IMG/VR virus record: IMGVR_UViG_3300000304_000005
Coordinates: 64,001-126,194 of that record
Reading direction: 5' to 3' (one strand)
Source: a virus
Taxonomy: Duplodnaviria > Heunggongvirae > Uroviricota > Caudoviricetes
DNA: 62,194 nt
Shown: positions 1 through 62,194 of the stretch, in pieces
Layout of the letters: each line of letters begins with the position of its first letter
Numbering within the stretch: position 1 is the stretch's first letter
Notes under the pieces: model-generated
What the model was told of the DNA's origin: nothing
The model's database searches: none
Seen by the model: only the letters and a program-made list of their open reading frames with translations
Made by a program: the position numbers and the translations under genes

Positions 1-1923
1 TATAATTTGCAGTGCCGCCAGATGTAACAGAAGACGCTACATCCTTTGCGAACCCAAGATTATCTTTGACAAAATCCGAAGGATTATTCGCCATATTCCA
101 AATATTTCTGGTGGCATCCGCATTAAGTACGCTATCATTCTTGGCAAGCGGGGTTAAGATTGCACCATCAGAAGGACGAACAATCATCTCCGCGCCTTCT
201 TCTTGCGTCCATGCCAACTGGTCAGCTTCAAGTTTACGTTTACCAGTTGCTAGAGCTTTAACATCAGATTCCTTAAACCAACCTGTATAACCCTTTGATT
301 GACTATGGTGCCTAACTAGGATATAACCACGACTGCTCTTTTGCAGTACAACATAAATTGGGTCGTTGGCGAAATATTGCCTGCCGCCTCCGTTGCCGTA
401 GGAATCTGCATAAATTCTTGCACTACCGGCATTAATTCTACCACCAACAGTAACCTGTTTCGGTTGTTCTTGCTGCTGGTTATTATTATCATTATTATTA
501 TTGTTTGCAGGGGGCGTTGGTTTTGTCACAGGAATATTATTCGCGTTATTATCATTTGTGCTTTGAATATTCTGCTGAGCTTGATTGTTCAGTGCGGTAA
601 TCATGTTCTGAATACCGACATTGATTTTCTCTAATGTATTGGCAATTGTCGTTCCGTTAGTCAAGAAACCTTCGCCGTACATCTTCAAAACATCTTGAGT
701 GCCATTTGAAGAATCCCAAATAGCCTGAGTTTCTTCGCTCAACTGATAACCTACGTTTGCAGCTTCAGCACTTATTACCTCATTAATGGAACTGGCATTC
801 ATATTGATATATTCAATCATATCGGCAATTAATGCATCGATATTATCAAGACGCATATTGAGAATGGTTTCGTAGTCGTTCCTCATAGTATCTAGGATAC
901 GCTCAATATCGCTAATCGCCTGTTCGCGTTCGGTATCCGCTAAATCTTTACGTGCATCATTAAGGTCGTTTGTAAGCTTTTGAATAGTTGCTTTGGTTTC
1001 TTCGCTGTTATCGTTGGCATAAGCTGAAAGCTGCTTCTCTAAGCTGGCAATGTCTTGAGTCTTTTCAGAAACTTCGTTTTGATAATCGTATAAATCTTCT
1101 TGAGCCTGAAGCGCTTCAAGATACTTGTCAATTAAATCATCTAAGTGCTGTAATTCAAGGTCTATACCTTCTTCAACAAGGTCTTTTATGCTATTCTTCA
1201 TGTCTTCGGCTGAAAGTATCGCTTCTTGCTGCGCTTCAACAAGCTCATAATACCTATCTGCCAAATCTAAGTCGGCAGGGTCTTCGGCCATCTGCTTTTC
1301 AATTTCCTTGATTTCCTGAGCATATCTATCAGCCTGATTCATTAAGATATTATATTGCTCACCATAAAGACCCATTGTTGCCATGCCTTTATCGGTAAGC
1401 TGTCCGTTATCCTCGAATAGTTTTTCATTACTCATTAAATCAATCAAGAATTGCGCTTCATCCGCGACAGAAGAAATTCTATCTTGTAAAATATCAAATG
1501 TTTCCCATTTGGTTTCACGAATAGCATTATAGTATTCTCGCCACTGATTGCCTAGTTCATGAATGGAAAGCGAAACCTCGTTGATGGCATCATTCTGTTT
1601 ATCCCATTCGGGAGTGCCAACTACCAATTTACCAGCATTTACCAAATCATCGCGCGTTTTTATCATTGCTTCGCGTTGTGCTCTAAGCTGGTTTGCCTGT
1701 TGATGCACATTGTCCATGAGGGCTTGATAATATTTTTCACTTACAAGATGGCCGTTAAGCTCTTCGCGGTCAACATAGATTTCCAAGTCTTGTTGAGTAT
1801 ATTCAAGAGAATTAAGCACGCCCTCAAACTGCTCTGAGACATTCTCAAATTTTTGATGTGCAAGGTCACCAAGAGATTCATTTAAATCTACAATTGCGTC
1901 TTTTGCATCTAAAGCTTTTTCAT
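1..1923 (-). CDS. Tape measure protein, exon 4 (3' end runs off the window)
   Basis: Reading frame appears open from 1921 to the window edge. Splicing gives ...QEW-Y-EKALDAKDAIVDL (TGGT|AT GAA). Contains an N-rich linker, an SH3-like module and ALATG...WTQEEGAEMI. Absent from the ORF track because no stop lies in the window. Confidence 0.9.
260..430 (-). other. SH3-like domain inside the TMP, paralogous to early ORF 61318-61554
   Basis: Manual translation AGSARIYADSYGNGGGRQYFANDPIYVVLQKSSRGYILVRHHSQSKGYTGWFKESDV. The SH3 call is inferred from the GWF..SDV ending. Confidence 0.7.
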
Positions 1924-3095
1924 CGTTGTGTTTAATTGATTCGCTACATCAATTGGATTATAAAATCCCACATGCTTTCACATGTGACCAGACTATATCT
2001 TTTACCTATAAACTAAGTTTTCTTTTAATGTTTTTTCTGTATTATCAAAATATAACATTAATAGTTTATAGGTAACACACCATTTTGAATCACCAATCGC
2101 TTGTGATTCTACAAATTATATTAAGCAGTTAAATTATATTTTTCAGAAAATTCAATACTACTTTTTAATCTATTGGGAAAATATTTCATATCAAATTTAT
2201 AATAAAACTCTTTTGGGATATATTTTAAATACGGTCTAACAATATCAAAAAATTTTCTAAAATTCTCCGCATTAAAATAAAGTCTATAATATACAGAATT
2301 TTTATGATTATTAATACCAGAATGGTCCTTGTGTATCTTTAGCTCTATACCAAATCGTTCTTTAAACATCTTCTGTATTTTACAATTCTCTTCATATGAA
2401 AACGATTGAGTGTTTAAATACCCAAAACGTTTTGTGCTATTGTTTTTTGTTGATACATGCCATTGTCCATCATCTAAGAACCATAATAATAATCCAAATT
2501 CATTAATGTGTTCCATTACATAATCGGATATTATTTTCTTACCACCATCATTAAAACATTTATTCATAGATTCAAAATAAAATTTTTTAGGTACTTTTAT
2601 ATTTATATGACTATACATTATCTCACCAAATGTAGTATGTCGTATATAATGATACCTAGAAGATGTCTTTAATCCATAATTTGAAAATATCTTTTCAAGC
2701 CATTCACAATAAAAATCCTGTTTGTCTGTATGCGCGTTACATACCCAGCCATTCCTATAATTTCCATCTCCCAAAAGTAATCCATACAAAGAATAAGTAA
2801 TTTCTTTTTCTGAAAAATCTTTTAAAAAGTTATACATATGTGAATCCTCACTCAAAATAATTAATATAATTTTAGCCGTTGAACCTTACTCTATTCGAGT
2901 CTTGGCTGCTGATTGCCCATTATTATATCCACTTAGGCTTACGCCATATGGTATCAAACTAATTTTTTCTGATTTCTCTACATATCGCACATATCTTTAT
3001 TTCATGATTATGCTGTAGTTTAGTTTGCTTTAGAGTGTCCCAGCAATTAAGTGTGATTCATATATTTATCGCTAAATATATGGGCATAATTAAAT
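1924..3095 (-). mobile_element. Group I intron TMP-I3 with LAGLIDADG ORF
   Basis: 5' exon ends in U, with P1 GGT|AT pairing to ATGCC. Core motifs TAATTGCTGGGA, GGCAATCAGCAGCC, GGTTCAACGGCTA, AAGATATAGTCTGG. Terminal G at 1924. Splicing restores the frame. Confidence 0.92.
2121..2855 (-). CDS. Intron-encoded LAGLIDADG homing endonuclease (two motifs)
   Basis: LYGLLLGDG and LLLWFLDDG motifs plus LNTQSFS. Lies between the R and S elements of TMP-I3. Confidence 0.88.
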   Translation of the reverse strand: MSEDSHMYNFLKDFSEKEITYSLYGLLLGDGNYRNGWVCNAHTDKQDFYCEWLEKIFSNYGLKTSSRYHYIRHTTFGEIMYSHINIKVPKKFYFESMNKCFNDGGKKIISDYVMEHINEFGLLLWFLDDGQWHVSTKNNSTKRFGYLNTQSFSYEENCKIQKMFKERFGIELKIHKDHSGINNHKNSVYYRLYFNAENFRKFFDIVRPYLKYIPKEFYYKFDMKYFPNRLKSSIEFSEKYNLTA

Positions 3096-6000
3096 ACCAT
3101 TCTTGATATTTTTGAATTTGGTCATTTAATGCTTCATCTGTAATGGTATCAAGGTCAATCATGCCATTTTGAATCTTTTCAATCCAATCAGCAGATAAGC
3201 CAACAGAATTAGCCTCTTGCATATATCTATCATATGCCTGCTGCTGCATATCAATTTCTTGACGTGTTACGGTCATTGATTCATTAAGCGCATCATTTTT
3301 CTCAGACCAACTTCTATATGTGCTAGATGCCACAGTATCAAGATTATCAAGAGCGCGTTCGATTCGGTCAATTGCAACCTCAATCCAGTCAAGTGTTTCC
3401 TCGAATTCGTCTGCTTCTTTTTTAGCTTTAGACGAAGATGAACCTTTAGAACTACCGCTGGATTTAGCAGAAGAACCATAGTTATAGTTATTAGTAGTGT
3501 TGTTTACTACTGTGGTTGTACCAGAAGATGAAGAACCGCCGCCCCAAGGTTTGGCAAATCCACCGCCACCAGATACACTTGCAAATGCTGTACCTTCAGC
3601 GAATGCTCTACCACGTCCACCATTTGACGTTACATAGCCATTCTTAAGTAATTCTTCAGACTGAAGATGGTTAAAGATAATATCGCCCTTTTTATATTGA
3701 TAGAACCCTGCGCCATTATCGCCAACAGTAAACCATTTATCACCACGAACAATAATCTCAGGACCAAGCTCGCCCATAAGAGCAGTGCCAGATTCTTCTG
3801 TTCCCCATTTACCTTGTTTAAAAGCCCTACCGGTATTTGCCGTACCGTCTGCATGAGCGGTACCATTAGCGCCTCCGGGGCCTTCAACAACAGCAGAATA
3901 TTTAATAGTTCCATATTTAGTAGGAGGTGACCAACTATAAACACCAGAAGAAGCCGATATACCATATGAGACAGTGCCAGATTTAGATGGCGGACTCCAC
4001 GCATCAACTTGAGAAGAATCAACCTTATATGCTACTGTTCCTTCTTTGGGAGCAGGCTGATATGCGTCAACAGCCGCCGAATTAACGCTTGTATTTACAA
4101 TAACGCTAATTTGTTTAGACTGAATATTCGCAAGAGCATTTTGAAGATTTGTTACCGCCTGAGAGTTTTGAATCGATACAGAAGCATTAATAACCTTATT
4201 ATCAATAGCATTCATTTTTGATTCTAATGCTGCAATTTTGTCATCTCCGGCAAGAGACACAGAAGCGTTGATAACTTTATTATCAATAGCATTCATTTTT
4301 GATTCAAGCGCAGCAATCTTATCGTCACCAGTCAAAGATACACTTGCATCGATAGTCTTATTATCAATGGCATTCATCTTTGACTCTAATGCAGCGATTT
4401 TATCATCGCCTGTCAGAGAAACGGTTGCATCGATAGTTTTGTTATCGATAGCGTTCATTTTAGATTCTAATGCCGCTATCTTGTCATCGCCCGTTAGATT
4501 GACCTGAACATCAACTGTTTTATCTTGTAGTTCAAGACCAGCAATATCTGATTCTGCTTTAGATGTATCAGCGCCAAATTTAACGTCCATTTCTCCAATA
4601 TTTTCGGGAGAAAATGCGGCTTTAACCTCATCAATACCAGCGTTTTCATCAATACCAAGTTTTACTTTCAGGTCACCATTGTCTGCAATTGCTTGTGCAA
4701 GATTATCAACCTTAGCCTGCGCATCATCAATTCGGCTATCATCAACATCGATAACGCCATATTGTGCTTGCAACTGAAGATTGCTAAGCTCATTCAGAGC
4801 AGCTTGCATCTCTTGTGCTTTTGTCAAAGCATCTTGCATAGAAGCATCAACATTTGATACATCAAGTGACATAAATGCAGGCTGTTCAAGCTCAAGCTTC
4901 TGTGCAATTACGGTTTGAATTGCCGAGTTGACTGCTGCAACACCTTGTTCTTTAACTTCAACAGTAGCATCGCTGTTATTAATTTCATCTCGCTGTGCTT
5001 TAAGTGTTTCAAGCTTGGAAACAGCGTTATTTGTACCATCTCCCGTTTCTTGAACACTATAATCAATCTCGAAATCTTTACCAAGATACTGCTGTAGCGA
5101 TTCTTGCGCCTGCTTCGCAGCGGCCTCAGATTCAGATACAAGTTCATCAACAGATTTTTGGTCAACGCCAATTTTAAACTCAAAACCATAATCATTAGCT
5201 TTGCCAAGCATCATTTCAACAAAGGCATTCGATTTACCTAAAGACTTAGCGATATCTTCAATCTCAACATTGGGCTTTAATTCTAAATCGCCTTCACTGT
5301 TTAGCTGAAGAAACTCATCTCTGATATCATTGATGAAATTTTCAGCACCTTCGCGACCCTCTGTTAAATACCTATTTTGTGTATCTACGACTTCTTGCCA
5401 ATGAGCAGAATAAGCATCAGCGTCCCAATCATCAGTCACACCTTCACCAAAGAACATATCAGCATATGACTGAACATCATTACGACCGAATAGACCCTGT
5501 GATGCGTATTCATTCATCTGTTCGGCTGCGCTAACGACGTTATCATACATATCGCCTTCTTCGCCGCCAGATTGAGCATTAATCCAACGATTGTATGCCG
5601 AAGTAAGACCATCATACGCAGAAGCCGCCATTTGGGCTTCTTGGATTTCTTCTGCAAGAGCATCCATTCGGTTCTGATTTATAGTAGCCAAATCAGCATT
5701 GCCAGCCGCAACAGCTTCATCTCTAGCTTTTTTAAGCTCGGCATATTGTTTAACCTGAGCGTCAATTTTTTGTTCTTGCGCTGCTTTATTTGTAGCAACA
5801 TATTGTTTTTCAAGAGACTCAAGCGCGTCTACATTTAATCTGACACCTGTAGTTGTCTTTTCAAACAAACCAGCGGGGTCATATCCTTCAAGGTTCGCGT
5901 ACCTGCTTATTACGCCATCGATTGATTCTTGCGACAACCCCATTGCACCATTTGATTCTTGAATGGCAGTATTAAGCTTCGATAAACTCTCTGTCTCAGC

Positions 6001-8526
6001 GGTTATATCAAGTTCAAAACTAATAGCCTGATTAAATTTTGCTGCTTCTTCAATTTTAGCTCGAATCTGGTCTGTATTAAGATTTTCTACATCGATTTCA
6101 CCAGAAGCAATTAAATCAAGAGCAACAGTCATCTCAGAAGAATTAAGTCCATCAATAAGGTTCTTCGCCGCTTCCTCACCAATATTCTTGCCTTTTGTAA
6201 GATGATTAAACAACTCGTCATATTGTTGTTGTACGTCATCGACATTGAGAGAAAGCTTCAATTCATTTTTAACATCGTCTCCAACATTAAGACCATCAAT
6301 CATTGATGACACTTCATCAAGCTGTTTTTTATATTCACCAAGCGAAATTTCTCCGCTTTGGAATGTACCGCTTAAATCAAACGCAGATTTAAATTGTTCA
6401 AGTTTGTCCGCACCCATACCATCAAGAGCGCTAGCAATATTGTTTACATAATCAATTACAGCTTCGTCTCCACCTGTGCGGTTAAGCTCTGCAATGGTGG
6501 CCGAATCTATGCCGTTTACAATTGATGTGGCAATAGACTGAGCGCTTTCATCAAGATTTTCATAATCTCCTTGCAGGAATGCATTTTCCATATGAGCGGC
6601 CATTGCTGTGCGCATTTCTTGAGTAGCAGTATCTAGCGCAGACTCATAATCAGTTACCATTCCTCTAACCACTTCAGGATATTGTTCAAATGCCTTTGAA
6701 AGATATTTTGCACTATCGTCTATACCTGTAAGTGTGTTTGGAGGGTCAATGCCTTCAATTTCTTTATTCGCTTCCTCAAGAGCTTCAGCAACATCACGTG
6801 CCGCGTTTTTAATATGCGGCTTGATATTAGAATCATTAAGCATTGCCTCTGGACTAATATCTCCAAGGTCAAATATATTTTGAAGTGCTTCCACAACATT
6901 CTTGTCGCCAACCAACCCGTTGATATCATTCGCTAAGTCTTCAGAAATATCACTGATACCTTTATAATCTTCTCCATCACCATTAAGAAGTTTATTATTC
7001 TCAGCGATAATTAAATTATTATAAGCTTCTGTTAATTTGTCAACATTGCCAGCGGCATTAAGAATTGCGTTTCCTTGTGCGTCATATCCCGCAACAAGAG
7101 AAGGAGTAATATCAGCAATTGTATTTACGGCGTTAGCATATTCTTCGTACTCATCAGATGATAGACTAATATTTTTCCCGGTAATTTGATTTACGCCATT
7201 TGCAAGTTTCTCGTATGATTCAATGGCGCTATCAAAAGAACTTTTACTATCAGCAATCTGTTTCTTTTGTGCATCAAATGATTGTGTGGTTTCTTCTACA
7301 GCCTTTTTAACATTGTCTGCTCGGTTGATAAATTCAATAAATTTTCCAATAACAAAATCAAGCGCCATTCCACCGAGCATCATAAGTCCGCCACTTAAAA
7401 CACCCGTTGCAACATTCATAGCAAGACTTTTTGCGGTAGCTGCTACAGTTTGTCCAGTAAAACCTCTAAGACTAGCTTCTGCACCATCAAGAGATGCCAT
7501 GTAGTCACCAACAGATGTCCCGGCTACTTCGGCGGACTGCGCCATAGCTCTGCGTTCTTCGGTAGATTTCCTATTATATTCATCGAGCACCATGATGCTT
7601 GATTTAAAGCTCTTGTTTTGAGCTTGATTTGCAAGAATGGCGCTTCTTGCACTTGATTCATATTCATCAGCGGATAAGTCTGCTGCATCCATGCTTTGAG
7701 CATATTGTCTTGCAGATTCAGATGCACCAGCAAAAGAACGGTCTAATGCGTCTTGCACCGCTATATTAACATCAGAAGTCATTAGCTCTTTATATTTTTG
7801 AATGGCAGCTTTGTCTTTATCGAGCGTCTTTTCAAGTTGAATAAATGGGTTGTTACTTTCACCAAATGATTTGGTTAGCTTTGCAATTCCATTAGAACCA
7901 AAGAAAGAACCGAACAGTGTTCCGATTTCACTTAAAGATTTACCAAAAATCTTAAGCTTACTACTGCCATCGTCTATATATGCAATACCTTTTCCAAACA
8001 TAGAGAAGGCGGCAGTGGCAGCGCCAAGAGCAACGGGTATTAATCCGATATTATCAATCAGACTTGTGAATCCATTAATAAGAGCGGTGATTGTACTTAC
8101 TCCACCTTTGAGGAATCCACTATCTAGAACAGACGTTGACATTGCTTGAAACGATGCTGTCATACTGTTTAAGCGACCCTGCAAAGAATCAATGTATTTT
8201 GCATTTTCTGCCGCAGCAGAACCTTCGGCATTCGTTGCAGTTTCAACCATTTCACGCGCCGTGTCCCAATTCTGAATTAAGGCGGCAACTGTGTTCGCAT
8301 GGTTCTTGCCAGCAATTGTTTCAAGTAGGTCTGCCCTGTCTGTATCAGACAGCCTATCATAGACATCGGCGATGCCATCCATAATTTCATAGGTGCTCTT
8401 AAATTCACCATTGTCCTTAAAAATATTAACAGCACCATCAGTCATATTAAGAATCTGACCTTGCATCTTAGAAATATTCTCTACGCCTTCAGATTCTTCT
8501 CCAAGTTCTTCGAGTTCGCCCTTCAT
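3096..8526 (-). CDS. Tape measure protein, exon 3
   Basis: 5431 nt starting MKGELEELGEE after the intron terminal G. Typical TMP motifs (IAGKNHANTVAALIQNW, YIDSLQGRLNSM). The ORF-track N- and C-terminal extensions are intron sequence. Confidence 0.93.
4168..4491 (-). repeat. Four tandem 81-bp (27-aa) repeats in the TMP
   Basis: GDDKIAALESKMNAIDNK(T/V)I(D/N)A(T/S)VS(L/I) four times. Equivalent positions 4238, 4319, 4400 and 4481 are 81 bp apart. Confidence 0.95.
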
Positions 8527-8927
8527 CGTTCTATTACTTTCCCCTGCGAACAAAAGGGTACTGACCATATTAATTATGGCGGATAGTCATTTCTGGCTAT
8601 CTCTCACATTTCATATCATTGGGTTATAGTGTGAGTCTAGACCATACTTATCCCTCGACTTTACGTTAGGGTGTAGCATACGTCATATGGTTACCCATAC
8701 AACTGTGGTCGTTACGGGATTCTTTATTAACAAATAAAGCCTTACCCACGGTATTGCCCATCCCATTGGGGTTCCACCGTTTTGAGCTACTTCAATGTAT
8801 AATGTTGCTTATAAAACACTGGTTATTATGATAATAACCAGTGTAAATTTATTTTGTATATTTATTTATATTAAGCAATACAACAAAGCTTATAGCTTTC
8901 ACTATAAGGAGGCGTGTTATATAGTTC
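8527..8927 (-). ncRNA. Group I intron TMP-I2 (401 nt, no ORF)
   Basis: P1 GAGGT|G pairs with CGCCTC with a U-G at the splice site. Core AAAACGGTGGAACCC, GGCAATACCGTG, CCCGTAACGACC, AAGTATGGTCTAG. Terminal G at 8527. Junction IRG|MKGE is in frame. Confidence 0.9.
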
Positions 8928-9011
8928 ACCTCGAATACGAAGAGATAGAGTTCGCATTGCTGTGCCAACACGAGTTGGGTCTTGGGTAACCTCACCTGCG
9001 GCACCAATCAT
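8928..9011 (-). CDS. Tape measure protein, 84-nt micro-exon 2
   Basis: Encodes MIGAAGEVTQDPTRVGTAMRTLSLRIRG, the conserved TMP segment expected between EEAAA and MKGELEE. Confidence 0.92.
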
Positions 9012-9048
9012 CTTTTATATTCACGAAGTTCGTAACGCTTCGCATGTA

Positions 9049-10203
9049 TTAATTATGTGTTTTATAATTTTTAATAAATTCGTTCCATTGTTCTAAAGTG
9101 TTATCTCCATAACCATATTGCTTATGAAATTTTTTATGAACGCTTTCAGAAATACAAACATATGCACCGTATAATTCTTGAAGTTCTAAAAATGATTCCA
9201 TAAAATAATCTAATTGTTCTTGAGTATATAAACCAAAATCATCATAAATAGGAAAACTAAGAATATCAACACACTCTTCTAATAATAAATTAAAACTACG
9301 TATATGATGAACAACAATATTAGACCTCGAACCTGTAATTTCACATGTATAATCATGCTCTTCTCTAACTTTATTTCTCCATGGTACAAGTCGTTGCCTA
9401 ATATAATTATACAAATTATCATAATTAGAAATTTCTGTAGGCTTATGAAGATTAAGCAAATACATTCTAACTTTTATAGCCATAATAGTTCTGCCTAATT
9501 CATTACTCATATCTTCGTATGATTTATCAATATAATTATCTTTTAAATATTGAATCTCACTATCACTCCAAAGACGATTAAGATAAAAATAACTTTTTAA
9601 ATCATATTTTCTTGCCTGTCCTAAAATAGCGTATTGGGTTCTTCCGGGCAATAATTTCATTACTTCTGACATGGGTTTTATAGAATAATTATTAATAAGA
9701 ATCTCTACTTCTTCATTTGTCCATATATTTGCAGATTTCACAATTCCTAAATCAAGAGCTTTTCTATATAAGCTATGCGGTTGAATTGAACGATTAAGCT
9801 TTTTCAATATTTCTTTATATGATAGTTTACCATAATATTTTCTCAATATATCTTCGTCTTCTTTAGACCAGCACATTACTTCATGTTTGCACTCTTCAGA
9901 ACAAAAATGCTTCAAAGACTTATCGTATTTATATTTTTGAATTTCATATTCTTTACCGCAATTATCACAAACACATATCACCCTATTACGCTGTGCTTCG
10001 CCTGCACATTTTTTACTACAATATATAGTATTAGAATCATGAGCATCGAAAAGCTTTCCACAATTAGGACATATATGATTTTTAAGTTTTGAATTTTTAT
10101 CTCTATATTTTTGATAGCACACTTTAGAACAAAATTTAGAATTTTTAAAATAATTTTCGTATTCTTTACCACAGTACATACATACATGTTTTATTTTCCC
10201 CAT
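9049..10203 (-). CDS. Intron-encoded HNH-type endonuclease with N-terminal Zn fingers and Trp-rich repeats
   Basis: Repeated CxxC...CSxxC and W(S/T)xEE motifs. C-terminal CEITG...VHHI...CISESVHKKFH. Confidence 0.75.
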   Translation of the reverse strand: MGKIKHVCMYCGKEYENYFKNSKFCSKVCYQKYRDKNSKLKNHICPNCGKLFDAHDSNTIYCSKKCAGEAQRNRVICVCDNCGKEYEIQKYKYDKSLKHFCSEECKHEVMCWSKEDEDILRKYYGKLSYKEILKKLNRSIQPHSLYRKALDLGIVKSANIWTNEEVEILINNYSIKPMSEVMKLLPGRTQYAILGQARKYDLKSYFYLNRLWSDSEIQYLKDNYIDKSYEDMSNELGRTIMAIKVRMYLLNLHKPTEISNYDNLYNYIRQRLVPWRNKVREEHDYTCEITGSRSNIVVHHIRSFNLLLEECVDILSFPIYDDFGLYTQEQLDYFMESFLELQELYGAYVCISESVHKKFHKQYGYGDNTLEQWNEFIKNYKTHN

Positions 10204-10241
10204 ATTATCACCTGTATATTATCGAAGGGACAAATCATAAT

Positions 10242-10409
10242 CTACTTATAAAATTTTGATAATGCATCAAAAAGCATTTTTGTTTTAATATATTTATAAG
10301 TAGTAACACCATTAATGACTTTTATAAAAGATGGATTTATATCACAACTTTTCAAATAAATCATTTCAGGCGTATATTGCGTTGAATATTCTTTATCAAA
10401 TTTTTTCAT
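10242..10409 (-). CDS. 55-aa passenger ORF inside TMP-I1 (DUF5659-like)
   Basis: MKKFDKEYSTQYTPEMIYLKSCDINPSFIKVINGVTTYKYIKTKMLFDALSKFYK preceded by GGAG. Below the ORF-track cutoff. Family assignment recalled, not searched. Confidence 0.7.
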   Translation of the reverse strand: MKKFDKEYSTQYTPEMIYLKSCDINPSFIKVINGVTTYKYIKTKMLFDALSKFYK

Positions 10410-10709
10410 AAATATCTCCACATAATTAACACATCAACATGTTTCCATATTGAATAGACCATATCTTCACCCTCAGCATTATACAATTATCAAAGTACAA
10501 TCCGTTAGGGGCGCACCATTTCGAGCTACCATAAACTTGTAGCTCTACGAGTATATCACTCTGGTCGTTGAACTTTCTTCCTCATACAAATTACCATATT
10601 TTCTATATAATCTATGTTAGGAAGCTTAGCTGCTGATTATCCAATCCTTACGTTTTTAAACCTTCATATAGTAGTTTCCTCTATATTGTGGTGTAAGGCT
10701 CTACATAAT

Positions 10710-11378
10710 TTACACACATAAAAAAGACTCCACATAATCTCTAGTGACAATTCGAGAATATGGAATCCTAACCATTTTAATATTGTGTTTATTACAATAC
10801 TCATCTTTAATTTTATCTGTAATATAAACCGGTGTATATCCAGACATTAATGTCAATGTATTAAAATATGAATCTTTTACAACGTGTTGCATTCCATCAC
10901 ATTCTACTACAAGATTAATGTCTTTAATATATATGTCAAATTTTAAATGATAATTTGTTTCTGGATTTATACACCCATCAAACATAGCTTCCTCAAATAT
11001 CTGATAATTTTGATAAATTTGTCTTATATATTTTGTCACAGAAGTTTGAAATTTGCTATACTGTCTTGATATATTATTACGAGATAGAATTTCACTATAA
11101 GACATATGATATTCTTTACAATATTTACTAAATGTCTTTGAAGCAATATGAGTATCTTTTAAACACTCTTTTAATGTCTTAACAACGCCATATTGATTGT
11201 AATTATCAACAACATATTTTTCAATTTTTCCAATAACATTTTGATAATTCAACCCTCTTTGTTGTGTAGTCAACTGAGACTTATATTTGCTTAAGCATTC
11301 GTCACTACAACATTTATTTTTATATCCATGATAAACAAATTCTTTACCACATATAATGCAATTTGTAGTAGTTGCCAT
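10710..11378 (-). CDS. Intron-encoded PD-(D/E)XK / Vsr-like endonuclease
   Basis: LKFDIYI...VVECDGMQH...DKIKDEYC...MVRIPY and an N-terminal CxxC...CCSxxC. Start at 11378 chosen from the AAGGTG RBS. Confidence 0.8.
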   Translation of the reverse strand: MATTTNCIICGKEFVYHGYKNKCCSDECLSKYKSQLTTQQRGLNYQNVIGKIEKYVVDNYNQYGVVKTLKECLKDTHIASKTFSKYCKEYHMSYSEILSRNNISRQYSKFQTSVTKYIRQIYQNYQIFEEAMFDGCINPETNYHLKFDIYIKDINLVVECDGMQHVVKDSYFNTLTLMSGYTPVYITDKIKDEYCNKHNIKMVRIPYSRIVTRDYVESFLCV

Positions 11379-11494
11379 TATTATCACCTTCTTAAAGGTG
11401 TGTAAATTATGCGATAGGATTATCCTATCGAGGAACTCCCAGCAATTAGATGCGTACTAAACATATATTTCTATATGTACAACCTAGTTTTCTA

Positions 11495-13450
11495 AGCTGC
11501 TGCTTCTTCAAATGTATTTCCAGCTAATTCTAGTGCCGATGCAGAACGTGCCAATCCCTCGCCAAGACCGGCAGAAGTAATTGAATATTTATTATCCAAT
11601 TCGTTAAATGCATCAGCAATGTGGTTAACAGAAGCAACCACATTACCTTCGCCAAAATCTTGATTAAATGTATCTTTAAAACCATTATAGGCCGTTAAAA
11701 GGTTCTTAGATGCTTCGGCATAGTCAAGGTCTGAAATGTGCTGATACATAGCAGTAATATCAGCAAGCTGCAATGATGTATCTGCATCATAACCAGCACG
11801 AACCCAGTCTGCTGTAGCATTAATCGTATCAGTAAGAGTGGTACCATATTCCTTAGAAGAAGCAATCATATCAGAATACAGTTTATCATACTGGGCAGAA
11901 GTTAAATCCGTAACTCGATATAGACCGGTCATAGCCGTATCTACTTCAAGTACATTTTGCGCCATCATTCGAACAGCTTGAAAACCTTGCATAAATACAC
12001 CGGCAATACCAACATAAGATGCATATTGTCTAAATTGATTCTTAAGCCTATCACCGAAAGTCATCGTTGCCTTATCGGCAGTTTGTGCTTCTAGCTTAAC
12101 CTGCTGAAACTCTGATTTAAGATTATTTAAAGACGCAGAATCATTACATTGTTGTATTCTTGCTCTGATATTTTCAAGTTTGTCACCAAAATCAACAGCA
12201 GCAGCAGAATTGTTTTTTAGCCAAGATTGAATCTGCAAATCAAACGTCTTCTTTGATGATTCTAACTTTGTTAAATCCGTTTGATTTTTAATTTCGCGAT
12301 TGACACGCTGCTGCATAGATTCATTTGCTTTGAGCCTATTCTGAGTTACGGTTAATGCTTCATTATATTTATTTTGAAAACTAAGAAGCTCATCTATATT
12401 CCCTGTTTGCTGATATTTTGCCGAAGCATTACCGAATTCAGACCTCAAATTTTTCAGTTGTTCATACGCCTTTGTAAGTTCAGGAGTTTTATTAGCAATC
12501 TTATCAATACGAGCTGTTAATTGTTCAAAACCACCGTCAAGCGTTCCATTGTTAATTTTGCTAGCAAACGTATCGGCCATCTTGCGACGAGCATCTTCAA
12601 CCTTTGCTATTGTTTTATCTAAATCTGCTCTTGCTCTAGCTCCGCTTTCGGCTATACTATCAAAGAAACCATCAGGTATATTATTACCAAGTTTAGTTTG
12701 CAGCTCAACAGCCTTTTGAATAAGCCTGTCAATTTCGTTATCTATGGCCTTATATTGATTTGAGTTAACATCTAATCCGACTTGCTGTTTTTGCAAACTA
12801 TCCATTCGCTTATATGCACTAGCAAGCTCATTCATAGCAGCCTTAGTTTCAGATGCCTGCTGCTTAATGGCATTATTATGGCCTATATCACCATTTTTTT
12901 TCTGAATCATAGAGAGTTGATGGTCAACTTTTTCAAGCTCAATGGCAAATTCTCTAGCAGCAGTAACATCTAAACCATCAAAAATATCAATCTCGTTTGA
13001 ATCTGCAATCTTTTTTCTTGTTATTAATTTATCAAGATATTGTTCTAGCTCTTTTAATTGCCCAACATTAACGTCTGGATTGATAGAAAGCCTATTAATT
13101 TCTTTAATGGCGTTGTTAATTTCACGAATATTATCACGATATTCTTTTCCAGAACCAATCTGCGTGCTAACCTCAAGAGTTTGATTTTTTATATTTTTAA
13201 AAGCATCATTAGCTTTTTTTACAACACCAGAAGTATTAACATCGACATCTAATTTAACAGTTGCTTTTTTGCCAGACCCAACGCCAAGCGCTTTATTGAT
13301 TTGACTGGTCACTTGCTTGCTGATATCAGAAGCGTCAACATTAACTTTGATATCAAGCGTCTTATTCTCAAGAGAGTTTATTTTTTTCTCAAAAGCATCA
13401 AGTTTACCAGTATCAATATTAGTATCAACAGAAATTCTATAATCTGCCAA
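11495..13450 (-). CDS. Tape measure protein, exon 1
   Basis: 652 codons from a TTG start with AAGGTGGTG RBS. TP901-type core (VLEVDTAMTGLYRVTD...ADWVRAG...NELDNKY...GLARSASAL). The TAG at 11492-11494 is the first intron triplet. Confidence 0.93.
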
Positions 13451-13539
13451 TTATAATCACCACCTTAAAGTGCTATCTACACCATTCATGTGCCATACAG
13501 CACCAATAAGGTGCCATTTTTCAATAAATAAAAGCAACC

Positions 13540-13974
13540 CTAATGAATAGGGATGCCAGCAGCTATCAATTCTTTTTTTACAATGCTCATGATTTGCCCG
13601 TCTATTTGATTCATACTTTTAGTCCATACGGCAGTTCCTCCGGGCTTAGCGCCACCGTGGCTATCTTCACCACCGAGCATAACGCCAGCAAGAATGCGTT
13701 CCTCATCCCAATCATCTTTAATATGATTAAACATGCTAGAATCAATATAAATTTCAAAACTAGCACCGACCATTCTCCCTTTAACAGAAGCACTTGCCAT
13801 ATCATAAATTGCCCGTGCTATCTGATATGTTCGAGAATACATTCTTGGATTATACTCACTATAATACTCCATGCAAACGCGATAAATAATATCCCTGACT
13901 TGAATCTTGACAGCCTCCATAGCCTTTACAACTTTTTTGGCTAAATCTTGTTTAATCTGTTGAACAGTAGCCAT
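13540..13974 (-). CDS. Hypothetical protein, possible tail completion protein
   Basis: 144-aa ORF in the tail operon with YxRTY motif; function from position only. Confidence 0.55.
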   Translation of the reverse strand: MATVQQIKQDLAKKVVKAMEAVKIQVRDIIYRVCMEYYSEYNPRMYSRTYQIARAIYDMASASVKGRMVGASFEIYIDSSMFNHIKDDWDEERILAGVMLGGEDSHGGAKPGGTAVWTKSMNQIDGQIMSIVKKELIAAGIPIH

Positions 13975-13979
13975 AACTA

Positions 13980-14693
13980 TTACTCCGCGTTATTCTCTGT
14001 TTCCTTAACAGTGTTCTTTTTTCGAGCAGAAGCCTTCTTAGAAACCGCACCGTCCTTGCCATCAACTACAGCAAAGTCATTATTCTTCTTCGCATTCTCA
14101 CGAACTTTCTCCATAGTTACCTCTCGTTTTTTCTGATTCGCTATAACTTCCTTCGCCTGCTTCTTAAATACATCAGACTTAGCATATGCTTCAAGCATCT
14201 TCTTAGGAGTAATATCTCCTTTCAACTTACCGAAGACATTTGCCATGCCAGTCATAGCATCAACATCGATGTCTGCGAACTTCTTCTCAAGAGTATCAAG
14301 AACCTTTGAGATAGCATCGGCGATAAGGGAAGGATGAATACCGGTCTTATATTCAATCATCTTATCCACATTTTCATAAAGCTCCTGAACAACATCAAAG
14401 TCCATACCGAGCTTCATGACCGTAGCTGCGTTATTATTCGCAAGGAACTCTTCAACGTAATCGATAGTATCCTCATTATTATCAGCAATAACGATATCAC
14501 TGAAGAATTCAATAAGACAGAAGTCAAAAGTCATATCCTTAATCATAGGATAGTAATAATCATCGCCACATACCGTGTCTACAACAGACTTAACAAAAGA
14601 AAGCTTCTTGCTCATAGAAGGGCTAGCGTAGTAATTGAACTCAATCTCTTCGCCGTTGCTAATATAAGTATCATTAATAATCTTATCGCTCAT
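13980..14693 (-). CDS. Hypothetical protein, possible tail assembly chaperone
   Basis: 237-aa ORF with RBS upstream of the TMP. Confidence 0.55.
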   Translation of the reverse strand: MSDKIINDTYISNGEEIEFNYYASPSMSKKLSFVKSVVDTVCGDDYYYPMIKDMTFDFCLIEFFSDIVIADNNEDTIDYVEEFLANNNAATVMKLGMDFDVVQELYENVDKMIEYKTGIHPSLIADAISKVLDTLEKKFADIDVDAMTGMANVFGKLKGDITPKKMLEAYAKSDVFKKQAKEVIANQKKREVTMEKVRENAKKNNDFAVVDGKDGAVSKKASARKKNTVKETENNAE

Positions 14694-14725
14694 ATTCTTA
14701 CTCCTTACCTTTATAGCATATATAT

Positions 14726-15235
14726 TTAGTTATTATACCTATCGTAAATCTTTTCTAGCAATCCGTCAACATCCCATGTCCAACGAGTTCTTGCCTTTGT
14801 ACCATCTAGCTTAATGGCTCCATTCATGATGATGTCTATTTCATTGTATGATTTTTTAATCGTGTTGTGCATCATCTTATTGAATTCAGTGATGTGCATG
14901 AAATAACATCTCTCAAAATGGGTATCATCATCACGATAATTCAATAAGAACCCCGGTACAACATAGTCATATTCAGAAAATTTCGTTAAACTTTCAATTT
15001 GATTTTCTCGTACCATGGAATATGGCATGCTTTTAGATTTTGTACTCTTAAGCTCAATTGGGAAAAACAACCTATGTTTAGTATCGTACATCAGGTAGTC
15101 ACATGGATTTTGAATTGAGAATCTTGCGGTTTTCTGAAATGACTGGGGAGGGTCGTTAAGCCGATGCAACAAACAATAATCAGGAACAGATTTTTTAAAA
15201 TCCGATTCAAACACCTTTCCTGCATTCTTAGCCAT
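14726..15235 (-). CDS. recU: RecU-like Holliday junction resolvase
   Basis: GKVFESDF...NPCDYLMYD...IELKSTK pattern of RecU-type PD-(D/E)XK resolvases. Confidence 0.72.
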   Translation of the reverse strand: MAKNAGKVFESDFKKSVPDYCLLHRLNDPPQSFQKTARFSIQNPCDYLMYDTKHRLFFPIELKSTKSKSMPYSMVRENQIESLTKFSEYDYVVPGFLLNYRDDDTHFERCYFMHITEFNKMMHNTIKKSYNEIDIIMNGAIKLDGTKARTRWTWDVDGLLEKIYDRYNN

Positions 15236-15452
15236 TTAAACCACCATTATATTTCTTGTTTCTCCAAAGAGGGGAGAGACGCTTATGGTCTTCACGAGAA
15301 AAACAGAATACAAGCTTTTCTTCATTATCCCTGAACAAATCATATAATGTAGCTCCCCAAAGCATATACAGCACAGACTGTTCGATGTTACGGAAATACA
15401 CCATATCATCAGGGTCGAATACCAAACCCGTCACCAAACTTTTTTCTTTCAT
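15228..15452 (-). CDS. Small hypothetical protein (DUF5659-like)
   Basis: 74-aa ORF overlapping the next start, with RBS. Confidence 0.6.
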   Translation of the reverse strand: MKEKSLVTGLVFDPDDMVYFRNIEQSVLYMLWGATLYDLFRDNEEKLVFCFSREDHKRLSPLWRNKKYNGGLNG

Positions 15453-15580
15453 ACATTACACCTTTCTTAGCTTTGCTTAAAAAAAAGGACACCCAACACA
15501 AAAGTGTGAAAGTGTCCTTTTCTATATAATATGAAGCTTCGTAATAATAACACGAAACATCAACAACTCAATTCACACTT

Positions 15581-16054
15581 TTATTTATCAACAGCATCAG
15601 TCTCTACTTCGGCACCAGCTGGTGCTTCAGCTTTAGCTGGTTCTTCATTCTCAACTGATTTATCCGTTACTTCAGATTTAGCATCATGCTTTTCTGAATC
15701 TGCCTTTGTATTAGATGTTTTCATATTCATATGCGCATCTTTTTTACCAGCATTGGCTTCTTTTTTAACAGTACGCCTAGTCTTAACAGCGCCTTGAATC
15801 TTCTTGATGATATCGCGGATATGTGGGCGAAGCTCGTCTATATCTGATACATCGATATTCTTAAGTTTTGCAGCAGCTTCAGCATCGGTATATAAACCCG
15901 TGGTATAACCATGAACCAACTGATAAATCTTATAATGTTCAGCAGTATCGCAATGGCGTTTCCATACGGCATTCTGATTGCCTTTACATGAATAGCACAT
16001 ATGATATGGCTTACCGCAAATTGCACAGGTTGCATTCAGTTTATTAGTTGTCAT
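15581..16054 (-). CDS. Zn-ribbon protein with charged tail
   Basis: CAICGKPYHMCYSC...WKRHCDT; 157 aa with GGAGG RBS. Confidence 0.7.
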   Translation of the reverse strand: MTTNKLNATCAICGKPYHMCYSCKGNQNAVWKRHCDTAEHYKIYQLVHGYTTGLYTDAEAAAKLKNIDVSDIDELRPHIRDIIKKIQGAVKTRRTVKKEANAGKKDAHMNMKTSNTKADSEKHDAKSEVTDKSVENEEPAKAEAPAGAEVETDAVDK

Positions 16055-16129
16055 ATATATTTACACCTCCATGGAGTTGTTTGCTTTATGTATATAAAAA
16101 GAGCCACGTAATTCGTGGCTCTGAAGGGA

Positions 16130-16706
16130 TTATGATATTTTTAAAAATTTATCTCCAATGCACACACATCCATTATCATAAGCATTGTTAAATTCTTCTC
16201 TTAAAATGTATGTGAAATCTTTATTTCGTTTTGCTTTATAACGAATTGTACTGCTAGGAATCTGTTTCCCCAAAAGTTTTAAGCTATTGCGACTTGCCGC
16301 TTTTGCATCATTAAAATATATATTCGTTAAAATATGCTTTAAGGGATTAATAATAGGTGGCTTTATTTCTCGCTTGTGACACCATCCCATATCATATCCA
16401 ACCTTTAAAGCATCATAAATAATTTTTTCTGACTTATGAAACTTATTTTCCATATCAACAACGGTTGCTTCTAGATGTTATTCCCAATACTCGCACATAT
16501 CCTTAATTCTACCGTTTTTATTAATAGAATCTTCAATACTTTCCCAATTTACATTATCAAAAGATATAATAACTGCAAGTTTGGAATCAATAATTGATTT
16601 TTTAATATAATTAAAGTCAAATGCAAGTGCGCGTTAATTTCTTTTTATCAATAATGGTAATATCGCGTTTATCACTGACAATCCTATCACCTATGTTATA
16701 TTCCAT
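16130..16706 (-). pseudogene. Degenerate free-standing homing endonuclease
   Basis: GGAG RBS + MEYNIGDRIVSDKRDITII, then a frame break. FDFNYIKKSIIDS...VNWESI resembles FDYIYDSIMNS...VDWDYV of 23003-24145. In-frame TAA at 16478-16480. Confidence 0.7.
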
Positions 16707-16776
16707 AAATAACTCCAAATATATAAAACCAATAAGTTCATAAAGTTATTTATGAATTATAACATAAATATAATTA

Positions 16777-16818
16777 TAAAAACGGAGGGACTGTGAAATA
16801 CACAATCCCTCCGTTTTT
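16777..16818 (-). terminator. Intrinsic terminator after the major tail gene
   Basis: AAAACGGAGGGA...TCCCTCCGTTTT stem with T-tracts on both strands. Confidence 0.8.
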
Positions 16819-16837
16819 AATATTTAATATTAATAAG

Positions 16838-17629
16838 TTATTCTGCTACGATGATATCGAAAAGTGTAGCATTAACCTCGTCGCAATAATCCCTGTTGAT
16901 TTGTAGCTCGAAGGGATGCTGACCAGTAGAGGTAAGCGCAATCTCAATAGACTCAGGGTTAAGCTTAGCCTTTGGAATTACAATCTTGCCAGAGTAAACA
17001 ATGCTCTCGTTGCAAACGTCACGGAAGATAACGTAAGCGATGGCAGAGCAAGCTTCGGGGAAGTTGGATGCAGAGTTGTGAACCTTAACTGCGTTTTCAT
17101 TCTCAAAAGTATACTCTACATAAAGCTGACCAGTGAAACCAGTTGGGGGAATAATCTTGCCTCCAGTGACTTGGAACTCGGTAGCAGAAGCGGCAGCGCC
17201 AACAGTAAAGGTGCGACCGATACCGCCATTTACAAGTTCATAAGCATAGTGGATTTCTTCAGCATCAGCGGGAGTATGGGCGAGAGCGATGCCAGTAGTA
17301 GCATCAGCAGAAGTAAAAGTTAGAATCTCATAAGTGTAGTCAAGAATCTCTGTGCCTGCACCTGCAACTTCTTTCTTAGTACCATACTGAGCAGCGGCAA
17401 GGTCGAGAGAGAAGAGAGCATTATTTGCAGTAAACGCAGCAGATTTAGCACGATACATAGTAGTAATACGAGAACCAAGTGCGTCAGTAACCTCTTCGCC
17501 TTCAGCAGTGCAGTTTAGAGAAGGCTCTGCAAGCTGAGTTAGACGACAAATCATGCTACCATCAGTTAGGTCATGTAGAGTAAGACTGCGTACACGGTCA
17601 AGTACGAGTTCGTTGATATTAAGAGCCAT
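16838..17629 (-). CDS. Probable major tail (tube) protein
   Basis: 263 aa with its own terminator and tail-module position. Ala/Thr/Gly-rich beta-type sequence. Confidence 0.7.
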   Translation of the reverse strand: MALNINELVLDRVRSLTLHDLTDGSMICRLTQLAEPSLNCTAEGEEVTDALGSRITTMYRAKSAAFTANNALFSLDLAAAQYGTKKEVAGAGTEILDYTYEILTFTSADATTGIALAHTPADAEEIHYAYELVNGGIGRTFTVGAAASATEFQVTGGKIIPPTGFTGQLYVEYTFENENAVKVHNSASNFPEACSAIAYVIFRDVCNESIVYSGKIVIPKAKLNPESIEIALTSTGQHPFELQINRDYCDEVNATLFDIIVAE

Positions 17630-17702
17630 AATATTTTCCTCCTAAAACATTTTAGAAAAATAACAATTTATAATTCCCCAGTCCAAACAAAGAACAGTAG
17701 AA

Positions 17703-18542
17703 CTAAAGTTCTCCTGTCCAATCTAATCGATTCCTATCAACACCTTTAAGACTGGCGAAACCAGAATAAGCACCCTGCAAAAGCAGCGTACTATCTTGAA
17801 TTTTATTTGCCCGCTTAATATTATCCAAGAACATATTAACAGGCATATTCCAAATCCTATCGTCTCCAACCATACCGCAGTATACGGCCAAGGCAGAAAC
17901 AAGAGGCTTTAAAACACTTTTATAAGATTTATTCGCAGCCATCATTGCTTCATCTCTGGCATCCTCAATAAGGTCAAGCCTTGTCCGTTCGTTTCCGGGC
18001 ATCTCGTTATTCCTTTTCATCCCGTGAATCTTTCGAACAGCATCGACTATCCTCATATATACAACCCTATCTATAGTGATATCATGTTCCATATCATATA
18101 GAATAATTTGGTCGTTTGTCGTATCCGTACATGGAGTAAAGTCTGCAAGGTCAGTACCACCAAGAACAAGCCCAAGAGGATTGATTAACATATCTTCCAA
18201 ATCATCTTCGGAAATCATCTTCAATTCTTCTTCATACTTGTCCGGGTTATCCTTCAGTTCTTTATATATCTTTTTCCTGCTCGATACAACTTGAGATGTA
18301 AACTTGATAAACAAATCATAATCATCTATCTTAGTATAATCAATACCGAGATAGTCATTGAGCTGCCATTTCAAATCAGCACCAACGGCACATAGCGTAT
18401 GAACGGCACTGAAATATTTCTTCTCGCCGAAATCTGCTATCTGTCCTATAGTGGGCTGCGTGACTGTAATCTTCGGGGTAATCTGAATATCAGCTCCCCG
18501 ATATATTTTCAATTCATCTAGTTCATATTCTATCTTAGCCAT
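17703..18542 (-). CDS. Hypothetical tail-module protein
   Basis: 279-aa ORF with RBS, contiguous in the late operon. Confidence 0.65.
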   Translation of the reverse strand: MAKIEYELDELKIYRGADIQITPKITVTQPTIGQIADFGEKKYFSAVHTLCAVGADLKWQLNDYLGIDYTKIDDYDLFIKFTSQVVSSRKKIYKELKDNPDKYEEELKMISEDDLEDMLINPLGLVLGGTDLADFTPCTDTTNDQIILYDMEHDITIDRVVYMRIVDAVRKIHGMKRNNEMPGNERTRLDLIEDARDEAMMAANKSYKSVLKPLVSALAVYCGMVGDDRIWNMPVNMFLDNIKRANKIQDSTLLLQGAYSGFASLKGVDRNRLDWTGEL

Positions 18543-18560
18543 ATTTCACACCAACAACAA

Positions 18561-19058
18561 TTATTCAATAACACACATAGAGTTATTCAAATCAGTAGCC
18601 TTGAATATCAGAGTACGATATAGATAATCCTTTTGAAAAGAACCTTCGACATTGCTAACAAGCGTAAGCTTGCCTATACCTATATCATCCCGGCCATTCA
18701 ATTTCTCATCTATAAGCCTAGCTAAATAATCGTTCCTGTTCTCAGTGACTTTAGGAACGTTATCCACATTCATGTGTTTCTCATGAGAGATAATCCAAAT
18801 CTCAATGGTAGGGGAGACATATACATTGCTTGAATTACTATACCCATAAGATTGCGGAATATGAACCTGAATTGTAATAAATGTTTGTATATCATTCATT
18901 GTATTTGGATTTTGGTTAAAATTAAAAATATGCGTATTAACAAGCTTCTCACCGGTATCGCCTTTATCACAACCAATCGCATCAACGATACCTTGGTCTT
19001 TAATAAATTCCTTAATTATCTTGTTTTTGGCGTATCCGACAATTGAACTATTAGCCAT
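18561..19058 (-). CDS. Possible tail terminator protein
   Basis: Start MANSSIVG chosen from the AAAGGAG RBS; position between head closure and tail tube genes. Confidence 0.55.
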   Translation of the reverse strand: MANSSIVGYAKNKIIKEFIKDQGIVDAIGCDKGDTGEKLVNTHIFNFNQNPNTMNDIQTFITIQVHIPQSYGYSNSSNVYVSPTIEIWIISHEKHMNVDNVPKVTENRNDYLARLIDEKLNGRDDIGIGKLTLVSNVEGSFQKDYLYRTLIFKATDLNNSMCVIE

Positions 19059-19080
19059 AATGATAACTCCTTTCCAGCCA

Positions 19081-20139
19081 TTATAGTAACGACTTGACAC
19101 TAAGAAGAAGAGAGGACGCATACTGGTTTCTATCATCTGATAGAACAAGTTTGAAATCCTCATCAATAAAATCATCATTATCAATACTAATCGTTATCGT
19201 ATTATCGCCATATTCAATGTTAAGAAAATCAAGAAATGGACAGATAAAACTCCATTTAGGAACCACATTTTCAACTTGATTACCGCTCTCGTCATAAAAC
19301 TTAGCCGTAAAAGTCTGAGGACTACCACCGGATTTAATAATCTTTGTATCATATCCAATAATAGATTTAGATACTAAATCATCTTCTCCGGTATCAGCTT
19401 CCAAATCATCTTTATTCTTGTAATCACAGATTCCAAGCTCAAGATTATCCTCATCATGGTCAATAGCATATTCGGTAACAGTAACTTTAACCAGTCCTTT
19501 TTTACCATAGTTATAACTCGTAGTATCATTTTGAGTTACAATAAATGTAGTTGGATGCTCATAGTCTTTATCTAAAAAGAACCTTTGCGGTGTTTTCAAA
19601 ATGACGGTATTATCATCACATGGAAGAGTAAGCATGTGCTGAGAAGAACCTATGGTAAATTGTCTATTCGATTGTTCGCCAGAGTTATACTGTGTAGTAT
19701 TCATGTCATGACAAGGATATTCAAGGATAGTTCCATCTGATTTTTGCCATTTTAAAATCCAATTGCATAGCGTCAATCTCCCTTGCCAATGGATACCATC
19801 TATATTAAATGATTCTGTGCAAATCAAATATGAATCTTGATTTGAATCATATAAAATATCACCGACGATAATAGGAGAATCTATTAATGTTTGAAACTTT
19901 ACACGAACACCGTTTGCAGCAGAAAATTCACGTTTGAATAATCTAATACGCAAAGGAATATCATCTTTATAAAATTCTTTCCCTGTTTTACCAACGCTCC
20001 ACATATATATGCCCATGGTACATGATGCATCGTCATTAAATACCTCATCTAACAGCTTTATACTATTGAATATATTTTCTTCTCGTAAAGAATTTCCAGT
20101 ATATTGCATTTTTAATTTAAATCTATCAAGACTATTCAT
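19081..20139 (-). CDS. Possible head closure / head-tail joining protein
   Basis: 352 aa with IIVGDIL...YLI...WILKW pattern; position after the adaptor. Confidence 0.55.
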   Translation of the reverse strand: MNSLDRFKLKMQYTGNSLREENIFNSIKLLDEVFNDDASCTMGIYMWSVGKTGKEFYKDDIPLRIRLFKREFSAANGVRVKFQTLIDSPIIVGDILYDSNQDSYLICTESFNIDGIHWQGRLTLCNWILKWQKSDGTILEYPCHDMNTTQYNSGEQSNRQFTIGSSQHMLTLPCDDNTVILKTPQRFFLDKDYEHPTTFIVTQNDTTSYNYGKKGLVKVTVTEYAIDHDEDNLELGICDYKNKDDLEADTGEDDLVSKSIIGYDTKIIKSGGSPQTFTAKFYDESGNQVENVVPKWSFICPFLDFLNIEYGDNTITISIDNDDFIDEDFKLVLSDDRNQYASSLLLSVKSLL

Positions 20140-20173
20140 GATGCATCACCTCCCAAACCATCATATACATAAA

Positions 20174-21778
20174 TTAATCATCCGCTGCATTTGCAGCAGA
20201 AAAGATTTCCGTTATCTCTTCATCCGTCATTTCAATCATTCCGTCAAGCTTTGTCTTATCACCAGATGACATCAAACCGTCAGAAGACGCAGTTGCATTT
20301 TCATATGTTGTATTTGTATCCTGTGCAGGAATCCCAAGACTTGTAATATCATCTTTTGTAACGGCGGTAGCGCTAATTACATGTCCCTCTGCATTAGTAG
20401 TAATTTTATATAAACCACTATTAAAAGCAGAGCCTTTTGCTAAAGCGTGTTGGTATGCCACATCGCCATGGTCACCACGAAATGCAGTTGCAGACGTTTC
20501 GCCAAGAGCCAGAGATGCGCTAATCTCCACATATGCAGAGCCGCCCCAACGATATGTCTTGTTGGTTTCCTTGTCAACATAAATCTTACCTGCTTCGCCA
20601 GTTGGAGGTAGGGAAGCATAGTTCTCGGCCTCAACTACATCATCAACATAACTGGGTAAATTTTCAGACGGAATAGTGCCGGTAAGTTTATCGGCAGACA
20701 AACCTGCAATCTTCGAATCTGGAATTGATGGAATCCTGTCCAAAGAAAACGTTCCACCCGCTATGTCGCTGGCCTCATGGGTATGTACCGCATTTGCCTT
20801 GGCATCTAGAAGACTATTAATTTCGTCTTCTGTATAATATCTATCGTCATGAGTATGACTTAAATTAGCCTTAGTCTCAAATTTAGAATCAATTTCTGTC
20901 TCAGTGTAATATCTGTCATCATGATTATGAGTAGCATCCGCATAAGTTACATCTGCAACAGCCTTTGTAACAAAATTTGAAACATCAGGAATTACACCTT
21001 CTGCGATTTTATCAGAAGTTACCCCGCCATCAGCAATGCCGAATTCAGTTCCCTCTAGTTCAAGCCCTCCCTGTGGCTTCGCGGTATATTTAGTATCGGT
21101 ATCAGTCGCAGAAATTGTCACATCGTTACCGCTCTGATTGACCTGAACATTCGTACCAGCCTTAATATTGGCAGCAGCAATCTTACCGTCAATCTCATCC
21201 TGCAAAATACCATCTTGCTTTTCACGTGCAGAAGCCTCTTCGGCAATTGTTGCAGAAATAGTAGAATCAAGATTGTCAAGTTTAGTTTTATCTTCCGCAG
21301 ACATCAAACCAGCGTTATTGGCTGTCGCGTTTGAATATGTCGTATCTTGCTCTGGGATTCCAAGTGATGCAACATCTTGTTTTGTTACGGGAACAACGTT
21401 TACAATGTGTCCTTCTGCATTTGTCTCAATTTTATAAAATCCAATTGTTTGTGCGCCGATGGGACTTGACGGATGTACATAAAAAACATCCGGCTTACCG
21501 ACAATATCATTCCATTTAACAATTGATGCCGAACCGCCATTACCATGAGTGTCATCAATGACCTCCCAAGCCGCGCCATTATATGCATATTGTTGACCTT
21601 CTGAAATCACATAATATGCATCGCCTAATTTATTATCGGATTTCGGCAAATCTTCTAGGCTTTCTATTTGCCCTTTATAAGTCATTTCTAAATTAATGAC
21701 AGGTGAAAGCCAAGAATCAAGACGATTGACTATATTATCGCCATCGACTTCAGACTTTTTATCCATAAAACACATCAC
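20174..21778 (-). CDS. Fibre-like virion protein (head fibre or whisker candidate)
   Basis: H(N/T)HDDRYYTE repeats and a duplicated YKIxTNAEGH...SLGIPxQDT...GLMSxxDKTKLD module. Confidence 0.65.
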   Translation of the reverse strand: MMCFMDKKSEVDGDNIVNRLDSWLSPVINLEMTYKGQIESLEDLPKSDNKLGDAYYVISEGQQYAYNGAAWEVIDDTHGNGGSASIVKWNDIVGKPDVFYVHPSSPIGAQTIGFYKIETNAEGHIVNVVPVTKQDVASLGIPEQDTTYSNATANNAGLMSAEDKTKLDNLDSTISATIAEEASAREKQDGILQDEIDGKIAAANIKAGTNVQVNQSGNDVTISATDTDTKYTAKPQGGLELEGTEFGIADGGVTSDKIAEGVIPDVSNFVTKAVADVTYADATHNHDDRYYTETEIDSKFETKANLSHTHDDRYYTEDEINSLLDAKANAVHTHEASDIAGGTFSLDRIPSIPDSKIAGLSADKLTGTIPSENLPSYVDDVVEAENYASLPPTGEAGKIYVDKETNKTYRWGGSAYVEISASLALGETSATAFRGDHGDVAYQHALAKGSAFNSGLYKITTNAEGHVISATAVTKDDITSLGIPAQDTNTTYENATASSDGLMSSGDKTKLDGMIEMTDEEITEIFSAANAADD

Positions 21779-21816
21779 CTGCCTTAAGCATCTTGCAAAT
21801 ATTTTTATAAATTTAT

Positions 21817-22302
21817 TTAAACTTTATCCACATCGAATCTATCATTCTCTTTTTTATCATATCCATCGCTGAACGAAATCCCACTGTCTTTATAACTTAA
21901 CCAAGCATAACGAGATAGCAACGACTCATTTTCAGATAGATATGTTTTATGCATAGCCATCAGCTTATCTAGCATGTTGGCCGAACTAAAGGAGTTAAAA
22001 TCCGTTGAACTTAATGATGATTTGAGAAGGGTGGGAGTTCTGATATATGTTGAATCAAGATATTCAATCAAAAGAAAATTACCAAGAATCTCAACTTCAA
22101 TATCAGAAAGCTCTACGTTAAATTCACCGATTTCATCATTGCGGTCACTCAAATCTTTTCTACAAACATGGAACCTCGTAATAGCAGGAACGAGATAATC
22201 ATGCAGGCACTCCCTTACTTCATCCTCTGACATCAGAGGAATCTCCCAGCTTCTAAACTTAGGTAGAACATTGTCATAGATTCTATCAAAAGATGTACCC
22301 AT
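21817..22302 (-). CDS. Probable head-tail adaptor
   Basis: 161-aa helical ORF downstream of the capsid genes. Confidence 0.55.
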   Translation of the reverse strand: MGTSFDRIYDNVLPKFRSWEIPLMSEDEVRECLHDYLVPAITRFHVCRKDLSDRNDEIGEFNVELSDIEVEILGNFLLIEYLDSTYIRTPTLLKSSLSSTDFNSFSSANMLDKLMAMHKTYLSENESLLSRYAWLSYKDSGISFSDGYDKKENDRFDVDKV

Positions 22303-22328
22303 GATTACTCACCAATTTTCATATAATA

Positions 22329-22943
22329 TTAAAGTAAAGAGATAAGGTCGATATCTAAACGTTTCTCAATTGCACGAATAACCATAACGTCAGAAAGTTC
22401 ACCGTTTGAAATCATATCTTTAATCTTGTTTACAATAGAAGACTTCAAACTATTAGAACGAAGAGAAGAAAACTCATCAAGAATATTTGTAATATTATCT
22501 TTTGTGTAATTAGAAACATCCATAAGATAATCGTGCTTTTCGTAATATCGCTTCATACCAAACTTATCAATAACTCGCTCATCATTTGGTTTAAGACACA
22601 TGTCTTCAAAATATCCACGAGCATTGCGACGCATACGTTGAATTGCATCGACAGTCATATATTCAATATCACCGGTATTTTCCCACTCATATCTATCACC
22701 GGTTGCCTTATCATAATAACTGACATTTGGAATCAGCGCGACTACCTCGACCTCATCATCATTATTCAATTCAATTTTCTTTTTTGCATTCACATTCTTC
22801 TTAGCAATATTCTTATCCACCTCGGTAACAGAAGCAGCGGGGGCCGAGGTGTCAACCCCCGCAATATCCTCAGCTACCTTAACAGTGGATTTAGCCTTAG
22901 CCCTAGTAGAACGTGATGCAGTAGTCTTAGTAGCATTAGGCAT
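22329..22943 (-). CDS. Hypothetical head-module protein
   Basis: 204 aa with GGTGG RBS. Confidence 0.65.
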   Translation of the reverse strand: MPNATKTTASRSTRAKAKSTVKVAEDIAGVDTSAPAASVTEVDKNIAKKNVNAKKKIELNNDDEVEVVALIPNVSYYDKATGDRYEWENTGDIEYMTVDAIQRMRRNARGYFEDMCLKPNDERVIDKFGMKRYYEKHDYLMDVSNYTKDNITNILDEFSSLRSNSLKSSIVNKIKDMISNGELSDVMVIRAIEKRLDIDLISLL

Positions 22944-23002
22944 AAGCTAAACCACCTTTCTATAAATTATCTGTCAAGGTATATAACCTTGATTATTTAA
23001 TT

Positions 23003-24145
23003 TTAGTCTATGAATCTAAAATGCTTGTGTCTATGTGTGCATTGCTTACCATTGCAAACTTGGCTTACACAAGAGGAACTAAACCCATCTTGCCTTGTAT
23101 CAATAAGTTTTTCATATATCTTATTTGTCTCTTCGCAAAGTACACGTTTTGACATACCACGGCCATCATATAATTTTATGACAAACGTATCTGGGTCATA
23201 TTCATCAAGAAAACACCAATTATGTCCGCCAACGGTATTAACATGAGGATAATGATTACATAAAGCCGACACTTGAAATGGGTTATATCCATCAGCAGCA
23301 ACTTCATCTAAACCATGATATATTTTTTGCGTATCTACACAAATCATATCTTTCTTATACCAAGTAGAACCATTGTCCTTATATCGTCTTAAATCCGTAT
23401 AATCACATAATCCTGCATTGGCACCTTTGCGCAAATAATCAATAACTGTGCCATCATACAAACCAAGTTCTTGTGCAATATCTGACGTAACATGCATACC
23501 TTTATTGTACAGCTCACATGTTTCAATGATTAGAGATTTTAAAGAATGAATTTTTACATAATCCCAATCTACATCATCGAGGTCAAAAATGTTCGGCATT
23601 TCGCTATTCATAATAGAGTCGTAAATATAATCGAAATCTGATTTTCTACAATCAAGCTCTATATAATGTTTTATTCCATTTTCAATAGCGAGATTTTTCT
23701 TATATATATCATTGTTATATTCATCTCTATGATTTACACGCGAAAAAGCATGTTTATCTGAATAATGTTGCAATCCATGTGTTTCACATATTGTAGAATA
23801 TTCTTCGATATAAAAATCATATCTTTTATTGTTTGACCATGATAATGTTTTATCTCTAATTGGCGTTATACCTATATTAATAAATATATTATATAATAGT
23901 CTTTCTGGATAACTTATACCATCATAACAAACTGGGCATTTTAATCCATCAGAGCAAACTTTTCTAATATATTTATCTTTAATAATAGAGCCGCAATCTG
24001 GACAAACAAAATCAGCTTTTTTATGAGTGCCACTTGTAACAGTGTAGCCAAAATCTTTATTCACAAGCATAGAAGCGACATCAGGGCGCGTTGTCCACAA
24101 ATCAGTTTTACCTTTAATTGCTTTAGGCACAAACAACACCTCCAA
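23003..24145 (-). CDS. Free-standing PD-(D/E)XK homing endonuclease with Zn ribbon and NUMOD1-like C-terminus
   Basis: CPDCG...CPVC, KRYDFYI...ETHGLQH, and SSCVSQVCNGK...H. Directly downstream of the capsid gene. Confidence 0.78.
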   Translation of the reverse strand: MEVLFVPKAIKGKTDLWTTRPDVASMLVNKDFGYTVTSGTHKKADFVCPDCGSIIKDKYIRKVCSDGLKCPVCYDGISYPERLLYNIFINIGITPIRDKTLSWSNNKRYDFYIEEYSTICETHGLQHYSDKHAFSRVNHRDEYNNDIYKKNLAIENGIKHYIELDCRKSDFDYIYDSIMNSEMPNIFDLDDVDWDYVKIHSLKSLIIETCELYNKGMHVTSDIAQELGLYDGTVIDYLRKGANAGLCDYTDLRRYKDNGSTWYKKDMICVDTQKIYHGLDEVAADGYNPFQVSALCNHYPHVNTVGGHNWCFLDEYDPDTFVIKLYDGRGMSKRVLCEETNKIYEKLIDTRQDGFSSSCVSQVCNGKQCTHRHKHFRFID

Positions 24146-24176
24146 TGTCGCATATAACCTTATTTATATGATTTAA

Positions 24177-25205
24177 TTAAGGCTGGAATGTATATTTTCC
24201 AAAATAATTCGGGAGAACCATTCCGATGCCCATCTTAGTCTGAAGCTGCATATCAACAGACATATCGTTATGACCCTTACCATCAAGAGACTCAAAGGTA
24301 CGAGTATCACCAATATATTCAAGCTTGATAGGCTTGACATCAGTACCAAGAACAAAAATATCCTTATCAGAAAGAGCAAGCTCGAAAGTACCACTCTTTA
24401 GGGTCTGGGGAATAATCATTAGACGGTTACCGTCCCATTCGCCAATAGAACCGGTAGAAGCCTTAGATTCCTTCTGAGACTGAGCAAACTGATTCTCAGG
24501 AACAACAGCGGCAAGCTTACGAAGAGCAGCCTTGGTACCGGCAAGAGTCATAGAACCGTAACCGCCAGCAGCCTGAACTAGGTCAACAAGTTTACCAAGA
24601 GCATCTTCATCGTTACCGGTAGCGGTGAATTCAGAAGGAACAGAATTGGAAACGCTCTGGAATTGAGAATAAATGCGGTCCTGCATATACTTATTGATAG
24701 ACTTATTAATCTTATCCATCATCTTATCAAAAGTGGTGATGCCAAGTAGGAATCGCTCAAGGTCTTCATAAACGCGGATGAAAATCCACTCTGAAGGAAG
24801 AGTGAATTCCTCGCCAAGGTCGATGAGCTGACGGTTGGTATCCCAATGGTTACCGGCAAAAGACGCTACGGTAAGTAGACCGCCCTCAGAATAAAATGCG
24901 GTAGTATCACCGAGGGCGCGGTTTTTAAACTCAACAAACTCCTGAACAAATGGAGAGTTCATAATATTCTCGCCGATAGCAGTAGTAACAATTTCCTCAA
25001 TAATCTCAAAAATTGCAATCTTATTGCGGCGCATAGCCTGATAAAGGGTTAGGCCACCAAGAATATCATTGTTAATAGTCTTACGTAGATGGTCTTCAAG
25101 GTCGCGCTTAGAAACACCATCTGATAGGGAAAACTCATTACGAGCAAGGTCTAGGGCAAGGCTGAAAACCCGTGCCTCTTCAGTGCTAAAATTAGTGTTA
25201 GGCAT
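24177..25205 (-). CDS. Major capsid protein
   Basis: 342 aa after the protease/scaffold and decoration genes (SPbeta yonD-yonC-yonB order). Start MPNTNF chosen from the GAGG RBS. Confidence 0.8.
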   Translation of the reverse strand: MPNTNFSTEEARVFSLALDLARNEFSLSDGVSKRDLEDHLRKTINNDILGGLTLYQAMRRNKIAIFEIIEEIVTTAIGENIMNSPFVQEFVEFKNRALGDTTAFYSEGGLLTVASFAGNHWDTNRQLIDLGEEFTLPSEWIFIRVYEDLERFLLGITTFDKMMDKINKSINKYMQDRIYSQFQSVSNSVPSEFTATGNDEDALGKLVDLVQAAGGYGSMTLAGTKAALRKLAAVVPENQFAQSQKESKASTGSIGEWDGNRLMIIPQTLKSGTFELALSDKDIFVLGTDVKPIKLEYIGDTRTFESLDGKGHNDMSVDMQLQTKMGIGMVLPNYFGKYTFQP

Positions 25206-25229
25206 AATTATTTCCTCCTTACCTTTCAA

Positions 25230-25760
25230 TTATCGAATAACGCGAAGCTCGAAAAGCTCAGCGCTTGTACCATAAGTATGTGCGGTTGTAACAAGTGTGC
25301 CACCAAGCATACGTTTACGCATAATCTTGCAATAGCTACCAGACGCAGGCTCAGAATCCTCAACTTTGAATTTACCAGTAGCGGCATCAACACTGGCAAA
25401 TTTACCGGGAGCCGCATTTGCCCGAGTACCAGTAGTAAAGCCATCTTTAGTGATACCAAACTCATCATTAATCATGAGCTGACGAACACGGAATGGGGTG
25501 CCAGCAGGAATGACAAACTTGTCACGACGCTGACTGGTCATACGAGACTCATCAGGGTCCCATGCGGGCTGGTCAACAATTACATAATTATTCTTTTCTG
25601 GTGTTCCTTTAACAAACTTATAAATATGGGTTTCATTATCGGCTAGGTCACCAAGACCACCAATCATACCGTTTTCGATAACCTCAGTAGCAACGCAATC
25701 AAAGATACGAGCAGCGCCGCTAGTAGAGGCCATATTTGTAGACTCGAATACAGTGCTCAT
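25230..25760 (-). CDS. Probable capsid decoration / minor head protein
   Basis: 176 aa between scaffold and capsid genes. Confidence 0.6.
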   Translation of the reverse strand: MSTVFESTNMASTSGAARIFDCVATEVIENGMIGGLGDLADNETHIYKFVKGTPEKNNYVIVDQPAWDPDESRMTSQRRDKFVIPAGTPFRVRQLMINDEFGITKDGFTTGTRANAAPGKFASVDAATGKFKVEDSEPASGSYCKIMRKRMLGGTLVTTAHTYGTSAELFELRVIR

Positions 25761-25845
25761 ACTGTTTCCTCCTTAAAAAAAATAAAAACAAATTTATACA
25801 CATATAAGTACAGAAATTTGTTGGAAAATTATAATATCAAATTAA

Positions 25846-27345
25846 TTAATAACGCTTCTTGATATAACCATATTTAGTAGAAACATAGCCATCAATTACG
25901 TCATCATCGCCATCATTCATGACACCGACAACGGCAGCGCTTGGGTTCTTGCTGAAATTAGTCTTTGCCGCACGAGTTGCTTTGACATATAGAACAGCGC
26001 ATTCTTTCTCAATCTCATCTACAGAAAGCTCATCGCGCTTCTCCTTAATAGCGGCAAACTCAGCGTTCTCACCAAGTACATCCTCATATTCAGAGAACTT
26101 AGCATCCTTAGCAGCATTAATTTCAGCAACTTCACGTTCAGCTTCAGCGGCAACATATTCATCATACCGGGGCTTAATCTCATCGAGTTCAGATTTAACC
26201 TGCGAATATTCAGCTTCAACCTTTTCAATCTTTTCAGAAGCATTCTTTTCAATAGAAGAAATATACTCACCGAAACTAAATGCACCAGCTGGGGCAACAA
26301 CACCGTCTTCATAGTTCTCATAACGAACTTTCTTACGGGTACCGCAGGCAAAATCAAGAACCGGCTTATCGCCATCGATAGTATAGGGAATACCGTAATA
26401 ATTATAATTATCCTTAGAATCGACTACGATAACCTCATTATCCTGAATATCCACAGCATAATAACGTGGAGTATCATAACCCCACCTATCCTTAACAATT
26501 TCTTGAGAGGAAACGATATTTGAAATATCTTCAAACTGCTGCATCATAGTGCTTGCAAAATCAGAAACGGGCTGACTATCATCAACCTGCTCAGAAAAAT
26601 CAGTATTAACATCTTCAATCATTTCATCATTCTTAATATCTTCGGGCATATTCTTAACACCTCCTTGTTCATTCTGTTTATCAATAAGCTTTGTAAAAAC
26701 AGCAAATTTATCATTTAATTCATCTTGTAAGTTTTTAACAAAATCACTTACAGAGTAATTAACCTCTACACACGAGTTAATCATAGCGGGCTGAACATCA
26801 TCTGACAAAATACAACATCCATCAAAAGAAAATTTATCAAACACAAAATCGCCATTATCATCTTCGTGACCCTCAATACTGTTTGGATATAATTCCATGC
26901 TATGTTGTTTGATAATATCTCGCATTACGATTTCAGTAGAATCGCTAAACTTCGTCCACAGCAATCCCTTAACTCGCAAAAAAGTACGCATCTCACCATC
27001 ATCGCACATTTTGTCAACCCATTGAGCATCATAACTCTCTGGCACAACACCGTAAGCAGAGCCAGAATAGACCTGTTCAACCCCATTCACAGTGCGTTTA
27101 ATAGTATATTCATGTCCCTTAAAGTCTTTTTCTCCATCCGACTTTACTTGAACAAAGCCAAGAATAGGCGTGTTCTTAATAGTGTCAATGTTTGCATCAA
27201 CAACATCTTGAGAAAACACGCTACCATTAAGATTTCTACCTAAATGAAGCACATCAATAAACACTTCGATAAATCTATTATCACCATCAGAAATCTCATT
27301 TTCGACAGAGAATGTAACAGGGAGAGAATATATGTTTTGATTCAT
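25846..27345 (-). CDS. Prohead protease fused to a scaffold-like region
   Basis: HLGRNLNGS, TPILG, SME and FDGCCILS protease-type motifs, followed by an acidic coiled-coil C-terminus. Confidence 0.78.
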   Translation of the reverse strand: MNQNIYSLPVTFSVENEISDGDNRFIEVFIDVLHLGRNLNGSVFSQDVVDANIDTIKNTPILGFVQVKSDGEKDFKGHEYTIKRTVNGVEQVYSGSAYGVVPESYDAQWVDKMCDDGEMRTFLRVKGLLWTKFSDSTEIVMRDIIKQHSMELYPNSIEGHEDDNGDFVFDKFSFDGCCILSDDVQPAMINSCVEVNYSVSDFVKNLQDELNDKFAVFTKLIDKQNEQGGVKNMPEDIKNDEMIEDVNTDFSEQVDDSQPVSDFASTMMQQFEDISNIVSSQEIVKDRWGYDTPRYYAVDIQDNEVIVVDSKDNYNYYGIPYTIDGDKPVLDFACGTRKKVRYENYEDGVVAPAGAFSFGEYISSIEKNASEKIEKVEAEYSQVKSELDEIKPRYDEYVAAEAEREVAEINAAKDAKFSEYEDVLGENAEFAAIKEKRDELSVDEIEKECAVLYVKATRAAKTNFSKNPSAAVVGVMNDGDDDVIDGYVSTKYGYIKKRY

Positions 27346-27349
27346 ACAA

Positions 27350-28324
27350 TCACTCCTCCAATGCATCTTTCCAAATATAACCACCGGCAGTCTTTTGCCT
27401 TCCTGCCAAACAAGCAGAAATACATGAACGATTAATTTTCGTCGTAATAGATGCCTCTATTATAGATGGGAAAGTACAAATATAATTTCCATTCTTATCA
27501 CACTGAGACACTGGCCTGCATTGAAATATACTATCTACAATATCCGATTTTGGAAGTTTTTCCAATACATTGCTATCACTATCAACAACATCTTCAAATT
27601 TCTTCCATATATATTTATAAGCAGTCTTGGCATTGCCATTAGCACATCTTGATATATTAGTACTAATTGATTGTGCTTTTTTATCATCAGATGTAAACGA
27701 ATATCCTGCTTGTATTGTTGAGTCAAATACACCAACAAGTTTTCCATCAAGTGTATATTGAACAACTCTCTTTTTATGTCTATATTGTTCAATATTATCA
27801 GGCAAATAAGGATATTTGCTCCAATAAAAATCACCAGCCGTCACAGTGCGACCGTTACAACAATCAGATATTTTAGTAATTAAAATTCCAGTTTTTATAG
27901 ACGCTTCCACCATAGATAAATATTCGGCAATCAATATTTTATTAAGGTCAAATTGATATACTTTTACATAACAATGGATATTCCTAGCATTTCCACCGGG
28001 ACTAATATTATACCCATTTGGATACAAAGAATTATAATTATCAATATAATAAATTTCTTTTGTATTTAATAATCCTCTTAATCCATCAATTGTATCGCAT
28101 TCTATTTTTTCAACCTCATATACATCAAAAATATCCCATCCAAAATTTCTGGCATCAGTATATAAAAAATATGAATCTTCAACGCCATTTTTTGATGCTG
28201 ATTTATGTGCCGAAAATCTTCCTTGTATCGTCCTTGTTGTTTGCCCAATATAACTTTTCATATTAAATGGATTATAAATTTGATAGATATATCCCTCATA
28301 CATACCAGTTTCTTTATTATACAT
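27350..28324 (-). CDS. Free-standing GIY-YIG homing endonuclease with NUMOD1 repeats
   Basis: GYIYQIY...KSYIGQT...R...E...PNGYN, then three VxQYxxxG...ISxCxxG...TAxGYxWK repeats. Confidence 0.88.
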   Translation of the reverse strand: MYNKETGMYEGYIYQIYNPFNMKSYIGQTTRTIQGRFSAHKSASKNGVEDSYFLYTDARNFGWDIFDVYEVEKIECDTIDGLRGLLNTKEIYYIDNYNSLYPNGYNISPGGNARNIHCYVKVYQFDLNKILIAEYLSMVEASIKTGILITKISDCCNGRTVTAGDFYWSKYPYLPDNIEQYRHKKRVVQYTLDGKLVGVFDSTIQAGYSFTSDDKKAQSISTNISRCANGNAKTAYKYIWKKFEDVVDSDSNVLEKLPKSDIVDSIFQCRPVSQCDKNGNYICTFPSIIEASITTKINRSCISACLAGRQKTAGGYIWKDALEE

Positions 28325-28348
28325 AACAACTCCTTCACAACATAACCA

Positions 28349-28537
28349 TTAAAACAAATATGTTTTTTTATCTTCCTTCCATGTTTTAAGCGCATCATTT
28401 AGCCTTTGATTCCATTCAAAAATAAAAACCAGAAAGCCCGAAGACTTCTGGTCACAATCAATCCTGATTAACTTACAATCATGGTCAAGAAAATAATTTG
28501 CCTGTCGTTTGCCCTTACAGCAATATAATGGCTTCAT
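28349..28537 (-). CDS. Small hypothetical protein (DUF5659-like)
   Basis: 62 aa with AAGGAG RBS. Confidence 0.65.
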   Translation of the reverse strand: MKPLYCCKGKRQANYFLDHDCKLIRIDCDQKSSGFLVFIFEWNQRLNDALKTWKEDKKTYLF

Positions 28538-28549
28538 ATACCTACTCCT

Positions 28550-28738
28550 TCAAAATCCAAACATAGATTTCTCGTATAATTCAAAATAAGCATCAAGATT
28601 TCTATCAATCGTATCATCGAACTCAAAAATATATTCACCATTATGGATACCAATAAATTTAGAACCGTTATTCTTCAGATAGGTAGCGATAGATAAATCT
28701 TTCACTTTGAATTTCTTTTTGTCATCCATATCAAACAC
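28550..28738 (-). CDS. Small hypothetical protein (DUF5659-like)
   Basis: 62 aa directly after the portal gene. Confidence 0.6.
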   Translation of the reverse strand: MFDMDDKKKFKVKDLSIATYLKNNGSKFIGIHNGEYIFEFDDTIDRNLDAYFELYEKSMFGF

Positions 28739-30274
28739 CTACATATCATTCTTATCTTGGTCACGTGTGTTTTCACCTTCGTCACTCAACCGCTCTCCTG
28801 TTTCTTCAGCAGACGGTCTTCCGCCTTTATTCTCATCGACTTCCTGAATCTCAGAAGAAACGTTGTATGCGGATTGAAGTGGAATAAGGTTATTATGAAA
28901 ATCAAAGATATCTTTGTTCATAACGTAAGAACCAAGGGTTCTAGATGGAGTCATATCGAGAGAGGCAAGCCATCTATCGATTCCAACACCCATAGATGCA
29001 GATTCTTTATATCTCTTAGACACCGTATCTCTATTGAACACCGTGATGTCCAATAAATAAAAATAAAATTTAAATGTAGGTTTATTGAATTTACGAAGTT
29101 TGATATAACGATTGACCCAACGTTCAAACTGGCGGTAAACATCATATATAAAACCAGAATCATTTTCGACAGAAAACGTCACAGCTGTAGCAGACGATGA
29201 ACCATTGAACAGCTCTTTTGAAATACCGGAATCATTATAAAGCTCATCAACCGCATCTGATACATTGTTTCGAGTATTTGCAGAATCCTTAAAACTGATA
29301 GCTTGTCCGGGAGAACCAAGAGTATGAATCATACCGATATCATCACTCATGCTTTCGCGGTTAATCTCCGCAAAGATACCGAGAGTATCGGGAGATAACA
29401 ATGGTTTATCAATAGTTGATTCATCAATAGGAACCTCAACGAGAATAGCCTTATAGTTATCGGTTCGAGCCGATTGTAGTTTCAGCTTCTTATATGTATC
29501 CAAATCAAGAATATCTTTAAGCAAACCAATAAGCATAGGATAAGGATATGTCCATTGCGAATTCATCTTGATACAAATCTGCTTTTCAGCAGGAGGCAGG
29601 TACCAATTCGAAGAAAGCTCGCCTTTTATATATTTAACATACGCATCCTGAACATAATCGGGGTATGCATTGATTTCCTTTGCTACTATTTTACCAAGGT
29701 CAATCTGGAAGTTATACAAACCATCTTGAACCTGATAGAGCCTACAAGTTCTAAAGTCTAGCTTTTGTATAAAGAAATCGGTTGAACTTTCAACAATTAA
29801 ACCGCAGAAAATGTCTTGATAGGGAAGCGTTCTCATGATTTTAGAGAATTCATGTTTAAGATTCATATTCTCAAGACGAGCAGCCAGTGTATTATATTGC
29901 TTTTTAATCGTCTGAACGTTTGCGTTATCTTTAACATCATATAGGTCTATCCACCAGCAAAATAACGACATGTTTGCAAACATACTATTAAGACGATAAT
30001 AATGCGGACTGATAGTCATAAGATACGCGCTCGCACGCATCAATACTCTCCACATATGACATGGATGCTCCATAGCTTTTTGAACATCTTCAAGTTTTAC
30101 GGGGCCAATATATCCAGTATCAATTAATTTAGTATTGTTTAGGATATCGTGTACCATTAATCGCCTAAAGTTGCTAAAATCGACGTTGCCAGATTTCATA
30201 TTGTCATCAAACTTAGCTTCGTCTTGATTATATGCATCTTCGCTATATGCTTCTACATATTTAGTATCTTGCAT
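28739..30274 (-). CDS. Portal protein
   Basis: 511 aa directly after terL, ending GGRP...GExTRD as in SPbeta-type portals. Confidence 0.82.
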   Translation of the reverse strand: MQDTKYVEAYSEDAYNQDEAKFDDNMKSGNVDFSNFRRLMVHDILNNTKLIDTGYIGPVKLEDVQKAMEHPCHMWRVLMRASAYLMTISPHYYRLNSMFANMSLFCWWIDLYDVKDNANVQTIKKQYNTLAARLENMNLKHEFSKIMRTLPYQDIFCGLIVESSTDFFIQKLDFRTCRLYQVQDGLYNFQIDLGKIVAKEINAYPDYVQDAYVKYIKGELSSNWYLPPAEKQICIKMNSQWTYPYPMLIGLLKDILDLDTYKKLKLQSARTDNYKAILVEVPIDESTIDKPLLSPDTLGIFAEINRESMSDDIGMIHTLGSPGQAISFKDSANTRNNVSDAVDELYNDSGISKELFNGSSSATAVTFSVENDSGFIYDVYRQFERWVNRYIKLRKFNKPTFKFYFYLLDITVFNRDTVSKRYKESASMGVGIDRWLASLDMTPSRTLGSYVMNKDIFDFHNNLIPLQSAYNVSSEIQEVDENKGGRPSAEETGERLSDEGENTRDQDKNDM

Positions 30275-30288
30275 CTATTCACCTCCCT

Positions 30289-31409
30289 CTAATAAGAAAT
30301 CGGTTTATGATTTAATCCTTTTATTCTTTTTGCATAATCATTTATATTGAATTCAAATTTAGGTTTACGTAAAATATCTCGTTCAAGCTGGCATTGCACC
30401 CAATAGTTATAAGCCAAAGAGCTGTATCGGTCTTTTCTCATACCTGTGCGCTCTTTAATCTTGATGTTCGTCCCCTTAACCTCATATTCAAGCTTTGTAA
30501 GCTCTGTAACAAGAAGAGAAGTTTGAATATAAGGCATTTTATATTCTAACTGTTCGGATAGGGTCATTTTACTAAAACCTTTAAATTTATTTTTAAGAAC
30601 TTCTTCGGCTGCAACCTCATGAACCAAAAGGTTTATTTTATTCGTTTTGAATCCGCTTCGAAGTCCAATACATATATCATTGTTAAAAGCCGCATTACCT
30701 TTGATTGACCAGATAACCTTTGGAGCATTTTCTACCTTGCACCTTTCAGCCATATCTTTATCATTGATACAAGAAAGAGCAGGGTACAGTTCTCCTGTTT
30801 CGGGGTCAACGATATCTTGTACAAGCTTATCAAAAACGGTCAGACCAATACCGGTACAGTCAAGTACAAGGTCGGTACATTTATATGTCGTATATAACCT
30901 TCGTACTATAAGCGCTAAATCATCGGCATTTAATCCTTCATAATTTTCCATCCATACAATATTAGCAATATAATTACCACCACTTGTCGGCATAGCACTG
31001 TTAATGATAATGGAACTTGCGTCGTTATTATGTTTTTTTGAAGCCATAAGGGCTACGTCAACTGACAGTATTCGGCGCTCATCTGGTTTAACATCTGGTA
31101 TCTTATATGTTTTATTATTTATAAGAGACGGTGGATACATAGGGTTTTTAAGCTTCCTTCTGCTCGATATATCATCAAAAGAAAAAAACGAACCATCTGT
31201 ATCTCCCCAAAATAAACTCTGCATCTCCATAGAAAATTTAATTTCATCGAAGTCTGATTCAGACATTTCATCTTGAATTTGTTCTCTTTGAAGAAGATTT
31301 TCTTTTACAGATATTTGATATGGTAAGCTACAAATAAAATATCGCTTAGCAGAGTCAAGCATATTTGCACAATATGCTTTTACTTTTTCAAATGACCATG
31401 AGTCCTTGT
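30289..31409 (-). CDS. terL: Terminase large subunit, exon 3 (nuclease domain)
   Basis: Junction SSAW-Y-KDSWSFEKV (TGGT|AC AAG). Motifs LSVDVAL, VLDCTGIG, RKDRYSSLAY. Confidence 0.92.
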
Positions 31410-32428
31410 CGTTGTTGTTATCCTAAAAGTTTTTTATCTTTTAGCTCTTATACTTTACCATCATATAAGACCAGCATATATTTTCAACTGTTCTAGTTGT
31501 CGGAGGCTCGTGGGGAAATTATTGCTCTCATTATCGCGCTCATTCCCTATGCGTTACAAATCACATTAGATATTGTGACTCTCGATATTACCCATATTTT
31601 TGGCGGGTTTCATCGATACACCCCGATAATAATCTAGTTCATCCCTAAACTAGACGGCTATATTTTTAATTTTGTTTATCTTTTCATGTTTTCTATCCAA
31701 ATATATATGCGCATCAGCATATATTAAATCAATGATTTTAAGCATTTCTGTTCTACTACCTGTCATTAGACGAAAAGATTCGTGCTTACTATTTTTATTT
31801 AACCTACTATAAATATTAGTTTTAATTCCATTTAATTTAAAATATTCTTGTATTTGCTTCATCATTAATTGACTCGCTCCTACAATTTCAAATGAATATC
31901 TATATCTATTATTTTTAGTATCATAATGATAATGATACGAACCATCACCGTCTATAAAACCTCGTAAATAATGAGGCATCATTTTATCGTCAATATTCGG
32001 CAACTCAATATTATAACTTTTATTATGATTAATATTATATTGGTGTAAATCATTCCACATTTTCATTGATGTTAGATTGATTGTAGCTATATCAGAGCCA
32101 CCATTTTTTGTAGCAGAAAATCCTTCAGTCATATGTTGAATAAATATAGCAACATCATTGGCATTAATACAAGCTAAAAATTTTTCAAGATGTTTTATAT
32201 CTATGGAACTTAACGATATACGAATATGATATGCATCTTTAGAAACAGAACCATCAGCAGATATAAAACCAAGCCAATACGCCTTATCTTCAGAATCAAT
32301 GACTTTAAAATAATCTTCATTATAAAAATGCTTTCTCATTGATTTGTCCTCTCATAAACAAAACAACGATGGGGAGGACAACGTTTCACAACATGGTACC
32401 CATCGATGCAATAAACAAAATTTTAATA
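31410..32428 (-). mobile_element. Group I intron TerL-I2 with LAGLIDADG ORF 5' of the core
   Basis: Core TATCGATGAAACCC, GGGTAATATCGAG, GTAACGCATAGG, GAAAATATATGCTGG. Terminal G at 31410 and frame restored. P1 pairing was not clearly resolved. Confidence 0.85.
31650..32339 (-). CDS. Intron-encoded LAGLIDADG homing endonuclease
   Basis: AYWLGFISADGS and HYLRGFIDGDGS motifs; ends YLDRK. Confidence 0.92.
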   Translation of the reverse strand: MRKHFYNEDYFKVIDSEDKAYWLGFISADGSVSKDAYHIRISLSSIDIKHLEKFLACINANDVAIFIQHMTEGFSATKNGGSDIATINLTSMKMWNDLHQYNINHNKSYNIELPNIDDKMMPHYLRGFIDGDGSYHYHYDTKNNRYRYSFEIVGASQLMMKQIQEYFKLNGIKTNIYSRLNKNSKHESFRLMTGSRTEMLKIIDLIYADAHIYLDRKHEKINKIKNIAV

Positions 32429-32864
32429 ACCAAGCTGAACTCATGTATATTTCTTTATTGCGTTCTTGCTTATCTGCATACTCAGGATTATTAAGATATC
32501 CCGGTTGACGCGGTGCAGTAAGGAATCGCTTGAGTACGGTATTGATAACGTTCAGAGAAATCATCCTGAACTCATCGCAAATAAGGATATTAGCTCGCTT
32601 GCCTCGTCCAGAGTCCGAAGCAGTAACGACTTGAATCCACGAACCATTCGCAAACTCAATCATACCCTCGTTCTGTCCAATTTTAACAGAAATTATCTCT
32701 TGTCTGAGATTGGCAGAACCCCATCCATAGTTTTTCATAAAATCATCTTTAATTTTCAGAAGAACCTCATTAGCCTGTGTTCTTGTCGAAGATGCAATAC
32801 AAATCTTTGTACGAGGGAATAAAATACATCTTACTACGCAAAACAAGGCGGTCAACCATGTTTT
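32429..32864 (-). CDS. terL: Terminase large subunit, exon 2 (ATPase core)
   Basis: KTWLTALFC..., GRGKRANILICDEF (Walker B), YMSSAW; 436 nt. Confidence 0.92.
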
Positions 32865-33150
32865 CAAAATGTTATCGATTAGTTTTTTATCTAATCATCT
32901 GCATCTTTATCATCGAATACAGTTCAGCATATATTTTCACCCTCTATAATAGTAGGGTGGTGCGGCCTCTTGGGTTCATTATCTTCTATCATTAGTTCCA
33001 GAACCTATGCGTTGCCCCTGACTATATTTTTATATATAGCCTTCGGTTCGTGTTGTCCCTTATAATTGAAGGATTTTCACGCTTAATTCCGCACTGTTTG
33101 TTCAAAACCATTACTGATTAAGCGGGCATAAACAACCTTAGATTAAGGCT
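32865..33150 (-). ncRNA. Group I intron TerL-I1 (286 nt, no ORF) inside Walker A
   Basis: P1 GGGT|A pairs with TGCCC. Core GAATTAAGCGTGAA, ACACGAACCGAAG, GGCAACGCATAGG, GAAAATATATGCTGA. Terminal G at 32865. Junction ARGQG|KT. Confidence 0.9.
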
Positions 33151-33382
33151 ACCCTGACCACGCGCAGCGATGTACATGAAATAGTTATTAACCATCATCA
33201 TATATATTAAAATCTTCTGAAAAAGTTTAAGATTAACATTGAGATAATCCTTAACAAATCTCTGGGGATTGTCAATAACGATAGAAGGAAGTCCACACAG
33301 CTACGCCTTGCATAATACGCTCTGACTTTTCGTTAGCAATCTCTTTTTCTGACTTCTTAGTCTTATAAGACCCATCTATCAT
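33151..33382 (-). CDS. terL: Terminase large subunit, exon 1 (frame disrupted near 33272)
   Basis: ATG with GGAGG RBS overlaps the upstream stop. Reads ...[13 protein letters not shown], then [11 protein letters not shown]...YIAARGQG continues in a shifted frame. Confidence 0.85.
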
Positions 33383-33537
33383 TGGACCACCTCCTTATTC
33401 ACACCAAAATATGGATTGAGAATATAATCTATATTATACTCAGACAACAGCTCTACGTCAATATCATTTTCTTCAATTAATTCTTTGCAAGATTCAGTAT
33501 CCCATTTTCTTTGATAATTTCCTTGACGCTTATTCAT
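33379..33537 (-). CDS. Small hypothetical protein coupled to terL
   Basis: MNKRQGNYQRKWD...EVVQ; its TGA overlaps the terL ATG. Confidence 0.55.
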   Translation of the reverse strand: MNKRQGNYQRKWDTESCKELIEENDIDVELLSEYNIDYILNPYFGVNKEVVQ

Positions 33538-34558
33538 CTTCAACATCACCGCCAAACATGGCATGATATATCGCCTCGTCAGCCTCATCCTCGGTGTACT
33601 CTGGTTTCTCCACCGTATATTTCTTCATATATTCATTATATTGACGCGAATAGTCATTATCGACACCAATCATTTTACATAAATGACCAAAGAAAAAGAC
33701 AGAGATATATTTTCCTATTTTATCAACATCCCTAAGCTCTTCATCGACTTCAGGAATAGGACGAGTATTTTCCCATTTATCAATCAGCGTACCAAGAGTC
33801 TGATTCTCAGCGGTAGTATCACCGGCATTTTGCTTAGGTTGCAACTTTGCAGAATCTAGCAACTTAATATATGCGTCATTTAATTGCTTAATCTCAGACA
33901 CGTTATTTGTTTTCTGCGCCTTGTTAAGGCTAAGTTGCGTTAAACAGATATTCTTAAAAAGTTCTTCTTGTGATTTAGTACTGCATTCATGACGGGCAAT
34001 CCAGTCACTATATTGCTCATATAAGAAGACATAATCATTTCTTTCATATCCTTGGCCGAAAAGCTTTTTGCCTTCTTCAATGCGCATATCAAACTCGGCA
34101 TCATCGTCATCATAAATAGATTTAATCTCTTTTTCTTCTTTTAATGCTTCGAATCGTTCTTTCACTGTATCATCATAGGTTTTTCTATAATTTCTACCAA
34201 TTCTTGACTCTCTGATATAAAACATAATCAAAGGAGTCTCGGGGGCCTTCTCATATTGAGCCATAGCCCTCTGAAACAAAGGTTCTTTAAAATAAATATC
34301 CAAAACCATACATATACGCTCAACGGCTTTACGTTCAGGCATGTTATATCCTTGTTTAGAATACCGTTCGTAAAATTCTTGATAAAGGTCATCTATACAA
34401 TCCTTACAAAACGGAACCCTTTTATAAGTATTGAAAAAAGAACTTTCGGATTTATATAAATCATTTATATCTATTTGTCTTCCACACCTTGAACACGTCA
34501 AGCGACTAGGTTTAGCTATAGCTGGCTTTGGAGGCATAATATGCGCCATAAACACCAC
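33530..34558 (-). CDS. Zn-finger protein, candidate terminase small subunit
   Basis: CSRCG...PFCKDC N-terminus and position directly upstream of terL. Confidence 0.6.
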   Translation of the reverse strand: MVFMAHIMPPKPAIAKPSRLTCSRCGRQIDINDLYKSESSFFNTYKRVPFCKDCIDDLYQEFYERYSKQGYNMPERKAVERICMVLDIYFKEPLFQRAMAQYEKAPETPLIMFYIRESRIGRNYRKTYDDTVKERFEALKEEKEIKSIYDDDDAEFDMRIEEGKKLFGQGYERNDYVFLYEQYSDWIARHECSTKSQEELFKNICLTQLSLNKAQKTNNVSEIKQLNDAYIKLLDSAKLQPKQNAGDTTAENQTLGTLIDKWENTRPIPEVDEELRDVDKIGKYISVFFFGHLCKMIGVDNDYSRQYNEYMKKYTVEKPEYTEDEADEAIYHAMFGGDVEDE

Positions 34559-34590
34559 TTCTTCATATTCATACTTTTCTTAGCCATATA

Positions 34591-34620
34591 AAATAAGGAG
34601 GTATCATAGTCGATACCTCC
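34591..34620 (-). terminator. Intrinsic terminator
   Basis: GGAGGTATC-GACTAT-GATACCTCC followed by TTATTTT on the minus strand. Confidence 0.65.
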
Positions 34621-34814
34621 AAAACATTATTTTAAAATTTAATTATTAAATTATTAAATAGCAATTATATATTTTCCCAAATATACTATAAGCAGCTTTT
34701 GAATTTGGATTCAATGCCGCCAATTCATATCTTAGACCACTATTATTTAAAAAAATTCTAAGATTCATAGAGTAGCAACAATAAAGCTTAGAATCCATTT
34801 TAACATCTATCTTA

Positions 34815-36029
34815 TTAAAACTTTACATCATAAAAACAATCTAGGCAGTCAGTTTCATTAACAACTGCAATTATTTGTTCTGGGCGATTTCGAAGTCTTT
34901 TATCTAAACAATGATTATCTCCACCCGAAACACATCCACACGTTAATACTTTTGAATCATATACTGTATCCAAAGCATTAGTATGTCTATGTCCCAAAAT
35001 CACAATTTCTGGTTTAACTCCGAACATCATGGTAAATTTTTGAACCACATTAGAAGGCGAATCTTTATCTCCGTGAGAAGCCATAACGATATGTCCACGA
35101 ATATTAAACATCGCAACAGATTCTTCAACTTCATTTTTATAACATTTAATATTCGGGAAGTTTTGCAGCTTGGATTCTAAGAATGGAATAATGAGATTAT
35201 CAAAATTTTCTCCTTTACCGTTAGATTCCTTATCTGCAATAATGCGCGAATGATTGCCGGGACAAACAAATACAGCGACATCTTTAAACCTATAGCTAAG
35301 CTCCATCAAAAATTCTGATATATAATTAATGGCTGTTAAAAATTGCTCAATAACATTTTGATTGTTTTCAATTCTTAGCGTTGTATGAATTAATCCAGAA
35401 ATAATTTCGCCAATAACAACAGTTGCACTCTCAGAATTATGACGTGCCTGTACTTTAAAAATCTTATCTAAATATGAATTCAAGCGTTGCTTAAGAACAT
35501 TTTCATTAAATGTATTATAAAAATTGTCTACATTGATACCTGTATGAAGGTCGCTAAGGGTAACGATTAAATCATTATCGCTCTCTATAGCAACATCAAT
35601 CTTTTTATTTTCATTATAATCTAAAGTTTTTACATCGCATTCACGTACAGACCTGATAATCTGGTCTTTAAAACTTTCCTTACGCGCTTCCTCGCGAAGC
35701 ACTCGCCTTAATTCATTACGTTCATCTCGAACTTTAACTTTTTCTTTCTCAAGTTCTTGCTTTTGAAAACGAAGTTCTGATAGATATGCATCTTCTGCAT
35801 CAGCGTTGAATACACCAGCATCATAAAATCTCTTTGCTTGCTGATAAGGTTTTCTAAAAGTGGCTTCAGTGAGCGGTGAATCTTCAAGACACAGCTCTTT
35901 ATTCAATATATCTGCAACTTCATCCCAACCAACGTCCAATAGACCAGAGTCTTTATATTGGCATATTCTCCAAATAAACTGTTCATCATTCTCATTTTCT
36001 TGCTTCTTTAAATCCAATTCATACACCAC
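34815..36029 (-). CDS. Calcineurin-like metallophosphoesterase (SPbeta YonJ-like)
   Basis: SDLHTG, IGE, PGNHSR, SHGD and LGHRH metal-binding motifs. Confidence 0.85.
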   Translation of the reverse strand: MVYELDLKKQENENDEQFIWRICQYKDSGLLDVGWDEVADILNKELCLEDSPLTEATFRKPYQQAKRFYDAGVFNADAEDAYLSELRFQKQELEKEKVKVRDERNELRRVLREEARKESFKDQIIRSVRECDVKTLDYNENKKIDVAIESDNDLIVTLSDLHTGINVDNFYNTFNENVLKQRLNSYLDKIFKVQARHNSESATVVIGEIISGLIHTTLRIENNQNVIEQFLTAINYISEFLMELSYRFKDVAVFVCPGNHSRIIADKESNGKGENFDNLIIPFLESKLQNFPNIKCYKNEVEESVAMFNIRGHIVMASHGDKDSPSNVVQKFTMMFGVKPEIVILGHRHTNALDTVYDSKVLTCGCVSGGDNHCLDKRLRNRPEQIIAVVNETDCLDCFYDVKF

Positions 36030-36357
36030 CTCAGCTTTAAAAGTGGCTTAATAGGTCAGACACCCATTTTACGCAGGCATCTTCCAAGCCTTTCTTTTGT
36101 ACATTGCCGGTTGTTTTAATTTAAACTAATCCGACCTATCAAAAAAAATAAGCATAGAATTTTAACTCTATGCAACAAAAGTAATATCTTTCCTTCACGT
36201 ATCATATAGAACAAAGGAGCTACTGCGACCATCATAAAGACAGCCGCAGCAGCAAAGCTAAGAAAGGTGTAAGAATATGAACACGCAAAGAAAGCCGCCC
36301 CAAATTTGGGGCATTATATAAACGGTTAAATAATAACCGAATATACCAATATAAAAA

Positions 36358-36687
36358 TTACTCTTTAGAATTTTTCAGCTTCAGCAGCTTATCACAGTAA
36401 TAACGAGTAACATTTGCTTTAGCCTTGATTTTCTCAAGAGTATCAATAGTTTCTCCTGTAAGATTGTTTGTTTTCACTTTAGTCGGGAGAAACTTGCTAT
36501 CAATGGAAATACCTTCGAATAGACGTAAGCTCACGTCGTTATCTTTATCTGCCGTTGCAAGCAAAGCCATGATTTCATTTTCAAGCTCTTCATATATCTT
36601 TTTGACCAAGTTTTTACGAATACGAGCAGACCTTGCAACCATCTTGATAATTTGAGCTTTCGTATATACAGTCTTGTTGTTTTCCAT
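36358..36687 (-). CDS. HU/IHF-like DNA-binding protein
   Basis: TKAQIIKMVA...VSLRLFEG...TNNLTGETI...KA pattern; position matches SPbeta yonN. Confidence 0.75.
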   Translation of the reverse strand: MENNKTVYTKAQIIKMVARSARIRKNLVKKIYEELENEIMALLATADKDNDVSLRLFEGISIDSKFLPTKVKTNNLTGETIDTLEKIKAKANVTRYYCDKLLKLKNSKE

Positions 36688-36845
36688 TATTTATACCTCC
36701 AAATTAAAATAGAAGGAGGCTGAGAAAAACTTAATATTTTGTTCGTCTTTCATATATTGAGATTTTAAAGTTTTATAAACAGCCTCATTTTTACGTTGTT
36801 TGTTTATTTCAGTAAAATTGATATATAACCTTAATAATATGTTGT

Positions 36846-37928
36846 TTAATTAAGCTGAGGGGTAGACCCTACATCCTTTTTTCTTTGCCTATATCGCTGC
36901 ATTTCTAACCGCTTTAACTCTCTTTTGTGCTCTTTTAAGCAACTATCACAACGACAAGTTGCAGAATCAAAAATACTTACCTCAAACCATTCACCACAAT
37001 CAACACATTGAATTTCTTTGGTTTTCTTTTTAATCTTGCTAGACAAGTTCTTATAAATAACATCACCATAGCAAAGCCAAAGAGCAGTCTTATTAGCGCT
37101 CTTTTTAATTCCATATAGATACTTGACAAGAATATCAACTATATCATCTTCGCCTTTACCATATTGAGAAAGAGCAGAACGAATCTCATTGACAATACGC
37201 GCAAGTTTCGTTTGCATGCGCATATATGCTTCGCTTCTATCATTACCTTTTGAACACAGAGCGCTATCTAGTGCAAGATAATACATCTTATCAAATTCAC
37301 AATATTTAACAATAATAGGTTCGGTTTCTTCTTGAATGATACGACCATTTGTCGCAAACGAAACATCGAATTCAATATCTGGATTATTCATCAGTAAACG
37401 ATAATCAATATCTTCTATATCGAGTTTTCTTAAATTGATACGCGGATTTGGAATCATTGTTTCGAGCTTATTGACAAAGCTTAAATTTGCAGGAATGATT
37501 TGATTATCATTTTTATCCTTAGCATATTTAAAGAAATGTGGCAGCGGGTTATTTGTGAATGAATTGATTTTATCATTTACTTCATCTGGACGTGTTGGCT
37601 TATATAAAGTTTTCGCATAATCGATAACGAAATTATTTTCCATGCACAAAATTTTAATCAAATCAACAGCATCTTTTTGCTCATAGATATCGCCGTCAAC
37701 AAAGATATCGCTATTCCAAATCTTAGAGATATTGTTGCTGTATATTCCGATGTTTCCTCCGACAAATGCTGCATTCAAACCATGGTAAATCGATTCATTG
37801 CTTAGGATAACCGGTTCTGCTTTCTTCATATCGTAATACAGAGGAACAATATCAAACTTTTTAATATTGCGCTTTGCTACATCAATAATTGTTTTATCTG
37901 CAACTACAAGCGACTTATCTCCGTCAAC
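36846..37928 (-). CDS. yonO: YonO-like single-subunit RNA polymerase, exon 3
   Basis: Starts VDGDKSL, completing QFD|VDGD. ENNFVIDYAKT motif and C-terminal Zn ribbon. Confidence 0.88.
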   Translation of the reverse strand, partial: VDGDKSLVVADKTIIDVAKRNIKKFDIVPLYYDMKKAEPVILSNESIYHGLNAAFVGGNIGIYSNNISKIWNSDIFVDGDIYEQKDAVDLIKILCMENNFVIDYAKTLYKPTRPDEVNDKINSFTNNPLPHFFKYAKDKNDNQIIPANLSFVNKLETMIPNPRINLRKLDIEDIDYRLLMNNPDIEFDVSFATNGRIIQEETEPIIVKYCEFDKMYYLALDSALCSKGNDRSEAYMRMQTKLARIVNEIRSALSQYGKGEDDIVDILVKYLYGIKKSANKTALWLCYGDVIYKNLSSKIKKKTKEIQCVDCGEWFEVSIFDSATCRCDSCLKEHKRELKRLEMQRYRQRKKDVGSTPQLN

Positions 37929-38302
37929 CACAATTAACCATATAAGATTAACTGTAGACTATATCATAACCATATCCTTTCGGACTTAGGTTCTCGGCGC
38001 TTCCAAACAAGGGATTACACCTTGAATGTACTCTACTCAGTTATTTGCATATAACCATATCTGTTAGACTTAGGAAATATGCTATCCTTTCGATAGTCGT
38101 TACACTTATGCAAATCCAAAATAATCAATATACTTGTATTCAGTCATTTTGCCATCCTCTCTAACAAAATGACTTGATTTGCATTTAGCACGGGATTCCT
38201 TTCGGTTCCCCGTTAGCACGATTATAAAACCGCACACCCTAGATTTCTAGGTTCACCGAGTTTTATTTCTTATAGTTTCCTATAAGTTCGACATTAATGG
38301 TC
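37929..38302 (-). ncRNA. Group I intron RNAP-I2 (374 nt) inside the catalytic DxDGD motif
   Basis: P1 TTCGAT| pairs with GTCGAA. Core GCTAACGGGGAA, AATCCCGTGCTAA, GTAACGACTATC, ATGATATAGTCTAC. Terminal G at 37929. Confidence 0.92.
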
Positions 38303-39376
38303 ATCGAATTGGAGAACTCTACTAATTAAATCCTTAACGCTCGTATACACAGCATTAGTGCAGAACCATTCACGAATCCAATCTCGTTTATCGCATTCAT
38401 AATACGCCATGTTCTTTCTCACGGCATGTTCCAAAAACAGGTGTGGACTTCTCAAACAATCCAATTCTCCGTCTTTTCTAAACAGCCAACAGAACACCTC
38501 TCCGTTATCAAGAAGGCCATTAGGAGAATCGAACCCTAAAAACCAATGCTCGCATGCAGCATAGAAATCTGGAAGGATGAACGTATACTTCCCATGAACA
38601 TCGAGCTTACCGGCTTTACACTTTTTAACAATACTATCTTTGATACGTCGTAAATGAGATTTTGCGTATTCATCGTTTAACAGTTCAGGATAGATATCGA
38701 TACATTTTTGGAAAGCGGTTTTGTTCATATTATACGGTGTTACACCGAATACATTCTTGATATTCTGTATATTGCCGCACAGATTGGTTAGCTTATCAAC
38801 AGAAGGTTCGGTTATCTTCTCAATCTCTTCATCTGTGATGTCTGTCAAACTCTGTAACATCTGATAGTTGATTGTAGCGTCCTTAATCCTATCTTCCTCG
38901 ACATTCGTCACGCCTGCGGTACAATGATATTTCTTATATTTCTCTTTGTACTCGTCCCAGTCAGAATAGTATTTATACAATTTAAATTGGCTTTTTGAAA
39001 AGATGACCTGAATACCTTCGGCGATAATGTCATGTTCAACACCGTATATATCTTTGATGATAGGCGAGCATTCATGATAATCGATAAATTTCAGATAATC
39101 GAATACCCCGAGCAAGCCTTTTACAAACGGTAGGCGCACCATCATATTCTTCTGAGGAACACCGAAAGCATTAGGTAGCATCATACCGGCACCATCTGTA
39201 TGAGCGATAGGCTTATGTCCATGTTCGCGAGTAATGGTGTAATCAATATCGCTTACGAAATCAAATGTACCGAATACTTCCGTCTCGAAATCATCAATCA
39301 CGATGGACTTATCAATATCGAATTCTTTCCACACATCTGTAGCCGAGTTGCTTAAGGCGAGATATGCTAAATGTTT
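38303..39376 (-). CDS. yonO: YonO-like RNA polymerase, exon 2
   Basis: KHLAYLALSNSAT...HTDGAGM...VRLPFVKGLL...CLRSPHL...RVLQFD; 358 codons. Confidence 0.9.
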
Positions 39377-40784
39377 CCTTTATACCCCCGGTTTCCCGGT
39401 ACTTTAACACTGATTTAACAGTGGGAGTAGACTATATCATCACCCCATGTCAATTCATGGGCTTGTACATTACAAGGACATCTCGTGTGCGGCACTTCGC
39501 AATCAGGAATTTCACCTGAAAGCTACTCCTTTCGGATAGTCGTTTGACCTTCCTCATTAAGAGGCTTGGCACAGGATTAACATATAAATTATAATTTTAT
39601 TTTAAACTTCATTTATTTTGTAATATATGAATCTTATTTAACAAATCATTACAAGATTGTGTTAAATCTTCATCAAATCTTATTTCATATAAAAGTATAT
39701 TGTTTGATTTACAATAATCCTTTTTCTTTTTATCACTATAGTTTCTTTGATATGAGCCAAAGTAACCACAGTCTATGTAATGTTGTTCTCCTTGATATTC
39801 TATAAGCATAATTACATTAAGCTCGTTATCAAGTATGGCAAAATCAAACCTTAAAAGATTTCCGCTTTTATTTCTTAAATCATCAAATGAATATTCGCGA
39901 ACATACATGATGTTGTTTTCAGTTAAGAATTCCGACAATTGCATTTCGCCCTTTGATTTATTTCTATCACATCCGCAACTCGTTGTATTTCCACTTCTAA
40001 GGTTACCGCCTTGACATACAACAATGTTTCCGCAGTCACATTTACATTTCCACATAGGACTCGTCATTATGCGTTTTTCTGTCCTATAAACATAATCTTC
40101 CGCTCTCTCAATAACGACAAGTTTACCAAATCGCTTACCAGTTAAGTCAATTAGGCCATCACCTTTGTGCTTCGTTGTCATACAACCACATGATTTTACA
40201 TGTCCGTTTTTGAGGTCTTGCGATGTTGCAATCTTTTTATTACCGCAATCACATTCGCACAACCATGTCGGTTTCTTTTGCCCTCCTTGTGAAACATGTG
40301 TACCATGCCGTTTAACAACTGTTAATTTGCCAAACCTTTTGCCAATCATATCTGATATCTCTTTTGGTTGAGAAATAATTTCTTTATTAAGACATCCACA
40401 AGATTGTGTCGCACCGCTTCTTAAAGAATAAGAGTTGATATATTTAACATTCCCGCATTCGCATTGGCAAATCCAATAAGCCCCTTTATCGCTGCTAACA
40501 CTTTTATCTCGTTCTATAACAGTTAGTCTTCCAAAAACTTGTCCGGTTAAATCAATAAACCTTCCCATAACACCTCCTTTTTATTTTTTCAATTATTTGC
40601 AAACGGAATTTATAAAATGAAGTTTATTAAAAATTATAATTTACTTAGTCTTTCCCTGTTAGCACATTTTCAAGCCATCATTTCCTATGGCTCCTTTGTA
40701 TACAACAAAGTGAAATGTACACCCTATATTTATAGGTTCACCGCATTTTCGATACGCATTGCTGCGCAAAGGAACTATATATTA
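39377..40784 (-). mobile_element. Group I intron RNAP-I1 with endonuclease ORF
   Basis: P1 GAAT|TA pairs with TAGTTC. Core GCTAACAGGGAA, GTTAATCCTGTGCC, AAACGACTATCC, ATGATATAGTCTAC. Terminal G at 39377. Junction NNPN|KHLAY. Confidence 0.92.
39609..40568 (-). CDS. Intron-encoded PD-(D/E)XK endonuclease with three AP2/Zn-like repeats
   Basis: Three DLxGxxFGxLxV...WxCxCxCG...L..G...SCGC units, then SKGE...LRFDFAI...IEYQGEQH. Confidence 0.85.
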   Translation of the reverse strand: MGRFIDLTGQVFGRLTVIERDKSVSSDKGAYWICQCECGNVKYINSYSLRSGATQSCGCLNKEIISQPKEISDMIGKRFGKLTVVKRHGTHVSQGGQKKPTWLCECDCGNKKIATSQDLKNGHVKSCGCMTTKHKGDGLIDLTGKRFGKLVVIERAEDYVYRTEKRIMTSPMWKCKCDCGNIVVCQGGNLRSGNTTSCGCDRNKSKGEMQLSEFLTENNIMYVREYSFDDLRNKSGNLLRFDFAILDNELNVIMLIEYQGEQHYIDCGYFGSYQRNYSDKKKKDYCKSNNILLYEIRFDEDLTQSCNDLLNKIHILQNK

Positions 40785-41528
40785 ATTCGGATTGTTACCA
40801 CCTTTAGCATTGATATCATCTAGAGTAAGTCCGCACATAATAGACTTTTCGTATTTCTTCCATACAGACTCTTTAACGAAAACGCATTTCTTGGTTCTAA
40901 TCTGTCCAGCACTCGATGTGAAATATATGTATTTCTCGCCCTTATACATAAATCCGTTGTAAATCAAATCCTGAGCAACAGAGAAATAGAATACCTTGAT
41001 AATCATGAAATCATCTGAGAACTCATTCGGCTTTGCTCCGATGGTCCGTGTAAAATACGAATCGAACACCGAGATAACTTTGTTATCCGACACAGCATCA
41101 TCTCTAAGTTGACGAATATGATGTCGAGAATCAGATGAGATATTGGCATTCACCTTGTTCTCTAAAAGCTTAAGCAATCTATCTTTGATTTCCTTTGCCT
41201 TTTTATTCTTGTGCGAAACAAGTTTTCTCTTGTCTATGTATTCATAACAGAGGCTAGATACAACAGCAGCATCATCGCCGTGAATAGAAAAATCATAATC
41301 ACCATTAGAAATTTGTTTGATACATTCATTATCGATTTCATACTCGTTTCGTAACCTTCTTTCAATCTCCTTGGTACCGACAATAGTTTTCCTGCCAGAC
41401 TTGAAACCATTGATAAGCTTGTTCTTTTCCAAGCGAATCTTATGGTTGATGTCGTGCAGACGCTTTTCTTTATTGCTATAGAAATCAGAAGTATCCAAAG
41501 CAAGCACATTAATCTGTCTATCAAGCAC
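40785..41528 (-). CDS. yonO: YonO-like RNA polymerase, exon 1
   Basis: GTG start; FTSSAGQIRTKKCVF motif. Spliced product about 966 aa. Confidence 0.88.
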
Positions 41529-41757
41529 GTATCTTCACCTACCAAAGTATATAATGTTAATAATTAACACTTGTTTCAAAGACTTTTTTATTATACCATG
41601 TATTTAATATCTTTATACATATGATTTTTTCTACATAAAATCCCCACATAAACAATCTTTCTGTAATCTTTTCTTCTTTTTGGGTAATAAGTATATCACT
41701 ACGAAATGATTATAGCAAATCACCACATAATCATCATAATAGATTGGAGTATGGAAT

Positions 41758-42144
41758 ATGCCTACAAGACCAAGAAAATATATATGGGTTAACAAAGAAT
41801 ATTTCGGAATCGGATTAGCACCGTTGGACATACTGATATTATCGCATATAGAAGAAGAGACAACGCATAAAAGATGTTGCGAACTTACAAACAATGATTT
41901 CGCAGATATGTTTTCAGAGACATTGTACGCAGTCAAGAAATCTTTAGCTAGGCTTAGAGATAAAGAATTTGTTCTACAAGACACCAGATATCTATCGGGA
42001 GTAGGCAAGGCAACCAAGAAAAGATATCTCATTGCAAACAATGATATCGGCAAGGTGATATTCTCTAATCTAGATGAATATATAGAAAGAACAAGACCGA
42101 AGAAAAGAGGAAGACCTTGTAAAAATCAAATGCAAGAAACATAG
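41758..42144 (+). CDS. Winged-HTH protein resembling replication-initiator N-termini
   Basis: LTNNDFADMF...VKKSLARLRDKEFV; divergent from the late operon. Confidence 0.6.
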   Translation: MPTRPRKYIWVNKEYFGIGLAPLDILILSHIEEETTHKRCCELTNNDFADMFSETLYAVKKSLARLRDKEFVLQDTRYLSGVGKATKKRYLIANNDIGKVIFSNLDEYIERTRPKKRGRPCKNQMQET

Positions 42145-42540
42145 ATTAACGTCTATGAATAACACAAATTAACATCTGTGAATAACTTAAATTAAAATTT
42201 AAGAATGACATAGACTAACGTTTATAAATTAAGAATAGCATAGACTAATGTCTATGAATAACAAATAAATTGAAAACACTAAATAACTTATATGTTCGCT
42301 GCGCTCACAATGATAAACTTGTCAGAACTATAAACTTGTCAGAATTGAAAATTCCCATATATAATATATATAGTTAAAAAATCAATTCTGACAAGTTTTG
42401 TGCATGATATGTGAAGATTGAAATCTCAAGAATGAAATTTTCAAATATGAGTATAATCAAGTTTGACATAAAAGTTGTCAAGATTGAAAATTTCAATATA
42501 TATATTATATATGTGAAAAATCAATTCTGACAACTTTTTA
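42140..42540. repeat. Repeat and inverted-repeat cluster, candidate replication origin
   Basis: Three CATAGAYTAAYGTYTATR copies (42140, 42209, 42239). 17-bp IR 42332-42348/42382-42398 and a second IR 42470-42487/42521-42538, each around a TA-alternating core. Confidence 0.6.
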
Positions 42541-42618
42541 AAGCCGTGGTGCGAAGCATCCACGGTATAAGTTATATTGATTTATCAATTCTTATCGTTT
42601 TAGAGAGTGTGTCTTCAT

Positions 42619-43587
42619 ATGAATAATAATCAGTATAAGCTATTTGTGAATTATGTTTATAAATATAAAGAACTATGTTCCATATTAGAAGAAGATGTAA
42701 AAACAGGTGGTGCTAAAACCAACCAATTAAAGAGATGGAAAGGTTATTTCGATTGGATTAACCCTACTAAGCAAACATATAAGATTACAGAGATATATGA
42801 TTCTCCTGTTATAGTCGAAGACGGTAGAAAGAATAACGGAGGTTCCAGAGAAGGTTCTGGTGCCAAATTGAAATTACAGGAAGAATTTGATTATCTGTTC
42901 AATATGTTTCTACATCGTGAATTCAATCGCAATGTATCTAACGGACAAGGAGATGTCTGTTCTACTCATTTCTTCAATGGCGAGATAAGCAAGTATTTCG
43001 GTTTATATGGAGACAGATTCTATAGTGCCAAACAAGATTTTTCGGATATTGCAGTTAGGCATTTCAATGACAACGGTAAGATTTCGAAGAAGATATCTGT
43101 ATTCAATAGTTCTTGGGACGATATAGCGAAGAAGATTATCGAGAAAAGAAACTCTTGGGTATACAAGAAGATTGAACGTATAGATGGTATTGAGTTCGGA
43201 TACGGTATTATCGCTTATAAAAATGAAAAGGACTTTGAATATCATGATGAATGGTTAGATAGATGGAATGGATATATGAAGGACTATCTTAGAGCAAGGA
43301 AGATGAGGACTATATCCGATGTTGTAGATATGGGATTGTGGGATGATATGGTGTCCTATATATCTGGTTTCTTTGAATGGTACGAGAGAGTCGAGAGGAC
43401 TAGGTTAATCAAGTTCAATGTCGATATGCTTTATGATTACGATTATGATATAAAGGATATATATAGAAAAAGATATAATGATAAGGTATGTGATGATGTG
43501 CTGAGGTATTTCAGCAATAGAGTAGGCGATGAAGAATATAGGATGTATGAATATATCGTTGAACATTATGTTAGATTGCATATATAA
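42619..43587 (+). CDS. Hypothetical protein
   Basis: 322-aa ORF followed by a terminator; no motif recognised. Confidence 0.75.
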   Translation: MNNNQYKLFVNYVYKYKELCSILEEDVKTGGAKTNQLKRWKGYFDWINPTKQTYKITEIYDSPVIVEDGRKNNGGSREGSGAKLKLQEEFDYLFNMFLHREFNRNVSNGQGDVCSTHFFNGEISKYFGLYGDRFYSAKQDFSDIAVRHFNDNGKISKKISVFNSSWDDIAKKIIEKRNSWVYKKIERIDGIEFGYGIIAYKNEKDFEYHDEWLDRWNGYMKDYLRARKMRTISDVVDMGLWDDMVSYISGFFEWYERVERTRLIKFNVDMLYDYDYDIKDIYRKRYNDKVCDDVLRYFSNRVGDEEYRMYEYIVEHYVRLHI

Positions 43588-43693
43588 TAAAATTACATAT
43601 AATACACAATATGTAGTATGTTTTAATATATTTTAATACAATATATAGTATATATTTATAATAATATATAGCAAAAATAAACATATATTTATC

Positions 43694-43726
43694 AGCTCTG
43701 TAGCGTCTATGCTATGGGGCTTTTTT
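43694..43726 (+). terminator. Intrinsic terminator
   Basis: AGCTCTGTAGC-GTCTAT-GCTATGGGGCT followed by TTTTT. Confidence 0.65.
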
Positions 43727-44630
43727 GTTATGACTTTAATTCAAGGTTGTTTTAAAAACAGTATTGGAAAATGACATATCGTTGTCAGTTATATTCGTTA
43801 TCAACGATACTAATTTCAATATTGTGTATTAGTTTAAAACAAGGGTGTTTGTGTTTGTTTTAAATATACCCTACATATTGTGTTTAAGCATCTATGAAAA
43901 CACTATATATAGATTGTTTATATTTATGTAGATAAGCGGAAATGTTTTCTAAATTTAATTAGCCACCTTTATTTTAAAGGCATCTTGTTGTGACTAATAT
44001 ACCTATTACCCTAGTGTGATTATAAGGAACTATGTAGACGGGTATTGTTTGGCGTTATTTTTATATGATTTTTGGTTGGTTGATTTATTTGTAATGAACA
44101 ATGTTGTGCATGAATTATTCGATTGGTTGATATTGAGGTTGATGTTTGTGCGTGGTCGATTCAATGAGATTTAATGTTTTGTTGTAGCGATATAGCTTTA
44201 AATTTTGATTTTGGATTTTTTGTCGTTGCTTCATGTGTTCCGGTGATATCTGATGGTGTTTGGGATGGTGTTGGGTGTGATATTTTTTTTGTATTTATTT
44301 TTATGTTGTTTTTATGTTGTTTAGGTTGCTTTGATTTGATGTTAATTTTTATGTTGACTGTTTGTGTTGACTGTTTTGGTTTTGGTATGTCGCGTGTCGA
44401 TTGTGTTTTGGTTCGTAGTGTGTGGATGAACCACATTAGGTCCATTTTGGCTGATTTGTCCGTTTTGTCCGTTTAAACGTACCCCACTTTTAACCTATGC
44501 AAACAACCCGAAAAACCTTGCATTCGCCAAAGATAATATTTGTACCATGGGGCTATCTTTTTGTGCGCCATAGTTTCACGTGAAACCATACCCGCTATTT
44601 TAAGGTTGCAGCGTTTTATATTAAGAGACA

Positions 44631-44768
44631 AGTTTTCAACAGTTTCAACAGTTTCAACAAAAGTTTTCAACAACCAAACTAAGTTTTCAACAGGTTTTCA
44701 ACAGGTTTTCAACAGATATCCCGGAGTTTTCAACAGATTTTCAACAGCAAACAGAAAATTTTCAACAG
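44631..44768 (+). repeat. Ten direct copies of TTTCAACA
   Basis: Ten copies counted in 138 bp, many tandem with 9-10 bp periodicity. Confidence 0.9.
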
Positions 44769-45942
44769 GCTGTGGAAAACTGGAAAAATATCACGGAACA
44801 TTAATATAACAACGGAAAACATAGCACACACAACATCAAACGCAACATCAAGCATCACACAAAACATAAGCCCCAAACATATCCCAAACAATACATAACG
44901 CATACGACGCAAAACAAAACATTGCAAAATATCATACACATATCAAACACCGAACACATACAGTCAAACAATATTATCTGTTTATCTATTACCGTTATCC
45001 ATTACTTTGTTATCATTATCTATTTATCCTTTATCTTTATCATTATTCGTTATATTGCTATCATTATCTATCATATCATTATCATTATATATTATTGATA
45101 CTATCTATTGACTACTTGCTATTATATATTACTACTACTATACATAACGTTACCGATATTTATACACTATTACCAATACTATTCTTTAACAACTAATCAT
45201 TATTTATAAACCTCACAACATCCAACATTAACAATACAGAACATAGACAACCAAACATTAATTAGCAACCATATAATATTAGATATCAACAATAGAAAAC
45301 ATGGATAACTAATTATCATTTATCTATCTATTATCATTTAACATTGGCAATATCGCGCATAGATAAATTATTTCTATGTCGATAATACCTATCATTTTTT
45401 ATTAACAATATAGAATATCTATTATTAAATACCATTTACTAATCTATTATCATAATCTATTAACAATGTTTTACATCGAATAATTATCATTTCCCATTGT
45501 TCATATAGAACATTAAAAAACCAATAGCTATCATTAACAATATTTTTCATTAATCTATTACCATTATTCGCAAATAGATTATCATTCGATATTATTTATC
45601 ATAATTTTTTTACAGTTTTATATAAAATATCATCAAGATAATTTTAAATATAAGCCCCAACCCAAAGCGAATATTATACAGACTTTTTTGCATAAAACCA
45701 AACTTATAATAAAAGCGCAGGTAAACGGTACCGTTAAAATGCGTTTTATGGCGATATGCACGCATACCACGAATACTTATACCGTTTATGCAAAACCCAC
45801 CCCTAAAACGTCTCTCATTGGCTTATAACGGTATGCCTAGAGTGGGTTATTAATTAAGTTATCCAAGAACAAACTGTTTGTCATATATCATTACTGAACA
45901 TTAGCTAAACAGTTTGATATCAAATAATTATGTACCTCATAA

Positions 45943-46063
45943 TTAGGTACATTGCTATTAGGTACCGTACAATTATCAATTAGGTACCTAACAATGATAT
46001 ACAAACCAATTAGGTACCTTGCTAAACAATATCAAAACATTAGGTACCGTAACTATTAGGTAC
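45943..46063 (+). repeat. Six TTAGGTAC copies (seventh at 46448)
   Basis: Copies at 45943, 45958, 45980, 46010, 46040 and 46056. One is the 12-bp palindrome TTAGGTACCTAA. Confidence 0.9.
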
Positions 46064-46544
46064 ATAACGAAAAATTGCACACTCAAAACCACGCCAAAAA
46101 CAACGCGACGCAAACACGCGCAAATGCCCATATAAGCCACTGTAACGACGTTTAAGGGCATTTGAAACGAATACCGCCTAACTACTCCAACCGACAAATA
46201 AACACGCCTTAAAACGCCTTGCAATGGCGCTAACAAGGTTTGCGCAGGTAAAACTATATAAACAAACAAATACTATTATCTACCTGCGCTTTTACCGTTC
46301 ACCGGTAATTTTATACCGTTCGCCCCTACGTCAACAATAGACATTAATATAAAACGTAATCAATACAACATAAAATATAAAACCTAGCTATCATAAAACA
46401 TTATATTCTTATCGTTTCTTGTTAAGCTTTAACTCCACTCAAAACAGTTAGGTACCGAACTTTATACGCGAAACCTGCATAAAACCCTGTATTTATGCAT
46501 TTTAGAATGTGAAGACTTTATGAAAACCGCAGGTAAAGTCATAG

Positions 46545-46573
46545 TTGACTTTTAGCTTTATGCGTCGTATCTT
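46545..46573 (+). promoter_or_regulatory. Sigma70/SigA-type promoter of the first early unit
   Basis: TTGACT-17 bp-TATCTT, with a TGTGAA-N5-TATGAA box at 46508-46524. Confidence 0.65.
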
Positions 46574-46579
46574 GATAAC

Positions 46580-46837
46580 CGTCGAAGGGGCACAACCCCA
46601 ACGGCGCGTACTTTACCAACTGTATGCCAGCGACGCGACGCGCTCACCTATGCGCGACGTGGCAAACCGGAAACGCTGCGAAACGGGGGTTTCGTGAGAG
46701 TCCGGCAAGCGTGAGAGCCGGTATACAGTGTGCTACGGCCATAATTGGTATGGTACTGGTACCTTGAGAATTGTATAAAGTTTACCTAGGGAAACCTAGA
46801 AGATGTTCGAGGGATATGCCGAACATATCATAAAACG
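46580..46837 (+). ncRNA. GC-rich structured leader or candidate ncRNA
   Basis: No ORF. Hairpins CTAGG-GAAA-CCTAG (46786-46799), ATGTTCG/CGAACAT (46803-46826), CCGGC/GCCGG (46702-46721); several GNRA-type loops. Confidence 0.5.
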
Positions 46838-46928
46838 ATAACTTCATAGCCTCTTATAGTGGGTTGTCCTACGTGGTGGTTACTTAACGTGCTACCAATA
46901 TATCACGAAACGATAAGGAGATAACATT

Positions 46929-47288
46929 ATGATTGAGACTACAGTTTTCGAGCTTGAAGTCGGCGAAAGTTGCGACGTATGCGCAGGCTTTAAGTTTGGC
47001 ATCGGCCAACTTGTTGACGTTCTCCAAGATGCAAAAAATATCGTCAAATATTATGAAAGTGATATTTTGTACGATGCTGTTACTCTTGGGGGTTTGCAAG
47101 CTGCAATTATGCAAGACCCTATGGCATATAATAATTGCATAAAGCGCGTTTGGGCTTTGCGCCCAACTGGTACCGACCTTGTATCGCTCGAATCTTGGGA
47201 TAAATACGTTAGTTATAAACAACGCGCCAAACATGCATTTATTATCACGATATGTGAAAACGGATTTAAATTTAAACGCATCATTTAA
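46929..47288 (+). CDS. Hypothetical early protein
   Basis: 119 aa, AAGGAG RBS. Confidence 0.8.
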   Translation: MIETTVFELEVGESCDVCAGFKFGIGQLVDVLQDAKNIVKYYESDILYDAVTLGGLQAAIMQDPMAYNNCIKRVWALRPTGTDLVSLESWDKYVSYKQRAKHAFIITICENGFKFKRII

Positions 47289-47354
47289 TATTAAGGTAGT
47301 CACTTTGAGTGACTACCACGTGGGACAACACACAAATAATATTGGAGGTTAATA

Positions 47355-47702
47355 ATGAAACTTCGTAGTATGTCCGCAACTGTTGAGCGCCATTCCATCG
47401 ACGTTATTGTCAAGGAAACGGGAGAAATTGTATCTATTCCAGATGCATTTATCCTTAAGTCCTACAGGTCTATTGTTGCTGTATATCCGTTCAATGATAA
47501 CAAACTTTATCTACTGCCACGATACGACTATAGCAATACGACGTGGAAGCACCTGCATGCATTCGTGCAAGACTATTGCGAGCCTAACATTCCCGACTAT
47601 TGCGCTAGCGTGATTCATTCGTGTGAATCCGGCAAGCTGAATAATAACGATTATGTGTTTTGTTCAGGTTGGTACGATGGCATGAGGGAATTGGCCTATT
47701 AA
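47355..47702 (+). CDS. Hypothetical early protein
   Basis: 115 aa, GGAGG RBS; YSxTTxKH motif. Confidence 0.8.
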   Translation: MKLRSMSATVERHSIDVIVKETGEIVSIPDAFILKSYRSIVAVYPFNDNKLYLLPRYDYSNTTWKHLHAFVQDYCEPNIPDYCASVIHSCESGKLNNNDYVFCSGWYDGMRELAY

Positions 47703-47850
47703 CGCTCACGCGCGGGGCAACCTACTATAAGGGGCTATGGAGTTATCATAAAACAAAATGATATCGGGATAACGTTTCATGTTAATTCGAGAGTCTTTCA
47801 TGTAGGGCGCATAATATATTTCGATAAGTTCTAAGCTTTGGAGGTATATT

Positions 47851-48135
47851 ATGAGAACTCAAGAACAGATTGCCGCCGCCGCTCAAAAAAAGAACGTGGC
47901 GTTTGAGATTGTAAAACGCGAATGGCGCATGTATGACGGTTTTGAAGTTGCGTTTGCAAGCGCTTTTGACGGATATTGCACTAACTCATGGTGTTCGTTC
48001 GTTGACTTTGAGGACGGTAACGGTCTTACGCTCATATGGTGTGATGCAAGAACACCCACCAAAACCGAACGCATGTTTGCTGAACGTCTGTTGTATCAAA
48101 ACTCTAATTTACATGTATGTGATTGGACTTTTTAG
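47851..48135 (+). CDS. Hypothetical early protein
   Basis: 94 aa, GGAGG RBS. Confidence 0.8.
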   Translation: MRTQEQIAAAAQKKNVAFEIVKREWRMYDGFEVAFASAFDGYCTNSWCSFVDFEDGNGLTLIWCDARTPTKTERMFAERLLYQNSNLHVCDWTF

Positions 48136-48265
48136 GCGCAAAACGTTATGCGCCTTACCTGAAAGACTCTAGGAATGTTCATAGCCTATCATGCAGGGTA
48201 CGCAATGCAAAAAACGTATTGCAAACGCAATATAAAACGTAAACTGCTATATGATTGGAGTTATC

Positions 48266-48433
48266 ATGGATAAGTGGGATGTTTATTATGAGATGTTGGA
48301 GCATATGAGTGGCGAGGAACTTGCCTATCATCTTGTAGCTGCAATGTCAACTAATGAGGCGATTGAAAATTTTGAATACATCGACAGCTGCCACGACTTA
48401 GGAATTTTTAACGAGGACGAGGACGAGGATTAA
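48266..48433 (+). CDS. Small acidic early protein
   Basis: 55 aa from MDKW, GGAG RBS; ends EDEDED. Confidence 0.75.
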   Translation: MDKWDVYYEMLEHMSGEELAYHLVAAMSTNEAIENFEYIDSCHDLGIFNEDEDED

Positions 48434-48532
48434 CACAAGATGTTGTGTACCTTGCATGATAGGCTATGAACAAAATGACAATGGTTTCTAGCGTGGGAAA
48501 CTACACGGAAACACACTAGGAAAGGTGGAAAA

Positions 48533-48760
48533 ATGCACGAGATTCACAACATTCACAAGTGGTACAAGTCAAGCGTTTTTGACGCTATCGGAATGGCTAT
48601 CGATAAAGCTTTTGAGCATGGATATTTTCCATCGGAAAATTTAAACGATTGGCTTGATTCACGAGAAGCGCATAATATGCCGGACTTTGCATGGTACGCC
48701 GTTCTGGCAGTTGTGCGTGGAATGGAGGGTATCGAAAGCGCTAGGGAGATGGAAAATTAG
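48533..48760 (+). CDS. Hypothetical early protein
   Basis: 75 aa, GAAAGGTG RBS. Confidence 0.75.
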   Translation: MHEIHNIHKWYKSSVFDAIGMAIDKAFEHGYFPSENLNDWLDSREAHNMPDFAWYAVLAVVRGMEGIESAREMEN

Positions 48761-48910
48761 CGCGACGTGATAGGTTGGAAAATGCTCCAACCCTCACGCT
48801 AGAAACCATTGCAAAGCCTATTACACTTGGCACAGTAGCACACTTTATATAAAATATATAGAGTGTGCTATTATGAGGGCTACAAACAAACAACAGAAAG
48901 GAAACAAGAA

Positions 48911-49210
48911 ATGATTATGGAGAACGTGCGTGATTGTACGGAAAATTCGTTTTTTGATATTGACAAAATTTGCCAAATGTGCATCACGCGAAACCTATAC
49001 ACTTGGGGGGATTGCAAGGATTATTCTTGTATGCTCAACTTTGCACACAACGCTAATGTTACAACGGAAAATCTTATCACGATAGCGCAAGATATTGCGG
49101 AACATAGCGACCTGCAAGCCTATGGATGTTCTTATCGTGAAGCGGTGGAAAATTTCATCTATGTGCTTGCAAATGAATGCGTTATTAGGCAATTTACGGT
49201 TTTGTGGTAA
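48911..49210 (+). CDS. Hypothetical early protein
   Basis: 99 aa after GAAAGGA RBS; extended -10 TGcTATTAT at 48866-48874. Confidence 0.75.
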   Translation: MIMENVRDCTENSFFDIDKICQMCITRNLYTWGDCKDYSCMLNFAHNANVTTENLITIAQDIAEHSDLQAYGCSYREAVENFIYVLANECVIRQFTVLW

Positions 49211-49314
49211 CTTTCAGTCTGCTAACTTGAAACATAGTTGGCAGGTATGAGGGCTACTAACTCTCAAAGGGCAAAAGGACAAAGGCATTAAACGGAAAAT
49301 TTGAAGGGCAAACC

Positions 49315-49599
49315 ATGAAAAAGCGCATTAAGACTATCCCCGGTGTTCCACGTCAATACATGTATACCGGTGTGTCGTGTTTTCTTGTATACGGAAAAAC
49401 AAACATCCAAGCGCGTTATGGCGTGTTCGGTATCGTTGATGGGCAAGTAAAGCAGGTTAAGCGTCTTACGTCTGCAATGTGTTTTAATCGTATGGACTAC
49501 GCTAATGCTCGGAAATTTGCGGATTTGTGCGAAAATATGTATCCTGAATATCGTTTTGAGGTTCGGGAACATGTGCGCTTGTTTCGTAAGTGGGATTAG
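49315..49599 (+). CDS. Basic hypothetical early protein
   Basis: 94 aa, GAAGGG RBS. Confidence 0.7.
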   Translation: MKKRIKTIPGVPRQYMYTGVSCFLVYGKTNIQARYGVFGIVDGQVKQVKRLTSAMCFNRMDYANARKFADLCENMYPEYRFEVREHVRLFRKWD

Positions 49600-49651
49600 T
49601 TCGGAAAATTGTCGCGCTATTACGCGGAAAATTAGGAAAGGAAACATAACA

Positions 49652-49837
49652 ATGCGTAAGTATCTTGTATCGTTCTATGTTAATGACGATATGGATTCTA
49701 TTGAGTTCTATTCTGATTATCGGCGCGGCTCTAAGGCTAATCGTGCCGATGCAATGGCGGAAATTCGCAAGCGTAAGGGAGATTATATCGCTAATCGTGC
49801 GGAAATTTATGCTATCGTTCGTGACCTTACCGACTAG
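49652..49837 (+). CDS. Small early protein, paralogous to 56775-56957
   Basis: 61 aa from MRKYLV, GAAAGGA RBS; SDYRRGSKANRADA motif. Confidence 0.75.
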   Translation: MRKYLVSFYVNDDMDSIEFYSDYRRGSKANRADAMAEIRKRKGDYIANRAEIYAIVRDLTD

Positions 49838-49927
49838 TATATGATGATTTTATGGAGATTCTTAAACGTCATGACCTATCGGAAAATTGGCAGTAATATA
49901 TTGCCAGTTGGAAAATTGTTCGGCTGA

Positions 49928-50179
49928 TTGGAGCGGAAAATGGAGCACGTCACGATTAAACCTAGCGGTATCATGGTTGAGTGCGAGAAGAGGCGGGAAC
50001 CCCGTGAATTGTCGGACTATGAAAAGGCTTTGCTATTAATCAATAAGGCTTATGAGTCGGAAGATTACGACGCATACGAACTGCGCTTGAATCGTGCCGC
50101 CGCAAAGTTCAAAAAGCCTGTTTGGTTGGTTGAGGATGACGCAACAGATGTTAGATTGTGGGGTGTTGATTATAATTAA
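49928..50179 (+). CDS. Hypothetical early protein
   Basis: 83 aa from TTG (or ATG at 49940). Confidence 0.65.
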   Translation: MERKMEHVTIKPSGIMVECEKRREPRELSDYEKALLLINKAYESEDYDAYELRLNRAAAKFKKPVWLVEDDATDVRLWGVDYN

Positions 50180-50233
50180 CTAATCGGAAAATTAACAGAA
50201 CGGAAAATTAACATTAAATGATTGGAGTAAAGC

Positions 50234-50404
50234 ATGATGTATCTGGAAAATCCTCACACTGGCAACATGATTCCTGTTCCCTCTATTACTGTTTCTAGGG
50301 AGGATTTGAGGGCGTTGTCTGAAGAGATGGAAAAGAATCCTAATGGCGATATACTTTCTATCGCTATGGCTGCAAGCAAACGTAAGCAAATGATGGAAAA
50401 TTAA
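50234..50404 (+). CDS. Small hypothetical early protein (56 aa)
   Basis: GGAG RBS; MMYLENPHTGNMIPVP...; followed by a terminator. Not in the ORF track. Confidence 0.65.
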   Translation: MMYLENPHTGNMIPVPSITVSREDLRALSEEMEKNPNGDILSIAMAASKRKQMMEN

Positions 50405-50416
50405 TATATTATATTA

Positions 50417-50448
50417 TGGGGCAATCATATCGGTTGCCCCATTTTTTT
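50417..50448 (+). terminator. Intrinsic terminator
   Basis: TGGGGCAA...TTGCCCCA followed by a T-tract. Confidence 0.8.
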
Positions 50449-51068
50449 ATTTGCGTATAATTGTGGAGATTTTGCATATTTATATAAAATCACTTGACGA
50501 AACGGAAAATTTATGTTCTCTATAAAAAACAACTTTCACATTCTCGCCACATATTACCGCTCAAAACGACATGTATATTATGCATGGAAAATTGCATAAC
50601 CGCACCCCAATAACAAAACCGCAGGTAAACGGCTTGTTGTAATGCCCCTAAAAGGCTTTATACATTCAGGGCTGGAATACTTGTATCCTTATGCGAAACA
50701 CGTCGGAAAAATCGATACTATAGCGCCATATAAGGGCAATTCTGAAACGGAAAATTAGATGTTATGCATCTGCAAATCGAACGTTATTCAGGCGGTATCG
50801 GAGCAATAATCAGTGGTTGGAAAATTGCTATTGACATTGATTGTGGTTTGTGATACACGTTTACAACCATATAAAAAATCAAAAGTCAATGGTCAATCGG
50901 AAAATCATATAGCCTATACAAATGAATTATCGCTCGTACAATTATGTAGGAATTATGTATTTGATTCTGAACGGAAAATCAAGCGGTAACCATGCTAATA
51001 TATAGACAGTTGAAAGAACGATAGTTCAAAGACAACGGATTGAAAACAGCATACGGAAAGGAAGCACG

Positions 51069-51425
51069 ATGGACTACAATGAGATGGAAAATATGTGGAA
51101 CGACCTTTATAAGTTCGACACTTATGGTAACGTAGCCGATAGCGACTGTATGGATGCATTCTATGGTGAGCTGTACGATATGATGGACAAAATGACCACC
51201 GATGAAGTGAGGATGTTTGCCACAAAAATGGCGTGTGACGCGGTGTTTTATAAGAATGGTTTTAAACATTGGAATAATGCGTATTGGAATATTTACCATA
51301 ATTCACGCAAAAAGCTTACAAAAATTTGTGGCTTAGCGCAAGATATGATGGTTAAAGGGACAAACAACGCTTTGGAAATTACTAAAATTGCTATTAGGTG
51401 GGATACGATTTTGGGGAACGATTAG
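51069..51425 (+). CDS. Hypothetical early protein
   Basis: 118 aa after a boxed promoter. Confidence 0.75.
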   Translation: MDYNEMENMWNDLYKFDTYGNVADSDCMDAFYGELYDMMDKMTTDEVRMFATKMACDAVFYKNGFKHWNNAYWNIYHNSRKKLTKICGLAQDMMVKGTNNALEITKIAIRWDTILGND

Positions 51426-51688
51426 TTCCCCTTTTTTATTGCGTGGAAAATTATGTAGATTCTATGAATCGGAAAATTATCACGCTAGCAACCTGCAACC
51501 ATGCTATTATATATATAGTCGATAGTCGAAGACGCGGAAAACAGACGCGGCAGGGGCAGCAAAGAATCGTTACACATTCTCTACAGTTCTATATATATTA
51601 AACGGAAAATTTGTTTGTGAAGACTATGTGAAGCTAAGAATCCTATGTTAACATATAAGTACGGTAACACCTTACAGATTGGAGAAAC

Positions 51689-51874
51689 ATGTCTAACACC
51701 ATTTTCGACACTGATTTTGAAGGCAGCGAAAAGATTATCGTATACATTGGCGGTAAATTTGCGTATGAAGGTATCATTGACAATCTTACAGACGAACAGA
51801 AACGCAAATATTCCCGATGCGATTGGTACAATCTTGCAGGGTATGAGAACTACGATATTGTTTTCATTGGTTAA
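51689..51874 (+). CDS. Small hypothetical early protein
   Basis: 61 aa, GGAG RBS; terminator at 51881-51913. Confidence 0.7.
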   Translation: MSNTIFDTDFEGSEKIIVYIGGKFAYEGIIDNLTDEQKRKYSRCDWYNLAGYENYDIVFIG

Positions 51875-52021
51875 CTTTATGGGTGTAAGCGTCATGCTTG
51901 CACCCTATTTTTTATGTTCATATAATTGTGAAGAAAATGTGAGACTGGAAAACCTCACGCACACCAACAACAGACCTGCTAATATATAGGTAGCACAAAA
52001 AACCAAACGGAAGGATAAACC

Positions 52022-52267
52022 ATGTGCAACGCAGAAATCATCCATAACGCACAAATGCTCGCCGGTGTGTTTGAAGAGTGCCACACCTATGGAAGGTGGA
52101 AGTCTATGGGTTATCAGGTCAAGCGCGGTTCTAAGGCGTTGTTTAAGGCAACCATTTGGAAATATACGAGCAAGAAGAACATAGAAACCGATGATGAAGA
52201 GTCACGTATGTTTATGAAAACGGCTAGTTTCTTTGGGCGTTCTCAAGTTGAGCGCATTGGCGTGTAA
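52022..52267 (+). CDS. ArdC N-terminal-like ssDNA-binding protein
   Basis: TYGRWKSMGYQVKRGSKA...IWK...FFGRSQVE resembles the ArdC-N pattern (recalled, not searched). Confidence 0.6.
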   Translation: MCNAEIIHNAQMLAGVFEECHTYGRWKSMGYQVKRGSKALFKATIWKYTSKKNIETDDEESRMFMKTASFFGRSQVERIGV

Positions 52268-52362
52268 ATTTGTTCGTTCAAATTAAAAAGATTAAGTGAC
52301 ACAATGTTGATATCAGGGTACGGGAAATTTAAATCCGTACCATGCTTTTGAAAGGAAAATTT

Positions 52363-52500
52363 ATGATACACCCTTGTAAATATGGTAATGTATGTCGCAT
52401 GTATTGGGAGCGTTTTCGTGTTATTTTGTCTGTAAATTGTCCGTTTGAATGTCCTTTTTACAAGCCAAAGAAGAAAAAGAAATGTGAAGAGAATATGTAA
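52363..52500 (+). CDS. Small Cys-containing ORF (45 aa)
   Basis: GAAAGGA RBS; MIHPCKYGNVCRMYW...CPFECPFY. Confidence 0.5.
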   Translation: MIHPCKYGNVCRMYWERFRVILSVNCPFECPFYKPKKKKKCEENM

Positions 52501-52578
52501 ACAAAAATTCTCACGTACAACAGGTAAAACAGTGGTAATATATAAATGTCAAAGGAAACGCAAATGAAAGGTTGAGCA

Positions 52579-52755
52579 ATGACTTGCTGGGGTATCGAGG
52601 TTCAGGGTTTTGTGATTCATGACAGCAAGCTTGAGAAGATTTTCGAGCTTAGCGAGCAGGATTACGAAACCTATTGCAAGGTTAATCGTTCGCGCATCGT
52701 GTCTGAGGGCCTTTGGTTCGATGATGATAAACTACACGCGCGTTTCGGCATGTAA
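52579..52755 (+). CDS. Small hypothetical early protein (58 aa)
   Basis: GAAAGG RBS directly after a boxed promoter. Confidence 0.65.
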   Translation: MTCWGIEVQGFVIHDSKLEKIFELSEQDYETYCKVNRSRIVSEGLWFDDDKLHARFGM

Positions 52756-52788
52756 GCTTTTGGGTAGTTAACGAATGGAGCAAACAAA

Positions 52789-53007
52789 ATGGTGGCTTAT
52801 AACGAGTTGAATCCTATCGAGCAGATGATTTTGAATTGGCGCAATGATAATCCTGTTTTTGTTATTGTCGCTCTTATTCTTTTTGTATTTATTATTATCG
52901 CATGCATTATTATCGAATACAATCACAATCAGAAAATTGAGCAGATGAAAATCAGTAGGCATCGCAAGAATATGCGTCGATGGATTAAGATGAATGGAGG
53001 GCTGTAA
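52789..53007 (+). CDS. Small single-pass membrane protein
   Basis: Hydrophobic VFVIVALILFVFIIIACIII segment and basic tail. Confidence 0.7.
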   Translation: MVAYNELNPIEQMILNWRNDNPVFVIVALILFVFIIIACIIIEYNHNQKIEQMKISRHRKNMRRWIKMNGGL

Positions 53008-53059
53008 TTAATATTATACACTACATTTAAATTGCAAGATTTTATAGAAAGGTATTACA

Positions 53060-53434
53060 ATGCACGTTCAGTTTATGCAGTATATCATTACCGCTGTGTT
53101 GGCGATGTATGGACTTACACCGGCATGGTGCGACTCATGCGGCGAGAGCTATCTTAGCGACCAGATGACTTATTGCGACTGTTGTGGAGCCACCATTTGC
53201 CCTGTATGCGATGATTTGTACGAGGGCGTGGGTTGCTACGTATGTGATGGAAACGCGGCAAATATCGGTACTACAGTTTGCGAGTCGTGCGGTGAACCAT
53301 GCATGTGCTATGATATGACCACGTGTCCAAACTGCAATGCGAACATTTGTACGCTGTGTGATTTGGAGTATGTTGAGCATTGTGAGAATGGATATATCCC
53401 CGGATGCTATGTATGCAATAGCAATCAACAATAA
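53060..53434 (+). CDS. Cys-rich protein with signal-like N-terminus and internal duplication
   Basis: 20 Cys in 124 aa, mostly CxxC; terminator at 53458-53484. Confidence 0.75.
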   Translation: MHVQFMQYIITAVLAMYGLTPAWCDSCGESYLSDQMTYCDCCGATICPVCDDLYEGVGCYVCDGNAANIGTTVCESCGEPCMCYDMTTCPNCNANICTLCDLEYVEHCENGYIPGCYVCNSNQQ

Positions 53435-53623
53435 CACAATATAAAATATTATCTATCAGCCCTGCTTTATAGTGGGGCTTTTTTATTAGCTACACAACGT
53501 CACTTAATTATTCCATTAGTGACACGACGTTATTTACATTGCTATGTATAAATAATATGAATTTGCCAACCACAAAAGAATCAAGCGCATTTACTGCTAA
53601 CATATAGTTGTTGAAAGAAACCA

Positions 53624-53890
53624 ATGAAAGGGAAACCAATGGTCACTATCACAACGGCACAAACCAAAACCGTCTTGCATCTTGACAAAGGCGAGAAAAC
53701 TACTATCATTTACAGCGATGGCGCACACACTCACAAGATTAATCGTTATGTGTGGACTGCAAGGGAGGATAGCTCAACATGGGCTAGGTTTTGCGACCAA
53801 TGGAACCGTGTATACAAGCGTGATGATTGTTGCTATGTTGATGGCATGTACAAAAACAATGTATATGACCTTGATAGTTTTGCTGAATAA
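53624..53890 (+). CDS. Hypothetical early protein
   Basis: 88 aa (start may be 53639). Confidence 0.7.
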   Translation: MKGKPMVTITTAQTKTVLHLDKGEKTTIIYSDGAHTHKINRYVWTAREDSSTWARFCDQWNRVYKRDDCCYVDGMYKNNVYDLDSFAE

Positions 53891-54059
53891 TTTTTTAAAA
53901 TAACTACTCGCCAACAACAATGCTATTAGCGAGGTATCAGTTATGGTACCTCGTTTTTTATTTGTGTAGATTATATGAAGTTCAAGAATCACAACCGATA
54001 CAAAGCTGATGATGCTACTATGAATACAACAAGAAAGCCTAAGAGAAAGGGCAAACACA

Positions 54060-54425
54060 ATGCGTATTATCAGAACCCTTACACGCAATGAATGCGCTCG
54101 CGCCCTTAATTTCATTAACCATACGAACCATTTCAACGAGCGTATCAACAGGCTCACACGCACTGGTATGGGCATTGGTAAGGTTGTTTCCGGCTTTCTG
54201 GTAGATAAAGACCACGAGAACGGACTTGAAGAACATTACATCACGACAACAGGGCTTGTTGTTATCCGCAACCACAACACGCATAAGGCAATCACTGTAC
54301 TTGTTGCACGTCCTGCGCAGATTAATAGATATTACTACAACGTTAGCGATACTGTAATGCCGGTTGTTGCAGCTGTCAAGAAGATTGCTAAATACAATTG
54401 CGAGGTATGCCACTACAATTACTGA
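54060..54425 (+). CDS. Hypothetical phage protein
   Basis: 121 aa after a boxed promoter. Confidence 0.75.
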   Translation: MRIIRTLTRNECARALNFINHTNHFNERINRLTRTGMGIGKVVSGFLVDKDHENGLEEHYITTTGLVVIRNHNTHKAITVLVARPAQINRYYYNVSDTVMPVVAAVKKIAKYNCEVCHYNY

Positions 54426-54529
54426 TGTGTAGGAATTGTGACGGAAAAATATTTGCTCTAAACATTTGACAACTACTTGCCACGATGTTATATTATGAGT
54501 GTCAAAAAAGACAGAAAGGAACCAGAACA

Positions 54530-54799
54530 ATGACCACCTACAAGAAGCAGCTTACCAACGAGCTTATTGACGCTATCGAAACGGTTTGCGGTGCTTGCCC
54601 TTATATTTCCGACTGCCAGATTACCGACGAGATTGCTAACCAGATGGGGCTTGACGATGATACTCTTTACGATTCAAACGAGAAGTATTGCGAGCGGTGC
54701 ATGGTTCGTCGCATGTATGAACTGTTCTATGCTGAGGACGAGAATGGCGATTATCTACCCATGTCCGCACCTGAGCGGCAAGCTATCATCAACTACTAG
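54530..54799 (+). CDS. Hypothetical Zn-binding early protein
   Basis: 89 aa with two CxxC, GAAAGGA RBS; TTGACA-17-TATATT promoter upstream. Confidence 0.75.
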   Translation: MTTYKKQLTNELIDAIETVCGACPYISDCQITDEIANQMGLDDDTLYDSNEKYCERCMVRRMYELFYAEDENGDYLPMSAPERQAIINY

Positions 54800-55006
54800 A
54801 AATTGGCCGGGGTCTGTGTGCTATCCCCGTTTCAACAAGTAGAAGCGAAATAAACAATTAAATATATATGCTATTATAGATGGCTTATGCTCACCTATTT
54901 TTATTTATGTAGAAACTATGAAGACAAAAATTCTTGTTAGCTTTAGTCCACATTGGTGTACTATATAGATGTAAAGAAAAGGAACGTCAAAGGAGGGGCG
55001 AGAATC

Positions 55007-55339
55007 ATGCTAAAGAATCTAGACCAGATGGAAAATCTTATCAAATATGCTCAAACCTATGGCGTTGATTCCATCAATGATTATGGAGAGCATTGCAATG
55101 CTTACAACGTTGGTCTTTACTATGCATATATCAATTTTCAAAACAAGTATCGCGCATCGATTATCAAGCGGGAAGAAAGTATCGATAATCTAACTTTTGA
55201 TTATATTGACGTTGTGGTGTCCGATTGGAACGGATATCTTGATGCCGATATTTTATATGGAATTTGTGAGGATAATCATATTCCTTGCAAGAACGAACAG
55301 GAGCTTATTGGTATACTTGAAACAATTAGAAATCTTTAA
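55007..55339 (+). CDS. Hypothetical early protein
   Basis: 110 aa, AGGAGG RBS. Confidence 0.75.
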   Translation: MLKNLDQMENLIKYAQTYGVDSINDYGEHCNAYNVGLYYAYINFQNKYRASIIKREESIDNLTFDYIDVVVSDWNGYLDADILYGICEDNHIPCKNEQELIGILETIRNL

Positions 55340-55359
55340 GCCGACAGAAGGGTTACACG

Positions 55360-55719
55360 ATGAACAATGATAGGCTCACTAAAAAAAAGATTATGCAATA
55401 TATTAAAGATTCATACGACGCATATGACTATGAACAGATGTTTGTTCTAATGGTGAATTATTCTCGCTTACCCAGCGTTGAACGTAAGATAATCGAGTAT
55501 CTTTTTCCATATGACATTGTTAATATTACACGTTCAGAGCTTTCAAGCGCCATTCGTTCAGATAAAAGCGACGTGGGAAAGGCTGTGAACAGTCTAGAAC
55601 AACGCGGCATCATCCATGTAGTACGCAAGTACAATGACAACAGAAAGGTTAATCCTATGATTGGGTGCTTTATTGTCGAAGGCTGGCTGAATAATCTGAT
55701 TAATGGGGTAAAGATATGA
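55360..55719 (+). CDS. Winged-HTH (MarR-like) DNA-binding protein
   Basis: ITRSELSSAIRSDKSDVGKAVNSLEQRGIIHV. Confidence 0.7.
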   Translation: MNNDRLTKKKIMQYIKDSYDAYDYEQMFVLMVNYSRLPSVERKIIEYLFPYDIVNITRSELSSAIRSDKSDVGKAVNSLEQRGIIHVVRKYNDNRKVNPMIGCFIVEGWLNNLINGVKI

Positions 55720-55901
55720 GTAACAAACAAAAGGCATTTGATATTGTTTTTACCATATACCTTATTGCGATATATATGTCGTTGTTCATTGAGTGTATAT
55801 TCGTCGAAGAATGGTTGTTCGCTCTCATTTCACTGGCCGCAACATTAAATCGTTCTTATATGCTATATAGATATTTTATTAAATATAATATTGTTCGATA
55901 A
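55716..55901 (+). CDS. Small two-helix membrane protein
   Basis: 61 aa hydrophobic; ATGA overlap with the previous gene. Confidence 0.65.
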   Translation: MSNKQKAFDIVFTIYLIAIYMSLFIECIFVEEWLFALISLAATLNRSYMLYRYFIKYNIVR

Positions 55902-55913
55902 AAAGGGGAGATT

Positions 55914-56132
55914 ATGTATAAGACAAATAAAACAGAGCAAGTTCTTAATCATCTGCAACGTTATGGAAGTATTACAAGCCTTGATGCTATCGGTATGTAT
56001 GGCGCAACGCGACTTAGCGCAATTATCTATAATTTACGCAAGCGAGGATACAATATTGAGACTGTGAAGATGCCATTTACAGACCGATACGGCAATCATA
56101 CGGCATACGGAAAATATGTTATGGTCAACTAA
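55914..56132 (+). CDS. Winged-HTH protein (HTH_39-like)
   Basis: QVLNHLQRYGSITSLDA...RLSAIIYNLRKRGYNIET. Confidence 0.75.
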   Translation: MYKTNKTEQVLNHLQRYGSITSLDAIGMYGATRLSAIIYNLRKRGYNIETVKMPFTDRYGNHTAYGKYVMVN

Positions 56133-56247
56133 CATATATAATTTTGTTTGTGTAAGAATTATGGAGATGGAAAATCTCGCCAGAATCTAACTCGACAGTG
56201 CTATTATATAAGTGTCAAAAGAAAAGCCAACTAAGAAAGGAACTACG

Positions 56248-56772
56248 ATGGCTTACGATATGAACAATAGGAACTATCAGGAGCTTACTGACGATGAAAA
56301 GAAGTTCGTTGGTCTTGACGAACAGGAGCGTTATAAGGCAACGGAGAACATTCTGAACGACCTTGATGATGATGAACTTATGGATATGTTTCGTGAGCAG
56401 AACAGTTGGGATGGGTCTTTTGAATTTTGCGATGGATATGAGATGAGCGAGTTTCTTGCTGCGATGATTGAGGGGAAGAAGGGTCAAGAACTTATTGATT
56501 TCATTCTTGAGGTTGCGCAAGCAGTAAACGATTATAATGGGCATGATGATATCGAGGATGCGCAATGGGGATACTTTGATATTTATGGACTTAGCATTAA
56601 ATCTAACGATGATATCATTAATGAAGCGCGCAATGATTATCTGAGCGAGCTTGCAGAAAAAATTGTTGATGATACGCATCATATTTATGATATTCCAAGC
56701 GAGGTTGAAGATGTGCTGAATCTGTGGGAAATGGAGGACAATGAGGAATTTCTGAATGAAGATGATGATTAA
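56248..56772 (+). CDS. Highly acidic early protein
   Basis: 174 aa, very Asp/Glu-rich; GAAAGGA RBS. Confidence 0.8.
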   Translation: MAYDMNNRNYQELTDDEKKFVGLDEQERYKATENILNDLDDDELMDMFREQNSWDGSFEFCDGYEMSEFLAAMIEGKKGQELIDFILEVAQAVNDYNGHDDIEDAQWGYFDIYGLSIKSNDDIINEARNDYLSELAEKIVDDTHHIYDIPSEVEDVLNLWEMEDNEEFLNEDDD

Positions 56773-56774
56773 CA

Positions 56775-56957
56775 GTGGAACGTACATACTCATGTGTTAT
56801 CGTAACACGCAATGGAACGGAACCGTTCATCTATACTAGCGACCATAAAGCTGGCAGCAAAGCTAATTGTGAAGATGCTGTATTGCAATACAAGTTCATG
56901 CATGATGATGTATCATGGTGTGAGGTAGAGAAAAATTCTATTTATCGTATTGATTAG
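56775..56957 (+). CDS. Small early protein, paralogous to 49652-49837
   Basis: SDHKAGSKANCEDA motif; GTG start. Confidence 0.65.
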   Translation: MERTYSCVIVTRNGTEPFIYTSDHKAGSKANCEDAVLQYKFMHDDVSWCEVEKNSIYRID

Positions 56958-56974
56958 AAAGGATACATGAACCA

Positions 56975-57172
56975 ATGAGCACCCCTAAGAATATCTATCA
57001 GGAGTACGGTTATTATAATCGAGAGGATTATCTGCGCTGTCTTTCTGAAGATTGGGATATTCCGTTTATGACTGTAAAAATGCTTGCCGATATGTTGGGG
57101 CCTGATGAAGATTTTGATGGGCTTGTAACGATGCTAGAGGACGCAGACGAGATGGAGAATTTATTTATGTAA
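56975..57172 (+). CDS. Small acidic phage protein
   Basis: 65 aa; terminator at 57179-57207. Confidence 0.75.
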   Translation: MSTPKNIYQEYGYYNREDYLRCLSEDWDIPFMTVKMLADMLGPDEDFDGLVTMLEDADEMENLFM

Positions 57173-57326
57173 TAAATTAGCGGTACGAGAAATCGTGCCG
57201 CTTTTTTCATTTCTTATATTTTTTAAATTGTGTAGAAACTATGAACTGAAAATTTATCGGTACACATTCTAACAATTGATGTATTATATAGGTGTCAACA
57301 GAAGTCACGATTGAAAGGAAAGAACG

Positions 57327-57896
57327 TTGACGTACTATAACAAGTTTCTCATTGGCGCAACAAAAAATCACGAGCTTGTATTTGCTAACTTTGGAACTAG
57401 GCAATATGGGAATGAACAGCCTAAGTTCAGCGCTAGTTTCGATACCGTTATGCCGTTTAATGCGGATACATTTGATTTTACAAGCTATTGCGATATGCTT
57501 GTAAGCGAGATGGATAAAGACGGTCTGTGGGAGAAATGTGATGCCTATGATTGCAAGCCATCTGAACTTGCATGGCGTATGGCAGATAATCGTGATAATT
57601 GTGATGTTATGGAAATTATTGATTGCAGTCTTTATCCTGAACACTATGATATCGATGGGCATAATTGGTATTTTGAAAGCGTTGGTTGTGGGCAACACGA
57701 CACACGCGACGAGATTAAAGAAATCATTAACATTGACGCATATAATAAGCTACATGAACTGTGGGATAACTATCATTTGAATACGGTAGATGATTCTGTT
57801 GTTAAGCAGGTAGAAAAACTTGCAGAATCTTTTGCAGAAGTTAATGAGGAAGAATGGATTACTGATTATATTAAACGTCATATTGATGAACTGTAA
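57327..57896 (+). CDS. Acidic hypothetical early protein
   Basis: 189 aa, TTG start with GAAAGGA RBS; terminator at 57909-57941. Confidence 0.8.
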   Translation: MTYYNKFLIGATKNHELVFANFGTRQYGNEQPKFSASFDTVMPFNADTFDFTSYCDMLVSEMDKDGLWEKCDAYDCKPSELAWRMADNRDNCDVMEIIDCSLYPEHYDIDGHNWYFESVGCGQHDTRDEIKEIINIDAYNKLHELWDNYHLNTVDDSVVKQVEKLAESFAEVNEEEWITDYIKRHIDEL

Positions 57897-58069
57897 CAAC
57901 ATATAGACTGGTGAGTCATTTAATTATGACTCACCATTTTTATTGTGTAGAAAATGTGGATGGAAAATTTGTCGATGCATGGTTGATAAGTTGATGTATT
58001 ATATAGGTGTCGAAAAAACGACAGTTCTTTTAGAACAGTCGAAAAGATACAACACGAAAGGGTTAAGCA

Positions 58070-58282
58070 ATGGATATTAACGCACTGGTGGCATATAAGA
58101 ATCATTCAGACGAAACTGTGACGATTGAAAAGAATTTTGATTCTGATAAGGATGCAGATAAGTGGGTTAGGAGCAAAATGTTTCATATCTTTACAACCCG
58201 TCCCGATATCAAGTGGATTGAGGGAGATTGGGAGTCTGTCAGCGGTATTGGTTGCAATTATTACGTTACGATTGGGACATAA
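58070..58282 (+). CDS. Hypothetical early protein
   Basis: 70 aa, GAAAGG RBS. Confidence 0.7.
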   Translation: MDINALVAYKNHSDETVTIEKNFDSDKDADKWVRSKMFHIFTTRPDIKWIEGDWESVSGIGCNYYVTIGT

Positions 58283-58283
58283 G

Positions 58284-58559
58284 ATGAACAAGGTTATCAC
58301 ACGAGACATGATTGAAGATGGACTGTTGCATGGTGTCGTTACCGTTTGTCATGAGGAATGGGCAGGGGATAGCGACGGAGATTTGATTTGCAAGATTGGA
58401 GACGGTTGGTTTTATATCGATAACAGCATAGACGAAACCGATTATGATGAAGTTGTGGATTCTATCATCGGAACTCTTGATAGTTTCATGATGTGTCTTG
58501 AAGATGAAGATGAATATCTGTATTATTGTTATTACTTGATTGAAACTTTGGATGTATAA
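58284..58559 (+). CDS. Acidic hypothetical early protein
   Basis: 91 aa from MNKVITR. Confidence 0.7.
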   Translation: MNKVITRDMIEDGLLHGVVTVCHEEWAGDSDGDLICKIGDGWFYIDNSIDETDYDEVVDSIIGTLDSFMMCLEDEDEYLYYCYYLIETLDV

Positions 58560-58568
58560 GGAGTTATC

Positions 58569-58772
58569 ATGACGTGGCGTGAACTGGTTGATGCAATCAT
58601 TAAGAACTTGCCGGACAATGAATGGAATGAAACGGCACAACTGTTTGATTATAGTGATAACAACAATCCCGATGGGAATTATTGTAAGGCAACAGGATTT
58701 GAGCCTTACGACTTTGATGAAAAGCCGCAACGTAATTTCTGTATCGTGTTCAACAGCGAGGATTGGTTCTAA
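58569..58772 (+). CDS. Hypothetical early protein
   Basis: 67 aa, AAGGAG RBS. Confidence 0.7.
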   Translation: MTWRELVDAIIKNLPDNEWNETAQLFDYSDNNNPDGNYCKATGFEPYDFDEKPQRNFCIVFNSEDWF

Positions 58773-59203
58773 TGATTGATTATACTAAGCAATATAATCG
58801 ATACAAGAAGTTCAGCATTGAAGAGGTATATAATCTTTGGGTTAACGCACAACATGAATGCGAACGTCCAAATGGTAAGAAGTATTATAAGTGGGACAAA
58901 GTTCAAATCGCAAATAACGTTACCGTAAAGATGGATAGCCAACGTTATCAGGTATTTTTTGAGCGAGGTACCGATTGTGTATGCTGTGGATTGAAGGGCA
59001 GATATTTTTGGCTTGAACAATCGAAACACCAACAGGGAGCGGCATACCATTTCAACCTATATGGTATCGATGATGACGGCAGCGAAGTTCAACTTACCAA
59101 AGACCATATTATCCCTAAATCAAAAGGTGGTAAGAACTATATCGGCAACTATCAGACGATGTGCGATAGATGCAACATGAATAAAGCGGACAAGATTGCG
59201 TAG
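58772..59203 (+). CDS. HNH endonuclease
   Basis: CVCCG...TKDHIIPKSKGG...NYQTMCDRCNMNK; TAATG coupling to the upstream gene. Confidence 0.88.
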   Translation: MIDYTKQYNRYKKFSIEEVYNLWVNAQHECERPNGKKYYKWDKVQIANNVTVKMDSQRYQVFFERGTDCVCCGLKGRYFWLEQSKHQQGAAYHFNLYGIDDDGSEVQLTKDHIIPKSKGGKNYIGNYQTMCDRCNMNKADKIA

Positions 59204-59398
59204 GTGGTATCTATGGAGAACAGAGTATGGGCTATCATCGATATGGACAAAGGTATCGTGGCGCTTTGCAGCACGGGATTCATGGCGGCACAAATGGCTA
59301 ATGAGTATGTGAGCGCTAACTATCCCGTTGATACAATAGAAGAGTGTGAAAATGTAGAGATTAGAAGTATAGAGCTTGACACATGGATGGATTACTAA
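59204..59398 (+). CDS. Small hypothetical protein
   Basis: 64 aa (start may be 59213); terminator at 59398-59422. Confidence 0.6.
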   Translation: MVSMENRVWAIIDMDKGIVALCSTGFMAAQMANEYVSANYPVDTIEECENVEIRSIELDTWMDY

Positions 59399-59542
59399 GG
59401 GTGGAACAATCCACCCTTTTTTATTTATGTAGGAATTGTGAATATAAAATCCACACTTGAAACAACGGTGCGTTGCAGTATTATATAGGCAAGCAAAAAA
59501 AACAATCCCAACGGATTGAAGACAACAAGGAAAGGGACGGCA

Positions 59543-60193
59543 ATGCGTACTATCGTTGAAACCAAAGAAGTTTATACTTACGATGAGCTTTCTGATTCTG
59601 CAAAGCAAGCAGTAAAGGACTGGTATCTTACTGAACGCAGTTACTTTGGAGACTTTGATGAAATGGTAACGGAGGATTTGCGTAGTATATTCGGCGATAA
59701 TATGCTTGACGTGCAATATAGTTTGGGCTATTCGCAGGGCGATGGATTGAATATCTACGGAAAAATCAATGCTGAAAAGATTCTTGACTTTATGGATTCT
59801 GATGTGGCGGGTGCGTTGAGCAAGAAATATGGCAACGTTCTTTCTGATGATGACAAAAATAAAATCCGCCAATGGTGCAATAAGTATGGCGATATTCACT
59901 ATGATAGCGTAGGGATTATTATCGTTCCCAAAAATCCATCTCGATATTCTTATTGCGTATCGGATATGATTGAGTTTGCGGGCGATTGGGCAACCGAACT
60001 GCATTATTACGGCATTGAAGATAATGACGCGCTTTTTAAGTTTGAGCAGGTATGCCGCGATTTGTTCAATGAGCTTTGCAATATGTATGAACAGTGGGGA
60101 TATGAGTATTTTTATGAGATTGAAGACGATGAAATGAGCGAAATCTGTTCTGCTAATGAATGGGAGTTTTACAAGGATGGGCAAGTCCTGTAA
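59543..60193 (+). CDS. Acidic phage protein
   Basis: 216 aa; VYTYDELSDSAK...YEYFY...NEWEFYKDG, a motif I recall from phage early regions. Confidence 0.8.
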   Translation: MRTIVETKEVYTYDELSDSAKQAVKDWYLTERSYFGDFDEMVTEDLRSIFGDNMLDVQYSLGYSQGDGLNIYGKINAEKILDFMDSDVAGALSKKYGNVLSDDDKNKIRQWCNKYGDIHYDSVGIIIVPKNPSRYSYCVSDMIEFAGDWATELHYYGIEDNDALFKFEQVCRDLFNELCNMYEQWGYEYFYEIEDDEMSEICSANEWEFYKDGQVL

Positions 60194-60216
60194 GTTACCC
60201 ACGCTACATAGTCTAA

Positions 60217-60302
60217 AAGCGATTTATTAGGGCCTATTTGCCGCTGTAATTATCAGGCTGATAAATTATAGCTTGTTGGAAATATAGGCCCTTAAATCGC
60301 TT
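60217..60302. repeat. 86-bp near-perfect hairpin element
   Basis: AAGCGATTTA..AGGGCCTAT / ATAGGCCCT.TAAATCGCTT arms with inner GCTGTAAT/ATTATAGC and TATCAG/CTGATA pairs. Confidence 0.8.
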
Positions 60303-60420
60303 CTGAATGGCTTATCTCATTTGTGTAGAAAATATGTATTGAGAATTTCATCACGATATTAGAGCGATTGAAGAGTATAGTATTAGTTGTAAGGATAAGA
60401 CCAGCGAGAAAGGCAAAACG

Positions 60421-60960
60421 ATGGCTGTGAACAAGACCTATACTATCAAGCACAATGACTGGGATTATAGCGGCATGAATCCGGTCTATATTGATGATGC
60501 AGCGGGTATTATGGTTGAGCTATATCTCGAAAGCGATAAGACTGTTAAGCTACTTGGTAGTTCTACCAGCATGATTGACAATGGAAACGTTTATTATTAT
60601 GACCTTACGAGCAATTCGTTTGCAAACCGCGCATGGAACAATGCGTTTAGCGATATCAATGACGTGTTTGATAACGATGGAAACGTAATTGTTGATATTG
60701 ATGTGCCAGCATGGTTCATTGAGCACGCACAAAAGCTTATGGATATCGATAATGAATATGAGGATATCTTTGTCAATGCGTTTAAGGACTATAATGGAAA
60801 TGGCACGATTGATGATATTCGCGAGACTCTTCGCAAATATTTGGTAGATAATAATATAGATAGCAATGAATATGTTATCGATGATATTCTTGGTATCGCA
60901 GACGATAGTGGTATGCTGTGGTACGATTATGCTCGAAATCAGTATAACATCAATATCTAA
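60421..60960 (+). CDS. Acidic hypothetical early protein
   Basis: 179 aa, Asp/Asn-rich, after a boxed promoter. Confidence 0.8.
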   Translation: MAVNKTYTIKHNDWDYSGMNPVYIDDAAGIMVELYLESDKTVKLLGSSTSMIDNGNVYYYDLTSNSFANRAWNNAFSDINDVFDNDGNVIVDIDVPAWFIEHAQKLMDIDNEYEDIFVNAFKDYNGNGTIDDIRETLRKYLVDNNIDSNEYVIDDILGIADDSGMLWYDYARNQYNINI

Positions 60961-61009
60961 TGATTATTCATGGCCTATGGAGATATCTTCATATGGCGCT
61001 CCTTTAATA

Positions 61010-61071
61010 GTGGCGGCATGATACACCCTTTGTCCTTTCCGTGTTTGCTCCTTTCTTTATCATGCCGCCAC
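61010..61071 (+). terminator. Long-loop hairpin, possible terminator
   Basis: GTGGCGGCATGATA / TATCATGCCGCCAC 14-bp stem, with a T-tract a few bases downstream. Confidence 0.55.
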
Positions 61072-61317
61072 GCCCCTCCTTTTTTATCCTGCATATTTGT
61101 TCAAAAATGAATGGAGTTACAATGTCTAAGGAACTGTATATTAGTAACGATAATATCAGGTATGAGCATACACCTGAAAACGAATAAAAGAACTTGACCT
61201 ATACTACAGATATCCCATTACTATATGTCTACTATCGTTGATGTTGATATACAGAATGGAAACAGAATGGGCGCGTTTGTATGCGTCATGAAGATATAGA
61301 AGAAGAAACGGAGTAAT

Positions 61318-61554
61318 ATGAATATCGGATTTGTTGATATGACTAATGATATCCCGCAGCTTATTATTGCAGCCGGTGCGGAGATTTATAAAGATATTTA
61401 TGGTGGAAAAGGATATCACCAATATTTCGACAGCGACCCCGTGTACGTTATTCTGAAAGATTATGGGGATTATTACATGGTACGCCATCATTCGCTTGCA
61501 GATGGGATTACAGGATTCTTTAAGAAGTCAGACGTTCATTTGTATCAGGATTAG
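61318..61554 (+). CDS. Free-standing copy of the TMP SH3-like domain
   Basis: 78 aa, GGAG RBS; 30 of 57 aligned residues identical to the TMP segment at 260-430. Confidence 0.85.
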   Translation: MNIGFVDMTNDIPQLIIAAGAEIYKDIYGGKGYHQYFDSDPVYVILKDYGDYYMVRHHSLADGITGFFKKSDVHLYQD

Positions 61555-61562
61555 GAGTAACG

Positions 61563-61739
61563 ATGTTTGAGTTTCGGTTGGGTGTGCCGCAGATTATTAT
61601 GATTGCGTTAATAATTAGCAGCATTATTATTTCAATTGTTAATCATGGCAAGAAGAGGGAGCCATACAATGCATATAGCGTATTGATTGGTGCGGTATTC
61701 GAAGTCACATTGCTGTATTGGGGCGGATTTTTCAACTGA
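61563..61739 (+). CDS. Small two-helix membrane protein (58 aa)
   Basis: AGGAG RBS; PQIIMIALIISSIIISIVNHGKKRE...LLYWGGFF. Not in the ORF track. Confidence 0.7.
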   Translation: MFEFRLGVPQIIMIALIISSIIISIVNHGKKREPYNAYSVLIGAVFEVTLLYWGGFFN

Positions 61740-61754
61740 TTCTAAGGAGTAAGA

Positions 61755-62186
61755 ATGTCTAAAATCACATTCGATACGGAAGATTATTACGATGATGATA
61801 CACTTCAAGAAATGATTGAATATGAAACACGAAGACTGATTCGCAAGCATGTTGAAGATATGTTTAATCGGAAAACAGATGGAGATTCTTTTATCTACTA
61901 TGTTGCACGCAGAACAGTCCAAGAAGAGCTTGCCGGCATCATACCAGCATATAAGATAGACATCATGCATAAAGTTGGAGATGTTATAGAAGCAATGGCA
62001 GATTATCAAATCAGGTATGATGATAGTTTCAAGAAAACTCTAAGTGAGTGTATTGAGGAATGCCGACCGATGATTAAAAAACAGGTGGAAGATGCGTGTT
62101 CGGAAAAACTCGATGCATCTTATCTTGTTGATTGTGTATGTGATGAGTTCTATAATATGCTGAGCAAGATGCTTGCGGATGATTAG
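61755..62186 (+). CDS. Hypothetical helical protein
   Basis: 143 aa, AAGGAG RBS. Confidence 0.75.
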   Translation: MSKITFDTEDYYDDDTLQEMIEYETRRLIRKHVEDMFNRKTDGDSFIYYVARRTVQEELAGIIPAYKIDIMHKVGDVIEAMADYQIRYDDSFKKTLSECIEECRPMIKKQVEDACSEKLDASYLVDCVCDEFYNMLSKMLADD

Positions 62187-62194
62187 GGGGGGGG

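Follow-up and report, generated by a model that had tools for sequence, protein, structure and literature searches.

To our knowledge, little has been established about how tape measure proteins (TMPs) act once they have left the tail, especially in Gram-positive hosts. Wall-active motifs are found in TMPs of phages that infect Gram-positives and mycobacteria, such as the Rpf-like motif of TM4 and the lysin domains of staphylococcal TMPs. TMPs are also the point of attack of certain superinfection exclusion proteins, HK97 gp15 being one. Others are Ltp of TP-J34 (PMC3952083) and T4 Imm, which sits in the membrane, binds the TMP and is no homologue of it (bioRxiv 10.64898/2026.03.06.709160). 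In the Drexlerviridae, the lysis module includes a stand-alone SH3 protein (DUF7244), relatives of which are fused to larger proteins (PMC13164509).

Here we analyze a window of 62,194 nt (G000:C1:64001-126194) from a phage genome record of 126,194 bp (36% GC; 93% complete according to CheckV), in which a folded module near the C-terminus of a TMP has a free-standing 78-aa paralogue. Like the TM4 and staphylococcal motifs, the TMP copy would be an accessory folded module that is delivered to the envelope at infection; it differs from them in its binding-type fold, for which no catalytic family match was obtained, in its fixed near-C-terminal place and in having a free paralogue. Like the DUF7244 protein, the free copy is a small phage protein that consists of an SH3 barrel only and has relatives fused to larger proteins. 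However, it represents another sequence family, comes from Gram-positive gut phages and is not beside a lysis cassette, and its fused counterpart is a TMP, not an endolysin. The earlier note on this DNA suggested a role for the free protein at the TMP step of DNA entry, which would liken it to Imm, Ltp and gp15, likewise small phage proteins centred on that step. Imm, Ltp and gp15 are anchored in the membrane or are lipoproteins, and they bind the TMP as it comes in, whereas the free protein is soluble, unanchored and itself homologous to a TMP; hydropathy, a crude measure, reveals neither a membrane anchor nor a lipobox in it. Nor does it correspond to the wall-binding subunit of an endolysin (PlyCB type, or CBDs made from internal starts), as the lysin lies ∼3 kb off and lacks the domain. 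In the literature on TMPs with SH3 or cell-wall-binding domains and on exclusion or decoys, we found no description of the module or of a TMP/free-paralogue pair.

The evidence below makes it very probable that the module is an uncatalogued SH3b-like β-barrel of ∼65 residues, standard at the distal end of giant TMPs in a large set of long-tailed phages that infect gut Clostridia, where it lies between a floppy linker and the last ∼140 residues. With the same confidence, we regard the 78-aa ORF as a genuine, selected and cytoplasmically made paralogue that belongs to an old stand-alone lineage and is no recent copy of its own TMP. What is new here is the occurrence of an SH3b-type module in a new host protein, the TMP, together with a lineage of free paralogues.

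The TMP gene and the two copies of the module

Structural genes occupy one strand block of the genome, and the TMP gene is found there in several pieces with homing-endonuclease ORFs between them; on the opposite block are replication genes, small genes of early or middle type and, past the contig end, the lysin. Judged by its Pfam domain, the gene that carries the module is a TP901-type TMP. At the end of its first exon (window 11492–13450) is a PF10145 core that is cut short (E = 1.7e-10; 41.5 bits, cutoff 33.2). A relative has an uninterrupted protein of 2132 aa that bears the module at its C-terminal end, and there PF10145 is present whole (E = 4.7e-23). A LAGLIDADG homing endonuclease ORF (PF03161, E = 2.5e-22; window 2121–2855, minus strand) separates the final two TMP pieces. 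This ORF and the cut-off PF10145 fit a TMP gene split by group I introns.

The last TMP exon is an ORF on the minus strand (window 2–1819) that is open at the window start; on the full genome it covers 63834–65819 and encodes 661 aa. Residues 456–522 of this ORF (window 254–454, minus strand) constitute the module and include the segment at 260–430 to which the earlier note had drawn attention. In the translation, the module is preceded by a low-complexity linker of 48 residues rich in N, Q and P (455–598, minus strand), and comparable linkers stand ahead of it in the TMPs of relatives. About 140 residues of the exon come after the module, and the C-terminal tail of the TMP is conserved in 380 proteins. 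One TMP with a closely related tail (P0271) has another β-rich domain (residues 447–540) in the slot of the SH3 module, for which we obtained no Pfam or Atlas lead and an hhalign E of 0.0055 only. The presence of a different domain in the same slot suggests domain swapping, consistent with a swappable binding module. In some relatives, among them P0029 (206 aa) and L071, the last TMP ORF begins only a few residues ahead of the SH3 module. This looks like the effect of an intron or break directly upstream, and is a possible route for a stand-alone copy to arise.

The free copy is encoded at 61318–61554 on the plus strand. BLASTP aligns it with residues 462–520 of the last TMP exon at 32/59 identities with one gap (E = 8e-18), and hence the similarity first noticed from the sequence alone (30/57, one gap) is real. 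The ORF is essentially the module alone, and it lies 61 kb from the TMP copy, on the opposite strand and adjacent to a small hydrophobic ORF of 58 aa, all as previously described. When the full 126,194-bp record was searched in six frames with the free protein, the TMP copy was recovered at E = 3.8e-16, and no further copy in the 126-kb genome reaches significance. A third, weak match (window 38972–39160, minus strand; E = 0.0035, 32% identity) falls in a 346-aa ORF without a Pfam family and was taken as chance.

Fold and distribution of the module

AF2 predicts that the free protein is a five-stranded barrel (63-row alignment; pLDDT 80.5, pTM 0.67). For the last 215 residues of the TMP (40-row alignment), pLDDT is 81–91 in the module versus 44–65 elsewhere. 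Only the module part of this C-terminus folds confidently, which argues that the segment following the N/Q-rich linker is a discrete module, as had been surmised. The top 50 Foldseek matches in the PDB are all SH3 domains, with probabilities of 0.9–0.99 but E values of only 0.04–0.2. VIA, which is independent of Foldseek, gave as its best match the wall-binding SH3b of AtlE R2ab (Z 6.8, rmsd 2.7 over 65 residues); further top matches were NlpC/P60 SH3b, LytB, InlB and the binding domains of the phiSM101 (Psm) and LysPBC5 lysins. The five-stranded barrel is shared with the SH3b wall-binding domains (AtlE R2ab/GW repeats, N-terminal SH3b of NlpC/P60, Psm of phiSM101, LysPBC5) at Z 5.5–6.8 and rmsd 2.4–3.7 over 61–73 residues, and Z values in this range make only a common fold certain. 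Language-model features score 0.96 against ‘SH3b domain-containing’ clusters, and the matching AFDB clusters bear SH3b names. Thus AF2, Foldseek, VIA, AFDB clusters and language-model features agree, and the suggestion that the module is SH3-like is borne out: the predicted models support its assignment to the SH3/SH3b fold class, with a five-stranded SH3-type β-barrel.

At the level of sequence, the family to which the module belongs is uncatalogued, and the gathering thresholds of curated SH3 families are not reached. The free protein matches no Pfam family at E ≤ 1, and the TMP C-terminus matches none either (SH3_3 PF08239, SH3_5, SH3b2 PF23795 and DUF7244 included). The nearest curated SH3 family is PF23795, which one homologue hits with E = 0.022 and 15 bits against a cutoff of 27.4. 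No PHROG or NCBIfam model matches either copy. The module therefore differs from the known SH3b wall binders in having no significant SH3 Pfam match, and also in being placed in a TMP and not in a hydrolase; the TMP copy is basic, as many wall binders are. A profile search of the PDB gave sub-threshold matches only, to picornavirus VP4 (E = 0.02) and to the SH3 domain of intersectin (E = 0.5). Positions 5–42 of the module profile produced sub-threshold PDB matches (E = 0.02–0.07) to the N-terminal region of enterovirus VP4. VP4 is a capsid peptide released for genome delivery; the resemblance is probably compositional chance.

Against 1.84 billion representatives, the module profile identified 271 clusters (50% identity), 245 of them below 1e-10. 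About 90% of the 271 are giant TMPs, mostly of 1,500–5,500 residues, in which the module sits roughly 160–210 residues from the C-terminus, and small stand-alone proteins (73–140 aa) make up 12 of the best 150 clusters. We also fetched 70 loci from species genomes and metagenomes. The module lies 158–207 residues before the stop of a long frame in 66 of them, another two (L032, L035) are stand-alone and the remaining two (L049, L071) ambiguous; none of the contigs in this set, which includes 11 metagenome contigs >100 kb, was matched twice. The carriers among MAGs are titled Faecalimonas, Lachnospiraceae, Ruminococcus, Oscillospiraceae and Tyzzerella. Fourteen other records were searched whole, namely 10 MAGs and 4 IMG/VR records (three of the latter ≥97% complete), and all 14 contain exactly one copy, of the TMP type. 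Both copies in one genome are shown for this genome only. Among GenBank phages, the free ORF is matched neither in DNA nor in protein, and the TMP has a single distant match (MT835469). By this distribution, the TMP-borne form is the usual one and the free gene an infrequent addition. The earlier note had proposed to look in related phages for both forms: homologues of the free ORF do exist there (at least 11 clusters), but a free copy is missing from most phages that have the TMP module.

The free-standing gene, its ancestry and its surroundings

The free ORF lies ∼0.9 kb from the contig end, and GGAG stands 7 nt ahead of its ATG. Its homologues fall into at least 11 clusters of 52–94% identity, with the same length, an MNIG start and invariant motifs. 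Values of dN/dS are 0.09 against the L012 homologue (dS 0.42), 0.14 against L008 and 0.23 for L011 versus L014. These data indicate purifying selection on the stand-alone ORF, the lack of which the earlier note would have held against its own proposal. One homologue (L016:1840-2082) can be read only with TAG as Q, and hence the family also occurs in a stop-codon-recoded phage. By hydropathy, the free copies contain no signal peptide or membrane segment, save for one C-terminal extension; on this crude measure, the 19-residue maximum is 1.0 for the protein studied here and <1.0 for 19 of the 20 other free copies.

Between the ORF at 60421–60960 and the free SH3 gene, 250 nt 5′ of the latter, is a hairpin (61010–61071, plus strand) with perfect 14-bp arms, 34 nt in the loop and a C/T-rich (T) run behind it; the hairpin is terminator-like or else an RNA stem. 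The tandem-box promoters stop at 60322, and no such box was found ahead of the free ORF. As the ORF lies past both the last recognizable tandem-box promoter and the hairpin, the label ‘early’ formerly attached to the gene finds no support.

How are the free and TMP copies related? In a maximum-likelihood tree that includes short flanks, one branch (99/93 support) splits them, while on the 58 core columns alone the free/TMP labels need two changes. The free copy of this phage clusters with other free copies, whose branches are long. Identity to its own TMP module is 53%, compared to a median of 52% for 41 TMP modules, and its own module ranks 9th of the 41. This places it at the level of any other pair and shows that it did not arise recently from this TMP; we rejected a recent duplication and gene conversion on the basis of the tree and the identity ranking. 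By the same comparison, there is no sign of the co-evolution or special likeness of the two copies that had been envisaged. Conserved in both classes are 23 positions, among them Q35, D40, R56, H57, H58, T65, K69, K70 and D72. The free copy studied here retains all 23, and no position is fixed differently between the classes, which argues for the same ligand in both. The two classes are dissimilar in charge. TMP modules are basic, with a median core pI of 9.2 (pI 9.8 and charge +5 for the module of this TMP), whereas the free copies are variable, with a median pI of 6.9; the one in this phage is acidic (pI 5.0, charge –5), and so its binding properties may differ from those of the TMP module.

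Downstream of the free gene are a 58-aa ORF with two predicted membrane helices (61563–61739, plus strand; phrog_5479, E = 4.6e-13; hydropathy 2.57) and a 143-aa acidic ORF (61755–62186, plus strand), near-identical counterparts of which come after the SH3 gene(s) of L008 and L012. In this phage, in L012, in L008 and on the P0007 contig, the free gene is the first of a syntenic series of small ORFs, which closes ∼3 kb on, on the same strand, with an SLH-bearing lysin and a Band_7 gene. The phrog_5479 ORF comes directly after the free gene here and in L012. L008 (129 kb) carries two tandem, diverged free SH3 genes at 10001–10472, which are 52% identical and overlap by 11 nt, and the second of these occupies the slot of the 58-aa membrane ORF. 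Elsewhere (L011, L014, L015 and L017) the downstream ORFs are unrelated or soluble and the membrane ORF is absent or unrelated; L013 has an unrelated 58-aa membrane ORF after the free gene. On the basis of these loci we rejected the membrane ORF as a functional partner, and the small membrane gene to which the earlier note had pointed is not a conserved companion.

Other surroundings vary as well. The free gene is found downstream of a PM0253-family ORF (L013, L016), directly after a lysin/Band_7 cluster (L015), amid small cysteine-rich ORFs (L017), and in replication or nucleotide-metabolism contexts (L011, L013, L014). In L011:9446-10701 and L014:2449-3713, it lies between two proteins that start with a near-invariant VFETNSSSTHS tag. 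Overall, it behaves like a mobile accessory gene. The lysin of this phage (genome 2254–3420; L088) combines Amidase_5/NlpC-P60, ELLD and three SLH repeats and contains no copy of the SH3 module. In the lysins of relatives, the catalytic part is swapped (CHAP or Amidase_2) and SLH is kept, and this retention points to hosts with SLH-binding wall polymers.

What the free protein may do

We tentatively favor competition for, or mimicry at, a common ligand, ahead of a wall binder acting at lysis, an unrelated cytoplasmic target and a role in assembly, in that order; as set out below, even this first choice is only a possible one. The basic TMP barrel would be a ligand-binding module for a conserved component of the host envelope, which it would meet upon expulsion of the TMP tip during infection. 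The free copy, with all conserved polar residues retained, probably binds the ligand of the TMP module. As a soluble protein it could then compete with the incoming TMP tip or mimic it, and so, for example, hinder DNA entry by later related phages. In favor of this reading are the SH3/SH3b fold, the embedding of the module in the TMP at a fixed distance from the C-terminus, and the fact that the free ORF is under selection, lacks a signal peptide or TM segment and has its conserved positions in common with the TMP class. Free copies form a lineage of their own, absent from all 14 other records (TMP copy only) and in one case duplicated in tandem; carriage by a minority and one duplication are as expected for an optional competitive gene. 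The different domain in the P0271 slot fits a swappable binding module, and phage exclusion proteins that act on the TMP do exist, as exemplified by T4 Imm (bioRxiv 10.64898/2026.03.06.709160). Yet a shared fold alone shows no function, and the ligand is only postulated; if it is the cell wall, a cytoplasmic protein could not reach it before lysis. The free copy and the TMP module of this phage are of opposite charge and show no sign of co-evolution, and this genome alone is known to hold both. The TMP-directed exclusion proteins known so far are lipoproteins or reside in the membrane and are no TMP look-alikes, and the ORF lies beyond the last tandem-box promoter and the terminator-like hairpin. 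A complex prediction for the free protein with the C-terminal 215 residues of the TMP gave a score of 0.00 without a verdict and weighs on neither side. The specific proposal that a soluble mimic of the tip module occupies a host ligand or sensor, and thereby blocks related phages or blinds a defence that detects the TMP, we consider unlikely.

Canonical endolysins likewise lack signal peptides, and a free barrel could leave the cell with the endolysin through holin lesions, bind the wall and aid lysis or mask sites on debris, much as a separate wall-binding subunit would. We give this somewhat less credence than competition for a ligand. The top structural matches are the wall-binding SH3b domains of autolysins and phage lysins, the free gene lies ∼3 kb upstream of the SLH lysin on the same strand here and in three relatives, its L015 counterpart directly follows lysin/Band_7, and stand-alone SH3 genes beside lysis cassettes have been described in the Drexlerviridae (PMC13164509). 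On the other hand, about nine small ORFs intervene between the free gene and the lysin, the surroundings of the copies in L011, L013 and L014 are those of replication or nucleotide metabolism, the lysin does without this domain and is already equipped for wall binding with three SLH repeats, there is no Pfam DUF7244 match, and an acidic protein would be unusual in such a role. The long branches of an old, separate lineage, the varying contexts among small accessory genes, the cytoplasmic synthesis of the protein and its divergence in charge from the TMP module would all suit a host-takeover factor that has long been independent of the TMP and binds a cytoplasmic host component (e.g. a wall-precursor peptide or a protein), unrelated to DNA entry; we hold this to be improbable, as the conserved polar positions are all common to the TMP copies, which argues for one ligand. 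In siphophage assembly, this end of the TMP nucleates the tail tip, and outside the module the TMP C-terminus gives no confident fold by itself, a hint at partners; the TMP barrel might dock on a tail-tip protein, with the free copy joining or regulating that step as a virion component or assembly factor. Such a role is quite improbable, given that the free gene is remote from the structural genes, in the block of the other strand, and that its absence from 14/14 other module-bearing records shows it is not needed for assembly. Finally, the small size of the gene, and nothing else, might suggest chance similarity or a decaying, functionless fragment. This is already refuted by the match between the copies (E = 8e-18), at least 11 homologue clusters, dN/dS of 0.09–0.23, the conserved start and Shine-Dalgarno sequence, and the confident fold, and we assign it practically no weight.

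Our work defines an uncatalogued and very widespread folded module at the business end of the giant TMPs of human-gut Clostridia phages, and shows that some of these phages also carry the module as a separate small gene. The TMP/free pair offers a handle on the ligand of the module, with the free protein as a ready-made soluble probe, and it makes the idea of exclusion by mimicry testable. Should the free copy be simply a wall binder or a takeover factor, it would still represent a new domain family worth annotating. Self-mimicry, if true, would constitute a form of exclusion or anti-defence not described to date.

Follow-up and report, generated by a model that had tools for sequence, protein, structure and literature searches.

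A giant phage tape-measure gene with three predicted group I introns and an 84-nt micro-exon

The window, by which we mean the whole 62,194-nt stretch of DNA that was analysed (positions 64,001 to 126,194 of the IMG/VR virus record IMGVR_UViG_3300000304_000005), belongs to an uncultured phage of the chicken gut and carries at its beginning a tail tape-measure protein (TMP) gene that lies on the minus strand and consists of four exons separated by three predicted group I introns. In the order of the gene, the features are:

11495-13450, minus strand: TMP exon 1, 1956 nt, 652 codons, TTG start with a ribosome-binding site (RBS); present in the list of open reading frames (ORFs)
9012-11494, minus strand: intron 1, predicted group I, 2483 nt, last base G at 9012
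10710-11387, minus strand: intron 1 ORF A, 225 aa, homing-endonuclease-like, looped out of the P5 region
10242-10421, minus strand: intron 1 small ORF, 59 aa, in the P9.1 loop, upstream of ORF B; present in the ORF list
9049-10203, minus strand: intron 1 ORF B, 384 aa, putative HNH-type endonuclease gene, located in the P9.1 loop
8928-9011, minus strand: TMP exon 2 (micro-exon), 84 nt, 28 codons, MIGAAGEVTQDPTRVGTAMRTLSLRIRG
8527-8927, minus strand: intron 2, predicted group I, 401 nt, without an ORF, last base G at 8527
3096-8526, minus strand: TMP exon 3, 5431 nt, matching phrog_4211 positions 781-2020 (E 2e-50)
1924-3095, minus strand: intron 3, predicted group I, 1172 nt, last base G at 1924
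2121-2855, minus strand: intron 3 ORF, 244 aa, LAGLIDADG homing endonuclease gene, just after the 5' strand of P7
1-1923, minus strand: TMP exon 4, reaching past the window start, with a phrog_339 tape-measure match

The initial annotation had placed the four exons at 13450-11495, 9011-8928, 8526-3096 and 1923-<1 and had proposed that they join in frame; these coordinates proved exact. Joined, the exons give 3131 codons free of stops within the window, and the frame goes on for 166 nt past the window start to a stop codon, giving a whole protein of 3186 aa, or about 350 kDa. The junction peptides are EEAAA/MIGAA, RIRG/MKGE and EW(Y)EKAL, with the Y codon divided as T/AT. Translation is predicted to start at the TTG at 13450, with AAGGTGGTGA as RBS 6 nt upstream; four homologues share this starting residue. 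Exon 1 matches PF10145 (PhageMin_Tail) with 41.5 bits against a cut-off of 33.2, the match ending at profile position 119 of 201, and this match, together with the position of the gene after the tail chaperone genes, identifies it as a TMP gene; in relatives, the YomU tube and YomW genes lie upstream of it. Exons 1 and 3 match consecutive ranges of phrog_4211, with exon 1 covering positions 214-753, and exon 2, whose 28 residues lie inside the PF10145 region, fills the profile gap between positions 753 and 781.

Exon 3 has 616 homologues. A megablast comparison of positions 1-13500 with deposited phages found no match, and tblastn against deposited phages found only remote TMP matches at 24-42% identity (SPbeta-like, Tsamsa-like and Sundance phages). 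Among the listed sequencing runs that contain the sequence, there are only chicken and bird gut DNA contigs and no RNA run. The host is probably a gut bacterium of the class Clostridia. Alignments to homologues cross the three junctions in 58, 63 and 60 cases, respectively, and uninterrupted homologues align there without gaps; a failure of intron-less homologues to align across the junctions had been named beforehand as grounds for rejecting the structure, and no such failure was seen. None of the 58 homologues that cross the micro-exon shows an insertion or deletion in it (0/58), its residues are never deleted, and at 8 of the 28 positions the residue is invariant. Judged by these alignments, the continuity of the exons across the junctions is far beyond chance.

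Several features of the intervening sequences point to group I introns. Every 5' exon ends in a U opposite a G of the guide sequence, and each of the three introns ends in G, as do those of every relative; the U-G pair in P1 and the final G had both been described in the initial annotation. The P3-P8 core helices with J8/7-P7 are kept by compensatory changes, as counted irrespective of phylogeny in hand-aligned sets of 4-7 related sequences per site, and the J8/7-P7 element AAGATATRGTCT was found in introns 1 and 3. In the place of P7.1/P7.2 there are two hairpins in introns 1 and 3 and one in intron 2, likewise with compensatory changes, and from these hairpins by themselves the introns may be read as IA-like. 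A search for P10 pairings gave a plausible one for intron 3 (UUAU with AUGA) and none that was convincing for introns 1 and 2.

Rfam searches returned no group I match at the gathering threshold over the whole window or at E≤10 over positions 1-14000, and matches to the group I model RF00028 surfaced only when stretches of 0.5-1.2 kb were searched. The model search proposed in the initial annotation thus gave matches for all three introns in short stretches, but with 23-38 bits none of them (0/3) attains the RF00028 gathering threshold of 50 bits. RF00028 is weak on ORF-bearing IA introns. An intron that a relative has at site 2302 in the same gene scores 73.1 bits with this model, above the cut-off. 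At E≤1, the model matched neither the site-619 intron of relative L004 nor the site-2767 intervening sequence of relative L009, which are presumed to be introns from their position.

Intron 1 has the guide sequence GGUUGU at 11479-11484 and a J8/7-P7' segment, AAGATATGGTCT, at 10456-10467, and its P1 would pair GCAGCU/UAG with CUAGGUUGU. The short-stretch search matched RF00028 at 10435-10746 (38 bits, E 7e-8), and seven homologous introns yield 15 compensatory pairs, distributed over P1, P3, P6, P7, P7.1, P7.2, P8 and P9.1. L009 has a 378-nt version of this intron that lacks an ORF and has a single core, and the length of a diverged contig (X5 record 8) is close to that predicted if introns 1 and 2 were absent. 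ORF A matches phrog_559 (E 9e-15) and phrog_9084 (E 6e-10), and is missing as a 727-nt block in L001, L005, L009, L011 and L012, as it is from contigs of X1, X5 and X7. ORF B matches phrog_1891 and phrog_15471 ('HNH endonuclease') as well as phrog_323 and has Myb-like repeats and, read by eye, a C-terminal HH...N...H pattern; it is absent from L004 and L009, remains only as remnants in L001, L005 and L011, and is skipped in some contigs. PHROG families named HNH endonuclease match both ORFs, and searches of Pfam, NCBIfam and PDB gave no HNH match for either; for ORF A, the PD-(D/E)XK type is a possible alternative. The small 59-aa ORF had no match in the family searches and occurs in L012 as well. 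A twintron or a hidden extra exon within intron 1 was considered and rejected, as the protein alignment accounts for every residue and the ORF-less version in L009 is single-cored.

In intron 2, the guide sequence GCCUC at 8909-8913 would pair with GAGGU to form P1. RF00028 matches at 8610-8848 over the full model (23.3 bits, E 7e-4, short-stretch search), the fold z-score is -4.6, and compensatory changes read from the alignment fall in P2, P2.1, P6, P7.1 and the hairpins of P9. Homologous introns occupy the same site in L004, L006 and L010. Contig X6 record 13 joins 8526 straight to 8928, an exact intron-2-less allele at the DNA level, and L001 is likewise exactly without intron 2.

The guide sequence of intron 3, GCC(C)AU at 3080-3085, would pair with AUGGU in a P1 that requires a one-base bulge, and across relatives the guide tracks the exon (GAAUGGU with GCC(C)AU; GAGUGGU with GCCAC). 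Its J8/7-P7' segment, AAGATATAGTCT, lies at 1990-2001. RF00028 matches in two halves on either side of the ORF, at 2871-3048 (25.7 bits) and 1971-2073 (22.6 bits), and among seven introns of this family 19 of 62 pairs are compensatory, with 419 of 434 cells (96.5%) canonical. Contig X1 record 3 has precisely the 764 nt predicted in the absence of intron 3, and P0001, which shares 96% identity across exon 3, continues uninterrupted through the intron 3 site. The ORF matches PF03161 with 80 bits against a cut-off of 25 over profile positions 4-168 of 168, which identifies it as a LAGLIDADG gene; contigs of X1, X5 and X6 have 12 nt in its place, and in relatives intron 3 either lacks an ORF or carries a different one of 332 aa.

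The family of TMP genes to which this one belongs has at least seven or eight insertion sites and as many as four introns per gene. The occupied sites are:

window: 652, 680, 2491
L004: 619, 652, 680, 2491
L005 and L011: 652, 2491
L006 and L010: 619, 680, 2491
L009: 652, 2302, 2491, 2767
L012: 652
L001: 652, about 757

Presence and absence are precise at the same sites in close relatives, as expected of mobile introns, and the endonuclease genes sit in loops and are gained or lost as blocks. Pattern scans of IMG/VR with the intron core motifs found one relative each for the motifs of introns 1 and 3 and no relative for that of intron 2. Between the window and L004, identity is 95-99% in exon 1, the introns and exon 4 and falls below 70% in mid-exon 3. 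A broader idea is that the TMP gene in this SPbeta-like gut phage clade serves as a landing strip for introns, with at least seven or eight sites, where endonuclease-driven co-conversion may shuffle TMP modules between phages and occasional exon skipping might give a functional minor variant; we regard this combined proposal as rather unlikely.

Taken together, the junction alignments, the intron-less DNA alleles, the sub-threshold Rfam matches, the covariation in the helices and the intron-borne endonuclease genes support a giant tail tape-measure gene interrupted by three group I introns, as the initial annotation had proposed, and an 84-nt exon that is real. On the sequence evidence, this is very probably one late minus-strand gene that specifies a 3186-residue TMP and contains three putatively IA-like self-splicing introns. 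After transcription, each intron would fold into a ribozyme core and hold the upstream exon by its end in a P1 helix containing the U-G pair; free guanosine would cut the intron from the 5' exon, and exon ligation would then free the intron at its terminal G, restoring the frame EEAAA-MIGAA...RIRG-MKGE...QEWY-EKAL. The introns are also mobile DNA, with endonuclease genes in intron 1 (P5 and P9.1 loops) and intron 3 (after 5' P7) and none in intron 2. Splicing itself, homing by these enzymes and late expression are expected from this arrangement.

The initial annotation had further suggested that skipping of exon 2 could give alternative TMP isoforms, and part of this stands: with exon 1 at 1956 nt and exon 2 at 84 nt, joining exon 1 to exon 3 in some transcripts would keep the frame and yield a product 28 residues shorter, and tandem group I introns do skip exons in Twort orf142 and in 47% of SIOphi polymerase transcripts (PMC11878797). 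That such an isoform is useful to the phage, however, appears improbable. The 28 residues are never absent in the 58 uninterrupted homologues noted above; exon 2 is 100% identical between L004 and the window even though exon 3 is just 44% identical; and because one or both flanking introns are absent in many relatives, the skipped isoform cannot be general. It would, moreover, alter the length of the TMP by less than 1%.

We give very little credence to a reading in which nothing is spliced and endonuclease-gene insertions have split the gene into pieces that are translated separately and assemble as subunits, like the mobE-split nrdA of Aeromonas phage Aeh1. Exons 2 and 3 do happen to open with ATG in the present phage, and gene callers give separate ORFs, but in relatives residue 653 is a Leu encoded by TTA, with which exon 2 begins there, so that exon 2 would be unable to start translation alone. 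That 28 residues from the midst of a conserved domain would exist as a free peptide is implausible, intron 2 is without any endonuclease gene, and ribozyme helices kept by compensatory changes are expected only where the RNA must fold. Equally hard to credit is a decayed gene, in which one or more introns are dead for splicing and the TMP gene is either the pseudogene of a defective phage or an artefact of assembly: Rfam scores under the cut-off and a source record that is a metagenome assembly estimated to be 93% complete would fit such a view, but every exon is intact across the 3186 codons, the same intron layout recurs in independent assemblies from several studies, and the core elements are intact and close to those of ORF-less versions.

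A spliced TMP gene has consequences for annotation. As the initial annotation had anticipated, standard gene calls in relatives fragment the gene and overlook the micro-exons; what is reported is three large ORFs that look unrelated, together with endonucleases, while gene calling never picks up the 84-nt exon. By analogy with other siphoviruses, at about 1.5 Å per residue, 3186 residues would imply a tail some 0.45-0.5 micrometre long. A comparative set is available in which each site occurs both occupied and empty and each intron both with its endonuclease genes and lacking them; intron gain, the turnover of endonucleases and co-conversion could be examined with it.

This TMP gene is a further case of a phenomenon experimentally shown in other phages and involves no new mechanism. 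The rarity implied in the initial annotation was overstated, since multi-intron TMP genes have already been published (PMC2504315, PMC10448857), and the present one adds a well-documented Firmicute gut-phage case to growing evidence that TMP genes are favoured homes of group I introns. In Vibrio phage ICP1, RNA-seq and RT-PCR established a TMP gene with four exons plus three introns, and the TMP gene was named as a frequently interrupted gene (Barth, Dunham & Seed, 2023, PMC10448857). As appears to be the case here, the ICP1 introns hold HNH endonuclease genes, and their content varies among isolates while the splice junctions are fixed. ICP1, however, is an unrelated phage of a Gram-negative host in which splicing was demonstrated experimentally rather than deduced from sequence, and in the window, unlike in ICP1, two sites lie about 1,800 codons apart, one intron has two endonuclease genes and a small ORF, and another has a LAGLIDADG gene.

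Staphylococcus phage Twort orf142, a tail tube gene, is similar in that a single late structural gene holds three group I introns and a very short internal exon; it is a different gene, and, in the account of Landthaler & Shub (1999, PMC22036) as relayed in PMC11878797, both splicing and exon skipping were observed experimentally. Cluster J mycobacteriophages have introns in capsid and minor-tail genes (Pope et al., 2013, PMC3706429), which are also virion structural genes and whose introns were likewise recognised against relatives that lack them, with the exon ending in U and the intron in G; in contrast to those described here, they are single introns in phages of high-GC hosts and lie outside the TMP gene. 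Prophages of the Bacillus cereus group carry the group I introns TMP-IVS1, IVS2 and IVS3a/b (Tourasse & Kolsto, 2008, PMC2504315) and, as in the present case, have several group I introns in the TMP gene of a Firmicute phage (there IA-type and at three sites), a stop codon at or soon after the intron start, loop-borne endonuclease genes that are often deleted, and related introns whose guide sequences are adapted to different sites. Their TMP has about 1,200 residues, compared with 3186 here, and up to two of the three sites are occupied per prophage, whereas the present family uses a minimum of seven or eight sites, with as many as four introns in relatives.

On the minus strand, an ORF listing returned four long open frames (13450-11492, 9011-8871, 8568-3058 and 1819-<1) that are separated by three stretches containing stop codons and endonuclease-type ORFs. 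The initial annotation had read these as one tape-measure gene split by three group I introns, and this reading was borne out by junction alignments, intron-less alleles and covariation; that the gene is split by three introns is real and well documented. Its parts are as follows:

13450-11495, minus strand: exon 1
11494-9012, minus strand: intron 1
9011-8928, minus strand: exon 2 (84 nt)
8927-8527, minus strand: intron 2
8526-3096, minus strand: exon 3
3095-1924, minus strand: intron 3
1923-<1, minus strand: exon 4

When joined, the four exons yield 3131 codons with no stops inside the window, and with the adjoining genome sequence the frame stops 166 nt past the window edge, for a total of 3186 residues, in keeping with the single frame of more than 3,100 aa claimed for it. 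A strong ribosome-binding site precedes the TTG start at 13450, and four homologues begin at that point as well. In exon 1, the PF10145 (PhageMin_Tail) match ends at profile position 119 of 201, while phrog 4211 (tape measure) aligns through profile positions 214-753 with exon 1 and 781-2020 with exon 3, leaving a gap of ~27 positions, which matches in size the 28 codons proposed for exon 2.

A sequence search with exon 3 identified 616 relatives, every one metagenomic. Local alignments of homologues to the joined protein span junctions 1, 2 and 3 in 58, 63 and 60 cases, with no gap at any junction. The claimed 84-nt exon was likewise upheld, as its 28 residues are crossed without indels by all 58 uninterrupted homologues (8/28 positions invariant). 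Even more direct evidence came from DNA alleles without introns, for which contigs of four chicken-gut metagenomes were compared with the tape-measure region. In one contig (X6 record 13), 8526 is joined straight to 8928, such that exactly intron 2 is absent and intron 1 is present; in another (X1 record 3), the region measures 764 nt vs 1936 in the window, equal to the 464 + 300 exon bases that remain once the 1172 nt of intron 3 are taken away. X5 record 8, a contig with greater divergence, spans 2991 nt vs ~2963 expected without introns 1 and 2, and the IMG/VR relative L001 lacks intron 2 to the base. Intron-less homologues, proposed earlier as a check across the predicted junctions, therefore align there, and the reading is not refuted.

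As the initial annotation had stated, each intron places the exon-final U opposite a guide-sequence G in P1 and ends in G. In P1 of intron 1, GCAGCU/UAG (the slash marking the exon/intron boundary) pairs with CUAGGUUGU; GAGGU pairs with GCCUC in intron 2, and AUGGU with GCC(C)AU in intron 3. At site 2491 of the joined protein, the guide varies with a synonymous exon change (GAAUGGU/...CAU vs GAGUGGU/...CAC).

The suggested search with a group I model was answered in part. Over the whole sequence, Rfam model RF00028 gave no match at the gathering score, and none at E<=10 across 14 kb. In separate searches of shorter stretches, all three introns matched: intron 1 with 38 bits at 10435-10746, intron 2 with 23.3 bits over the full model at 8610-8848, and intron 3 in two halves, 2871-3048 and 1971-2073, that flank a LAGLIDADG ORF, although none reached the 50-bit cut-off. 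Independent evidence was therefore sought in the introns of relatives, by aligning same-site introns from the tape-measure loci of eight (L001, L004-L006, L009-L012). The intron 1 family (seven sequences) contains 15 pairs with pair-keeping changes on both sides, in P1, P3, P6, P7, P7.1, P7.2, P8 and P9.1, a count that leaves out P6a and P9.2. In the intron 3 family (seven sequences), 19 of the 62 pairs tested are compensatory and 419/434 cells canonical. The intron 2 family (four sequences) shows compensatory changes in P2, P2.1, P6, P7.1 and two P9 hairpins, and the fold energy of intron 2 lies 4.6 standard deviations under shuffles. Two hairpins separate P7 from the P3 return strand in introns 1 and 3, from which both are tentatively read as subgroup IA.

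The relatives are 116-127 kb contigs whose tail genes are SPbeta-like (YomU tube, YomW). In joined-protein numbering, their introns occupy sites 619, 652, 680, ~757, 2302, 2491 and 2767, and the ends of ORFs point to 2597 as an eighth. Occupancy ranges from zero introns in proteins such as P0093, through one in L012, to four in L004 and four, at differing positions, in L009. Within L004:7810-10042, the L004 gene has consecutive micro-exons of 99 nt (~8174-8302) and 84 nt (9485-9568), neither one called as a gene. The 360-nt intervening sequence at L009 site 2302 (L009:14944-15333) reaches 73.1 bits with RF00028, which exceeds the gathering score, and the 1.6-kb one at site 2767 (18186-19755; 370-aa DUF723/CapR-type ORF) has no Rfam match. 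Between window 1-13450 and L004:5953-18616, identity is 95-99% in exon 1, the introns and exon 4, and 91-99% for the set that includes the micro-exon; mid-exon 3 is <70% identical or unalignable. Identity thus falls with distance from the introns, a mosaic that could reflect co-conversion around homing sites or modules exchanged there. Directly upstream of the tail-tube (YomU) gene, L005 and L011 carry a GIY-YIG/NUMOD3 endonuclease gene (L005:3224-3985, L011:3268-4029), which may mark another intron or be a free-standing homing gene of the tail module.

Judged from sequence, splicing of the tape-measure transcript by a group I mechanism is most likely: the late transcript would undergo ordinary group I self-splicing to give a single 3,186-residue protein, and the introns would be kept as selfish DNA by their own endonucleases. 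Separate translation of the unspliced pieces is unlikely because exon 2 starts with TTA in relatives, intron 2 holds no endonuclease gene, and the intron RNA helices are under selection. The initial annotation had also raised exon 2 skipping as a source of isoforms. Skipping does preserve the frame, and it has precedent in tandem group I introns: it has been seen in Twort orf142 and in 47% of SIOphi polymerase transcripts (PMC11878797). However, the 28 residues are absent from no homologue and, in most relatives, one of the two introns beside them is missing, so a functional isoform is unsupported; a skipped product may arise as a by-product of splicing.

The introns carry the following genes:

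Intron 1, P5 region: 225-residue homing-endonuclease-like ORF (ORF A)
Intron 1, P9.1 loop: 59-residue ORF
Intron 1, P9.1 loop: 384-residue HNH-type ORF
Intron 3, just 3' of the P7 5' strand: LAGLIDADG gene (PF03161, 80 bits)

Both intron 1 endonuclease blocks are absent from some relatives and several contigs, the shortest version being 378 nt (L009). In ORF-less copies (L001:6748-7283, L005:9311-9946), the opening codons of the 59-aa ORF are fused to the final ~150 nt of the HNH gene. This remnant is the scar of a deletion and shows that these copies once had the endonuclease and then lost it. Intron 3 in relatives has either no ORF at the LAGLIDADG position (395-425 nt) or an unrelated 332-residue ORF elsewhere; intron 2 has none in the window and a 436-residue ORF in L010. 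In the P2.1 region of intron 2 in the window, a perfect 13-bp palindromic hairpin (8816-8844) followed by UUUU on the RNA strand looks like a terminator; compensatory changes keep it in L004 and L010, and it is absent from L006. In the metagenomes, contig depth over the intron 1 core (10443-10896) exceeds that over the flanking exons (264 vs ~154 in X1), which suggests that these samples also contain related intron cores in other genes or other phages.

A second gene with several introns lies at 36846-41528 on the minus strand:

40782-41528, minus strand: ORF, phrog_8308 (function unknown) profile positions 1-189
39609-40568: 319-aa homing-endonuclease gene, related to ORF A of intron 1
38294-39334, minus strand: ORF, phrog_8308 positions 205-550
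36846-37931, minus strand: ORF, phrog_8308 positions 551-846

Between the three phrog_8308 ORFs, RF00028 scores 25.4 bits at 39409-39649 and 15.7 bits at 37934-38122, and ATGATATAGTCT motifs occur at 39429-39440 and 37956-37967.

Several introns in tape-measure genes are already known, and the present case adds a further example. A 2008 study of Bacillus cereus-group prophages described group I introns at three tape-measure sites, covering types IA1 and IA2, the loss of endonucleases and the adaptation of guide sequences (PMC2504315). A study of Vibrio phage ICP1, whose tape-measure gene has four exons and three introns by RNA-seq and RT-PCR, named this gene as frequently interrupted (PMC10448857). 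The case stands out for its large protein, for an intron with two endonucleases and for the rich series of intron presence and absence among relatives.
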